64,000 nt of DNA from Candidatus Woesearchaeota archaeon (GTDB lineage: Archaea; Nanobdellota; Nanobdellia; Pacearchaeales; GW2011-AR1): NCBI GenBank assembly GCA_964514585.1, contig CAZETU010000001.1, forward strand, positions 82,523 to 146,522. The letters run 5' to 3'. The stretch's first letter is position 1, and each line of letters starts with the position of its first letter. A model generated the notes under the pieces. It worked only from the letters and a program-made list of their open reading frames with translations, ran no database searches and was not told where the DNA came from. The position numbers and the translations under genes were made by a program. Positions 1 to 64,000 of the stretch are shown here, piece by piece.

Positions 1-540
1 TATATTAACAATCAAATCGTTCATTGTATCTCTTAAGCTTCCCTGTAATCCAAAACCAAAACCAATATTCAAAAGAAATTCAAAAACCTCCCACAAGACT
101 CCAAGAGCAAGGGCAAAACAAAAAACAAAAAAAGCAATTATCGCAGGGCTAGCCTTAATCACATCTTCATCATTCAAAACACAAAGCACGGTCAGACCAA
201 CAAAACCAAGAACAACGGAGGCGCCAAAATTCAATAAAACGCCCCACCACCAAAATTCAGAAAAAAATCCCATGGCTCCAATATAAATAAAAACACCGAA
301 GATAAACATTAAAATAATTACCTCTATCCCTGCAGGAAATTTAACGTTAAAAAAAGTCCTTAATGTCACAGGAAGGAAAGTAAAAAATAAACCAATAAGA
401 GAAATAACCAAAACCAAATCCCTCTCTACAAAAACAGAAATAAAAATCGAGATCAATAACATCAGACGAATGAAATCTACAATTACCAATCGGACTAAAC
501 TTGAAGATCCGTGCATTCTTTTTTTATAAAAATTTCTCAT
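1..540 (-). CDS. Integral membrane protein, 3'-partial (DUF2238/YjdF-like)
   Basis: Manual translation from ATG at 540 (MRNFYKKRMHGSS...) is open to the window edge. It has several TM segments and the motif ALGVLWEVFEF...GSLRDTMNDLIVNI. Not in the ORF track because it has no stop in the window. Confidence 0.7.
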   Translation of the reverse strand, partial: MRNFYKKRMHGSSSLVRLVIVDFIRLMLLISIFISVFVERDLVLVISLIGLFFTFLPVTLRTFFNVKFPAGIEVIILMFIFGVFIYIGAMGFFSEFWWWGVLLNFGASVVLGFVGLTVLCVLNDEDVIKASPAIIAFFVFCFALALGVLWEVFEFLLNIGFGFGLQGSLRDTMNDLIVNI

Positions 541-590
541 ATAAATAAAATCCTAATCAACTATAAAAAGATTATAGCGTTATAACATGA

Positions 591-1778
591 ATGTTCGCGC
601 TAGTTACCCCACTCCTTCTAGGCCTCCTCTCTGGAATTTTCACCGGACTAATCCCGGGCATCCACATAAACCTCATCGCAACAACCTTCCTAATCCTAAT
701 CCCAGCAACATTATTCCCAATAACATCTATTTTAATTTTCATAACATCAATGGCAATCACCCACACATTTATCGACTTCATACCATCAATTTTCTTAGGC
801 GCCCCCGACGACGATACTACACTTGGAGTTTTACCAGGACACGAACTCTTATTAAAAGGGCAAGGACACTACGCCCTAAAATTAACCCTCATCGGCTCAA
901 CCCTAGCAATCTTATCACTAATTTTCATCATACCAATTTTCATCTTCACCGTTCCAAAAATATATCCTTTCCTCCAAAAAATGATGGGCTTCTTTCTAAT
1001 TTGGGCAAGCATTCTATTAATCTCCCAAGACAAACAAAAAACAAAAGCTATAATGACTTTCCTACTAGCCGGCTTCTTAGGGATGTCGACACTAAACCTT
1101 AACATCAACCAACCAATCCTCCCACTCTTGACTGGACTCTTCGGAGCTTCAACAATTATTCACTCAATAAAATCCAAAACAAATATCCCTCCTCAAATAA
1201 TAGAAAAAAATAAATTCACAAAAAAAGAATTAGTTAAACCAGCCCTCGCAACAATAATCGTTTCTCCAATCTGCTCCCTCCTCCCAGGACTCGGAAGTAG
1301 TCAGGCCGCAATCATTGGATCAAAAATAACAGGCAAACTAAACAGAGAACAATTCCTAATTCTCCTCGGCTCTATAAACACACTAGTAATTTCAATCTCA
1401 TTCATCACACTTTTCCTAATCCAAAAATCACGAACCGGCGTCGCTGCAGCAATGTCGCAAATAACACAACTAACAAACACAAACCTTACAACAATTCTAA
1501 TTACAATTTTAATAACATCCATTCTCATAATCCCAATCACTCTCCAAATCTCAAAACTCTTCGCAAAAAACATCCACAAAATTTCCTACACAAAAATATC
1601 TGTTATACTAATAATTTTTCTAACAACAATTATAACAATCTTCTCCGGGTTCCTAGGCCTCCTGGTATTCGTAATCTCAACCACCCTCGGGTTAACCTGC
1701 ATCGAATTCAAAACAAACAAATCTCTCCTTATGGGATGCCTCCTAATCCCCACAATAATTTTCTATCTCCCTTTCTAA
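591..1778 (+). CDS. Tripartite tricarboxylate transporter TctA-family membrane protein (DUF112)
   Basis: GIFTGLIPGIHIN, FIPSIFLGAP, LPGH and LLPGLGSSQAA motifs; many TM helices. Confidence 0.85.
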   Translation: MFALVTPLLLGLLSGIFTGLIPGIHINLIATTFLILIPATLFPITSILIFITSMAITHTFIDFIPSIFLGAPDDDTTLGVLPGHELLLKGQGHYALKLTLIGSTLAILSLIFIIPIFIFTVPKIYPFLQKMMGFFLIWASILLISQDKQKTKAIMTFLLAGFLGMSTLNLNINQPILPLLTGLFGASTIIHSIKSKTNIPPQIIEKNKFTKKELVKPALATIIVSPICSLLPGLGSSQAAIIGSKITGKLNREQFLILLGSINTLVISISFITLFLIQKSRTGVAAAMSQITQLTNTNLTTILITILITSILIIPITLQISKLFAKNIHKISYTKISVILIIFLTTIITIFSGFLGLLVFVISTTLGLTCIEFKTNKSLLMGCLLIPTIIFYLPF

Positions 1779-1810
1779 ACATTTATTAATCAAAACCACT
1801 ATATACAAAC

Positions 1811-1978
1811 ATGGGAAAAGAGAGCGTCATCATCGGAGCCATAGGAATTCTAATAGGCGCAGCAATCTACATCAAAACAGGAGCCATCTCTTCGGCGCTA
1901 GTCCCAACAATTCTCGGAATCCTCCTAATTATTTTCTCAAAAGAAGAAGACAAAATAGAGAAAAGGAGGGATAAATAA
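1811..1978 (+). CDS. Small 2-TM membrane protein (55 aa)
   Basis: Manual ORF MGKESVIIGAIGILIGAAIYIK...EKRRDK*. Its stop overlaps the next ATG (TAATG). Confidence 0.65.
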   Translation: MGKESVIIGAIGILIGAAIYIKTGAISSALVPTILGILLIIFSKEEDKIEKRRDK

Positions 1979-2301
1979 TGGCAGAAATAATCACAACAAC
2001 AACCGATTCACTTCCGGGAAAAAAAGTAACACAAGTCTTAGGAATTGTAAAAGGGAGCACAATCAGGGCACGACACGTCGGACGAGATATTGCAGCCGGA
2101 TTAAAAAACCTCGTCGGAGGAGAAATAAAATCCTACACTCAAATGATTTCACAATCCAGAGAAGAAGCATTTAACAGAATGGTTAACGACGCAAATGACA
2201 GAAAAGCAGACGCAATCATAAACGTAAGATTCGTAACTGCAATGGTAATGCAAGGCGCAGCAGAAATCTTAGCTTACGGAACCGCAGTCAAGCTGAAATA
2301 A
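1978..2301 (+). CDS. YbjQ/UPF0145 family protein
   Basis: TTT..LPG, LGIV.G, LKNLVGGEI..Y, ADAIINVRF and AYGTAV motifs. Confidence 0.92.
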   Translation: MAEIITTTTDSLPGKKVTQVLGIVKGSTIRARHVGRDIAAGLKNLVGGEIKSYTQMISQSREEAFNRMVNDANDRKADAIINVRFVTAMVMQGAAEILAYGTAVKLK

Positions 2302-3604
2302 TCACAACCCCCAGCAATCTAAACAAAGTTTTTCACGAGGCAGACCTATAGCCTTTTCAAGAATCTCAACGTCAGCGAAATGCAAACCATCAAGCCCCCG
2401 AGTATCTCTAATCTCCTCAAGACTCATACATTTCGCAATACAATCCTCATCATTCTTAATTGATTTACCATACTTACAAGCAGCAACCAAAGGCGGGCAA
2501 GCAATAATAGCATGAACCTCCTTAGCCCCCAAATTCTTCAATCTCTGCGTCTGCTTCCGAGTCTGATTCCCCTTAACAATCGAATCATCAACAATAATAA
2601 TTTTCTTATCTTTAATCAATTCCTTAACGGGAATCAACTTTTCATCAGCAACCTGATGCTGTTCTTCAAGAGTACTTGGAGTAAAACTCCTTCCACTATA
2701 ATCAAATTTCTTAAAAACCTCTAAATAAGGAATCCCCGACGCATTAGCAAACCCAGTGGCATGACATCTCCCTGAATTCGGAATCGGAGAAACCAAATCA
2801 GCATCAATCTTGTATTTCTCCGCCATTAAAGCCCCAATTTTATTTCTAACAAGTTCAACACTTTTACCGTCAATAATAGATGCTGGATGTGCCGTATAAA
2901 TCCACTCAAAAGTACCATACCTAATATTTTTCAAATCAAACTGAGCAACAAAATTAATCCCATCCTCATTCAATAAAACAACCTCTCCAGGCCTAACATC
3001 TCTAACAATTTCAAACCCAGTATTAATAAAAGAAACACTCTCAGAAGACACCGCGTAACTCCCATCTTTCTTACCCAAAATCAAGGGCTTCCTCCCCCAT
3101 CCTCGCGCCGCATAAATTCCCTCAGGAGTAAGCGCAACCAAAGCAAAATCTCCCTTCACCTGCTCAAACAAACTCTCAATACCATTCTCAAAATTAAACT
3201 CTTTAGATATTATTTTAGAAATCAAAACAGCGTCACTAATTTCCTCAGGATTATGATACCCAGAAAAACTCGCCCCACCCTTCAATAGATTATTCTTCAC
3301 CTCAAAATAATTAAATATATTCCCATCAACACAAAGAATCATACCCCCCCCTCCTGGCTAATTCCGAAACAGGCTCTCTACTCCCAGAAACACAGGCTAT
3401 AGCATAGCTCCCCTTCATCCAATCTTCCTTCCTTGAAAAGTTTTCACGGAAAAGCCCTTTGTGTGTAGTATTCTTCAACTTTCCATTAGAATTTTTCCAT
3501 GCCAACCCACAATAGTCCTCACAACGATTCTGTAAATAAAAAACTCCAGAAAGAGCATCTCGAATACAATCTTTCTTAGAAACCACCCCAAAAATTCCTG
3601 ACAT
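2302..3604 (-). pseudogene. purF: Amidophosphoribosyltransferase-like gene, split by a frameshift at a G8 tract (3344-3351)
   Basis: N-terminal ORF 3326-3604 (MSGIFG...) and C-terminal ORF 2302-3342 (PRTase motif IIIVDDSIVKG, Fe-S cysteines CPP...CKYG...CLDC). G7 or G10 would fuse them as ...ELARRGGMILCVDGN. Confidence 0.8.
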
Positions 3605-3695
3605 AAAAGAAAAACGAGGAAACCCTATTTAAATAAAATTATCCTCCACTATCTACTTAAAAATAAAAAAATAAAAAAAATTAATTTGGTTTGGT

Positions 3696-4274
3696 TTAGT
3701 CCTTCCAAGCAGCAACGCCGATCAAAACTAAATGAGCAATTATTGACAACAAGTAAATAATTATACCAATTCCAGAGCCAGCAAGAAGAATCAAAAAGCC
3801 CAAAACAGAACCAATAATCGGAACAAGTATCCACCATCCTGGCTTACCTACTACCTCATATGTTTTCCAGTGCCAAATAATCGTCATTACTCCAAAAAGA
3901 ATAAATCCAACAATCATAATAGCCGGAGCTACAAAAAGAAACGCCCCTGAACCAGAAATACCCAATAATAGCAATATATAAGCAAGAACCGTTGATCCAG
4001 CAAGTGCCAAAAACGGCCACCATTTAGCTTTCGCAGCCTCAAAAATCACAGCCAAGGGTCCACCATAAGGCATCCACGCAATACCCGGACTTCCAATACT
4101 AGCTTTCTCTCCTATCTTAGAATAAGCAAGAGCAATATAAACATATATACCAAACCCGACCAAAATCATCAAAATTCCAAGACCCAACATAGGACCAAGA
4201 AGATTCAATGTCATACCGTCACCACCAGGAATCATGCTAGTCGCAAAACCTGTTAATCCATTAACAACATCCAT
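3696..4274 (-). CDS. Hypothetical integral membrane protein (DUF5684-like)
   Basis: 192 aa with several TM segments; AWMP and KPGWW motifs. Confidence 0.7.
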   Translation of the reverse strand: MDVVNGLTGFATSMIPGGDGMTLNLLGPMLGLGILMILVGFGIYVYIALAYSKIGEKASIGSPGIAWMPYGGPLAVIFEAAKAKWWPFLALAGSTVLAYILLLLGISGSGAFLFVAPAIMIVGFILFGVMTIIWHWKTYEVVGKPGWWILVPIIGSVLGFLILLAGSGIGIIIYLLSIIAHLVLIGVAAWKD

Positions 4275-4340
4275 AAAATATACCCCCTTTCACAGAATTA
4301 AGTATAAATCACATTATAAAAAACTATCCAATTCTTACAC

Positions 4341-5297
4341 TTACTTAAAATTCTTAGAAGCACTAAATAAAGCTAAAGTTTCAAACAAAAACACAGAGAG
4401 CCACCCCAAAGAAATCCCCCTACTAATCCAAATTAAAGAATTAAACCCACCCGTAAAAAACATTGTAATAATTTCCATAGGATTAGATAGTAAATAGAAA
4501 ATATATCCCAAAAACAATAAAGCAAATAGCCCAAAAATAATTCCCAAAATCGAAGAGACAAAAGAAAATTTAACTTTAGATTTAATAGACATAAGAGTAA
4601 CAGAGAAAAACCCACGAACCAAAATCATAAGAGCGAAAAATCCAAAAACAAGTATCATCTTCCAACCAATCAAAGAGGGTACTGCTGTGTTAGCAAAAAT
4701 GGAATCCACTCCCCCACCAATATCATCGGAAATCCCACCTAGGTTAACGGGCTCATAAGTTACAAGTCCAGTCATAGATGGATTAAGCCCAAACCCACTA
4801 ACAAGATTTTGTACATAAAAAACAAGCACTATAAATATAATCGCAGCCAAAGCAATAAAAATAATATTAATAATAGAGGAAACTCTCACCCACTTAGACT
4901 CTACCTTCTGCCCAATTTTAAAAAACCCAAAAAAGTAAAAGCCCAAAAGCACCATAAAAAACAAAGTAAGTAAAATCTGAACCCATATATTAATAGAACC
5001 CAAAGAAGGAGAAATATCAAACAGTTCAGCAATAAAACCAAGAGCCATTAACCCAACAAAAACACATCCAATAATAGCCGCAAACTTAATCCACTTAACA
5101 CCCTCAATTTTTCCACCCTTAGACTCCAAATGAGGAACTAAATCTTCAGACTCAGAATCCAATTTTTTAATAGCCTCATTACAATCAGCCTCAGAATAAC
5201 CCCTAGAAATAACCTGCTTCTTTAATTCCTCTAGGCCATATTTCTCTCTATTATCTTTCAAATAATTAAAAACAATATCATTCACCACACTAAACAC
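4341..5297 (-). CDS. Hypothetical multi-pass membrane protein
   Basis: 318 aa; short soluble N-terminus followed by about 7 hydrophobic segments. Confidence 0.7.
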   Translation of the reverse strand: MFSVVNDIVFNYLKDNREKYGLEELKKQVISRGYSEADCNEAIKKLDSESEDLVPHLESKGGKIEGVKWIKFAAIIGCVFVGLMALGFIAELFDISPSLGSINIWVQILLTLFFMVLLGFYFFGFFKIGQKVESKWVRVSSIINIIFIALAAIIFIVLVFYVQNLVSGFGLNPSMTGLVTYEPVNLGGISDDIGGGVDSIFANTAVPSLIGWKMILVFGFFALMILVRGFFSVTLMSIKSKVKFSFVSSILGIIFGLFALLFLGYIFYLLSNPMEIITMFFTGGFNSLIWISRGISLGWLSVFLFETLALFSASKNFK

Positions 5298-5325
5298 AAT
5301 AAAACATTAATTATAAATTTACCTA

Positions 5326-8300
5326 TCACTTAGCATCACAAGTCATCACATTCTTCGCGATAAACGAATTCCCATATTCCTCATCCTCAACATACTTCCC
5401 AGAAAGTTTAACCGCATCCCCTTCCTTAATCCGTCTATCACTCAACGCCTCACGAAAATCATTAGGGAAAACCGTCACCTTCAACTCACTCGATTTAGAA
5501 CTTATATCCATAAACGCCATATCATCCCCATTCTTCGTCACAATCTGCGTGTACCTTTTAACAATCCCAAAAATATCCGCCTCCATATCATGCTTCAAAC
5601 TTTCAAAAGAAGTAAAATCCCCATTCTTCGCCTCATGATAAGCATCAATCTGATGACCACTAACACAAGCACCCAAAAGTTCACATTCTAAATCCAATTT
5701 AACCTTCAATTTCATCGGCGGCAAATCCGGATATTCAACAACATTCGCAACCCCACCAAACAAAGTCATCTGTTTCTCGGCAGCGTTACTATGCTTCTCA
5801 ACCCTATCATAAACTTCCAATAAGCTCGCCCGATTAATCCCCATATCATCAAAACACCCAACACTAATCAAAGAATGGCAAACCCGCTTATTCACCTTCG
5901 ACAAATCAACCCTATTCACAAAATCCTGATAACTCTTATATGGTCGACCCTCCATAATCTTCACCATCGCTTCACCCCCTACATTCTTAATCCCAGACAA
6001 CCCAACACGAATCAATTTGCCCGTTTTAGATGGAGATTCGTCAGAATCTCCTATAGGGGGTACGCCCGTGCGTGTCTCACCATCGACTTCGGGCTCACCA
6101 GAGTCATGTCCGCCGAGGACCTCAACGCTAAAATCCTCCCGAGAAGTATTAATATCAGGATGCAAAATCTTAATCCCCTCACTTCTAGCCGACTCTAAAT
6201 AAAAGGCCAACTTATCAGGATCACGAATCGCCGACGAAATTGTAGCCGCAAAAAATTCAACAGGATAATATTTCTTCAAATAAGCAGTTCGATATGAAAT
6301 CAAAGCATAAGCGGCCGCATGACTTTTATTAAAACTATAAGCCGCAAACTTCACAATATCATCCCACAACTTATCAACAGCAACCCTCTCCATCCCCGAA
6401 TGATTTATACAACCATCCTTAAACTGAACCTCCATCTTATGCATCAAATCAATCTTCTTCTTCCCAATTGCCTTCCTCAAAACATCAGAATCCCCAGCAC
6501 TAAAACCAGCCAACGCCCTCGACAACTGCATCACCTGTTCCTGATAAACCATAATGCCATAAGTCGGCGCCAAAATTTTCTCAGCATTAGGATGAACATA
6601 AACAACCTCCTCTTTCCCTGCCTTTCGATTTGCATAAGCAGGAATATACTGCATTGGACCCGGACGATACAAAGCACCAATAGCAATAAGATCATCAAAA
6701 CGATCAGGCTGCACCTGTCTCAATGTCTTTCTCATTCCCTCACTTTCAAATTGAAAAACTCCAATACTTTTCTCTTCTCGCAACATCTTATAAACCGAAT
6801 CATCATCCATCGGCAAATTTTCCAACCACTTATCATCCTTACCAATCGCATCCAAAACTTTCTTAATAACATTCAAAGTCTCTAAGCCCAACATATCAAA
6901 CTTCACCAAACCATAAGTCTCAATATCGGGCCCCTCAACCTGAGTAATCACATCCCCATGCTTAGCATACGTCGGAATATATTCATTAATCCCTTCCTTC
7001 CCCCAAACAACACCACAAGCATGAACGCCCTTATGCCGGACACACCCCTCAAGCCTAGAAGCAATCTCAAAAATTTGCTTATACTTTTCTTTAAAATTAT
7101 TTAGCTGTGCAGCGTCATCAGTTGGCTTTCCATCCTCACGGCAAGCTTCCAAGCTTTTCTTAATCGTTTTCTCATTAACCAACTTGGTAATCGCATTAGC
7201 CTCTTCAAACGGAACCCGAAAAACCCTCATGACATCTTTCAAAACCGACTTCGCACTCATTGTTCCAAAAGTCCCAATCATCGCAATCTTTTCCTTACCA
7301 TACTTCTTCCGAACATAATCCAAAACAACATCCTTATCCCCAAAGTCAACATCAAAGTCTGGTAAAGAAATCCTATCAGGATTCAAAAAACGCTCAAACA
7401 ACAAACCCAACACCAACGGATCCAACTGCGTAATCCCAAGACTATAGGCAACAATCGAACCAGCACCACTCCCCCGACCAGGACCAACTTGACAAAATTT
7501 CTTAGCCTCCCGAATAAAATCCGCAACAATCAAAAAATAAGTCTCAAACCCCATCTTCCCAATAACGTCCAACTCAAAATTCATCCGGTCAATAGCCTCC
7601 TTGTAATTCTCCTTATCTTTATATCTTTCATCAAGTCCTTCTTTACACAACTTATACAAATAATCTTTATGGCTCATTCCATCGGGCGCGTCAAAATGTG
7701 GAAAAATAGGCTCACCCATATCCAACTCAACATTACACTTATCCGCGACCTCACAAGTATTCGAAATCCACTCCTGGTTATCTCCAAACTTCTCCAACAT
7801 CTCATCCTCGCTCTTCACCCAATAACCCTCTCCACTAAACCGAAACCGTTTCTCATCATCCATATTCCCATTCGTCCCAACCGCCAACATAACCTCGTGT
7901 GCATAAGCATCATCTTTTTTCAAAAAATGAGAATCAACCGTCGCAACAACCTTCAAACCATACTCCCCACCCATCCTCTTATAAAAATCAACGACCTTCG
8001 CCTCCTCGGCAATCCCATGATTCTGAACCTCTAAATAAAAATCCTCCTTCCCAAAAACATTAATATAATCTTCAATCAACTTTTTAGCCTTTTCTTCATC
8101 GTTATTATTAACCGCCCTAGCAATATCATTCGCAATACAAGCACTCATACAAATCAACCCCTTAGAATGTTTCCTCAAAAAATCCATATCAATCCGCGCC
8201 CGATAATAAAACCCCTCGTTATTAGCAGTCGAAACAAGCCGAACCAAATTCTTATATCCCTCTAAATCCTTAGCCAACAAAATCAAATGATAATTAGGCA

Positions 8301-8538
8301 TGTCCTTATCCCGCGACTTCATATCCTTAGTAACATAAGCCTCAAAACCAAAAATCAACTTCACTCCAGCCTTCTTAGCCAACTGATACTTCTTAACAAC
8401 CGCCCCCATATTCCCATGCTCAGTAATAGCAACCGCACTCTGACCCAACTCCTTAACCCGATCAAATAACTCAGAAATCTTCGTAGCCCCATCTAAAAGA
8501 GAATACTCAGTATGCAAATGCAAATGCGTAAATCCCAT
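5326..8538 (-). CDS. dnaE: DNA polymerase III alpha subunit (family C, bacterial DnaE type)
   Basis: PHP domain (HLHLHTEYSLLDG, TEHGN, GFEAY, YHLILLA, SAC, VDSH), GPGRGSGAGS, LLFERFLNPDR, catalytic PDFDVD, KFDMLGL, YQEQVM, FNKSHAAAY, clamp motif QMTLF and a C-terminal OB fold. Confidence 0.98.
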   Translation of the reverse strand: MGFTHLHLHTEYSLLDGATKISELFDRVKELGQSAVAITEHGNMGAVVKKYQLAKKAGVKLIFGFEAYVTKDMKSRDKDMPNYHLILLAKDLEGYKNLVRLVSTANNEGFYYRARIDMDFLRKHSKGLICMSACIANDIARAVNNNDEEKAKKLIEDYINVFGKEDFYLEVQNHGIAEEAKVVDFYKRMGGEYGLKVVATVDSHFLKKDDAYAHEVMLAVGTNGNMDDEKRFRFSGEGYWVKSEDEMLEKFGDNQEWISNTCEVADKCNVELDMGEPIFPHFDAPDGMSHKDYLYKLCKEGLDERYKDKENYKEAIDRMNFELDVIGKMGFETYFLIVADFIREAKKFCQVGPGRGSGAGSIVAYSLGITQLDPLVLGLLFERFLNPDRISLPDFDVDFGDKDVVLDYVRKKYGKEKIAMIGTFGTMSAKSVLKDVMRVFRVPFEEANAITKLVNEKTIKKSLEACREDGKPTDDAAQLNNFKEKYKQIFEIASRLEGCVRHKGVHACGVVWGKEGINEYIPTYAKHGDVITQVEGPDIETYGLVKFDMLGLETLNVIKKVLDAIGKDDKWLENLPMDDDSVYKMLREEKSIGVFQFESEGMRKTLRQVQPDRFDDLIAIGALYRPGPMQYIPAYANRKAGKEEVVYVHPNAEKILAPTYGIMVYQEQVMQLSRALAGFSAGDSDVLRKAIGKKKIDLMHKMEVQFKDGCINHSGMERVAVDKLWDDIVKFAAYSFNKSHAAAYALISYRTAYLKKYYPVEFFAATISSAIRDPDKLAFYLESARSEGIKILHPDINTSREDFSVEVLGGHDSGEPEVDGETRTGVPPIGDSDESPSKTGKLIRVGLSGIKNVGGEAMVKIMEGRPYKSYQDFVNRVDLSKVNKRVCHSLISVGCFDDMGINRASLLEVYDRVEKHSNAAEKQMTLFGGVANVVEYPDLPPMKLKVKLDLECELLGACVSGHQIDAYHEAKNGDFTSFESLKHDMEADIFGIVKRYTQIVTKNGDDMAFMDISSKSSELKVTVFPNDFREALSDRRIKEGDAVKLSGKYVEDEEYGNSFIAKNVMTCDAK

Positions 8539-8639
8539 CCTAAAAAAAACAAAAGACCCTTTAAATTTATTATCGTGCTACTAAATAATTACAAACAAAA
8601 AATATTATACAAAAAATTAATCTTTAAAAATTCACTTCA

Positions 8640-9134
8640 CTAATAACTAGAATCCCACTTACCAATACTATATTTCCTTTCAAAAAATTCCATAAACTCT
8701 TTATTGCTCGCTATATTTTGGAATATTTCATCTACGTCCATAGACCCTAATTTAGGATGATTTTTATATTTACTAGAAACAACCCTAAGGGGGTAGTTTG
8801 GATAAATTAACTTCAATAAATCAAATAATAGCTCAGTATCATGTAATTCATCACCATCTCCTTCGCCCAATAAATCTGCCTCCTCAACCCAATTTTCAAA
8901 TTCAGCTATTACTTTTGTTTGAGTTAAGGTATCCTTTCCTATGGTTTCTTTTTTAATCCAATCAATAATTTTTTTATGTAGTGATGGAATCATATGAGCA
9001 TGCTTACAACAACACCAAGAGCTCAAATAATTAAAAAATATTTCTGATCTATAATAATTTTCTTCATTTAAAAATTCTTCAACAATCTCCTCATCAACAA
9101 TAAAAATTTCCTTACTCTCTTTAGGAAATTCCAT
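8640..9134 (-). CDS. Hypothetical protein, possibly degenerate PIN-like domain
   Basis: 164 aa acidic ORF; IFIVDEE and DELHDTELL loosely resemble PIN acidic motifs. Confidence 0.6.
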   Translation of the reverse strand: MEFPKESKEIFIVDEEIVEEFLNEENYYRSEIFFNYLSSWCCCKHAHMIPSLHKKIIDWIKKETIGKDTLTQTKVIAEFENWVEEADLLGEGDGDELHDTELLFDLLKLIYPNYPLRVVSSKYKNHPKLGSMDVDEIFQNIASNKEFMEFFERKYSIGKWDSSY

Positions 9135-9140
9135 TATTAT

Positions 9141-9392
9141 TTAGAAATCAAACTTCTTATTAAGAAGCCCAGCACTTGAAATTGCATCTCTAAAACCATC
9201 TGTGGGTTTCTGTGCTCCTTTAATCTCTCTAGTAATCATTCTAAGTGGGGAATTCTTCACAACCATTATTTCTAAAAAATCCTCCATACCCATCTTTCTT
9301 GCAATTCTCTCCGCAGGAGAGATAGAACTACCTTTAACAATAGTAATACTCTTAACTTCCGAATCTTTATTTAATTCCATAAGATTTTCCAT
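9141..9392 (-). CDS. Hypothetical protein (83 aa)
   Basis: ORF ends 6 bp before the start of 8640-9134, an operon-like pair. Confidence 0.55.
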   Translation of the reverse strand: MENLMELNKDSEVKSITIVKGSSISPAERIARKMGMEDFLEIMVVKNSPLRMITREIKGAQKPTDGFRDAISSAGLLNKKFDF

Positions 9393-9551
9393 AGAATTTA
9401 TGATATAAACCTTTCGGTCACCCCTTTTATTAAATCACTACAAATATCTAACTTTAAAAAACTTATGATGAAATAATTTTTATTGTTAGAATTCATACTA
9501 TTTTCAGGTAACACGTGTATTTATATTTTTCTTTTTTATAGTACTATACAC

Positions 9552-12500
9552 TCAAAACTCCCCCAACTTCGCGTCCTTCTCACCCTTCCCAAAAATCGAT
9601 TCAATATACATCCGCGTTAACTCAACCCCTTCCTTAGTATAAGACGACAAATTATAATTCTTAGTCAAGCTCATTGCCGAATCCAAATACTTCTTTATCG
9701 ACCCCTCACTAATCGTAAAAATAATTCGGCCCCCACACTTCGTACAAACCCCACTCAAAGGCGGCCTCCGAAATTTCTCATTACAACTACTACACCTAAA
9801 CTGCTGCCGCGCAAACTTCCTCAAATTCCCACGAATATCCCTCAAAAAATGCCTCTCCAAAATAAGTCTCGCAACATCATCAGTATCAACCGCCCGAATC
9901 TTCTTAACCAAATCCATCTGCGCATCAACCTTCTCCTTCATCGTCGGCAAAATCTTATACGCCCCATTATTATAACCCAAATTTAAATCACTAGTATCAT
10001 GCGTAAACCCTGCTCCAATAAACGGTTCGCCTTCCTTCATCTTATCCCGAACCAACTCAACGTCTTCTGCCATCACAGAATGCACCCCTTTCTCAGCCAA
10101 CCTATAAAAATCCAAACTATACCCACTCCCCGTATCAAGAAACAAAATCTGATCATCAACTTCACTAGCCCGAATCCTAGAATTCAAAACCAACGGCGCA
10201 TCCTGACTACCTCCACGATGCCCAGGTAAAAACTTCCTAGAAAAATTCAACAAAACATCCATCAACAACATCACAGCAGCCTCGTCCCCATCACAATCCC
10301 GCCGAATCGCCGCATGCATATAAGGACTAGCAACAATCCCCTGCATCTCGCTCCACCCAATAATCCGACCAATAACTCCCGCGCAATTATGCGGCGCCAT
10401 ACAAACAACCAACCGCCCAACCAAATCCTCCTTCGACTTCAAATTATAATATTTATCCATCTTGTAAAACCGCGCCAACTCCTCATCAACAAAATTCGCA
10501 ATATTCAAAAAAACATCATCCGCCTTCTCGTCCTTAGTCACAGAACACGACGGCATCACAATATCATGCGGCTTCAACTCCAAAACCTGATCATCCTTCA
10601 ACAACTCCTCCCCATGAATATCCTTATCATAACCAAGACTCTTCAATTTCTCAATACTAACCCGAATCTCAAACGGCTTAAAATGCGTCAACGGAATCTC
10701 AGTCCCATCATACCGAACCGTCCCATCCTTATTTACAGACAAATTAAACTTCGCCCTCAAAATCCCCTTCGCTAAATTCTCCGGGACATAACTATTATTA
10801 TTCAAAGACTTAACCCCTTTAACCATCGGCGGCACCTCAAAATCCTCATACCCAAGCAAAGCCCGCGCCGTCGCAAAATAATATTTAACGTCAATTTTCC
10901 TATTTGAAAAATCAAAACAATTATCATGCAATTTACAAATATCATCCTTATTCTCAAAACAGCCCCGACAATGATAAGATTTCAAAACACTCCCCCCACA
11001 TTTTTCACAAGAAGGATAAATCGTCTCATCTCCACATTTTTCACATTTACGAAGCGGCCAATTAGACTTCACAAACCCAGCTTCAACAGCATCTTGCACA
11101 CTCCTCAGCCGACCACCCTGATCACTAACAGGGAACAAAACATTCGGACTCCCAGTCAAATGCCGAGGCTTCGCCTTCTCCGGCCGACCCATCCGCGCCC
11201 CAATAAAACTCCCAGCCTTATCTTTAATCTTAAACTTCGACAACCCATTAACAACTTTCAAAACATCACCATCAAAATCCCCCTCCAACTTAAACATCTC
11301 CCCATCCATCATAAAATCCCGGCCCAAATTAACCAACAGAGCCTTCGCATCGTCACTAATCACAACATTATCCAAAACAATAGAATGTTCAATTCCTAAA
11401 ATTTCCAAGGCCCGTTTCGCCTTACCATAATTCTCCCGATTAGATTTCTCCCACGGCAAAACCAACTTACCATTCTCACCACCTCGCCAAACACCCTTAT
11501 TCAACCATTCGGCCAAAGCCAAAAAATCCTCATTCATAATCTGCGTCCAATAAAAAATATAACGCGGATGAAGTGGAATAGAATATTTCAAACTAACCCT
11601 CATCGCCTCCTCGGGTGAAACAAAAAACTCGGGAGCCTCACCAGTCACATCCAATTTCTCCTTCAATTCCAAATCCCACCACTCTTCAACATAGCCAGGC
11701 CGCAACAAATCAGAATTTCTGTCCATTACATCCCCTACTGGAAACAACATATCCCCAAGATAAATAATCTCATCGACCTCTCCATAAATTTTCTTCGCCT
11801 CCTCAAAATTACTAATTCTCTTCACCGACCCATCCTTCATCTTCACAATCGGTCCATCAATACCATCATTCGAAGTAATAATACAGCCCTTCGTTGGCTT
11901 CTCAATTTTCAACTGCGTTCCATTAGACAAAAACCCATTACTAATCCCCATCGTCGCAGGATGAACAGACACCGCGCTAAACCCACTCGTTCGCCCTCGA
12001 CCATATCGAATCCGAAAACCACCACTCCTCGACGGATGCCCATAAACCGGACGCCCCGCAACTAAATCCTTAATATAAGTCGCAACAACTTCCTCGTCGC
12101 CTCCCTCCCGTTTCTTATGTAACTCCAAATACCCAACCAACCAATCCCAACCAGTACAAACCAACTCATTATCCTTAACACTCTTCAAACGACCAAGCGC
12201 CTTCCCAGCCTTCTGCGCCAACCCCTCACTAAAAGCCAGACACATCCCACCCCGAATAAAATTAGTATGCACCCGCGGCAAATCCTTATAATTCGAAACT
12301 TCTAATCTACTAGTAGGATCCCCATCAATTTGAAATGGCAAATGACTCGCCAAAAAAGCCATCTCCTCTTCCGTCGGAAAATACTGCAAGTTAGTAACCC
12401 TCTCATGAAAATCAGTATTCTCGGTCACATACCTCTTAACCTCCTCTCCACTCGGATCAAACTTAGCATAACCAAAATGCTCCCGCAAATAATCAATCAA

Positions 12501-13007
12501 CATCAAAACAACACAAACCGAAGTCGTCCCAGCCGAACGAATCGGCCCACTAAAACTCGCGATAAAATAATCCTTACCTTCTCGGGTTTTCCCCAATCTC
12601 AAACCCGTATAACCCTCAATCGGCGGAACCACAACCCCCAAAGTCATATAAGCAAAACCAACCCGAATCCCAGCATCAATCGCCTCCAACTGATCCTTAA
12701 ACTTACCAAACTTACCCTCGGCAATCTCCCGCGCAATCACAAAACTAACGGTCGTATCCAACTGTCCATACATCCCTTCCAGCTCCCCCATCCTTTTAGA
12801 AATCCTCTCAATAGGTAAATCAGGATAAACAACCGCAACCAAACGAACAGCCTTCTCAGTCATAGTCACAGCCAACGGCGATTCAACTTCTTTAACAGGA
12901 TCCAACCCCTTGCTCCGAGCCTCACTAGCAACTTCATACTCCTTAATCACTTGAGCCTCTAAATCCGCAAAATATTTCTCACTATCCCACTTATACAAAT
13001 CATTCAT
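9552..13007 (-). CDS. polC: DNA polymerase D large subunit DP2
   Basis: FSGPIRSAGTT, RYGRGRTSG, RMGRPEKAK, GTVRYDGT, catalytic RRDCDGDE and C-terminal Zn finger. Start placed at ATG 13007 (MNDLYKW), overlapping the DP1 stop. No intein seen. Confidence 0.98.
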   Translation of the reverse strand: MNDLYKWDSEKYFADLEAQVIKEYEVASEARSKGLDPVKEVESPLAVTMTEKAVRLVAVVYPDLPIERISKRMGELEGMYGQLDTTVSFVIAREIAEGKFGKFKDQLEAIDAGIRVGFAYMTLGVVVPPIEGYTGLRLGKTREGKDYFIASFSGPIRSAGTTSVCVVLMLIDYLREHFGYAKFDPSGEEVKRYVTENTDFHERVTNLQYFPTEEEMAFLASHLPFQIDGDPTSRLEVSNYKDLPRVHTNFIRGGMCLAFSEGLAQKAGKALGRLKSVKDNELVCTGWDWLVGYLELHKKREGGDEEVVATYIKDLVAGRPVYGHPSRSGGFRIRYGRGRTSGFSAVSVHPATMGISNGFLSNGTQLKIEKPTKGCIITSNDGIDGPIVKMKDGSVKRISNFEEAKKIYGEVDEIIYLGDMLFPVGDVMDRNSDLLRPGYVEEWWDLELKEKLDVTGEAPEFFVSPEEAMRVSLKYSIPLHPRYIFYWTQIMNEDFLALAEWLNKGVWRGGENGKLVLPWEKSNRENYGKAKRALEILGIEHSIVLDNVVISDDAKALLVNLGRDFMMDGEMFKLEGDFDGDVLKVVNGLSKFKIKDKAGSFIGARMGRPEKAKPRHLTGSPNVLFPVSDQGGRLRSVQDAVEAGFVKSNWPLRKCEKCGDETIYPSCEKCGGSVLKSYHCRGCFENKDDICKLHDNCFDFSNRKIDVKYYFATARALLGYEDFEVPPMVKGVKSLNNNSYVPENLAKGILRAKFNLSVNKDGTVRYDGTEIPLTHFKPFEIRVSIEKLKSLGYDKDIHGEELLKDDQVLELKPHDIVMPSCSVTKDEKADDVFLNIANFVDEELARFYKMDKYYNLKSKEDLVGRLVVCMAPHNCAGVIGRIIGWSEMQGIVASPYMHAAIRRDCDGDEAAVMLLMDVLLNFSRKFLPGHRGGSQDAPLVLNSRIRASEVDDQILFLDTGSGYSLDFYRLAEKGVHSVMAEDVELVRDKMKEGEPFIGAGFTHDTSDLNLGYNNGAYKILPTMKEKVDAQMDLVKKIRAVDTDDVARLILERHFLRDIRGNLRKFARQQFRCSSCNEKFRRPPLSGVCTKCGGRIIFTISEGSIKKYLDSAMSLTKNYNLSSYTKEGVELTRMYIESIFGKGEKDAKLGEF

Positions 13008-14514
13008 CTTTAACCCCCACTTTACAGTCACTAAGCTCACAAATCAAATCCTCACCAGTCTCCCACTTCACATCATCATCCCCAGAAAAATCAACAATCT
13101 TAACTTCCCTAGTCTTCAAATTAACCAACGGCACCTTACAAGGATCCGGCACATTCCCAACCTTTTCCTCAAACGGAGTCATCGACTGCCAACACGAACT
13201 CGAAACCAACAAAATATTATTATAACTACAAATCTCCGCCCGATGCTGATCCGCCGTCGCAACAATATCCGGCACAACATCAATCACCAAAGGATCCTTC
13301 TCCTCACAAGGAATATAATCCATCACCCCATGCATCGGAGCCAAATGCCGCCGCTTCAACATCTCCTTCACAACCCTCGTCGGATTCCCGTGCCCGCTCT
13401 CGACCCGAATATCATCCATCTGATTAATAAAACGATTTATACTCGCCCCGTGATACATCAAAACCTTAAACCCGCCCCCAATCTCAACCAAAGCCGGATT
13501 AGTAACTAAATGCAAATTCTCCATCTCATACAACCCCGGCGCCCACTTCCGCGAAATCATAGGCTGCGGCTCACCCAACCAAACCGAATCGTGCTGCCCC
13601 GGACACATAATAATCTCAACATCCTTCCGAATCAACTTCAACAACTCCTCAACCTTCCGATACTGCCCCAAAGACGTCTTAATATTCAACCACTTATCCT
13701 GATCCGCAAAAATCCCAACCCCATCAATATTATCCCCAGTCAAAAACAAATACTTAACCTTCATCGCAATCGCCCTCTGCCTATCATCCCCAACCCCACC
13801 ATTCAACCACTTAATAAATTTCAACAAATTCTTCTCTAAAAACATCGTCGACCCAGTATGAAAATCCCCACTAAAAGCAACATACTCATCAACATTCCCG
13901 TGCCGCTCCTTCTCCAGCCCCGCATCAGGATAAATAATATCACTCACAAACAACATCTTCCCCGTCCCCGAAACCCGAAACGCAACAATATCGTCAACCA
14001 ACAAATTCTTCGCCTTCTCAAAAACCTCCCGCCGATCCTGGTTAACCAAGACAACACTATTCCCCGTCAAATCCTCAACCTCAAAAAGCATATTCTTATT
14101 CTTAGTAATCCTCTTATCCGTCACCGCTGCAATAATCGTACAAACAATATTATTAGAATCAATTTTCCGAAGCGAACTCAAATTATCAAACCCCCTCTCC
14201 TCTAAAATCCCCTTCAACACCCCATAACGATACCTAAAATGATTAATAAAATCCTTAACCTCAATCTTCCGCTGCGAAAAACTAACCGACGAAATCAACT
14301 TCACAGACCCCTCATTATCAACCTTCACACCCCCAAACTTATCAGAATAACTCAAAAACAAACTCCTAGTCACCAAACCCCTATTAATACCCATCTTCTC
14401 AAACGAATCAATAACCTTCTCAGCGACCCCCTCATCCATCCCAGAAAAATATTCCAACATCTCTTTATCTAAAAGATATCCCATTTCCCTGCAAAGCTTC
14501 AATATTTCTACCAT
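13000..14514 (-). CDS. polB: DNA polymerase D small subunit DP1 (proofreading exonuclease)
   Basis: OB fold plus calcineurin-like motifs GDFH, GDNIDG, PGQHD, HG and RHLAP. Confidence 0.95.
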   Translation of the reverse strand: MVEILKLCREMGYLLDKEMLEYFSGMDEGVAEKVIDSFEKMGINRGLVTRSLFLSYSDKFGGVKVDNEGSVKLISSVSFSQRKIEVKDFINHFRYRYGVLKGILEERGFDNLSSLRKIDSNNIVCTIIAAVTDKRITKNKNMLFEVEDLTGNSVVLVNQDRREVFEKAKNLLVDDIVAFRVSGTGKMLFVSDIIYPDAGLEKERHGNVDEYVAFSGDFHTGSTMFLEKNLLKFIKWLNGGVGDDRQRAIAMKVKYLFLTGDNIDGVGIFADQDKWLNIKTSLGQYRKVEELLKLIRKDVEIIMCPGQHDSVWLGEPQPMISRKWAPGLYEMENLHLVTNPALVEIGGGFKVLMYHGASINRFINQMDDIRVESGHGNPTRVVKEMLKRRHLAPMHGVMDYIPCEEKDPLVIDVVPDIVATADQHRAEICSYNNILLVSSSCWQSMTPFEEKVGNVPDPCKVPLVNLKTREVKIVDFSGDDDVKWETGEDLICELSDCKVGVKDE

Positions 14515-14578
14515 CCAAAATCGAGGAATCTACAACTCAATGGAGTTTGTCCTCAGTATTACCTTATTTTACTTATTT

Positions 14579-15793
14579 TTAAAGCCCCAACGACTCAATA
14601 AGAATCGCCTCAACTTTATCAAACAAATTCGACGGAACTGACAACCTAATTTCACGCGTCCTACCATGCCGTCCCTTCGAAATGACCTTCGCATTAATTA
14701 AACCCAACATATCAATCTCAGCCAAAATATCACTAATCCTCCGCTGAGTCAAAGAATCCGTCTTCGTATCATCACAAAGCCCCTGATAATAATTATAAAC
14801 ATCCCCAGTAAAAAACCTATCAACACCCTGGTCCTTAAATTGCTTCGTCAATTGCAATATAGAATACAAAACCAGCTGAAACTGCTTCGGCTCCCCTTCA
14901 ACAATATCCAAAATCTTATCCCGTTCCATTTTCATATTCGCCAAATCAATATAATCCTCCCCAATCAACTCCTTACCTTCCCTCTCACTAAGCTCCCCAG
15001 CAATCCTAAGCAAATCTAACGCTCTCCTGGCATCACCATGTTCCCTCGCCGCATAAGCCGCACACTTCGCAATAACACCGTCAGCAACAGTATTCTCCTT
15101 AAACGCCTCCTCACATCGATCTTTCAAAATATCTTGCAACTGAATCGCATTATAAGGATGAAAAACAAACTCTTCCTCACCCAAACTCGACCGAACCCTA
15201 GGGTCAATATTCTCCAAAAAAGTCACCTCATTAGAAATCCCAATAATCGAAATCTGAGCCAAACTCAATTCCTGATTCAACCTCGTCAAAGAATAAAGAA
15301 AATTATCACTCATCTTCTTAATCGCCTGATCAATCTCATCAAAAATAAAAACAATCAACTGCTTCTTACTATCAACCAACTCAATAAACTTAGACCAGAC
15401 CTGATCCGTCGGCAATCCCGTTGCGGGAACTGAGCCCCCAAGCTGATGAATCAAAGCCGCCAAAATTCTATACTCAGTATCAGCAACCTTCTTCAACTTA
15501 CAATTCAAATATTCAAATCTCACATTAACATCCAACTCAATTGATTTCTTAACCAACTCATTTCTAACATACTCAACAGAAAGCGTTTTTCCAGTTCCCG
15601 TTTTCCCATAAACAAACAAATTACTGGGCCTCTCTCCTCGAAGCGCCGAAGCTAAAATTTCAGCAATTGATTTAATCTGCTCATCCCTATGGGGTATCGA
15701 CTCGGGTGTATAACGAACCTGTAACACACTTTTATTCTTAAAAAGACTATTATTAACAGCCGAATCAAAAATCTCACCCAACTCAACACCCAT
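14579..15793 (-). CDS. cdc6: Orc1/Cdc6 replication initiator
   Basis: PHRDEQI, Walker A GKTGTGKT, Walker B IFDEID, GDARRALDLLR and a C-terminal winged helix (GRHGRTREI). Confidence 0.97.
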   Translation of the reverse strand: MGVELGEIFDSAVNNSLFKNKSVLQVRYTPESIPHRDEQIKSIAEILASALRGERPSNLFVYGKTGTGKTLSVEYVRNELVKKSIELDVNVRFEYLNCKLKKVADTEYRILAALIHQLGGSVPATGLPTDQVWSKFIELVDSKKQLIVFIFDEIDQAIKKMSDNFLYSLTRLNQELSLAQISIIGISNEVTFLENIDPRVRSSLGEEEFVFHPYNAIQLQDILKDRCEEAFKENTVADGVIAKCAAYAAREHGDARRALDLLRIAGELSEREGKELIGEDYIDLANMKMERDKILDIVEGEPKQFQLVLYSILQLTKQFKDQGVDRFFTGDVYNYYQGLCDDTKTDSLTQRRISDILAEIDMLGLINAKVISKGRHGRTREIRLSVPSNLFDKVEAILIESLGL

Positions 15794-15865
15794 TCTTCAC
15801 CACCATAAAACAAAACCACATCTAAACTATTTAAACTTTCATATACTAGAAGACATAACCCCAAC

Positions 15866-16187
15866 ACCCCTACTTCTCTTGGAATTAAAACTCTACTTCT
15901 TTATTAATATTAAGACAAAAATAATCAAAATCTCCTCGATAAATCAATTTTATTAATAATTAACCCTCACCCCCCTATTTCCTCTCCAAGAGAAATCTAA
16001 AATTCAAATTTTTTTAATAGAATCCAAAGTATATACTACAATATATCCATCATAACATACTATATTTAATAATATATAATATAATATATATAATATATAA
16101 TATAAATATTTATAAATAAAAATTAAAAAACAAAAACAAAAAAGTCCCCAAAAACTTTAAAAAACTTTCTATGAGAAACCAAGGGGT
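15866..16187. other. Putative replication origin: ORB-like boxes flanking an AT-rich unwinding element
   Basis: Minus strand TTCCAAGAGAAGTAGGGGT (15866-15884) and TTGGAGAGGAAATAGGGGGGT (15969-15989); plus strand TTCTATGAGAAACCAAGGGGT (16167-16187). A nearly pure A/T tract lies at about 16050-16130, directly upstream of cdc6. Confidence 0.75.
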
Positions 16188-16326
16188 CACAGGTAAAATC
16201 ATAAATTAATACATAAATATCAAAATATCAACCATTTTTAATAAAAATAAAACAAATTACTTCACTACTTCTTTTTAATAAAAATTCGAAAGAAAGATTT
16301 ATAAACAATTTACATTTAAACAAACT

Positions 16327-16581
16327 ATGGAGAAAAAACCATTCAAAGCTCTTCTTGGAAAACAAGTTGTAACAAAAGAGGGTAAAAAATTAGGTATTGT
16401 TAAAGATATAACATTTGAAGCCAGAACAGGCGAATTAATACACATTGTCCTTAGGGATTTAACAACATACACAGCAAATTTATCTTTAGAAAGGACAAAA
16501 GAAAGAGAAGCGTTGGTTCCATATAATTCAGTTATAGCAGTTGGTGATTTTATTGTAGTTTCAGAAGAAGATCTATTATAA
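16327..16581 (+). CDS. PRC-barrel domain protein
   Basis: LLGKQVVTKEGKKLGIVKDI..E..TGEL and VPYNSVIAVGDFIVV. Confidence 0.9.
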   Translation: MEKKPFKALLGKQVVTKEGKKLGIVKDITFEARTGELIHIVLRDLTTYTANLSLERTKEREALVPYNSVIAVGDFIVVSEEDLL

Positions 16582-16615
16582 TAAAACTTATAAACCACTT
16601 TTATCAAAACCTAAT

Positions 16616-17017
16616 ATGGCAAATATGAAATTAATTGGAGCAAAATTCACAAAAGTGAACGCAGAGAGAAACCCCGATTTTAGCGGCAAACTATCTATGG
16701 ATACAAATATCAAAATCACAGAATTAGATAGAGTTAAAGACTCCAAAGACGCCGTAAAAATCTCATATTTATTCGGAATAGACTATGGAGAATTAGGAAA
16801 AATATCAATAGAAGGTAGTCTTTTTGTAACAACTGACTCAAAAACAGTAAAAGAATTAATCAAATTATGGAAAGATAAAAAAGTAGATACTCCAGAAATG
16901 ATTGCAATAACAAACCTAATCATACAAAAAGCCTCAATAAGGGCTTTTGAATTAGAAGAAGAATTAGGTCTACCAATCCACATCAAACTCCCCTCTTTAT
17001 CGATCAAAAAAGATTAA
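16616..17017 (+). CDS. Conserved hypothetical protein (possible SecB-like fold)
   Basis: 133 aa soluble ORF ending LGLPIHIKLP; the fold is a guess. Confidence 0.7.
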   Translation: MANMKLIGAKFTKVNAERNPDFSGKLSMDTNIKITELDRVKDSKDAVKISYLFGIDYGELGKISIEGSLFVTTDSKTVKELIKLWKDKKVDTPEMIAITNLIIQKASIRAFELEEELGLPIHIKLPSLSIKKD

Positions 17018-17059
17018 TCAATCATTTTATATATGATAATTTTTCTATAGTATATTATT

Positions 17060-17140
17060 GCCCATATCGCATAATGGTATTGCACGCGGCTCGAACCCGC
17101 GGCCGTTCTCGGCGTCCCCGTTCGATTCGGGGTATGGGCG
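17060..17140 (+). tRNA. tRNA-Ser(CGA)
   Basis: Acceptor GCCCATA/TATGGGC, discriminator G; anticodon arm CGCGG-CTCGAAC-CCGCG; long variable arm GCCG-TTCT-CGGC; T arm CCCCG-TTCGATT-CGGGG. Confidence 0.92.
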
Positions 17141-17141
17141 T

Positions 17142-18764
17142 CTATAAACCACTCATTTTTTTATTACCACTAACACCAGCCTTCACACCAAAATTACTAC
17201 CAACCTTTTTCACACCATCAACCTTCTTAGTATTCAAATTTTTAATATAATTTTGAACAGGGGAAACACCACCTGGACCCACAGGAATATTATTAGTAGG
17301 ATTAGACTCATTAACACCCCTTCTTAAAATCAAAAAATAAAATAAAACCAAAATGATAGCCAAAAAAACAATAATCATAATAACCCAAAAAATCCAATTC
17401 ACAGTCATATCATCTAACTGGCTCTCACTATTATTAACTAAGTCACCACTACCAACCCCATCATTAACAACACTACCATTTAAACCACCCCCAACAGAGG
17501 CATTTTCATTACCAGAAGTATCACTAGCCCCACCACTACTAGACACAGTATCATCCAGAAAAACATAAATAGTATTACTAGACTTCTCATTTTCCCCATC
17601 ACTAGCATAAATCTTAAACTCATCAGACCCATTAAAACTACTCTTCACACCAACACTCATAATAACACCAACAAAACTCACATCTAAATTAACCCCGCCA
17701 GTAATACGAAAACTCAAATCATCCCCATCATTATCATTAAAATACTCACTTAAATCAACCTTTTCAACCCCACCACTAGGAACAAAAACAAACCCAATCT
17801 GCTTAACTAACTTAGGCGCAATATTAATATCACTAATATTCACACTAAAAAGATTAGAAGTAATATTATTAAACAAACTCTCAACCCGAATCCCAAAATC
17901 CCGAGTTCCAGTAAAATTCTCAGCCGGCATAAACAAAACATTATCCCCATCAATATCATAATCAACCCACTCACCACCACTATTATTATTCCCAGTAAAC
18001 GAAAAACTATAACTTAAACTATAGGGTGAGCTAAAATAACTCAAAATATCAAAAGCATTATTCCAATCAGTATTCATACCAAACTCAAAGTCAGGAATTT
18101 CACCCAAAACCACAATCGGCGCGACAAAAGCCCCATCATCAATAGAATAATACCTAATATAATCAATCGTCTCACCCTTGTAAGCCCGAACCTCCAAGCT
18201 CTCATTCCCATTAACTAAAAGATCAACCTCAGAAAACTCAAAATAAGACCCACTATCACTAAAAGAAGGCGACCCAATATCAAAAATTCCAGCAACAGAC
18301 CCAGAACTCAAAATCCGATCATCAATTTCACTATCAAAATTAGATAAAAGACTATCAAAATAAAGAATAGTACTAGATTCAATAAAAGTATCGTGTGAAT
18401 TCACACCATCAACAAGCACCTGAGTCCCATTTAAGTAAAAAACATCAATAAATTTCTCAATCTGTCCAGAATAATCAACTAAATAATTACTAATAGCCCA
18501 AACTTCACCACCCCCATTCGTTTTATACGCAACATAATCAGTGCAATCACCACCACTCTCCTTCAAAATCACAACATCAGAATTATTTTCAAAAAAAACC
18601 GAATCCCAAACAGCTAAAATCTCAGAATCACTACAACCACTAACCTCACTAGGTGTCCAAATAACTTCTCCAGTTAAATTATCTCCTAAAAAACTCCAAC
18701 CAACAAACAAAATCAACAACCCAACAACCCAGGTCGCCAAACCTACACACCTTTTCATTATCAA
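17142..18764 (-). CDS. Cell-surface protein with cadherin/Ig-like repeats and C-terminal membrane anchor
   Basis: N-terminal signal/TM; DLSEYFNDNDGDDLSF and IYASDG motifs; S/G/N linker; C-terminal TM. Confidence 0.8.
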   Translation of the reverse strand: MIMKRCVGLATWVVGLLILFVGWSFLGDNLTGEVIWTPSEVSGCSDSEILAVWDSVFFENNSDVVILKESGGDCTDYVAYKTNGGGEVWAISNYLVDYSGQIEKFIDVFYLNGTQVLVDGVNSHDTFIESSTILYFDSLLSNFDSEIDDRILSSGSVAGIFDIGSPSFSDSGSYFEFSEVDLLVNGNESLEVRAYKGETIDYIRYYSIDDGAFVAPIVVLGEIPDFEFGMNTDWNNAFDILSYFSSPYSLSYSFSFTGNNNSGGEWVDYDIDGDNVLFMPAENFTGTRDFGIRVESLFNNITSNLFSVNISDINIAPKLVKQIGFVFVPSGGVEKVDLSEYFNDNDGDDLSFRITGGVNLDVSFVGVIMSVGVKSSFNGSDEFKIYASDGENEKSSNTIYVFLDDTVSSSGGASDTSGNENASVGGGLNGSVVNDGVGSGDLVNNSESQLDDMTVNWIFWVIMIIVFLAIILVLFYFLILRRGVNESNPTNNIPVGPGGVSPVQNYIKNLNTKKVDGVKKVGSNFGVKAGVSGNKKMSGL

Positions 18765-18835
18765 TACAACCCAAATCTAAATATAAACCTTTCGAGAAAC
18801 CAAAAACATATAAAACAAATAAACCTAAATCAACT

Positions 18836-19105
18836 ATGCCAAAAATCTCCGAACAAAAAATCGAAAAAATCTCCGAACAAATAATATCACACCTATTTTC
18901 TATATTCCCAAAACAAATTTTTACAGCAGATATAGCAAAAGAACTAGCAAGAGACGAAGAATTCATGAAAAACTTATTATTAGAATTAGAAAAAAAAGAA
19001 TTAGTTATAAAAATAAACAAAAATCCAAAAGGATTCCAATATTCCAGAAGACTTAGGTGGAGAATTTCAAATAAAGCCTATGAAATTTACAAAAAACATC
19101 AATAA
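18836..19105 (+). CDS. Small winged-helix DNA-binding protein
   Basis: FTADIAKELARDEEF...LLLELEKKELV...RRLRWRIS pattern. Confidence 0.7.
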   Translation: MPKISEQKIEKISEQIISHLFSIFPKQIFTADIAKELARDEEFMKNLLLELEKKELVIKINKNPKGFQYSRRLRWRISNKAYEIYKKHQ

Positions 19106-19236
19106 CTCCCAAAAACTATTCTAAAAAATACCCCAACAAACCAACAATTAAAACTACTACTCAAACCCAATACAAAATCTAAAAATATATTTCTCAAGAC
19201 AACTATAATTATAAACCAAGACAACCTATTTTTTAA

Positions 19237-19968
19237 ATGGATCCAATAAAAGAGGCCTTTTCTAAAATAAAAGAAGATATACTCTCTCTAAAAAACGAAA
19301 TCTACAATCTAAAAGAGCAAATATCTAAAATAAACATCCCAACACTCCAACAAACAAACCAACAGACACGTATTCAGACAATTCCAACACATAATCAAAC
19401 ACAGACACCCCAACAAACAGACATCCCAACACATAATTCAGGCATTCCAACACATAATTACCAATTAGAGAGCCCATATAGCCCGAATTTGGATAGTTCC
19501 ATAGGAAATAAAGGGGTTCCAACAAACAAACCAACAAACACACAAACAAACCAACAGACACAATATACACAGGGGAATGCCCCAACACACAAACAAACCA
19601 ACACTTATTCAAACAATCCCAACTCACCCCTTGACTTCAAGCAGGCTAATGAAATTCTGGAGTCATTGGATAATATCAAAAAAGGAATTAGGCTTAAGTT
19701 TAAGCGTCTAACCCCCCAGGAAATGCTTGTTTTTAGCACTTTATACACCCTAGAAGAGCAGAAAATGGACCAAATCACATATAGGGCCATAGCTACAAAA
19801 CTTAATCTCAGCGAGTCTTCTATACGAGATTATACCAATAAACTCATAAAAAAGGGCATTCCTATCGAAAAAATCAGGCAGAACAATAAAATAATCATTT
19901 TAAAAACTTCACAAGATCTAAAAAATGTAGCTACTTTAGGTACAATTCATCAATTAAGAGAATTATAG
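19237..19968 (+). CDS. Coiled-coil / Q-T-N-rich linker / C-terminal winged HTH protein
   Basis: LTPQEMLVFSTL...ITYRAIATKLNLSESSIRDYTNKLIKKG. Confidence 0.8.
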   Translation: MDPIKEAFSKIKEDILSLKNEIYNLKEQISKINIPTLQQTNQQTRIQTIPTHNQTQTPQQTDIPTHNSGIPTHNYQLESPYSPNLDSSIGNKGVPTNKPTNTQTNQQTQYTQGNAPTHKQTNTYSNNPNSPLDFKQANEILESLDNIKKGIRLKFKRLTPQEMLVFSTLYTLEEQKMDQITYRAIATKLNLSESSIRDYTNKLIKKGIPIEKIRQNNKIIILKTSQDLKNVATLGTIHQLREL

Positions 19969-20103
19969 GGCCAATTTATAGCAATTTTGGCCCTATAATC
20001 CGAGATGTTACTTTTTAAGAGAATATGATTTTATCGTCGACGAATTTCAATTTTATCTAAATTTTTAGTAAACTTTTTACTTCCAATTTTTCAAAATATC
20101 AAG

Positions 20104-20123
20104 ATATTCGTTTAAACGAATAT
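20104..20123. promoter_or_regulatory. Perfect 20-bp palindrome ATATTCGTTTAAACGAATAT
   Basis: Seen directly in the intergenic region between two convergent wHTH genes. Confidence 0.6.
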
Positions 20124-20317
20124 TAATTTATGTCTAACTACTCACTTTTTCTCTGAATTTTTACTCTTTACTGACCCTAAATCTTCATCATTTAGGTATG
20201 TCATTTTTTTCTATTATTTAACTCACCTTTTCGTCCAAAACACCTAGTTTCTTAGCTTTGTCTCACTTTTCGTCCAAAAAAGCTGTTTTTTTGACCAAAA
20301 AACTAACATCCTAACTC

Positions 20318-20923
20318 TCACTTTTCGCGTTTTGACCGTTTTATCTTAACCTTTACACTCTTAATTACCATGTTTTTAACATTTTCAGGCACAAATAGCC
20401 TCTTTTTACCGTTTACTTCCCTAGATTCCTCTATTAGCCCCCCATTTTTTTGTTTTATAGTGTTAATCTGACCTCTAATAGTGCTCTTATCCTTCCCTAG
20501 AAGAGCGGCAAGATCCTCATAACTCAATTTCATATCAGAATTCAATAAAGCCCACACAATAGCCCTCTCCATCACTGTAAGGTTCTTTAAAACGTCTGTT
20601 TGAACATCCGTTTGCCCACCTGTTTGGACATCAGCAGCCATTGTTTGTTTTGCCGCACTCGTTTGTGGTTGTTTGGACATAGCAGCCGAAGCCTGTGGCC
20701 CAAAGAAAGAAACAAAATCTTTTAGCTCCATAAGATCCTCATGAATAGTCAAAAGTTGATCTTTTATATTAGTAATTTCATCCTCATGAGAACCATGTTT
20801 ATCGTCGAGATGCTTAATCCATTCCCCAACTTTATTAAAATCTTTCTTGACATGATTAAAAGAATCTTGAACCTCTTCTCTTAACTTTTCAACCCTCTTT
20901 TTATGTCTAAATAAGCCCAACAT
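20318..20923 (-). CDS. Coiled-coil / Q-T-rich linker / C-terminal winged HTH protein, same architecture as 19237-19968
   Basis: LTVMERAIVWALL...LSYEDLAALLGKDKSTIRGQINTIKQK. Likely start is ATG 20923 (MLGLF); the ORF track extends it to 21025. Confidence 0.8.
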   Translation of the reverse strand: MLGLFRHKKRVEKLREEVQDSFNHVKKDFNKVGEWIKHLDDKHGSHEDEITNIKDQLLTIHEDLMELKDFVSFFGPQASAAMSKQPQTSAAKQTMAADVQTGGQTDVQTDVLKNLTVMERAIVWALLNSDMKLSYEDLAALLGKDKSTIRGQINTIKQKNGGLIEESREVNGKKRLFVPENVKNMVIKSVKVKIKRSKREK

Positions 20924-21255
20924 CTTACTGTTTCTTAAACAACATTCTTTATAAATGTTTCGTGCTGTTTGAACAACCACTCCCCCAAAACACCCATTTA
21001 AACACCAAAACACCCCTTTGCCCAATTAAAAAACACCCATCGTCCAATCCTTAAACATTAACTTTTATCGACGGCAACAACACTTAAACACCCACTTAAA
21101 CACTAAATAAATTAAACATAAATTTAAACAGCCGTTTAGGGCCCGTTTGAACAACTTTAAGCATCGATCCCGTCCAAACACCCAGTAAAATCCAATCCAA
21201 TTCGCGCCCAATTCAAGGCCAAAAAAGTTATAAACTTCAAAACCATCGTTTAAAC

Positions 21256-21549
21256 ATGCAGTTAAAAAAAAAGTTGATATACTCGGCAATCGCCGCTTCA
21301 GCGGCGCTAATCACATCAATTTTGATCCCCATCGTGCCATGTAGGCTTGCCCCAGCTGTCCCAAACCCAACATACAAATGGACCCTCTGCTCTCTTAATC
21401 CAGACATTCAAACTTACTCCAATTCAATCAAAGAATTCTTCGGCTACACTTCTTCATTAACTGACTCATATTTCATAGTTCTCCTATTAGCATTTGGAAT
21501 AGCAATGGCATTTTTCCACTACACGACAAGGAGAAAAAAAGACAAATAA
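21256..21549 (+). CDS. Small membrane protein with Cys pair
   Basis: N- and C-terminal TM segments; VPC...WTLCSL. Confidence 0.65.
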   Translation: MQLKKKLIYSAIAASAALITSILIPIVPCRLAPAVPNPTYKWTLCSLNPDIQTYSNSIKEFFGYTSSLTDSYFIVLLLAFGIAMAFFHYTTRRKKDK

Positions 21550-21558
21550 GGAGGCAAA

Positions 21559-21750
21559 ATGGAAGATAATAGCTTAATAGGAATCTTAGTTTGGATTGTT
21601 GGAATCTTAGTTTCTCTTGCGGTCGGCGCAGGCATGATTGACAAAACATTAACAGTTCCCGCAATCCCAGAAATCATCACAATTGGCGCAGGCTGGGTGG
21701 TTGTAGTGGGTTCAATTATCAGCGTAATCTTAACGATTTTCAAAAAATAA
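21559..21750 (+). CDS. Small 2-TM membrane protein
   Basis: 63 aa; Shine-Dalgarno-like GGAGG just upstream. Confidence 0.7.
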   Translation: MEDNSLIGILVWIVGILVSLAVGAGMIDKTLTVPAIPEIITIGAGWVVVVGSIISVILTIFKK

Positions 21751-21822
21751 ACCTTCTTTTTTATCCAAATGTTTGTTGGATATAATCCTTCTTTTGGCCC
21801 CAAATTTCAATAAAAAATCAGC

Positions 21823-22199
21823 ATTATTCACAAAGCACACCTAAGTGCACAACCGCCAAGCACCGAGACAGATTTTAGCAAAAACACCGTCCTTAAAAAT
21901 CACCTTTATATGGGGCAGCAGCATCGTCTCTTAGAGACAAAATAAGCGCAACCATCAGCAAAACAAAACCAGGAAACCCAAAAACCAAAGTGTTTCCCAT
22001 GGCCTCACTAAAAGTAATCTCAGACGAACTACTAACAAGAGGCATGCTAATCATCGACAAAGTTATACCAAGAACCCAACCAATACCGACGCTAAGTGTC
22101 ACAATCAGCCCTCTTTTCATTCAACCTAAAGACAACAATAGTTTTTATACTTATCCAATATTATTCACAAAGCACACCTAAGTGCACAACCGCCAAGCA
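21823..22199. repeat. 40-bp exact direct repeat (21823-21862 and 22160-22199) flanking a small ORF
   Basis: ATTATTCACAAAGCACACCTAAGTGCACAACCGCCAAGCA occurs twice. Confidence 0.9.
21893..22120 (-). CDS. Small 2-TM membrane protein
   Basis: 75 aa hydrophobic ORF between the 40-bp repeats. Confidence 0.6.
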   Translation of the reverse strand: MKRGLIVTLSVGIGWVLGITLSMISMPLVSSSSEITFSEAMGNTLVFGFPGFVLLMVALILSLRDDAAAPYKGDF

Positions 22200-22263
22200 A
22201 GGACAAAATCATCAAGCACACGACCACCAAAATCCTTAAAAATTTACACCCCAACTAACCAAA

Positions 22264-22503
22264 ATGACACCCGAAAATAAATGTTACAAAGAATGTTATT
22301 ACAGACGCCGCCACGACAAATTCTCCGAAGATGTTTGCGTATATGGAAGAATCCCCATTCCTTCTCCATTCGCGGGTAAAATCTGTCTCTACTATCAAGA
22401 TGAACAAGGCAAACCTCCAACCTTTCTAAAGCTTCATGTTCCAAGCTCATCCGAAACACCGCCCCACACTAAAAATCTTATTGAAACCATCAACGCCATT
22501 TAA
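22264..22503 (+). CDS. Small Cys-containing hypothetical protein
   Basis: 79 aa with four Cys; ends just before an AGTTCGCACAA site. Confidence 0.5.
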   Translation: MTPENKCYKECYYRRRHDKFSEDVCVYGRIPIPSPFAGKICLYYQDEQGKPPTFLKLHVPSSSETPPHTKNLIETINAI

Positions 22504-22504
22504 T

Positions 22505-22704
22505 AGTTCGCACAATCCACAATTTACCCTCAATAACCGCAAAAGTTCGCCCCAGCAGATTGTACGATCTTGAAAAGTTTGTATAATCTGCGCGTATTGT
22601 GCGCTCTTTCTACAAAAGTTCGCACAATACAGATTGTATGACGTTCTTCCATTACAAAACGAACGGAATTAGCCCGTTTGCACAAACTTTTTAATATGCG
22701 AACG
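22505..22704. repeat. Cluster of Xer/dif-like recombination sites (11-6-11 bp)
   Basis: AGTTCGCACAA-TACAGA-TTGTATGACGT (22617-22644); an inverted variant at 22576-22607; a degenerate copy at 22544-22570; a half site at 22505. More half sites at 23406, 23618 and 23985. Confidence 0.6.
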
Positions 22705-22718
22705 TCTTCAAAACGAAC

Positions 22719-23201
22719 ATGATAAAAAAGTGCGTCAATTGTGCAGAAGAGAAAGAACATCACGCCAAAGGCCTCTGTTACACCTGTTACAAAAAGCTCA
22801 AATGGCAACCAAAATTTGCCACATGCAAACGATGCAAACGAAAGATGCCCCTCCACGCCAAAGGCCTCTGCGCCGGCTGCTACAACTACATCTTCCACCT
22901 AGACAAAAATAAAGCCTACAACCAACGAAAATCAAACAACGTCGACCTCAAAACCTTCAGAAAAGTCACCAAAGAATGCGCCATCTGCGGCTTCGACAAA
23001 ATCGTAGATCTCCACCATATCGACAAAAATAAACAAAACAAATCCCCAAAAAACCTAATCGGCCTCTGTCCAAATCACCACAGGATGATCAACAACTTCA
23101 ACTTCCGAAACGAAATCTTCCAATCTCTAAAAGAAAAAGGCTACGACCTCCCCATCGACGAGAAATTAACCTTCCACAAAACCACTTCACCCCAAAACTA
23201 G
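22719..23201 (+). CDS. HNH endonuclease with N-terminal Zn-binding repeats
   Basis: Two CxxC...HAKGLCxxCY repeats; CAICG...LHHID...NLIGLCPNHH. Confidence 0.85.
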   Translation: MIKKCVNCAEEKEHHAKGLCYTCYKKLKWQPKFATCKRCKRKMPLHAKGLCAGCYNYIFHLDKNKAYNQRKSNNVDLKTFRKVTKECAICGFDKIVDLHHIDKNKQNKSPKNLIGLCPNHHRMINNFNFRNEIFQSLKEKGYDLPIDEKLTFHKTTSPQN

Positions 23202-24008
23202 AATCCACCCCCAACAAATTTTAACCACCCCCCAACAAATTTTTCACCCCAATCCCAACACTTTACTCGTTTTCAAATAAAAAATCAATTCTAGGCCCCT
23301 CAAAACGCGAAATCCCCCAAAATCCCCTCACTTCCAAAAATCTAAAAATCCATTTTGTCAAAAATTTCCACAAAAATCAAACAAAATCCAAAAATCCATC
23401 AAAATAGTTCGCACAACCCCCAAAAATAAAATTTTTTTAAGTGAAAAAGTGAGAGTTAGCAAAAATAAAAAATGACATTTTTAACAAGAAAAGTGAGCTT
23501 CAAAAAACAGATCAAAAAAACAAGGGTTTTAGTAGTAAAGTGAGTATCAAATTTAAGCACAAAATTCCATTTTACCGTCGATAAAACCAATTTTTACACA
23601 CAGTGTCGTCATTCTAAAGTTCGCACAATCCACAAGCTCCTCTAAACATAACCCAACCAATTTACACACAAAACCCACACAAATAAACTAAAACTAAAAC
23701 TAATCGTTAAACCGAATATCGAAAATTCCCAAAACCTTACTTACAACTTCATCCCCAAAAGAAAAGCATCAAAATCATCAAAATCAATTTCACCATTATT
23801 AACATATTCCCTAAACACTTCCCGAACGCCGTCCTCTTGCCCAGGCTCATAACCAAAAACAAACTCCTCCCCGCCCTTATACAAAGTAAGACTCCTTCTC
23901 ATAAATCCCCCAAAAAACCAACTCTTTTAAATTTTCCCAATCACACACAAAACTCTAAATACCAACCAACCCTCAAAATCCCGAGGTGCGCACAATCCAG
24001 TGCAAAAT

Positions 24009-24827
24009 ATGGAAAAAGAAGAATTTCTAAAAAAACTAGAGGTAGAATTGAAAATTTCAAAGAACTCAAATTACACCGTTCGTAACTACGTCCAAGCAAA
24101 CCAAACCCTAATCAATTCCTCAAACAAATCCCCAGACGAACTAACAACCGACGACGTCAAACTCTACATGTCCGAAAACCTAACCGACCGCGCCGCAACC
24201 TCAATCATCCTCTTCCTAGCCGCAATCAAATATGCCCACTCTAACATCCTAAACCAAGACATCACCGCCTCAATCAAACGTCCCAAAAAAGAAAAACGCC
24301 TCCCAATAACATTATCAAAAGAAGAAGTAAAAAAACTCCTAGACAACCTCCACACCCAAAAATCAAAACTAATGATCAGCCTAATGTACGCCTGCGGATT
24401 CCGAGTCTCCGAGCTAGTCAATCTAAAAATACAAAACCTAAACTTCCAAGAAAAAATCGGCCACATCCGCCAAGCCAAAGGAAACAAAGACAGAATCTTC
24501 AATATCCCAGACTTCCTAATAGACGACCTCCAAGACCACATCAAAAAACAAGGAAACGAAGAATTCGTCTTTACAGGAAAATCAAAAAACCTCTCAACCA
24601 GAAACCTCCAAAAAATCGTTTCATCCGCCGCCAAAAGAGCAGGTCTCCAAAACATCCACTGTCACACCCTCCGCCACTCATTCGCAACCCACCTCCTAGA
24701 AGACGGCGTCGACATCAGAAAAATCCAAGAACTCCTAGGCCACGCCGATCTCTCAACAACCCAAATCTACACCCACGTCTCCACTGAAGAACTCAAAAAA
24801 ATCAAAAGTCCAATAGATTCACTCTAA
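24009..24827 (+). CDS. xerA: Tyrosine recombinase, XerA-like
   Basis: SAM-like N-terminal domain; GFRVSEL, AKGNKDR, HTLRHSFATHLL, LGHADLSTTQIY. No integron-integrase insertion. Start at ATG 24009 (MEKEEF). Confidence 0.9.
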   Translation: MEKEEFLKKLEVELKISKNSNYTVRNYVQANQTLINSSNKSPDELTTDDVKLYMSENLTDRAATSIILFLAAIKYAHSNILNQDITASIKRPKKEKRLPITLSKEEVKKLLDNLHTQKSKLMISLMYACGFRVSELVNLKIQNLNFQEKIGHIRQAKGNKDRIFNIPDFLIDDLQDHIKKQGNEEFVFTGKSKNLSTRNLQKIVSSAAKRAGLQNIHCHTLRHSFATHLLEDGVDIRKIQELLGHADLSTTQIYTHVSTEELKKIKSPIDSL

Positions 24828-24839
24828 ATAATTAACTTA

Positions 24840-25271
24840 TTATTTTTTATGTAACATATATATCCAAATTATAAAAATAAAAAATAAAATTCCAGTAAAA
24901 TAAAAAATAGATTTTAAATTTCTAGTTGCAGATAAAAATATGGGCGCGTTATAATAAATAGATCGAATGCGCTCATCTTCAATTAACTCTAAAAATATTT
25001 TTTTATTTACTTTCGCAGAAAACTTACTTTTTGAAATATTTCTAGTCACAATATCAACAACATTTTTCTCAAGCAATTCCAAAATCAAATTATCATGGTC
25101 AGTCTCATTATTAAGATAAATTATTAAATTAACACGTTTGTTAAAAATTCCATATTCATCCAAGACTCTCTTTTCGTAAATTACTCCAACATCACTTACA
25201 AATAAATTGGCGCTGACAAAATTTATCATCAACCCAAAAATTAAAATTAAAATTAAAATATTGATTTTCAT
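24840..25271 (-). CDS. Secreted membrane-anchored hypothetical protein (possible protease-prodomain-like fold)
   Basis: Signal peptide, C-terminal TM, very AT-rich; the fold is a guess. Confidence 0.6.
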   Translation of the reverse strand: MKINILILILIFGLMINFVSANLFVSDVGVIYEKRVLDEYGIFNKRVNLIIYLNNETDHDNLILELLEKNVVDIVTRNISKSKFSAKVNKKIFLELIEDERIRSIYYNAPIFLSATRNLKSIFYFTGILFFIFIIWIYMLHKK

Positions 25272-25418
25272 GCATATCTAAAACATAATAGAAATTAATA
25301 CTTATCTATTTCCTTCTCCATGAGAAGACGTGCGCGTTGAAAACGCCACGGCTTATTATGGAAGTAACCTAGCCCAACCCCAAAAATCAAAACGGCGCAA
25401 TTCACTTGCGCAGGCTTT

Positions 25419-25476
25419 GGAATCTAATCCTTTGCAGAGGATTCCCTAACGATTTTTTCACCAGAAAAAATGTTAA
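25419..25476. repeat. Dispersed double-hairpin repeat, copy 1 (others at 43760-43816 and partial 44511-44543)
   Basis: GGAATCTAATCCTTTGCAGAGGATTCCCTAACGATTTTTTCACCAGAAAAAATGTTAA versus GGAACCTAAAATTCTGCAGAATTTTCCCAATGATTTTTTCACCAGAAAAAATGTTAA. Confidence 0.8.
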
Positions 25477-27200
25477 CTACCTTACCTCCCGCTTCACAAT
25501 CCTCTGATAAATCTTATCCTGAAACTTCTTCGGCAACTTCTTGTAAATATCATTTATCTTCGCGTGCAACCTAACCGCGTCCTCTTTTCTGAATTCATCC
25601 TTCGCCTTCTCATACTCCTTAACCAAATTCATAACATCCCTCTTATTTATCACCAACCGCACCCGACCAATCTCCTTATAAAAATACGGCTTACACTTCT
25701 CAGGCAAAACCTTGTAAATCTCACCCATCTTATGATAATTATCCCGCGCCGCCTCAACATTATTCTCCCGAACAAACATCTTACTCTGACTAATCAAATC
25801 CAAAATCCGAACAACATTAGGCTCCTTCTTCCAAGTCTCCATCTTCACCTTCCCAAAAATAAAAAACCCGACATACCCCAAGAATAAAAATCCAACCAAA
25901 AAGAAAAACGAGAAGAAACTAAGCCCCTCGCCAACCCCAATAAAAAACCCAGTCATCATATTACCATCTCCACCTTCATCCTTAAATAAAATACTTTCGG
26001 TCGCCTCAATATTCGTCAATTTAAAATCATCCTCAAAATAATAAACAATATTATCCCCATCCAAGTCCCCAGTATTCAACTCCCAAATCCCCTCGCCAAG
26101 ATCCTCACCTTCAGAAACAAAAACAACATCCCCAGAAATACCCTCAGGAATCACCTCCAAAATAATCCCATCAAAATTCAAATCATCAAAGTCCATATTC
26201 TTACTAACCAAAACAATATCCTTAGTACTATCCAAATATTCAATACTCAACTTCAAAGCCTCGACATTCATCCTCAAATTATTCTGCAACTCCTCATTAA
26301 AATCAACCAACCCATAAAGCGCGCTCTTCTTAATACTAAGCCCCTTAGCCGCCATATAATCCGAAATCACTTCCTCAAGCGAAACACCAAGGCTACTCTT
26401 CGAATACTCATAACTGTCCTCAACACTAATCCCCAAAACAATATCATCCTTCATCACATCAATCTCATCATAAATCTCCCCAATCCTAACAGTCCTCTTT
26501 CCCTCCTCCATAAACTTCAAATTAAACTTCAAATCCTGATCCATCTGCACCAACTGCTTCTTATAAAAATTCATATTCTCGCCCAACCCAAGAATCTCCA
26601 AAGCCCGTTGTTCATCGGCTCCCAAATTATCCATATCTTCCAAAAAATCATTAATACCATCAATCAAATCCTGCACCAAATCTTCCTTATCATAACTATC
26701 GGGCTTATCAGTAGCCCTCAACACAACATTTTCCTCTCCATCAGTCTCAACCTCAAACCCATTAAAATCCTCACCTTCATTCCCAGCCGCATCATAACAA
26801 TTAACCTGCCAAATATAATAACCATCATCAAAGTCAACCAAAAGAAGATTCTCTTCCCCATTATTATTAAGATTATCCTCAAAAGCCAAATTCTTATTAG
26901 AACTACCAAGAGGGAAAAGCAACTCCTTTTGAGCATAAGACCCACCAGAACTCTTGGTCGCATTATACAACTCAAAACTACAATTCACAACATCAACATC
27001 ATCATCAAACTCATACTCAAACTCAATAGTCGAATTATCAACAACCTCATCCCAAGCAGGATAAATCAAATCAACATCAGGACTCTCATCGTCACCATCA
27101 TCATCCACAACAGTCAGTTTACCAAAATAAATATCAGAATAAGGTTTACTATTGATCATAATGCCCCTTAACCACACATCATGAGTTCCCTCATTAAATA
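25477..27200 (-). CDS. Acidic extracellular Ig-like protein with TM and cytoplasmic helical tail, apparently 5'-truncated
   Basis: WQVNCYDAAGN Ig/Fn3-like strand and a TM near the C-terminus. No signal peptide; coding-like composition ends at about 27200. Confidence 0.65.
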
Positions 27201-27551
27201 TCAGACGATAATGATGGGGTTGATGAAACATTTACACTAGATGGTTCTCATGAAGCAGGTGAAAGTTACGTCCACGATATGTTTTATACAAACAACTTAC
27301 AATTTACAACAGGTGAGTGCTTAAGTACGACAATTTTCGATAGCACAGGAAGCGCTGGAGAAGACAATTTCGAAGAAGTTCTTTTATATGAGCCAGTAAG
27401 TGAATCGGTAATATTTGCAGCAATACTAGATGAGGCAGATACTTCAGGTTTCGATAGCAGGTTTCACGATTTCGAGATGCTTGTTTTAGAAGACGGTCAC
27501 GGAACAAATATAGCAACTACTACCTACTACTTTTACGTAGAGCTAGAGTAA
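27198..27551 (+). pseudogene. 5'-truncated paralog of 27601-28341
   Basis: Frame is open from 27198 (ISDDNDGVDETF...). C-terminus FEEVLLY...VIFAAIL...FDSRFHDFEMLVLEDG...YYFYVELE aligns with the downstream gene. Confidence 0.75.
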
Positions 27552-27600
27552 TTTTATTTTTTTATTTTTTTATTTTTTGAAAGAGAAAGCACAAAAAAAG

Positions 27601-28341
27601 ATGGAAACAAAAAACCAAAACCAAAAACTAGAAGAAAGACTAATAGTCTTTACATTACTTCTTCTATGTCTAACATTATCTTCTATCTTTGTTATGGCAA
27701 CACCAACAGGACCATCATCCATTAATATTACAGCCAACGAAACTGGAACAACGACTGCTGCCGAAATGGTTAATATTTCCGGAGGATATATCTCAACGAT
27801 AAACATTACCGCATCAACGCAAAATCCTCATTGGAAAGCCTTTGTTGGTTGGATCGATGGAAAATTTACTTTAGATGATTCAAGCGGATCAACCATTTAC
27901 GATTGGACTTTAAGTACTGTAAGTGGCGAGGTTTATGCAACAAGAGAATCAACCGCAGTTGAATGGACTACGGTCAATTGTGCAAACGAAACTCACATAA
28001 CAACAGAAGATACAGCACTTGAGCATACAGGAGAAGATGATATCAATGCAACATTCTCAGGAAACAACAGTAATACTTTTGTAGTCGCAGGAACAACGAT
28101 AGCAGCCCAAAATTGTTCCGCAATTAATACATATGTAGACAATGAATCACAAACGTCAACATTTGAAGAAGCAATATTATATGATTCTACAGGCTCAGAT
28201 TTAATTTTCGCAACAATTTTAGAAGAAGATGAAGACGGATTCGATGAAAATGATTATGATTTTCAAATGATTGTTCCAGAAAACGGAAATGAAACATTTA
28301 CTGGGGCAACAGCATATTACCTATATGTAGAATTAAGCTAA
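27601..28341 (+). CDS. Secreted acidic beta-rich protein of unknown function
   Basis: Signal peptide, PTGP N-terminus, many NxT/S sequons, one Cys pair, C-terminal YYLYVELS. Confidence 0.85.
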   Translation: METKNQNQKLEERLIVFTLLLLCLTLSSIFVMATPTGPSSINITANETGTTTAAEMVNISGGYISTINITASTQNPHWKAFVGWIDGKFTLDDSSGSTIYDWTLSTVSGEVYATRESTAVEWTTVNCANETHITTEDTALEHTGEDDINATFSGNNSNTFVVAGTTIAAQNCSAINTYVDNESQTSTFEEAILYDSTGSDLIFATILEEDEDGFDENDYDFQMIVPENGNETFTGATAYYLYVELS

Positions 28342-28347
28342 TGAAAG

Positions 28348-29337
28348 ATGACAAAAAAAAATGAAGTAGTAATTGGTATTGGATTAATTTTCTTAGAAGT
28401 TTCACTTCTTTTCGCACTATTTTCCTTTATACCATCAAATGTAATCGCAGGAATTGGGAACCCAAATACAACAGTAATTACACTATTAGAGATAGGAAAC
28501 GTTTATCCCGATGTTATATATGTAGATATTGACGGCGGAGCAGCCTCCGTAACATTAACTCCAAATGACACAACAACCGTCACTTGCACAGGGGTCGTAA
28601 GAGACTATAATGGAGACGCAGATGTAACGTCGGCCAATGCAACATTATATGGGTTAACAAGTTCATCTTTCGGCGATTCAAATGATAATAATTATCATTA
28701 TCAAAACACATCATGCGAACTAATAGCAGATACAGGGGATTATGCAGGATTTACAGACGATCCTTACCACTCTCTAGCCAATTGTACATTTGAAGTGGAA
28801 TACTACGCAAACCCAGAAACATGGGTGTGTAATATAACAGCCAATGATACAATGTATTGGACAGATACTAACGAAAGCACAATAATAATTTCCCAATTAT
28901 TAGCACTAGGTTTACCAGATACAATAAACTATGGAAGAGTAAACGCAACATTTGTATCGAATGAGAATGTCACAAATATCACAAATTATGGAAATGTAGA
29001 AATCAATATATCTTTAGAAGGTTATGGCGTAACCCAAGGAGACGGTCTCGCAATGAATTGCACTTTGGGAAATATTGGGACAATAGATATTATGTACGAA
29101 AAATACAATTTATCAACAACAACAGCAGGAGACATATCTCTTTCAGTATTTGAATCAACTTATACAAATTTATCAACAACTCCAGAAATAAAAGAATTTA
29201 ACTTAAACTACAGAACAAACGATACGGTAAACAAAGCGATAAACGCATCATACTGGAGAATTTATGTTCCAATAGGCGTCGCAGGAACATGTAACGGTTC
29301 GATTATATTCGGCGCAACAACAGCAGCCGGAAGTTAG
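28348..29337 (+). CDS. Secreted glycoprotein-like protein with Ig-like domains
   Basis: Signal/TM, six Cys, many NxT sequons. Confidence 0.85.
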   Translation: MTKKNEVVIGIGLIFLEVSLLFALFSFIPSNVIAGIGNPNTTVITLLEIGNVYPDVIYVDIDGGAASVTLTPNDTTTVTCTGVVRDYNGDADVTSANATLYGLTSSSFGDSNDNNYHYQNTSCELIADTGDYAGFTDDPYHSLANCTFEVEYYANPETWVCNITANDTMYWTDTNESTIIISQLLALGLPDTINYGRVNATFVSNENVTNITNYGNVEINISLEGYGVTQGDGLAMNCTLGNIGTIDIMYEKYNLSTTTAGDISLSVFESTYTNLSTTPEIKEFNLNYRTNDTVNKAINASYWRIYVPIGVAGTCNGSIIFGATTAAGS

Positions 29338-29349
29338 TATTATTTAAAA

Positions 29350-30267
29350 TTATTTTTTAAAATGCATTCTTTTAGATAATGTGCCCTTGTCTCCAAACAC
29401 ATTATAAATTTTAGTTAATTCAGTACTATGGGCTATTGTCGCAGCTTCTCCTTCTAATGGAGACAACCCCCTTGGGGAGCATGTAGCTCTTAAGTCAATC
29501 ATTTCACGATTATAAACCGCCTTAGCCACATCTCGCTCCTTTCCTCTTAGGTAGTTAGCAAATCTTCTTCTAAGTCTGATTGGCATAGAAGTTCTATTCC
29601 GATAATCACCATCTGCAAAATAAGTATTATCACAAAAACCCATAACATGTACATGATCAACCGGCGAAAATTCTCCCCCATCTCTTCCAAAATGCAACTT
29701 AAATAAAACTTCCCTCCCCCTCCATCTAATTGAACATAACTTAGAGTGATTCTTCTCATTTATAACATATGCATCATTCAGTCGATCAGAATTCCACCTA
29801 TGCCATAATCTATAATGAGGACATCCTGTGGTATCTCCCATCGGGAAAGGTCCCCTGCACACAATTTTGTCCTCCATACCATTATCTCCACTAAGGGCAC
29901 AAGCCCCAAGTATTTCATGCGGATCTTCTACATTAGGAGAAACATAAGACAGCCTAATATATTCACAGGTAAGAGGATATTCTAAACCATTATCATTTAC
30001 ACCCCTATCTAAATCCCCCCTCGGCCTTGAAGCCTGTTTTCGTATATGCTCATAAAGAAGTCGTTCACCAAGCGGCTTCCCCTTCATTCTTATTTGATGA
30101 GGAGAATTATTATCTGCATTCATCATAAGTAAACCAAACAAATCCAGTCTTCTTCTTCTGTTCTCATCACGAATTTTCTTCTTTCTCGCACGCGTTGCAC
30201 GTTTTCTAAAATTAGGCCCACCTCTTCGTTTTTTAAGATTGGATCCACCTCTCATCTCCAAAAACAT
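29350..30267 (-). CDS. Hypothetical protein with very basic N-terminus
   Basis: 305-aa ORF; composition lacks the usual skew. Confidence 0.6.
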   Translation of the reverse strand: MFLEMRGGSNLKKRRGGPNFRKRATRARKKKIRDENRRRRLDLFGLLMMNADNNSPHQIRMKGKPLGERLLYEHIRKQASRPRGDLDRGVNDNGLEYPLTCEYIRLSYVSPNVEDPHEILGACALSGDNGMEDKIVCRGPFPMGDTTGCPHYRLWHRWNSDRLNDAYVINEKNHSKLCSIRWRGREVLFKLHFGRDGGEFSPVDHVHVMGFCDNTYFADGDYRNRTSMPIRLRRRFANYLRGKERDVAKAVYNREMIDLRATCSPRGLSPLEGEAATIAHSTELTKIYNVFGDKGTLSKRMHFKK

Positions 30268-30314
30268 CCAAATCTCTATTTAAGTATTTATATCCCAAAA
30301 AGCATAATATTATC

Positions 30315-30770
30315 CTAGATACTTCCTTGCTCTTTCAAAAACTTATAAATCTCCAATCCCTCTTTCCCTCGAATCTCAATAACAAACTCTTTCTCGCCAG
30401 CCTCGCAAGAATCCAATTCCTCAAGCTCACGAGTCTCCTGATTAATCCCCCTAATCCTCTTAACATGACAAGTCGCCTCACAATAAACCGACTCATCCAA
30501 AATATCCTCAAAAGTTTCCCTCACAAAAACAGGCACACTCTCCATCTCAATCAAATTATTAGCATGCAGCAAATCCCTACACTCCTGCGTCGACTCACAC
30601 GGAATAAAAGCATCTTCACCCTCGCCAACACAAACTCTAATCGTCTTAAAAACATAAAAATTATAAAAATAAATCGCAGCACCGACGGCCAAAATTACCA
30701 AAACTAAAAGTACAATCCCAATAATCAACAACACGCCACCTTTTTTATTCATATAACCAAAAACAATCAA
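30315..30770 (-). CDS. Membrane-anchored Cys-containing hypothetical protein
   Basis: MNKKGG then a hydrophobic stretch (class III signal-like); six Cys. Confidence 0.7.
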   Translation of the reverse strand: MIVFGYMNKKGGVLLIIGIVLLVLVILAVGAAIYFYNFYVFKTIRVCVGEGEDAFIPCESTQECRDLLHANNLIEMESVPVFVRETFEDILDESVYCEATCHVKRIRGINQETRELEELDSCEAGEKEFVIEIRGKEGLEIYKFLKEQGSI

Positions 30771-30790
30771 GCCTTTTTAATTTTTACCTA

Positions 30791-31057
30791 TCATCTAAAA
30801 GAAATTCTCACATTCGCGTAAGGATTAACCCTTACATCTTCTCCGTTTCTCTTTGTAGTCTCATGCACTCCTCTCAAATAAGCCCTGCAATTTTTCTCCC
30901 AGTCCCTTCTCGGCAATCCTGAAACTATTGCCCCAAGACCATGCTCATATAATCTAACAGTCAAGTCTATTATATCTAACTCTTGACCCTTCACCCTTTT
31001 GCCTTTTCTCCATCTATGAATTCGAGTAACATAATTTTTTTTAGCCATCGAATACAC
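30791..31057 (-). CDS. Small basic hypothetical protein
   Basis: 88-aa ORF. Confidence 0.5.
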   Translation of the reverse strand: MYSMAKKNYVTRIHRWRKGKRVKGQELDIIDLTVRLYEHGLGAIVSGLPRRDWEKNCRAYLRGVHETTKRNGEDVRVNPYANVRISFR

Positions 31058-31170
31058 AAGTCAATTCTTTTTTTAAGTTAGTATATACTAGAACATATCT
31101 TTCCCACCACAACCATCTGTTATCACTCAAAATCAACTAATTTTATAAGCCACACCTCCCTCTAATTATT

Positions 31171-31704
31171 ATGGTCTGTAAAAAATGCGGCTACCAAGAA
31201 AAAAAAGAAGTAAAATTTTTCGGAAGTCCTCTTTGTAAAATCTGCGCAACGTTCGCCCCAGATAAAATTCAAGATTTTCAAAACTACATCTCAGAAAAAA
31301 TAGATTGGAAAACTCTAGACACATTCAGAAAATATGGCAAAACTTCAACAATAAAACAAAAATCAGGAATGACTAAAAAAGCAACCACGGGAGAAATCGT
31401 AACCCGTCCCCCATTAGGATACACCGTCCACGACGGAAAACTCATCCAAAACGAAGACGCCGCAAGAGTCCACTCCCTCTTCAAAACTTTTTTAGCAAGA
31501 AACTACTCACTGAATTCCCTATCCAAAAATTTCTCACTTTCTGTCAACGGTCTAAAAAAAGTCTTAACAAACAGAACATACCTAGGCGAAATAAAATTCG
31601 ACGGCCAAATCCACAAAGGTCACCACCAAGCCCTAATCTCTCCAGAAATATTCTACGCAACACAAAGAAAATTGAAAGATTATTTGAGACCAAGAAAAAA
31701 ATAA
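31171..31704 (+). CDS. Stand-alone serine-recombinase DNA-binding (Recombinase) domain with N-terminal CxxC...CxxC
   Basis: PPLGY, VLTNRTYLG and HQALISPEIF motifs; no catalytic resolvase domain. Confidence 0.8.
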   Translation: MVCKKCGYQEKKEVKFFGSPLCKICATFAPDKIQDFQNYISEKIDWKTLDTFRKYGKTSTIKQKSGMTKKATTGEIVTRPPLGYTVHDGKLIQNEDAARVHSLFKTFLARNYSLNSLSKNFSLSVNGLKKVLTNRTYLGEIKFDGQIHKGHHQALISPEIFYATQRKLKDYLRPRKK

Positions 31705-32106
31705 TTAACGGAAACTAGTCTGTCTCATTGCCCGAGCCTTAGAATCCCCAGGCTTACAAGCTTCCTTCCTTCGAGTATCAGCAATCAACAAATTCCTATC
31801 ATATGCCAAGAAAGCAGCCCTTAAATTATCATCCTTAGTAAACTTAACAATAGCTTTAGCAATCGCCAAACGACCAGCCTCAACCTGAGAAGCAATCCCG
31901 CCGCCCTTAACATTCAAAGCAATATCAAATTTCAACTCACCTAAAACATCCTTAGCAATAACCAACGGCTCACTAATTTCCAACTGCTGCAAATTCGACA
32001 AAAACGTCAACGGCTTCTTATTATAAGTCACAACTCCACTACCCTCAGCTATCGTAGCCTTAGCAACCGCACTCTTTCTCTTCCCCGAAACAACTAAGCG
32101 ATTCAT
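31705..32106 (-). CDS. rps9: 30S ribosomal protein uS9
   Basis: SGKRKSAVAKA, VKGGG...Q, ARAMRQTSFR. Confidence 0.97.
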   Translation of the reverse strand: MNRLVVSGKRKSAVAKATIAEGSGVVTYNKKPLTFLSNLQQLEISEPLVIAKDVLGELKFDIALNVKGGGIASQVEAGRLAIAKAIVKFTKDDNLRAAFLAYDRNLLIADTRRKEACKPGDSKARAMRQTSFR

Positions 32107-32516
32107 TTCAATATCCCCACGATTTCTTTAATTGTTGAATACTTCATCGGCTTTTGATGCTTAAAAGTTTTAACGCCCTTCAATTCATCTTCCTTCAATC
32201 CACCATTTCCAATATAACATTTCAATCTCTTAAACGCCTCACGTCCCTTAGCCCTGTCCCGAGGCAACATCCCCCGAATCATTCTCTTAACTAACCTATC
32301 AGCAACTCGAATATATTTAGGACCCTTCATCGAACCCCCACTACCCATTTCTCTCTTAGCCAAAACCTTTTTCGCGAACAACTTTTTATCCCCAGAAACA
32401 ATTATAGCCTCACAATTAACGACATCAACAGAATTTCCCTTCAATAAATCCTTCGCAACAACTGTAGCCATTCTTCCAAAAACCGCATCAGTACCGTCAT
32501 AAACTATCTTACTCAT
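32103..32516 (-). CDS. rpl13: 50S ribosomal protein uL13
   Basis: DGTDAVFGRMA, VKRMIRGMLP, KRLKCYIG. Confidence 0.97.
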   Translation of the reverse strand: MSKIVYDGTDAVFGRMATVVAKDLLKGNSVDVVNCEAIIVSGDKKLFAKKVLAKREMGSGGSMKGPKYIRVADRLVKRMIRGMLPRDRAKGREAFKRLKCYIGNGGLKEDELKGVKTFKHQKPMKYSTIKEIVGILK

Positions 32517-32770
32517 TTTGCTTTAACCTCACTTAACTTATTTATAACATCCAATAAGCTCGACTCTGAAAGAGGAGGATTAAGTGGAAGCCATCTCGCC
32601 CTACTACGGGTTTCTTCAGATTTATTTATTTCTTTACACCTTCTTGAATATCTTTCACCCTCTCTTTTATTATTATCACTAACTACAAAAAAATCTACTC
32701 TCCCATTCTCGCCATCATATACCATCATATCATACTTTCTTTCTCCAGCTGGCACATTATCTTCTCCCAT
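32513..32770 (-). CDS. Hypothetical protein inserted in the ribosomal operon
   Basis: 85 aa; start and stop overlap both neighbours. Confidence 0.6.
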   Translation of the reverse strand: MGEDNVPAGERKYDMMVYDGENGRVDFFVVSDNNKREGERYSRRCKEINKSEETRSRARWLPLNPPLSESSLLDVINKLSEVKAK

Positions 32771-33144
32771 TATCTCAAAATATCAAAGCCATTTAATTCG
32801 GGATTTTTCTTCATCTCTTCGTCAATTGTAACAAAGGTAGCCTTAGCATCCTTCATTTTTTCAAGAGCTCTTCCAGATGCCGACCAAGCAACGACCTTCT
32901 TCGCTCCACTTAATTCTCCAGCACTCAAAACTTTCCCAGCAACCAAAACATCCCCCTTAATCATATCAATATCCTTCAAATTAACAGCAGGCCATCGTCT
33001 CTTCGGACGAGCCAATTCCTTAGCAACAACCGGATTCGTCTTCTTCAACTTAATTATAGTCTCAACTAAAGAAGCATCCATTTTGTGCTTCATCCTTTTC
33101 TCTATTTTCGTTTTGTTTATCTTTATTTCCATTTTCTTTATCAT
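32770..33144 (-). CDS. rpl18e: 50S ribosomal protein eL18
   Basis: RPKRRWPAVNL, VLVAGKVLSAG, VVAWSAS..A.EK. Start at 33144 or 33132; the ORF-track extension runs over the tRNA-like region. Confidence 0.9.
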   Translation of the reverse strand: MIKKMEIKINKTKIEKRMKHKMDASLVETIIKLKKTNPVVAKELARPKRRWPAVNLKDIDMIKGDVLVAGKVLSAGELSGAKKVVAWSASGRALEKMKDAKATFVTIDEEMKKNPELNGFDILR

Positions 33145-33153
33145 TCCCAACTT

Positions 33154-33220
33154 ATGGGAAAAGAAGGACTCAGGGCCCCGTAAGCATAAGCTAATGCGCC
33201 ATTGGCGCGTCTGGTTTGAC
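33154..33220 (-). pseudogene. Degenerate copy of the neighbouring tRNA-Leu
   Basis: 25-bp exact match CCCCGTAAGCATAAGCTAATGCGCC (33176-33200 = 33321-33345); T-loop and anticodon loop are mutated. Confidence 0.8.
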
Positions 33221-33299
33221 TGAGTGATTCGCTCCGAACAAACCATTATTATGGTTTTGTTTGTGAGGTGCAAATTGCGAATAGCGTAGGTATTTCCGA

Positions 33300-33382
33300 T
33301 GGGGAAAGGAGGACTCGAACCCCCGTAAGCATAAGCTAATGCGCCCTTAACGCATCCCGTTTGACCACTCCGGCATTTCCCC
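33300..33382 (-). tRNA. tRNA-Leu, anticodon reads AAG
   Basis: Acceptor GGGGAAA/TTTCCCC plus A; anticodon arm ATGCG-TTAAGGG-CGCAT; long variable arm; TTCGAGT T-loop. Confidence 0.88.
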
Positions 33383-33436
33383 AGTAAGTCAGACCAAACA
33401 TTATCAATTCCTGATTAAGTCAGGAACCATCAGCAA

Positions 33437-34144
33437 TTACTTAATTGCCTTAGAGACTTCAGAAAGATTTCCTTTCAAAGCCTTACAAGCCTCGGTAAAA
33501 ATATCCTTAGCTTCAATTTGCCCCCACGACTCTACCGTAAGAACCAAATTATTATCAAAATCAACACTGATTCCAGGATACTCTTCCATATCTTCCTGAT
33601 CCATATCAAAAGCAGTCGCATCCTTAATTTTCAGTTTCTCCCCAAACATTTCAAAAGCTTCAGGATGAAGTTCAGCTAATTCACTATGCTTCTCACCGTC
33701 GGCAGAAATTTTAATCTTAGGCAAATGCTTATAAAAAATAATTCCAGGAGCAAACTTAGCATGATCATTTCCTTTCCCAACTCTAGCTCTAGCAACCAAC
33801 TCCAGCTCCTGTCCTTCTTCCAATAAAACAATCGGCATCTCAGGATAAACAACATCGTCCCCAAGCTCTCCAGAAAGAACCTCAGTCCGCTCAGCTTTCC
33901 CCTTACTCTTCAATTTCATCTCAACAGTTTGATCAGCTTTCAATTTTTGATTCTTCAAAGGAATAAGTCCAAGTCGATGTGCGATAACTTCATCATAAAG
34001 TGCCGAATCATTCTTGTAAATATCAGCCTCGTCAATAGCCATAATTTGGATCTCACCAACACTTCTTCTAATCGCATTAGCCAAACTAATATTCATATCA
34101 CTTACAATCGTGATCTTCTCCGAGTTTTTTTCAGTTGCTTCCAT
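33437..34144 (-). CDS. rpoD: DNA-directed RNA polymerase subunit D (Rpo3)
   Basis: LANAIRR, NDSALYDEVIAHRLGLIPL, GKGNDHAKF. Confidence 0.95.
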   Translation of the reverse strand: MEATEKNSEKITIVSDMNISLANAIRRSVGEIQIMAIDEADIYKNDSALYDEVIAHRLGLIPLKNQKLKADQTVEMKLKSKGKAERTEVLSGELGDDVVYPEMPIVLLEEGQELELVARARVGKGNDHAKFAPGIIFYKHLPKIKISADGEKHSELAELHPEAFEMFGEKLKIKDATAFDMDQEDMEEYPGISVDFDNNLVLTVESWGQIEAKDIFTEACKALKGNLSEVSKAIK

Positions 34145-34174
34145 TTTACTTTATTTGATTTTTACTTTATAAGC

Positions 34175-34561
34175 TTATACTCTTCGACCCCTTCGGCCGC
34201 CAGCTTTCTTCGGCCCGCCTCGTGGAAGAGAAGTTGTCTCAGCCATACTCAAAATCTTAAATCCTTCTTTAGTTAAAGTTCGAACAATCGCGTGTGCCCC
34301 AGGTCCAATCCCAGTCGCCCCAGTCTGACCTTTCATTCGAACGTAAAGCGTATTAATTCTATAATCCCGACACATATCCTGAACCTTCTTCGCAATAAAC
34401 ATAGCAATCGTAGGGTTCGCCCTCATTCGATCATGCTTCGTAATCTGCCCACCAGAAGTTCGACCAATAGTATTCCCAGCCAAGTCAGTCACCGTAGCTA
34501 TAGTATTATTAAAACTAGCATAAATATTCAAAATCCCAACATTCTCCTCGCTCTTCGCCAT
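34175..34561 (-). CDS. rps11: 30S ribosomal protein uS11
   Basis: IYASFNNT, GPGA, GGRRGRRV. Confidence 0.97.
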   Translation of the reverse strand: MAKSEENVGILNIYASFNNTIATVTDLAGNTIGRTSGGQITKHDRMRANPTIAMFIAKKVQDMCRDYRINTLYVRMKGQTGATGIGPGAHAIVRTLTKEGFKILSMAETTSLPRGGPKKAGGRRGRRV

Positions 34562-35109
34562 TATTCCTTAGCCTCCTTAGTTTCTTCTTTAGCTTCCTCA
34601 ACATTCTCTTCAGCAGGCGCTTCCTCAACAACAGGCTCCGGCTTAACCTTAACCTTTCGCTCCTTCAAAGTAATCTTATCTTCCAAATCTCGAGTCACCA
34701 AAAACGAAGGAGTATTCACAACATTCCCATCAACCAAAACATTCTTATGAACAATCAATTGCCTAGCCTGCTTAACAGTATTCGCCAACTTCTTCTTAAA
34801 AACAATCGTCTGCAATCTTCTCTCAAACAAACTTTCCTCAGTCAAAGCCAAAGCATCGGCAGTAGTTGTAACAGGAACCCCCATTTTATTCAACTTATTA
34901 AAAAAATTCTGCTGTTCTTCCATCTCAGAACCAATTAACTTCTTAGCTCTTCTTCGAAGTTTTGAAACAGCCGTCTTCGCTTTCCAAATTTCCCTCTTAT
35001 TTTTCAAGCCATATCGCTTAATCAAAACATTTTCCTCATCCATTCTTGTTCTGTCATAAAGCTTCTTAGGCCGACTAAATAATTTTCTTTTTCTTTTTAT
35101 GTCTCCCAT
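34561..35109 (-). CDS. rps4: 30S ribosomal protein uS4
   Basis: YGLKNKREIW, FERRLQTIV, ARQLIVH. Confidence 0.97.
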   Translation of the reverse strand: MGDIKRKRKLFSRPKKLYDRTRMDEENVLIKRYGLKNKREIWKAKTAVSKLRRRAKKLIGSEMEEQQNFFNKLNKMGVPVTTTADALALTEESLFERRLQTIVFKKKLANTVKQARQLIVHKNVLVDGNVVNTPSFLVTRDLEDKITLKERKVKVKPEPVVEEAPAEENVEEAKEETKEAKE

Positions 35110-35582
35110 TATTTCTTCTTACCTCCAGTAACTCCAGATTTCTTTCGATTCTTCCTAAAATTTGCCTTTGTTCTTTGGCCTCGAGTAGGCAATCCAGCCG
35201 CATGTCGAGCTCCCCTGTAAGACTTTATTTTTCTAAGCCTCTTAACATCAAACTCAGTTCTTAATCTCAAATCAGCCCCACTAACGTGCTTATCGTCCCC
35301 TTCCTCAAAGTCCTTCTGTCTATTCTTCAAAAACCCAGGGATCTGAGGGTCTTTAATGAACTCTTCAATCTTAGCCATATCTTCTTTACTAACATCCTGA
35401 AGCCTCTGCCTCTTATCAAGATCTAAAATTTTACAAATAGCGTTAGAAAAACTCCAAGAAATTCCCTTAATATTTGTCAAAGCCGCAAACAACTTCTTAT
35501 CTCCACGAATATCTTTCCCGAGCACTCTAACAAGAGTAACATCGTCGTGCTCTTTCGCTTGGTGTTTCTTTTCTTCTGCCAT
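35109..35582 (-). CDS. rps13: 30S ribosomal protein uS13
   Basis: IKGISWSF, SYRGARHAAGLPTRGQRT. Confidence 0.97.
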   Translation of the reverse strand: MAEEKKHQAKEHDDVTLVRVLGKDIRGDKKLFAALTNIKGISWSFSNAICKILDLDKRQRLQDVSKEDMAKIEEFIKDPQIPGFLKNRQKDFEEGDDKHVSGADLRLRTEFDVKRLRKIKSYRGARHAAGLPTRGQRTKANFRKNRKKSGVTGGKKK

Positions 35583-35583
35583 T

Positions 35584-36120
35584 TTATGATATAAACAGAT
35601 TATGTCTCTGTATCTCTGTCAACTCTTCAATAATTCGTTTCCCGATAACCTTTGCAGGATCAGGCATATTGTGAACCCTATCTTTAATGTCCGCAAAAGA
35701 TTCAAAATCTTTTTCTTCTCGAGCCTCGAGAATGGACTTAGTATGTTTTCTACCAAAACCAGGGAGTAATTCAAATTGATGAAGTCGAGTATTTATAGCT
35801 TGTGCTTCATTAAAGAATTTCACAAATCTTGCTTCGTCTTCGTGAACTGATTTTTCAACGAATTCCTCTAACTGAATTTTAGCAGTTTCAGTTAGTAGTT
35901 CTCTCGGACATCTTCCGAGAATGTACTGAACCTTATCTCTCTTGCCTTCTCCAATATAAGCTTCCTCACCGACTTCAAATCTTTCTCCACGTCGAGGAAC
36001 TAACTGCAAAAGAGTAAATCCACTAGTACCAACAGCTTGAGCTATCGGCATCATTTTTTTCTCCAACGGATAACCGTATGGTAGGAAATCTAATATAATT
36101 GCTTTTTCTTCTTTGGCCAT
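35584..36120 (-). CDS. DUF655 domain protein (putative nucleic-acid binding)
   Basis: ILDFLPYG, AQAVG...FTLL, RLHQFELLPGFG; usual position after rpoF. Confidence 0.9.
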   Translation of the reverse strand: MAKEEKAIILDFLPYGYPLEKKMMPIAQAVGTSGFTLLQLVPRRGERFEVGEEAYIGEGKRDKVQYILGRCPRELLTETAKIQLEEFVEKSVHEDEARFVKFFNEAQAINTRLHQFELLPGFGRKHTKSILEAREEKDFESFADIKDRVHNMPDPAKVIGKRIIEELTEIQRHNLFIS

Positions 36121-36122
36121 AG

Positions 36123-36425
36123 CTAATATTTCTTAACGACATCGAGTATCTTGTTCACTTCTTCCTGGTCCAATGGGACATCGATAAGAACTTTGTTTAA
36201 TTCTGAAGCATCAGTCGGCATAAAATCAATAATCTTCACAATATGCATATCTTTTAACTTAATCAAATCAAGCGCCGTTAACTCTTCCTTCATTTCAATC
36301 GCTTTTTCTGCAGGCATCTTGTTAAAATCTTTAATAAATTTCTTAATCGCAACAGCCTTATCAGAATCTCCAGCTAGAGCGACGACCTCTGCCATTGTGA
36401 TTGGTTTTTCTTCTTTGATTGCCAT
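36123..36425 (-). CDS. rpoF: RNA polymerase subunit F (Rpo4)
   Basis: PITMAEV, KIIDFMP...EL, ILDVVKKY; synteny with rpl21e and DUF655. Confidence 0.85.
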   Translation of the reverse strand: MAIKEEKPITMAEVVALAGDSDKAVAIKKFIKDFNKMPAEKAIEMKEELTALDLIKLKDMHIVKIIDFMPTDASELNKVLIDVPLDQEEVNKILDVVKKY

Positions 36426-36673
36426 TATAACTTCTTTAAATGAATTGGGTGAATTATAAACGTTTTCGTTTTATTCCCATCTTTAATTTCAACTACTTTA
36501 AACCGACCCCGACCCTGAACAACCTTTCCGGACATTCCAATAATTCTTTTGGGAAACGCTGCCCTAACCCCAAGCTCCGAAACAACAGCAACACTAGCCC
36601 CGTCCTCAATATTCTTAAAGTACTGACTAAGTTTCAACTTTCCACGGTCTCTGATTTTTTTACCTTTAGCCAT
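36425..36673 (-). CDS. rpl21e: 50S ribosomal protein eL21
   Basis: G.SG.V...RG, IKDGNKTKTFIIHPIHL. Confidence 0.92.
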   Translation of the reverse strand: MAKGKKIRDRGKLKLSQYFKNIEDGASVAVVSELGVRAAFPKRIIGMSGKVVQGRGRFKVVEIKDGNKTKTFIIHPIHLKKL

Positions 36674-36775
36674 TTTATATTATTTTTGTAACTGACAGAA
36701 CTCTATCGCGCTGTCACCAACTCGGACAGTATGACTATCCTGTAAAACCAAGAAAAAGTCCATTTAAAAATGTTT

Positions 36776-37171
36776 TCACTGCGAAATCAAATTCTCAGCA
36801 TCATATTCTTGAGCCGGAATCACAAAATTATTATCATTTGGCATTTCCTTCTCAACATTGGGCACGCCCCTCATCTCCAAATCCTCAGGAGTCACCCCTT
36901 CAGTCTTCATTCCAACATCAGCCAACGGCTCTTCCACGGACACATTTCCCGTATCAATCTCAATCACATCAACACTCTTCGCCTCGCCAACTCGCCCAAG
37001 ATTCAAATTTCCCTTATCTCTTTCATTCTCCATACCCTCAACAATCGCCTTAGCCATTTTCTCTCCCCAAACTTGATACATACATCGCTGGCACATATCA
37101 ACCACAGAATTATCACCAACTCCAACAGAACAATAAATGCACTTTTTCACCATCTTTACACTTTCTAACAT
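36776..37171 (-). CDS. Hypothetical Zn-finger protein (CIYC...CQRC) with acidic tail
   Basis: Two CxxC pairs. Confidence 0.7.
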
Positions 37172-37256
37172 TTTCCCTTTTTAAGTTTTTATGAGATTTT
37201 TGACAAAGTTATCCCATTTCGGAAATGTTTAAAAACGAAAGTCACCATATTCTACT

Positions 37257-38090
37257 ATGAAAAAAAGGTTGTTGGTATTAATGTTCCTCATGTCTTTAAC
37301 GATAGTTAGCGCTAGATGTGATCTTAATATTACGATGTTAAACCAAGACCCATATCCAGCAGTTCCAGGCGATTACGTAAAACTAGTTTTCCAAATTGAA
37401 GGAGTCGACGACGTAGATTGCGACGACATAACATTTGAATTACTATCAGATTATCCTCTAGAATTTGATCCAGGAGCATCAGGGTTAAGAACATTTAGAA
37501 AAGTAGATTATCTAAAGGATTTCGAATCCAATTTATTAATTCCCTACGAAGTAAGAATAAACAAAGACGCTCTAGATGGTGACACCCCAATTGAAGTGAG
37601 AGCACAAAGTAGACACGACGCTCCAGTTTCAAAAACATTTAATTTAAATGTCGACGACGTTCGAGCAGATTTCGAAATCTATGTAAAAGATTACAGCTAC
37701 ACAACAAACGAATTAACATTAGAAATTTTAAACATCGAATCATCCGACGTTGAGGCACTTTCGATAGAAATCCCAAAACAAGAGAGCATTCAAGTTAAAG
37801 GAGCAAATAGATTGGTTGTTGGAGACCTAGATTCAAACGAATACACTTCTGCAGATTTTGAAGTATCTTTGTCCGACGGAGAATTCCAAATAAATCTAAT
37901 TTACTCAGATACAATAAACAATAGAAGACTAATAGAAAAAACAGTAAACTTTGATTCATCATATTTCACAAACAGAAAAGCAGATCAAAAAACAACTGGC
38001 AACAGTACTTACATATTCTGGGGAGTCATTATTGTTTTAATTGGCTGGTGGGTCATTAAAAAATTCCGAAAAAAGAAAAAGAAAAAATAA
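37257..38090 (+). CDS. COG1361-type S-layer-domain protein
   Basis: Signal peptide, NQDPYPAVPGDYVKL, C-terminal TM plus poly-K; divergent from the ABC exporter operon. Confidence 0.85.
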   Translation: MKKRLLVLMFLMSLTIVSARCDLNITMLNQDPYPAVPGDYVKLVFQIEGVDDVDCDDITFELLSDYPLEFDPGASGLRTFRKVDYLKDFESNLLIPYEVRINKDALDGDTPIEVRAQSRHDAPVSKTFNLNVDDVRADFEIYVKDYSYTTNELTLEILNIESSDVEALSIEIPKQESIQVKGANRLVVGDLDSNEYTSADFEVSLSDGEFQINLIYSDTINNRRLIEKTVNFDSSYFTNRKADQKTTGNSTYIFWGVIIVLIGWWVIKKFRKKKKKK

Positions 38091-38092
38091 TT

Positions 38093-38677
38093 CTAGTTCA
38101 AATGTTCAGTACAATTAATTAAACGAATCTTTCGTTTATTGTTTTCTCCAATCTCAAAAACACTTATCGCCGCATTATCTTGACTAAATTTTACCTTACT
38201 TCCGGGAGAATCATATAAAACAAAACGCAACAAAGCCTTATTAATTACCCCATGTGCCACAAACAAGACAGTTTCTTCAGAATGCTTTTTACACACTGTC
38301 TCTAATATTTTTTTAGCACGTTTATACAAACTCTCCTTAGATTCATAATCTTCAGGAAGATTGCTCCAATCAATATCAGAATATTTTTTGCCTTCGGTCT
38401 CACCTAAATCACACTCTCGAAGTTCATCAACATAATTAACCAAAATCCCAGGATAATGTTTGACTATCTCATCGACAGTCTCCCTCGCTCTAACAAAAGG
38501 ACTGGAATAAATAACATTAATATTTTCTTCCTTCAGTTGCAATCCAAGTTTCTTTGCCTGAATAATTCCCTCTCTTGACAACTTGCCTTCGCGACCTTCC
38601 ATTGTTTCAGCCTCATTCCCCTCGCTCTTAGCATGTCGAACTAAAATTAATTTCATACAAGAGAAAGTAGTCCACAA
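38093..38677 (-). CDS. Histidine phosphatase family protein
   Basis: LVRHA, YSSPFVRARET, VAHG. Confidence 0.92.
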   Translation of the reverse strand: MWTTFSCMKLILVRHAKSEGNEAETMEGREGKLSREGIIQAKKLGLQLKEENINVIYSSPFVRARETVDEIVKHYPGILVNYVDELRECDLGETEGKKYSDIDWSNLPEDYESKESLYKRAKKILETVCKKHSEETVLFVAHGVINKALLRFVLYDSPGSKVKFSQDNAAISVFEIGENNKRKIRLINCTEHLN

Positions 38678-38686
38678 TTGATAAAC

Positions 38687-39898
38687 TTATTCATACCTTA
38701 AAGCATCAACAGCATTAATCTTACTAGCTCTCCACGCAGGAAGCATACCCGAAATCGCCCCAGTCAATGTAGCAAATACAACCAATCCTGCAAATAAAAC
38801 CCAAGAATAATGAGGAGTAAGAAATCCATATCCAAGATTATCCAAAATTTCCGCACCAATATCCGTAGCAAGCCATCCAATCAAAACTCCAATTACCCCA
38901 GCCACAAATCCAAGGAACCCAGACTCAAATAAAAATATTTTAAAAATCTCAGCATTCCGAGCACCAATAGACTTCAAAACCCCAATCTCCTTAAATCTCT
39001 CAAGCACCGACGTAATCATCGTATTAGCAGTATTAACCGCCGACACAATAACCGAAATAAAAGCAATCAAAATAATAAAACCAATAATAATATCCAAAAC
39101 AACAGTAAACGATTCCAGCAAATCAGCATAAGACTGAACACTAAAATCCTCCTTACCTTCATCTAATCCCCGATGTTGCCGCAACTTTTTCTCGACCCTC
39201 TCAGCAACTTCATTAACATTATTTTTATCAGCCCTCGCAATAATCATTCCATAAGAAAGATCTTTTTCAGGATAAAGTTCAATCATGAAATCGTTTGTAA
39301 CATAGATATTAGCATCATCTTGTGGATTCCCAACGGACTCATAAAATCCAACAATCCTCAAATCCTGTCCCTGAATATTAATCTTGCTATTAAGAGAATA
39401 AGCCTTGGGGAAAATCTTATTCTTAATCATATAATTGTAACCCAAAGTAACCTTCCCAGAGTCTCCTAATCGAAGCTTCCTCCCCTCAATAATATCAACA
39501 TTAGAAAGTTCCATAATCAGAGGAATCTTAGGGTCATAACCTATAACAAAAGCATACTTCTTAGAATCATCCTGAATAATTTCTCCAGCTCCCATATACG
39601 ACCCCGTCACCTCGTAAATCCCAGGCGTTCTCCCAATCACATCTATATCATCATCCAAAAGTTTAAACGTTGTATCAAGACCAGGCACGCCACTCCCCTT
39701 AGGTTGAATCAATAACTTATCTGCCGATGACGAAGAAGTAAACTCATCAATATATTCATAAAGCCCCCAGCCAAAACTAACAAAAATAAAAATCGTAGCA
39801 ATCCCCACAAAAATCGACAAAATCGTAAGAACACTCCTTGCCTTACTTTGCTTAATATTATTCAGCGAATATTTGACACTCTCTTTACTGATTACCAT
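38687..39898 (-). CDS. MacB/FtsX-type ABC permease
   Basis: SVLERFKEIGVLKSIGA, PAWRASKINAVDALRYE. Confidence 0.93.
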   Translation of the reverse strand: MVISKESVKYSLNNIKQSKARSVLTILSIFVGIATIFIFVSFGWGLYEYIDEFTSSSSADKLLIQPKGSGVPGLDTTFKLLDDDIDVIGRTPGIYEVTGSYMGAGEIIQDDSKKYAFVIGYDPKIPLIMELSNVDIIEGRKLRLGDSGKVTLGYNYMIKNKIFPKAYSLNSKINIQGQDLRIVGFYESVGNPQDDANIYVTNDFMIELYPEKDLSYGMIIARADKNNVNEVAERVEKKLRQHRGLDEGKEDFSVQSYADLLESFTVVLDIIIGFIILIAFISVIVSAVNTANTMITSVLERFKEIGVLKSIGARNAEIFKIFLFESGFLGFVAGVIGVLIGWLATDIGAEILDNLGYGFLTPHYSWVLFAGLVVFATLTGAISGMLPAWRASKINAVDALRYE

Positions 39899-40320
39899 TA
39901 TAATTTTTTAGAAAGTATAACCTCTTTAGGGGCTACCTTATAATTTAATTTTTTATAAAATTTAAACGCACCAGCTTTTCTACTTGTCATAACACTAATG
40001 GTTTTAATTCCTTCTTCAAGAGATTCTTCTTCTACAAATTTCAAGAGACTTTTACCAAAACCTTTTCTCTGATATTCTTCCTTTATCCAAAACTCATCAA
40101 GATAAATTTCTTTTTTCCCTTCTCCCGCTGTAGAAAGAAATCCAGCTATTTTTTTATCAATAATTGCTACATAGATAATTCCTTTTGTGAACATGTCGCT
40201 TATTCTTTTATTTGCTGTTTGAAAATCATATCCCTGAGAAAACGGTTTTTTTGCGGATTCTGTTAAAAATAGTTCGGAAATTTCCTTCAATTCTCTTCTT
40301 TTCGCCTTTCTAATTTTCAT
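39898..40320 (-). CDS. GNAT acetyltransferase
   Basis: YQRKGFGKSLL, AFKFYKKLNY. Confidence 0.9.
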   Translation of the reverse strand: MKIRKAKRRELKEISELFLTESAKKPFSQGYDFQTANKRISDMFTKGIIYVAIIDKKIAGFLSTAGEGKKEIYLDEFWIKEEYQRKGFGKSLLKFVEEESLEEGIKTISVMTSRKAGAFKFYKKLNYKVAPKEVILSKKL

Positions 40321-41534
40321 CCCCTCAACGCCTCCACCGGATTTTGTTTAGCCGCACTCATCGCAGGAACAATCCCCGCAATAGCCCCAATCATAAAACT
40401 TCCAAACAATGCCATTCCAATTAACATAAAATCAACAACGGGCGTCATGTCAGAACCAAGAAAGCTATTAATCCCAGCAACGCCAGCAACACTAATCAAC
40501 GTCCCAAGAACAGCCCCGACCAAACCACCAATAAGCCCAAGTAAGCCAGATTCAAAAAAGAACTGCATAAAAATTTGCCAATTAGTCCCACCAATAGCTT
40601 TCATAATCCCAATCTCTTTTTTCCTCTCTAGAACCGAAGTCGTCATCGTATTAACAATCCCCAACGCACCAACCAAAATTGAAATCGAAGCAATAATTAT
40701 AATAAAAGCCTGAACGCCACCAAGAATACTATTCACCGTTTCCATCGTCGCCTCTGGAGTCGAAACCTCGAAATCCTCTTCTCCTTCATCAACATCCCTT
40801 CTCTTTCTTAATAGCTTCGCAATATCCTCAGCCGCACGGTCCATCAAATCTGGATCCTTAATGTGAGCAACTATTACATCAACATCATCACCAGTATCAA
40901 ATAAATCTTCCAAAGCAACTTGATCCATCAAAACAATACTATCCCAAACAAAACTCCCCTTCTTTTTCAATATCCCCACAACCCTAAAACTTTTATCTTG
41001 AACTAACACATTATCTCCCAAAACGACTTCCTTTTCAAGACCAACCTTGTCAACAAAAAAATTAGCTCCCAAAACAACCTTATTGGAATCTGAACCACCA
41101 AGCATCCTTCCTTTATCAATTTCAAGATCATTAACTTCATACATAAAATCAGCATCATCCCCACGAGGAACATTCGAAGCAAACCCAAAAATAACCCTAT
41201 CATTAAATTCCAACTTGCCCGTTTGAATATATCGAGGCAAAACCCTGTTCACAGAACCAATATTCTCTATCGCTCGAGCATCATCTTTAGTCAAAGAATT
41301 CACAACACCACTTCCTGGCGGGCCATAAGCATTAAGTCCCCCAGCCTGAACCGTAATTATTTCCGTAGAACTAATCCCAAATTGAGCACTAACCGCCGCC
41401 TGTAACCCATTCCCAAGACCAATCAAAGCAACAACAGCAGTCACCCCAATAAAAATACCAAGTAAAGTCAACCACGACCGAATCCCACGATGCCGTAAAT
41501 TTTTCAAAGCAAGAATCAAATAATCAAGATTCAT
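40317..41534 (-). CDS. MacB/FtsX-type ABC permease
   Basis: RSWLTLLGIFIGV, SVLERKKEIGIMKAIG. Confidence 0.93.
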   Translation of the reverse strand: MNLDYLILALKNLRHRGIRSWLTLLGIFIGVTAVVALIGLGNGLQAAVSAQFGISSTEIITVQAGGLNAYGPPGSGVVNSLTKDDARAIENIGSVNRVLPRYIQTGKLEFNDRVIFGFASNVPRGDDADFMYEVNDLEIDKGRMLGGSDSNKVVLGANFFVDKVGLEKEVVLGDNVLVQDKSFRVVGILKKKGSFVWDSIVLMDQVALEDLFDTGDDVDVIVAHIKDPDLMDRAAEDIAKLLRKRRDVDEGEEDFEVSTPEATMETVNSILGGVQAFIIIIASISILVGALGIVNTMTTSVLERKKEIGIMKAIGGTNWQIFMQFFFESGLLGLIGGLVGAVLGTLISVAGVAGINSFLGSDMTPVVDFMLIGMALFGSFMIGAIAGIVPAMSAAKQNPVEALRG

Positions 41535-42355
41535 TATTTCACTCCGTTAGATTTGCCCGACTTGATTGGAACTTTAGTTCCCTTTTTTGAGGGTACACCA
41601 TTGAGCGCAGCTTCTTTCTTCTTCTTCTTAGTAACATCAATAAACCTAGACCCAACCCTCTTCGTAACTTTCTCCAACTTCCCATCTAACAACCAATAAA
41701 CAACATCAGCATACTCCTCAGCCAAATCCGGATCATGAGTAACCATAATAATCGTCTTCCCCTGCTTGTTCAACTTCTCCAAAAAATGCATAACAATATC
41801 CCCAGTCTTAGTATCCAAATTCCCAGTCGGCTCATCAGCAAGAATCACTTCGGGATCATTCGCCAAACTCCGCGCAATCGCAACTCTCTGCATCTGCCCC
41901 CCAGAAATCTCTCCAGGATAATGATCCATCCTATCATGCAACTCAACCAACTTCAACAACTCCTCAGCCCGCCCAGCCCGCTCCTCAACACTCGTCCCCT
42001 GAAACATCATCGGCAACATCACATTCTCTTTCACCGTCAAATTCGGAATCAAATTAAACGATTGAAAAATAAACCCAATCTTCTTCCCCCGAATCTGCGC
42101 CAAATCAGACTCACTCAACTCACTAATATCAGCATCATCTAAATAAATCGTCCCAAACGTCGGCATATCCAAACTCCCAACTAAATTCATCGCCGTCGAT
42201 TTCCCAGAACCAGAAGGTCCCATAATAGCAACAAACTCTCCCTCATAAACTTTAAACTCCAAATGACTAAGCGCCTTCACAACAGAGTCCCCCATGGGGT
42301 AATGCTTCGAAACATTCCTCAATCTAATAAACTCTTTCTTTACCTCTTTCGCCAT
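41534..42355 (-). CDS. ABC ATP-binding protein (LolD/MacB type)
   Basis: [37 protein letters not shown]. Start likely ATG 42355. Confidence 0.95.
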
Positions 42356-42500
42356 ACAGAAAATACACAAATATCATATATAAATATAGTGATAGCAAAA
42401 CTTACATTTCACCAGAAATACCTACTGGGTAAACCAAAACAACATGCGTTTAGAAAACTTGTAACACAAGTTTTATAAACCAAAATTTCGCTACTTCAAT

Positions 42501-42698
42501 ATGATAATCCCAATAAGATGTTTTAGTTGCGGAAAACCAATCGCACACTTATATCCAAAATACAAAGAAATGGTCGAATCAGGCAAGACCCAAAAAGAAG
42601 CACTAGACGAGTTAGGCATCAAACGATACTGCTGCAGAGCACAAATTCTAGGACAAACAGACACATTAGAATTGATTAATAAATTCAAAAAGTTTTAA
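42501..42698 (+). CDS. rpoN: RNA polymerase subunit N (Rpo10)
   Basis: MIIPIRCFSCGK...RYCCR. Confidence 0.97.
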   Translation: MIIPIRCFSCGKPIAHLYPKYKEMVESGKTQKEALDELGIKRYCCRAQILGQTDTLELINKFKKF

Positions 42699-42718
42699 TT
42701 ATTTTTTTAAATTTTATC

Positions 42719-43168
42719 ATGGGAAATATAAAAGTTATCTCTTGGGATGTATACGGAACTTTAATAGCAACACATTATGATAAATCCACAGATTGCGGGG
42801 ACATCCCATTAAAACTTAGACCAAGCGCATTAGAAATTCTAACAGAAATAAAATCAAGACAAATCATTCAATGCACATGCTCAGATGGCCACTTGGAAAA
42901 TCTAAAAAACAATTTAAGAGAAGCAGGAATAAATTGGACAGATTTCTTCGACGATTTATACAAAATGGAACCATTCCAACAAAAGGATTTCTCTTACATA
43001 ATAGAAAATTATAATATTAGACCAGAAAACCTCTTAGTTGTCGGAGACAATTATGATATAGATATCTCTTTAGCAAAAAGACAAGGTTGCAAAACTTTAC
43101 ACGTCCCAGAAAAAGAAGAGTTCAAAAAGAATCCATTAGACACATCAAAAATACTAGAATTATTATAA
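42719..43168 (+). CDS. HAD-family hydrolase
   Basis: WDVYGTL, VGDNYDIDI. Confidence 0.88.
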   Translation: MGNIKVISWDVYGTLIATHYDKSTDCGDIPLKLRPSALEILTEIKSRQIIQCTCSDGHLENLKNNLREAGINWTDFFDDLYKMEPFQQKDFSYIIENYNIRPENLLVVGDNYDIDISLAKRQGCKTLHVPEKEEFKKNPLDTSKILELL

Positions 43169-43249
43169 ATAGACAGTTCCGCGTGTTCCCACCAAAGACA
43201 GTATGGACACATTAGAACTAGTTAACAAATTCAAAAAATTCTAATTATT
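43168..43249. repeat. Fused partial copies of the 5S rRNA 3' end (43168-43210) and the rpoN 3' end (43206-43249), overlapping at GACAC
   Basis: 37/43 identity to 43821-43863 and 38/44 identity to 42660-42703 (hand alignment). Confidence 0.9.
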
Positions 43250-43250
43250 A

Positions 43251-43616
43251 TTAATGCCAGTCATAAAAACCACTACTTATAACTTTACTAACAAGATGAC
43301 GCCTAAGCTCACAATCAGGCATTTGCTCAACCTCTCCATCTCTTATCTGAATGGGCCAACACTGCATTTTTCCTCTTGCATAATAATCAGGTGATTCTCT
43401 TAGATGTTTTTTCGCATCTTCAGGAGACTTACCAAGACAGAAAGCAGATTCATTACATACATAACATTTATCAGGATTCCCAAAATCATGACGTCTCCTT
43501 ATGGGAACTTTATAAAGATTCAACTTTTTATTATCTTTTTCGAAATCAAATTCTCCAATCAATAATCCCAGTATTCCCAGTCCGGCTATTCTATTAAATT
43601 GTCTTCTATTCAACAT
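43251..43616 (-). CDS. Hypothetical Cys-containing protein with twin-arginine-like N-terminus
   Basis: MLNRRQFNRIAGLGILGLL from ATG 43616. Confidence 0.55.
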   Translation of the reverse strand: MLNRRQFNRIAGLGILGLLIGEFDFEKDNKKLNLYKVPIRRRHDFGNPDKCYVCNESAFCLGKSPEDAKKHLRESPDYYARGKMQCWPIQIRDGEVEQMPDCELRRHLVSKVISSGFYDWH

Positions 43617-43822
43617 TAAATTAACAAGTGAACCAAGTTTATAATAATTATTGAGATAGATTATTATTAAATTTTTCAAATTTTTTCTTTATTCTAATTA
43701 ATCAGCCGAATAAAGTCAAAAGAAATCAAATTATCTGCGACAAAGTCGGTAAGTAATTTGGAACCTAAAATTCTGCAGAATTTTCCCAATGATTTTTTCA
43801 CCAGAAAAAATGTTAATAAAAA

Positions 43823-43931
43823 TAGACAGCTCCGTGCGTTCCCATCAAAGACAGTACAGACACGAACATAACAAGCTTAACTTCTGAGTTCGGAACGGGA
43901 TCAGGTGTAACCAAGTTATTATGGCCGTCTA
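43823..43931 (-). rRNA. rrf: 5S rRNA (ends approximate)
   Basis: TAGACGGCCATA...ACACCTGATCCCGTTCCGAACTCAGAAGTTAAGC...GTACTG...GGGAA...GCTGTCTA, with complementary ends. Confidence 0.9.
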
Positions 43932-44065
43932 ACATTACATCAAAATTCCATTTTATAAACTTAACGATTCAAAAAATTCAACGCTCCTGACAGGACTTCA
44001 CTCACCAGAGGGATGTCAAATGGACGCGATCACCAGATCACCTACTGGGTGAACCTCAGGTTCAA

Positions 44066-44141
44066 CGCTCCTGACAGGACTTGAACCTGCGACTTCTTCC
44101 TTAGGAGGGAAGCACTCTAATCCAAACTGAGCTACAGGAGC
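44066..44141 (-). tRNA. tRNA-Arg(CCT)
   Basis: GCTCCTG/CAGGAGC plus G; CTTCC-CTCCTAA-GGAAG; GTTCAAG. The 3' end is duplicated at 43977-43998. Confidence 0.95.
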
Positions 44142-44276
44142 ATAAAACAATCAACAGAAAACTCTTTTTAAAATTAATGAGGGAAGGAGGATTAAAAGTC
44201 CTTTACGAACTTTTCAGCAAATCTTTGATTTGCGCTTCAAGCTTCTCCGAAGCGCCGGTCGTTCGAATCCGACACA

Positions 44277-44360
44277 TGAGGGAAGGAGGATTCGAACCCC
44301 CGTAAGCATAAAGCTAACAGATCTTGAGTCTGCCCCGTTTGACCACTCCGGCATTCCCTC
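44277..44360 (-). tRNA. tRNA-Leu(CAA)
   Basis: GAGGGAA/TTCCCTC plus A; GCAGA-CTCAAGA-TCTGT; long variable arm. The 3' end is duplicated at 44177-44193. Confidence 0.95.
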
Positions 44361-44668
44361 ATAATATAACTCAATAAATTCAATATAAAAAGTTATTGAT
44401 AGTTTTCATGAGAAATTATGCGGCGAAGCCCATGATTTTTTATGAAATAAAAAATAGATAATATCCGAAATTTATTTCCAGAAACTATCCCTAGGAATTC
44501 TAAAAAATTCCCCTAACGATTTTCACACCAGTGAAAATATTAATTCATCTATGCGCGGCCGTTGATTAGGATCGTTGCGTAGCTTAGGTTTTTGGTTGGG
44601 TATTAGGCGAGATAAAAACCTCAGCCTATCTTTCCTAAGAATGCTGATTAAGAGCCCGACAAAGCCCC

Positions 44669-45916
44669 TTAAATTGCCTTTGTGGGCGTTTTGTAGCACT
44701 TGTTATCTTCTAGTAGCCATTTCCAAACTGGCATCAGAATTATTTCCTTGCTTTCAATTTCAAATTTGTCCTCTTGATTATGTGTTAAGATTAGCCCCTG
44801 TTTTAGCTTCAATTCATTCATTGCTTCCAGTAAGCCATTTATTTCCCTATCTCTATTTTCTTTATTAAAATCATAGCAAACCTGAATTGCTTGAATAACT
44901 TTTTCTTTCTCTTTAACTATAAAATCACATTCTTTGTCTTTTTGAAAATAAAATATTTCTTTGTATTTTTTTCTTAGATTTAGGAATACTTCATTTTCTA
45001 GCATTTTCCCTTTATCTTTTGAAAAGGAAACTGAGTTAGCATAAGAGAGTCCATTATCTATGGAATAGACTTTTTTTGGATTAACTTGCTGTTTTTTGTA
45101 GGAGTAGCTAAATTTAGGTATTGTGAAAATTAAATAAGAATCCTCCAAGTAAGAAATATAGTCTATGATTGTTTGGACTGATTTGACTTCTAACATTTTT
45201 TTAAGAGAGTTTGCGGAGAATTCTTTTCCAACATTACTTAATAAATAAATTGCTAATTTATTTAGTATAGCGGTATTTTTAATCCCAAACCTATTGACTA
45301 TGTCTCTCATTAAAACATCTCTTAATAATTCATGCAAGAGAGTTTCGTCATCATCTTTTAAGAATTCTGGAAATCCTCCTTTGTATAAATAATCTGAATA
45401 AGATTTTTCATTTGGTTTCTGCTTGGAGAATCTTAAAAATTCAGTATAAGAAAATGGAAAGAGCTCGTAGCTTAAGTGTCTTCCAGTAAGTCTTGTCCCA
45501 AGTTCTCGGCTTAGAAGTGATGCATTTGAACCTGTTATCATTACTTTGTTTTTTCTGTCCACTAAATATCTAATGAATTTTTCCCATTTGTCAATATTTT
45601 GAATCTCATCAAAAAAGTAAACTCCTCCAGCGCCATAAATTTCATTAAAAATTTCTTCTGCGATATTGAAATCTGTTAGCTTAAAACCTTCTAGTCTAGG
45701 GTCTTCAAGATTTAGATAATAAAAAACTTTTTGTCCTTTTAGAATTTGATTCAGAAGGGTGCTCTTTCCGCATCTTCTAATCCCTGCAACAACTAAGGCA
45801 AAGGACTTATTCAATTTTATTTCTTCAGTCTTTTCTCTAGAGATACCTTTTTCAGTTGATTCTACCCATTTTCTTTGTTCTTTTATTACTTTGGTTAGGT
45901 CTTCTTTTGTTATCAT
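44669..45916 (-). CDS. AAA_14 ATPase with DUF4143 (COG1373)
   Basis: GIRRCGKST, FFDEIQ, TGSN, GGFPE, KKVYSIDNG, LENEVF, ECDF. Confidence 0.93.
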   Translation of the reverse strand: MITKEDLTKVIKEQRKWVESTEKGISREKTEEIKLNKSFALVVAGIRRCGKSTLLNQILKGQKVFYYLNLEDPRLEGFKLTDFNIAEEIFNEIYGAGGVYFFDEIQNIDKWEKFIRYLVDRKNKVMITGSNASLLSRELGTRLTGRHLSYELFPFSYTEFLRFSKQKPNEKSYSDYLYKGGFPEFLKDDDETLLHELLRDVLMRDIVNRFGIKNTAILNKLAIYLLSNVGKEFSANSLKKMLEVKSVQTIIDYISYLEDSYLIFTIPKFSYSYKKQQVNPKKVYSIDNGLSYANSVSFSKDKGKMLENEVFLNLRKKYKEIFYFQKDKECDFIVKEKEKVIQAIQVCYDFNKENRDREINGLLEAMNELKLKQGLILTHNQEDKFEIESKEIILMPVWKWLLEDNKCYKTPTKAI

Positions 45917-45940
45917 GTTTTATATAAGATATTTAATTTT

Positions 45941-45996
45941 ATAAAGGTTTCTATTGGGAATGGAAACTTCTTTCTATTGGGAATGGAAACCTTTAT
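45941..45996. promoter_or_regulatory. 20-bp tandem direct repeat inside an 11-bp inverted repeat, upstream of the ATPase
   Basis: TTTCTATTGGGAATGGAAAC at 45948-45967 and 45971-45990; ATAAAGGTTTC/GAAACCTTTAT flanks. Confidence 0.7.
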
Positions 45997-46131
45997 GTTA
46001 ACTCTATCCCCTCCCCTAAGCCCCCCACGTCAGTACTATCATACATACATATTATGCCGACTGACTCTTTGGTAATTTTGTTTAATTTTCATCGACGATA
46101 AACTCTGTCCTACACCCAAGAAATCGGAGTC

Positions 46132-46761
46132 CTATTTTTGGGCTTTTTTTGCTAATTTTACTAGCTTATCTAGCCTCGATTTTACATATCTTTTGTCAAC
46201 TGCATCACCATATTTTTTATATTTTTTCACCTTATTTCTATCCGTCACAACGAAAAACCACTTATCATAATTTTCCAAAACTTTCAGCTTCTCTTTCATC
46301 CTACTAATTTTAGAAAAGATGGAACCCGTTTCAATTTCAATCGCAAATCTCTTTCCACGAATTTCAAAAACAATATCCGGTTTTTTAGTCACAAATAATT
46401 CCGTTTCAATCCCATTCTTTTCTAAGAACTCAGAAATATTCTTAGTTAGAAATAGGTGAGTAAAACTTTCATTATGTCTTGGGAGCAAAAGAAAGTCTTC
46501 CATTTTCCCATTCAAGAGATTTTTATATTTTTTAATTTGATAATCATCATTCAAGAGATATTTGACTTCGTGTTTGGTTATATTTTTCTTATGAAAATAT
46601 CTTTTATCTGAATCAACTTTTATATTCACACTTCTTCGATAGGTTCCAATAGGCAGAGGTTTATATGGTTCTTCATCTTCAGTCTCTTCAGAGTCTAATT
46701 CTTCATTTTTATCATCCACAGCATATTCTAAATTTACTTTCCCAATTTTCTTCTTCGGCAT
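46132..46761 (-). CDS. PD-(D/E)xK nuclease-like protein; reading frame is open upstream to about 47060 and adds TM segments
   Basis: HNESFTH, KPDIVF...FAIEIETGS. Confidence 0.7.
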   Translation of the reverse strand: MPKKKIGKVNLEYAVDDKNEELDSEETEDEEPYKPLPIGTYRRSVNIKVDSDKRYFHKKNITKHEVKYLLNDDYQIKKYKNLLNGKMEDFLLLPRHNESFTHLFLTKNISEFLEKNGIETELFVTKKPDIVFEIRGKRFAIEIETGSIFSKISRMKEKLKVLENYDKWFFVVTDRNKVKKYKKYGDAVDKRYVKSRLDKLVKLAKKAQK

Positions 46762-47000
46762 TTTCTTAATCCTTTCTTTTTCCTCAAGTTCCCATTTTTT
46801 ATAATTTCTACGCGATTTGTAACGGAAAAATATTAAGAGGATTATTCCAAGAAAAGCAATAGAAAAAATAGTAATAATAAAAATCGGATTAATAATGAAA
46901 GAGAATAACTTACTAGGAAATTCTTGAATGTTCTTTTTAATTTTTTGAAGTGGTTCTGCAAGAATGACTAAAAGAGCTCCTACGGATAATAAAAATGGAA

Positions 47001-48203
47001 CTAATGCGTCGTCAGAAGTTTCAATCTTATTGCCTCCTGAATATTTCCATAAACTCGATTAACATCCACCGTTATCGCAACCATCTGCCTTTTCATATTT
47101 TCAACCTGAACTTCTAGTAACTCTGACCTATTTTCTGATTTTGTAAGTCGCTTTTCTAATTCTGTTTTAGTTACATCAATTAGTAAATCCTCTTCAGAAA
47201 TTGTATCTCTCATCCCAAGCATTTCAGAATAATAATGAATCTTGTCAGATTTCTTCCATCCGAATCTGAATTTTAATGCTGATTCGGATTTGTATCTTGG
47301 CAACCAATAGCAACAACTGCAATGCCTAAAATCATACATTGTTAAATCAGAATATTTCTGGCCTGCCAAGCTTTTTTCATCACCAAATAGTTTTTTAGCA
47401 ACTCTTTTCAAATAACGATTCACGACTGGCGGACTAAATTTGAACAGATAATCTTCTGTATCTAATTCATTCTCCTTGATGTATCTTTTAACTAATTCGG
47501 AACAAATCATCAGCTTAATCCTTCTTCCGAAAGTTTTGCTTATTTCATCCCGAATGTTCAACTCCTTAAAATCCTTAGACAAATCAGAAACTTTCACATT
47601 CATTAATTCAGTTGGAGACCTAATTCCTGTATCAAATAAAAACATCACAATCGTCTTATATTTTGGGTTGCAGTTTTCGGAGAATAATTTTATTTGCTCT
47701 TCATTTAAATAAACCCATTTGGGTTTCTCTCTAGAAGTATCTAAGTAAGTTGTAATATCTTCAACCTCTTTTCCCGCCTTCCTTGCGACTTTTTGATACC
47801 AGTGCCAGAATGCCTTAAACATCTTGACAAAGTCTCGTGTCGCCTTATATTCGCGCCCGTCCTGCCGTCTTATCACTCCCTTTCTCATATCAACAAAGAA
47901 TTGGCAGAGTTGTTGCTCTGTCAATTTAGTCAAGTCATCAACATCTAAAACTTCTTTAAATTTTCTAGTCAGAAAAGTTAGTCTGAGCCTAATCGTATTA
48001 AGTCTTATAAAACTTCTAGCACCTTTTTTCGAAGATAAGGAAGTGTTGATTCCAAGTTCCATATCAATCAAGTATTGTAGAATTATTGACGAGTTAGCTC
48101 TGGAGAGGTCAGGAATGCCCCCTGCTTCCTTGACTCTATTTTTCCAACGGGTCAGCGACCCTTCGTGGTTATAAGGATCAATCTTCATGGTGTCAGTGTC
48201 CAC
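47001..48203 (-). CDS. Tyrosine integrase next to the tRNA-Gly 3' end
   Basis: FDTGIRSPTEL, SKT, YDFRH, RFGW, HYYS; C-terminal coiled coil. Confidence 0.9.
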   Translation of the reverse strand: MDTDTMKIDPYNHEGSLTRWKNRVKEAGGIPDLSRANSSIILQYLIDMELGINTSLSSKKGARSFIRLNTIRLRLTFLTRKFKEVLDVDDLTKLTEQQLCQFFVDMRKGVIRRQDGREYKATRDFVKMFKAFWHWYQKVARKAGKEVEDITTYLDTSREKPKWVYLNEEQIKLFSENCNPKYKTIVMFLFDTGIRSPTELMNVKVSDLSKDFKELNIRDEISKTFGRRIKLMICSELVKRYIKENELDTEDYLFKFSPPVVNRYLKRVAKKLFGDEKSLAGQKYSDLTMYDFRHCSCCYWLPRYKSESALKFRFGWKKSDKIHYYSEMLGMRDTISEEDLLIDVTKTELEKRLTKSENRSELLEVQVENMKRQMVAITVDVNRVYGNIQEAIRLKLLTTH

Positions 48204-48345
48204 ATGGACGCGTTATTTAATAATTGTCGAGAACGAAAGAATATAATAGACTGGACAGGACATCTGCTAATTCTTGTTTTTTTCTGTTTCATTTAGTTTA
48301 TTTCTAAACAAAAAGTAGTCCCACCAAGATGCCAAAAAGGTAGAA

Positions 48346-48457
48346 TGCGCGGGCGGGGACTCGAACCCCGGTCATTTGGTCTCTTCATTGAAGGCAATAG
48401 ATATTCCATCAACTAAACATTTGGAAGCCAAATATTCTGCCACTAAACTACCCACGC
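48346..48457 (-). tRNA. tRNA-Gly(TCC) with a 41-nt intron at 37/38 (48381-48421)
   Basis: GCGTGGG/CCCGCGC plus A; TTTGG-CTTCCA|intron|A-CCAAA; BHB central helix CTTC/GAAG. Confidence 0.92.
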
Positions 48458-48483
48458 ACAAAATAATCATCTAATTCAAGGTT

Positions 48484-48816
48484 TTAAAGTTTATTGTTTT
48501 TGAAATGTTTTTTCCGATGACAGTTGGAACAAAGGGCCTCACACTTATCTAATTCAGACTTTATTCTTTCGATAGAAAATCCATCAGCAACCATTTTAGA
48601 AATACCCTCTTCTTTCTTTCCAGTTTTATGATGAAAATCAATAGTAGCAGGATGATCTTCTCCACACAAACAACATCGCAAAGAGGATTTATGTTTCCGA
48701 AACCACGCCCGAATTTCATTTTTACGCTTCTTAACATGGGCCTTTTCTGAAGCTTTATTATTCGCATACCACCTACGCCTACAATCCCTTCTTTTTTCTA
48801 AATCCCTGTATGGCAT
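48484..48816 (-). CDS. HNH endonuclease
   Basis: CCLCGE...IDFHH...KCEALCSNCHRKKH. Confidence 0.88.
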   Translation of the reverse strand: MPYRDLEKRRDCRRRWYANNKASEKAHVKKRKNEIRAWFRKHKSSLRCCLCGEDHPATIDFHHKTGKKEEGISKMVADGFSIERIKSELDKCEALCSNCHRKKHFKNNKL

Positions 48817-48908
48817 AAAAAATTAAGGATACCAAACTTTATAATAGTTTGGATTCCCTATCCCCCCTCAACAATTAACTTTAAAACTAAACATTTTCTA
48901 ACTATATT

Positions 48909-59410: not shown

Positions 59411-60840
59411 ATGAGAGATAGTCCGATGAGAGTCATGTTCGTTTATCATAATCAAGTTGAAGATGGATTTATGCCCCAGGCCATTGCTGTCCTTGGGGGG
59501 ATGATGAGAGATCATAACATAGAAACAAAATTATTTGATACAACACTTTATCGAGATAAAGACTCACACCTTGCTAGAACAGATAGAGAGCTTAGAGAAA
59601 GTCAGGCAAAAGGAGGATATCAGAAAGTTGAGGGGTTTGATCATACGAGAGAAGTGGTTGACTTAGCGGGTAAATTCTATGAAGAAGTAGAAAAATATAA
59701 ACCAGATTTAATCGCTGCTACTTCAACTTCTTTTGAATTCGGATCCTTGACTAGATTCATTCTTCCTGCAAAAAGAGCTTTTGAGGTCCCAGTAATTGTT
59801 GGGGCTCGCATGCCACTGTAGTGCCATATGAAGCAATTCAAAATCCGGCGGTAGATTACGTTTGTGTAGGAGAAGGAGAAAGGCCCCTTTTGAGCTTAGT
59901 AAGGGGGTTGGAGGGAAATGTGGATACCTCAAAAATTCCCAACCTCGTTGTAAAAAAACAAGGAAGAATTATTACCAATTCTCGTTTCCCCATTCTTACA
60001 ATGGATGAAACTCCAGATGCAGATTGGGATTTATTGGGAGAACTACATAGAATTCGCCCATTCGAAGGGAAATTAAAAAAATATGGTTGGTTTGAAACAA
60101 GTAGAGGATGTCCACACGAATGTAGTTATTGTATTAATTCAGCATTACACGGCATGGAGGCCCCCGGGGAAATTCAACCAGGAGATTATAGATTTTTTAG
60201 CCAAGATAAAATTATTAGTAGAATGGTGGCAAAGAAAGAGAGATATGGGTATGATCATGTCCAACTTATTGATGAAAATCTGGCCGCCAGGCCCCAAAGA
60301 GAACTAGAAAAACTTGCAGAGGCATTCAAAGAGAATGTTGGAGTCGGGTTTTTTACTCAGAGTCGTCCTGAGCAATTTATCGGGAGGTCAAAGAAGGCCA
60401 AAATCATGGCCGAAATGGGTTGTGAGATGGTTGCCATGGGAATGGAGTCTGGAAGTGAATCGTTGAGAAAAAATGTATTAAATAGACCGATGAAAGACGG
60501 GATAATTGAAGAGGCAGTGGACGCCTTAAGAAAAGAGGGGATAAAAGTTGCCGGTTATTATATAATGGGATTCCCTGGAGAAACAAGAGAAATGATAGAG
60601 GAAACAATTGCTTTGCATAAAAGAGTTCAACCAGATAGATTTTCTGTCAGATTTTTACATCCATTTCCTGGGACCACAATCAGGGAATTGTGTATCGAGA
60701 AAGGTTATCTATCACCGGATTTTGAATCCAGAAACCAGGACGCAAGCTTTTTTAAAGATCCAGTTTTAAATCTTCCCTCTCCTCCACATCCATCAAGAGA
60801 AGAATTATTTGAACTACAAGCAAAACTACAAAATAGCTAA
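59411..60840 (+). pseudogene. B12-binding radical SAM enzyme, frameshifted at G4 (59801-59804)
   Basis: One extra G gives VIVGGSHATVVPYEAI...VCVGEGE. CPHECSYC cluster motif is in the downstream ORF. Confidence 0.85.
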
Positions 60841-60943
60841 TTATTTCACAAAAATTCTCTTCTTATTTTTTCTTCAATACTTTTTGCATCTAATTCAAAT
60901 TTTTTATAAAGATTTTCAAAGTAAATATATTAGTTTACCTCAA

Positions 60944-61909
60944 TTATTTGAAAAATAAATCCTTCTGTCTTGCGTTTTTATAAAAATTGAGAGAAGTTCT
61001 TAGTATTCCTTCAATATCCAATCCATGTTTTTTGTATAAATCCTCTGGAGCTCCACTTTCACCAAACCCCTCGATTCCAATACTTTTCATAGGAACCCCA
61101 ACGCCATTTTTAGCAATTATTTCGGAAACAATAGTGCCTAGTCCCCCTACTATTGAATGATCTTCCACCACCACAATACATCTGGATCTTTTGGCGTAAT
61201 TAAGAATCGTTTCTTCATCGATTGGCTTCAGAGTGGAGATGCTAATCACCGATGATTCAACGCCCTCCTTGTGTAATTCTTCTGCAGCCATTAAAGAATT
61301 ATATACGGTATCCCCACTTGCTATAAACGTTAAATCTCTGCCTTCCCTAAGTACTGTAGCTTTGTTAAATTCAAATTTATGTTCTTCAGGCAAGACCAAA
61401 GGGGAAGGAGTTCTTGATAATCTCAAATAAGCTAAATTGTTAGTCTTAAGTAAATAATCGGTTATTTGTTGCGCTTCTCGGGCATCTGCTGGCTGAAAAA
61501 TTTCCATTCTAGGAATCCCCCTCATTACATTAATATCAGTAATTCCCATCTGTGTTTGCCCATCCTTTCCTATTGCTAACCCAGAATGAGTTCCTACGAC
61601 TAAAGCACCCACATCGTTATATCCAAGAGAAACCAATATTTGCTCATAAGCCCTACTCGTAATAAAAGCTCCAAAACTTGGGATAACTGGTCTTAAGCCT
61701 TCAATTGCCACACCTCCAGCCATACTAATAGCATTCTGTTCTTGAATCCCAACTTCGCAAAACCTATCAGGAAACTTTTTTGCAAATTCATTTGTTTTTG
61801 TTGCTCCAGTTAAATCACAGCCAAAAACAATTATTCTTGGGTCATCGCCGTTTCTTAACAATGACTTACCAAAGCCATCTCTAGTAGCAACTCTATTTAA
61901 TTCTTCCAT
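60944..61909 (-). CDS. Transketolase C-terminal subunit
   Basis: VGIQEQNA, RAYEQI, DGQTQ, AYLRLSR, VEDHSIVGGLG. Confidence 0.93.
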   Translation of the reverse strand: MEELNRVATRDGFGKSLLRNGDDPRIIVFGCDLTGATKTNEFAKKFPDRFCEVGIQEQNAISMAGGVAIEGLRPVIPSFGAFITSRAYEQILVSLGYNDVGALVVGTHSGLAIGKDGQTQMGITDINVMRGIPRMEIFQPADAREAQQITDYLLKTNNLAYLRLSRTPSPLVLPEEHKFEFNKATVLREGRDLTFIASGDTVYNSLMAAEELHKEGVESSVISISTLKPIDEETILNYAKRSRCIVVVEDHSIVGGLGTIVSEIIAKNGVGVPMKSIGIEGFGESGAPEDLYKKHGLDIEGILRTSLNFYKNARQKDLFFK

Positions 61910-62817
61910 TTTAATTCTTCCATTGCGATGGAATAATCCTCCTCGTCCAATAATTTACTATGCCATTTCCATGGTTCCCTTTCCATAAGCGAAACCCCCT
62001 TGCCCTTTGTGGTATCAGCAATTATTAACGATGGCTTTCCATTTCTTTGAGATATTTCTCTCGCATTTTCATAAGAGTTTAATATTTGGGAAATATCGTG
62101 ACCATCAATACACTGGACATAAAATCCGAATTCGCTCAATATGCTTGGCAAATTTTCTAATGGCATTCTTTCTCCTATAAATCCTTCTAGTTGACATTTA
62201 TTTTTATCAACAATTATAGTCAAATTATCCAATCCCAAATTCACAGAGGACATAAATGCTTCCCAATTTTGTCCCTCTTGGATTTCTCCATCTCCAAGTA
62301 AAACATATACCCTTCTATTTTCTTTCTTTTGTTTAATAGCATATGCAATTCCTGCAGCTAAAGATAGCCCTTGACCCAAAGATCCTGTGCTTGCATCAAC
62401 TAGAGGTAAAGACTTTCTAACAGGATGACCTTGAAGTGGGCTACCCATTTTTCTCAACGTTAAAAGATCTTCTTGAGAAACATATTCAGGATTCAAAATT
62501 GAAATCGCAGAATATAAAGTAGGAGCCCCATGTCCCTTTGATAAAACGAAAATATCTCTTTTCGAGGAGTCGGAGATTTCAACAGAAGAATTCACAAGAG
62601 TTGCTCTCGAATCTCTTTCGTTAAGTTTCATCTCATGGAAAAAAAGAGTCGCAGCTATGTCCGCCCAAGACAAAGAGGAACCATAATGTCCAGACTTCGC
62701 CGTATAAATTGATGTTAATATCCCCCTTCTTATTCCTTTTGCAATCTCTTTTAGTGAGCCAGTTACGTTTTTGTCTGTACTATTTTCCATTTTAATTTTT
62801 TGAGTTAATCTCTTCAA
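61897..62817 (-). CDS. Transketolase N-terminal subunit
   Basis: SGHYGSSLS, LSKGH, LQGHP, STGSLGQGLS, LGDGEIQEG, KGKG. Start may be about 62790. Confidence 0.95.
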   Translation of the reverse strand: MKRLTQKIKMENSTDKNVTGSLKEIAKGIRRGILTSIYTAKSGHYGSSLSWADIAATLFFHEMKLNERDSRATLVNSSVEISDSSKRDIFVLSKGHGAPTLYSAISILNPEYVSQEDLLTLRKMGSPLQGHPVRKSLPLVDASTGSLGQGLSLAAGIAYAIKQKKENRRVYVLLGDGEIQEGQNWEAFMSSVNLGLDNLTIIVDKNKCQLEGFIGERMPLENLPSILSEFGFYVQCIDGHDISQILNSYENAREISQRNGKPSLIIADTTKGKGVSLMEREPWKWHSKLLDEEDYSIAMEELKWKN

Positions 62818-64000
62818 TTTTAGATAATAAAGTTCCAGTTACTATATGACTAATACTTAGAAGAGAATCTTCATAATGAAAGTTACCTTCGTTCTCACCT
62901 GTCTGCCCTGGAAATTTTGAATTAGCAAGAATTTTAACACACAAATCACTTAAATTTTCGATATCGCTATTTTCCTTTCTTGTAATACTCAATGTTTTTG
63001 ATTGATGGGCCCTTGCTACTTTAAACGCTCTTAATATATCAGGAGAAGCTCCACTGCCAGTAAAACCAATAAGCATATCGTCTCTCCCAATTCTAAAATT
63101 TCTAAGCTGTTGCTCAAATATTTTGTTAGTTCCATAGTCATTAGCATACCCAGAAATTTCTGAACCTGAGCCAACAAGATTTACCACTCTAAATCTTTTT
63201 ACACCTTCAAACTTTGGTTTAGATTTATCTTCTCCAACAAAGGGATGTATACCAATATCACAACCGAAGTTTCCCAGCAAAGAAGCATTGGAGCCATTCC
63301 CACATAAATACAAAGAACCTCCATTAAAATAAGTTTCCTCTATCATTTTCCCCATTCTAGAAATATCCTTTACTGGAAGACTAGCTAAGCATTCTTTTGC
63401 CTCTTCTAAATATAAATCAACTAATTTGCTATCAGGCATAGATATTTCCTTTGAGCTTTCCCCACAATCGTAAATTCGTTGAACTCTTTTTGCAAGAAGA
63501 CCAGTAATTACATGAATAGCGGACATCACCGAATCTTCGTAATGAAAGCAGTTATTATTTTTACCAGTTTGTCCTGGAAAAGAGGAGTCACCCTGAATTG
63601 CGACACACAAATCAGCTAAATCTCTTGCCTTGCCCCCATTTCCCTTTGTCATGGCAAGAGTCTTGGCAAGATGTTTTTTTGCTGTCTCAAAGGCATATAG
63701 AACATTTTCAGTGTTTCCACTACCCGTAAAGCCTACTGCTAGGTCGTTTTCTCCTATCCTATGAGCTTCCAATTGGTTCCCAAAAACATATCCAAATCCA
63801 AAATCATTAGCTATCCCAGTTATATCTGCCACCGAAGATGTTAAGTCAAAGGTCCTCAGTCTTTTTACTTTCTCCGGGAGAGGACTTTTATCCTTCCCTA
63901 AAAATGGATGATTTGATAAATAAAGAGCCAAGCATTCTGCATAAGAGACCCCCCCCCGTTCCCACAGGTAAAAACGGTTCCATCATTAAAGTAAGTGTTT
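62792..64000 (-). CDS. Tandem SIS-domain sugar isomerase (GmhA-like), 5'-partial, frameshifted at G9 (63949-63957)
   Basis: Two repeats with TGSG, FPGQTG.N..FHYED and HPF. The upstream frame TYFNDGTVFTCGNG joins only if the tract is G7 or G10. Confidence 0.8.

Follow-up and report, generated by a model that had tools for sequence, protein, structure and literature searches.

Bacterial replicases (family C) are unrelated to those of archaea (families B and D), and the locus described here raises the question of what an enzyme of the first kind does behind the genes for PolD and an Orc1/Cdc6 initiator in an archaeon. The window (the whole stretch analyzed, 64 kb with no N) belongs to a Pacearchaeota-type genome, in which cdc6 (14579–15793, assigned by domain matches), the small and large PolD subunits DP1 (13000–14514) and DP2 (9552–13040), and DnaE (family C, Pol III alpha type, 1070 residues, 5326–8538) all lie on the minus strand. 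The preliminary description of an intact DnaE co-oriented behind cdc6-DP1-DP2, with two small ORFs between, agrees with these coordinates and with the domains found. The two ORFs, on the same strand, encode 164 residues (8640–9134, 29% GC) and 83 residues (9141–9392); neither has an assigned function, and both lie outside the conserved unit. The longer one has no match in Pfam, NCBIfam, or PHROG (Atlas matches are below 0.9), and none of the other DP2-DnaE loci examined has a homologue. The small ORFs at this place vary among relatives. As replicase subunits, the two were rejected, not being conserved.

As also described before, positions 7981–8040 hold 18 C and 6 G, and the skew of DnaE is host-like (0.78 at third positions, close to the 0.87 of DP2 and cdc6). 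The shared skew says little about function, since relatives without DnaE are skewed too. Across genomes, the strand skew is strongest in the main clade of carriers, weak in G020, G012, and the fusions (below), and strong in G008, which is without DnaE. It tracks kinship and was therefore not used as evidence; skew as a footprint of DnaE was rejected.

Upstream of cdc6, an AT-rich stretch (16020–16140, a putative duplex-unwinding element) lies between inverted ORB-like motifs, at 15969–15989 (minus strand, cdc6 side) and at 16167–16186 (plus strand, far side), which is the anatomy of an archaeal oriC. Across the corresponding spacers of 23 relatives, the motif occurs 25 times (0.3 expected), with one on the cdc6 side in 18 of the 23, and 55–60 of 60 bases are A or T. 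The gene of a PRC-barrel protein (16327–16581, plus strand), a conserved neighbor in divergent orientation, marks the edge of the spacer. The GC skew inversion expected of a bidirectional origin is found neither at cdc6 nor within any large contig; this is no argument against an origin, because conservation extends to both the ORBs and the AT-rich stretch, and genomes without DnaE show no inversion either. The putative origin proposed beside cdc6 is supported by this anatomy.

The domain order of DnaE (PHP, Pol3 core with finger, (HhH)2, clamp motif, OB) is that of the family C DnaE form, and the protein scores above the cut-off of PRK05673 and below that of PRK05672. Among 93 homologues, the catalytic D396, D398, and D548 are invariant, as are the nine metal ligands of the PHP site when aligned to Taq (H7, H9, D16, H41, E66, H84, C134, D202, and H204). 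The same order, aspartates, ligands, and QxxLF motif occur in the bacterial DnaE1 enzymes that proofread through PHP (T. aquaticus, M. tuberculosis), with a fold similarity of about 0.8 in TM; unlike them, the archaeal protein stops after the OB fold, without the tau-binding C-terminal domain (CTD), and most homologues outside its clade extend 70–160 residues past that end point. A truncated DnaE1 minor variant without the CTD is known, and the accessory DnaE2 is likewise without the tau domain (PMC3919608). The missing CTD fits DnaE2, but the PHP site, mostly degenerate in DnaE2, and the clamp motif, there rich in proline, do not, and neither imuA nor imuB is found in the neighborhood of dnaE. 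The PHP site, which is intact, and the canonical form of the clamp motif are DnaE1-like.

The clamp motif (QMTLF, residues 923–927, at 5758–5772 on the minus strand) is a canonical QxxLF, with Q923 and L926 invariant and F927 almost so. Of six genomes read, four have QxxLF as the C-terminal motif of the host PolB as well, and in one carrier outside the genus a canonical PIP (QxxLxxFF) is present in DnaE but absent from DP2. In a complex model of DnaE 885–950 with the host PCNA (score 0.71, best control 0.00; a pass mark reached by 58 of 80 solved pairs and 2 of 110 mismatched ones), residues 919–928 sit in the PIP pocket, with at least 47% of contacts shared between runs and a pLDDT of 37–39 for the partner. 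PIP-PCNA complexes are textbook knowledge, and likeness to them may account for the pass. The model predicts that the clamp motif of DnaE docks in the pocket of the host PCNA.

DnaE is not confined to one genome. A gene scan finds it in 29 of the 49 genomes of the genus (about 40% are without it), and in 26 of these 29 it follows DP2 on the same contig, the other three being broken at contig ends; in five of the 26, DP2 and DnaE are fused in frame. In other archaea, DnaE and DP2 can lie tail-to-tail, or DnaE precedes a DP2 that is split, and some carriers outside the genus hold DnaE far from PolD. No stops occur in whole copies, and dN/dS is 0.10–0.15 (purifying selection). Its mean identity (76%) exceeds that of DP2 (69%), and its tree largely mirrors the DP2 tree. 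On the RpoA tree, most carriers form one clade.

PolD is eroded where DnaE is present. The C-terminal PCNA/primase motif (PIP) of DP2 is whole in 14 of 14 genomes of the genus without DnaE and in 0 of 24 carriers, and it is full in 9 of 9 family outgroups without DnaE. In a genus of another family, it is whole in 17 of 17 without DnaE vs 0 of 2 carriers and, in a third family, whole in G474 (no DnaE) and clipped in the carrier G194. Kin are not independent in such counts, so Fisher tests were not used; three of three independent pairs on well-supported branches of the RpoA tree agree that the PIP is lost with DnaE, contrasts that are few (three within the genus, with p 0.25 by sign test, and two outside). 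The DP2 of the genus has one terminal motif, at the position of the iPIP, where the P. abyssi iPIP aligns. The latter has the form QLxLI, and an iPIP, with the core QxxL, suffices for processive synthesis in vitro (PMC7101311). In the window, the DP2 tail (about 9552–9580) has lost the Gln and the second aromatic residue, with a single aromatic residue remaining, and the catalytic DGD is intact; many carrier tails retain QxxL. In DP1, the exonuclease motifs are changed in 13 of 28 carriers vs 0 of 16 genomes without DnaE; motifs I–IV are unchanged in the 15 other carriers and, in the source genome, intact and equal to the genus consensus.

Distances relative to RpoA point the same way. For DP2, they are 1.76 in unfused and 2.0 in fused carriers vs 1.10 without DnaE, and for DP1, 2.66 and 2.95 vs 1.67; both subunits thus evolve ∼1.6 times faster against RNA polymerase, in DP2 along the whole length, whereas cdc6 is not accelerated (0.87 vs 0.90). 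Close pairs give a dN/dS of 0.10–0.18 in carriers vs 0.05–0.10 for DP2 and of 0.11–0.23 vs 0.06–0.09 for DP1, with RpoA unchanged. PolD is never lost or catalytically broken in carriers, and purifying selection on it persists. The RpoA grouping is rejected for DP2 (p-AU 0.006), as is, weakly, the DP2 grouping for RpoA (0.04). That PolD may travel along with DnaE status is only a lead, because the groups were named after the trees were seen and rates differ. The tie between tail erosion and DnaE suggests that two unrelated replicases share the work.

The rest of the replisome is archaeal (PCNA, RFC, MCM, GINS, and primase). The beta-clamp DnaN is found in no carrier (one sub-threshold match occurs, in a genome without DnaE), SSB in none of five genomes, and DnaB nowhere above the cut-off; in these absences, too, the host differs from those of bacterial DnaE1. 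A search for DnaX gives a single weak match per genome, to a loader of RFC size. For epsilon, the search returns a 183-residue DEDD exonuclease below cut-offs, present in G053 (no DnaE) and not found in the fused G062; as a candidate epsilon, it is not tied to DnaE. By eye, no PCNA change specific to carriers is evident.

It seems probable, if narrowly, from these sequence comparisons that a domesticated, proofreading DnaE works on PCNA at the fork together with PolD. Lineages of Nanoarchaeia would have domesticated, for the chromosomal fork and on the archaeal clamp, a family C polymerase of bacterial ancestry that was probably spread by viruses. DnaE would have taken over the clamp-dependent, proofread share of synthesis; PolD would still be needed, either to copy one strand or as a scaffold and initiator, and contact with the helicase or with DnaE (a covalent link in the fusions) would keep it at the fork. 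Within this reading, we judge a split by strand, with DnaE most likely on clamp-loaded Okazaki fragments, to be slightly more likely than DnaE doing the bulk of synthesis, each by itself being less likely than not. Rather doubtful, too, is a state midway through a swap between domains of life, in which DnaE would already be the chief replicase on PCNA, processive and proofreading, and PolD would be shrinking to the part of an initiator or scaffold like Pol alpha; the fusions, and sister species that have or lack DnaE, would then show stages of the swap. The earlier proposal that DnaE works with PolD is supported, given the synteny, fusions, purifying selection, congruent trees, and correlated decay of PolD, which equally support its long residence; the other part of that proposal, replacement of PolB, fails (below).

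Counted against work at the fork are the retention of PolD under purifying selection, the intact DP1 of the source genome and the unchanged motifs I–IV of 15 of 28 carriers, the retained QxxL, the DnaE-less part of the genus, the few independent contrasts, the DnaE-PolD distance in some outside carriers, and a strand skew that does not follow DnaE cleanly. There is some chance, clearly a minor one, that DnaE is instead an accessory high-fidelity polymerase on PCNA (gap filling, repair, fork restart, or proofreading in trans), with PolD copying both strands and decaying under the backup of DnaE. The PolD core intact everywhere, the QxxL of many carrier tails, the dispensability of DnaE in much of the genus, its place away from PolD in some carriers, and the lack of a tau domain shared with DnaE2 (PMC3919608) would all fit. 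However, such a role does not predict the loss of the clamp/primase tail from DP2 in several lineages, the acceleration of DP2 over its whole length, or an in-frame fusion kept in five genomes; the PHP site and clamp motif are DnaE1-like, and PolB is still present for repair.

It is improbable, and largely refuted, that DnaE is a passenger, viral or mobile, that was inserted at a hotspot downstream of the PolD operon, with its link to PolD decay due to kinship or hitch-hiking. The earliest-branching members of the DnaE clade do lie on contigs full of small co-directional ORFs, with inteins, phage genes are noted nearby by Castelle et al. (2021; PMC8204110), and the variable ORFs between DP2 and DnaE and the concentration of carriers in one clade agree with it. 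On the other side stand the low dN/dS and stop-free copies, the housekeeping neighbors, the amelioration to host skew, the recurrence of PIP loss in other families, and the unaccelerated cdc6 and RpoA. The DnaE clade sits on a long stem, its nearest outside proteins at no more than 40%–47% identity and annotated phages at no more than 40%. The outside branches are weakly supported and do not place a named donor.

Replacement of PolB by DnaE is very improbable and refuted by gene content, with no support found: PolB occurs in 48 of the 49 genomes, including the source genome (802 residues, catalytic motifs, and a PIP box). A chimeric junction or contamination has next to no probability, because the same gene order recurs in 25 other assemblies and independent contigs, and the composition is host-like.

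The DP2-DnaE pair is already reported; its coupling to PolD decay is new here and was not found in the literature searched, which, with subscription journals thinly covered, holds nothing on the pair beyond Castelle et al. (2021). That article, in the part covered, describes a Pacearchaeota "DNA polymerase III" adjoining PolD genes in two genomes, highly divergent from bacterial sequences, and suggests lateral transfer (PMC8204110). The genes are the same, and very likely the same DnaE clade; in that part, no function is proposed, and fusions, clamp motif, and the state of PolD are not mentioned. Firmicutes, with PolC and DnaE1 or DnaE3, likewise have two replicases, and the DnaE partner can be without the CTD (PMC3919608); there, both are of family C and use the beta-clamp, whereas here the partner is of family D, the clamp is PCNA, and the native enzyme decays. 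The PolD of Thermococcales likewise consists of DP1 and DP2, and its PIP region at the C terminus binds both PCNA and primase (PMC7101311, PMC8096248); in the present genus, the single terminal motif of DP2 is eroded in DnaE carriers. In Aenigmarchaeota (B6), Heimdallarchaeota (B10), and Nitrosocaldus, too, PolD decays with the arrival of another proofreading polymerase, its subunits being inactivated or lost (PMC7544198), but there the incoming enzyme is of family B, while here it is of family C and DP2 stays active.

How one replicase could displace another is a question on the origin of DNA replication. The genus provides sister genomes that have or lack DnaE, both fused and unfused forms, and a graded decay of PolD, and replicase displacement therefore becomes testable with purified proteins. 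One can ask whether a family C enzyme works on PCNA with MCM and GINS, and which functions of PolD become dispensable first.

In the window, cdc6 (14579–15793), DP1 (13000–14514), DP2 (9552–13040), and the 1070-residue DnaE (5326–8538) follow each other on the minus strand, with two small low-GC ORFs (8640–9392, also minus) between DP2 and DnaE; this is the gene order of the preliminary description. By eye, the two ORFs resemble an antitoxin and a degenerate PIN-like gene, a resemblance for which searches gave no support. In the same genome (1.04 Mb, 18 contigs, 90% complete), a purF-like gene appears in the window as two ORFs of 92 and 346 residues overlapping by 17 bases (2302–3604); it is one 434-residue frame in the comparison genome G043, and the split is a frameshift or a sequencing error.

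DnaE occurs in 29 of the 49 genomes of the genus and DP2 in 46. The proposed synteny with PolD extends to the relatives: in 26 carriers DnaE lies behind DP2 on one contig (as a rule at most one small ORF separates them), in five of these the two form a single frame of about 2150–2260 residues, and in the remaining three carriers the locus is interrupted at contig ends. The separating ORFs vary between genomes, and those of the window have no homologue at the other DP2–DnaE loci. Between DP1 and DP2, an ORF pair (about 410 and 215 residues) is present in three fusion genomes and in the DnaE-less sisters G017 and G048 (loci with ORFs at this site are L027, L030, L034, L051, and L059), and other genomes have single ORFs of about 195 residues there. 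An earlier report describes the DnaE–PolD gene pair from two Pacearchaeota (PMC8204110); in the literature searched, we found no account of DnaE presence coupled to PIP loss and relaxed selection in PolD.

DP2 of the genus has a single motif at its C-terminus, in the place of the iPIP; the C-terminal PIP region of Thermococcales is a binding site for both PCNA and primase (PMC7101311; PMC8096248). This motif (QxxLxxWF type) is whole in all 14 DnaE-less genomes of the genus with a complete end and in 9/9 family outgroups, whereas it is whole in 0/24 carriers of the genus, being clipped after Leu, deprived of the Gln (as in the window's genome), or gone; the carrier G020 comes nearest to a whole motif. 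In a genus of another family, it is whole in 17/17 DnaE-less genomes versus 0/2 carriers, and in a third genus it is whole in G474 and clipped in the carrier G194. Motifs I–IV of DP1 are altered in 13/28 carriers versus 0/16 non-carriers (in the window's genome they follow the genus consensus). Motifs III and V are non-canonical already throughout the genus, so that the activity of even an "intact" DP1 is putative. Measured against RpoA, the divergence of DP1 and DP2 in carriers is about 1.6 times that in non-carriers, as seen also in non-overlapping pairs and in close-pair dN/dS; cdc6 shows no such acceleration. The most affected portion of DP1 is the N-terminus, the GINS-binding region. The catalytic motif of DP2 is unbroken in all readable copies, and in no case is PolD lost. 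Carriers belong mostly to one clade, and the well-supported independent pairs number only three within the genus, to which two outside it are added; all three genus pairs are concordant for the coupling (p = 0.25). At the level of sequence, the decay of PolD accompanies the presence of DnaE.

DnaE itself comprises PHP, core, HhH, and OB domains, with a predicted fold like that of Taq, M. tuberculosis, and E. coli Pol III alpha (pLDDT 87, TM about 0.8). The three catalytic aspartates are the same in all 93 homologues compared, as are the nine PHP metal ligands (by the definition of PMC3919608); in the clamp motif, Q923 and L926 do not vary either. The dN/dS is 0.10–0.15 and, among unfused carriers, DnaE is more conserved than DP2. 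The enzyme of the window is predicted to work like the proofreading DnaE1; unlike DnaE1, it has no CTD and for that reason is not classed as canonical. The tau-binding tail is absent across the whole clade.

The replisome partners were inventoried as the preliminary description had suggested. PolB is present in 48/49 genomes of the genus, against the idea that DnaE replaces it, and the window's genome has PCNA, an RFC-sized loader subunit, MCM, primase, FEN1, and GINS. DnaN occurs in no carrier, and neither SSB nor DnaB was found in five genomes tested. The sole DnaN-like match of the genus (L134, G017:C32) comes from a 3.3-kb contig in a DnaE-less genome. In several genomes (G000:C1:231–235 kb in the window's genome; locus L126), the primase gene is no more than about 2 kb away from PCNA, with a frame of about 520–550 residues, the size of a PriS–PriL fusion. 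PCNA is the candidate clamp of DnaE because, of six genomes read, four have a host PolB with QxxLF at its end (the other two show a longer PIP form), a canonical PIP takes the position of the clamp motif in one DnaE from outside the genus, and the PCNA-binding iPIP of P. abyssi is of the short QLxLI form (PMC7101311). In a complex model of DnaE 885–950 with the PCNA of the same genome, residues 919–928 sit in the PIP pocket (score 0.71, best control 0.00; contact agreement between runs at least 47%, partner pLDDT 37–39). The 0.71 mark is attained by 58/80 solved and 2/110 mismatched pairs; PIP–PCNA-type complexes abound among solved structures, so that the model shows a fit to the pocket, not binding.

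DnaE is absent from the 22 genomes sampled in other genera of the family. Outside the genus, 5/395 sampled genomes have a family C match, three of them from the clade of the genus DnaE, and several close database relatives of the window DnaE are labelled Pacearchaeota or Nanoarchaeota. The proteins of the genus and the outside members fall into a single long-stemmed clade (support 1.0), with the earliest branches on virus-like contigs. The placement of DnaE in outside genomes varies: it can stand tail-to-tail with DP2, precede a split DP2, or lie at a distance from PolD. Since the fused DnaE is weakly grouped with members from outside, the genus may have acquired DnaE twice. In the genus of G419 (L248–L266), DP2 is apparently two genes throughout, with a C-terminal part of about 730–820 residues, which in G419 lies two ORFs behind DnaE. 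A second DnaE in G020 (L071, G020:C9), split, divergent (41% identity), without host skew, and amid many small ORFs, is probably a mobile element or contaminant.

The origin suggested beside cdc6 is supported by the spacer above that gene, where an AT-rich stretch is flanked by two inverted ORB-like motifs. The motif is kept in relatives (25 matches versus 0.3 expected), mostly on the cdc6 side alone (18/23 versus 3/23). Skew along the chromosome is extreme (third-position GC skew about 0.7, AT skew about 0.5, in both gene orientations), one strand being biased to G+T; family outgroups are weakly skewed. No inversion occurs at cdc6 or inside seven large contigs (about 970 kb) of the window's genome, nor at cdc6 in DnaE-less relatives, and its absence is therefore not due to DnaE. 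The pattern fits a one-directional or very asymmetric replication; a similar one-strand skew in some Microgenomates led to the proposal of one-directional replication there (PMC7143001). A weakly skewed, low-GC island (window about 44000–61000) begins at tRNA-Arg and tRNA-Leu genes (44065–44361) and contains an asparagine-synthase-like gene and an AAA/DUF4143 ATPase.

The association of DnaE with PolD is real, and from it we infer a function at the fork. An accessory DnaE giving backup proofreading is a serious, if less likely, rival: carrier DP2 frequently retains QxxL, and 40% of the genus lives without DnaE. A repair or passenger role predicts neither the loss of clamp tail, proofreading constraint, and overall conservation in the native replicase nor the fusion of both enzymes. 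On these grounds the simplest account, to which we lean slightly, is a handover at the fork: clamp-dependent, proofread synthesis would have passed to DnaE. PolD would have remained necessary alongside it, keeping either one strand or a role as initiator or scaffold.
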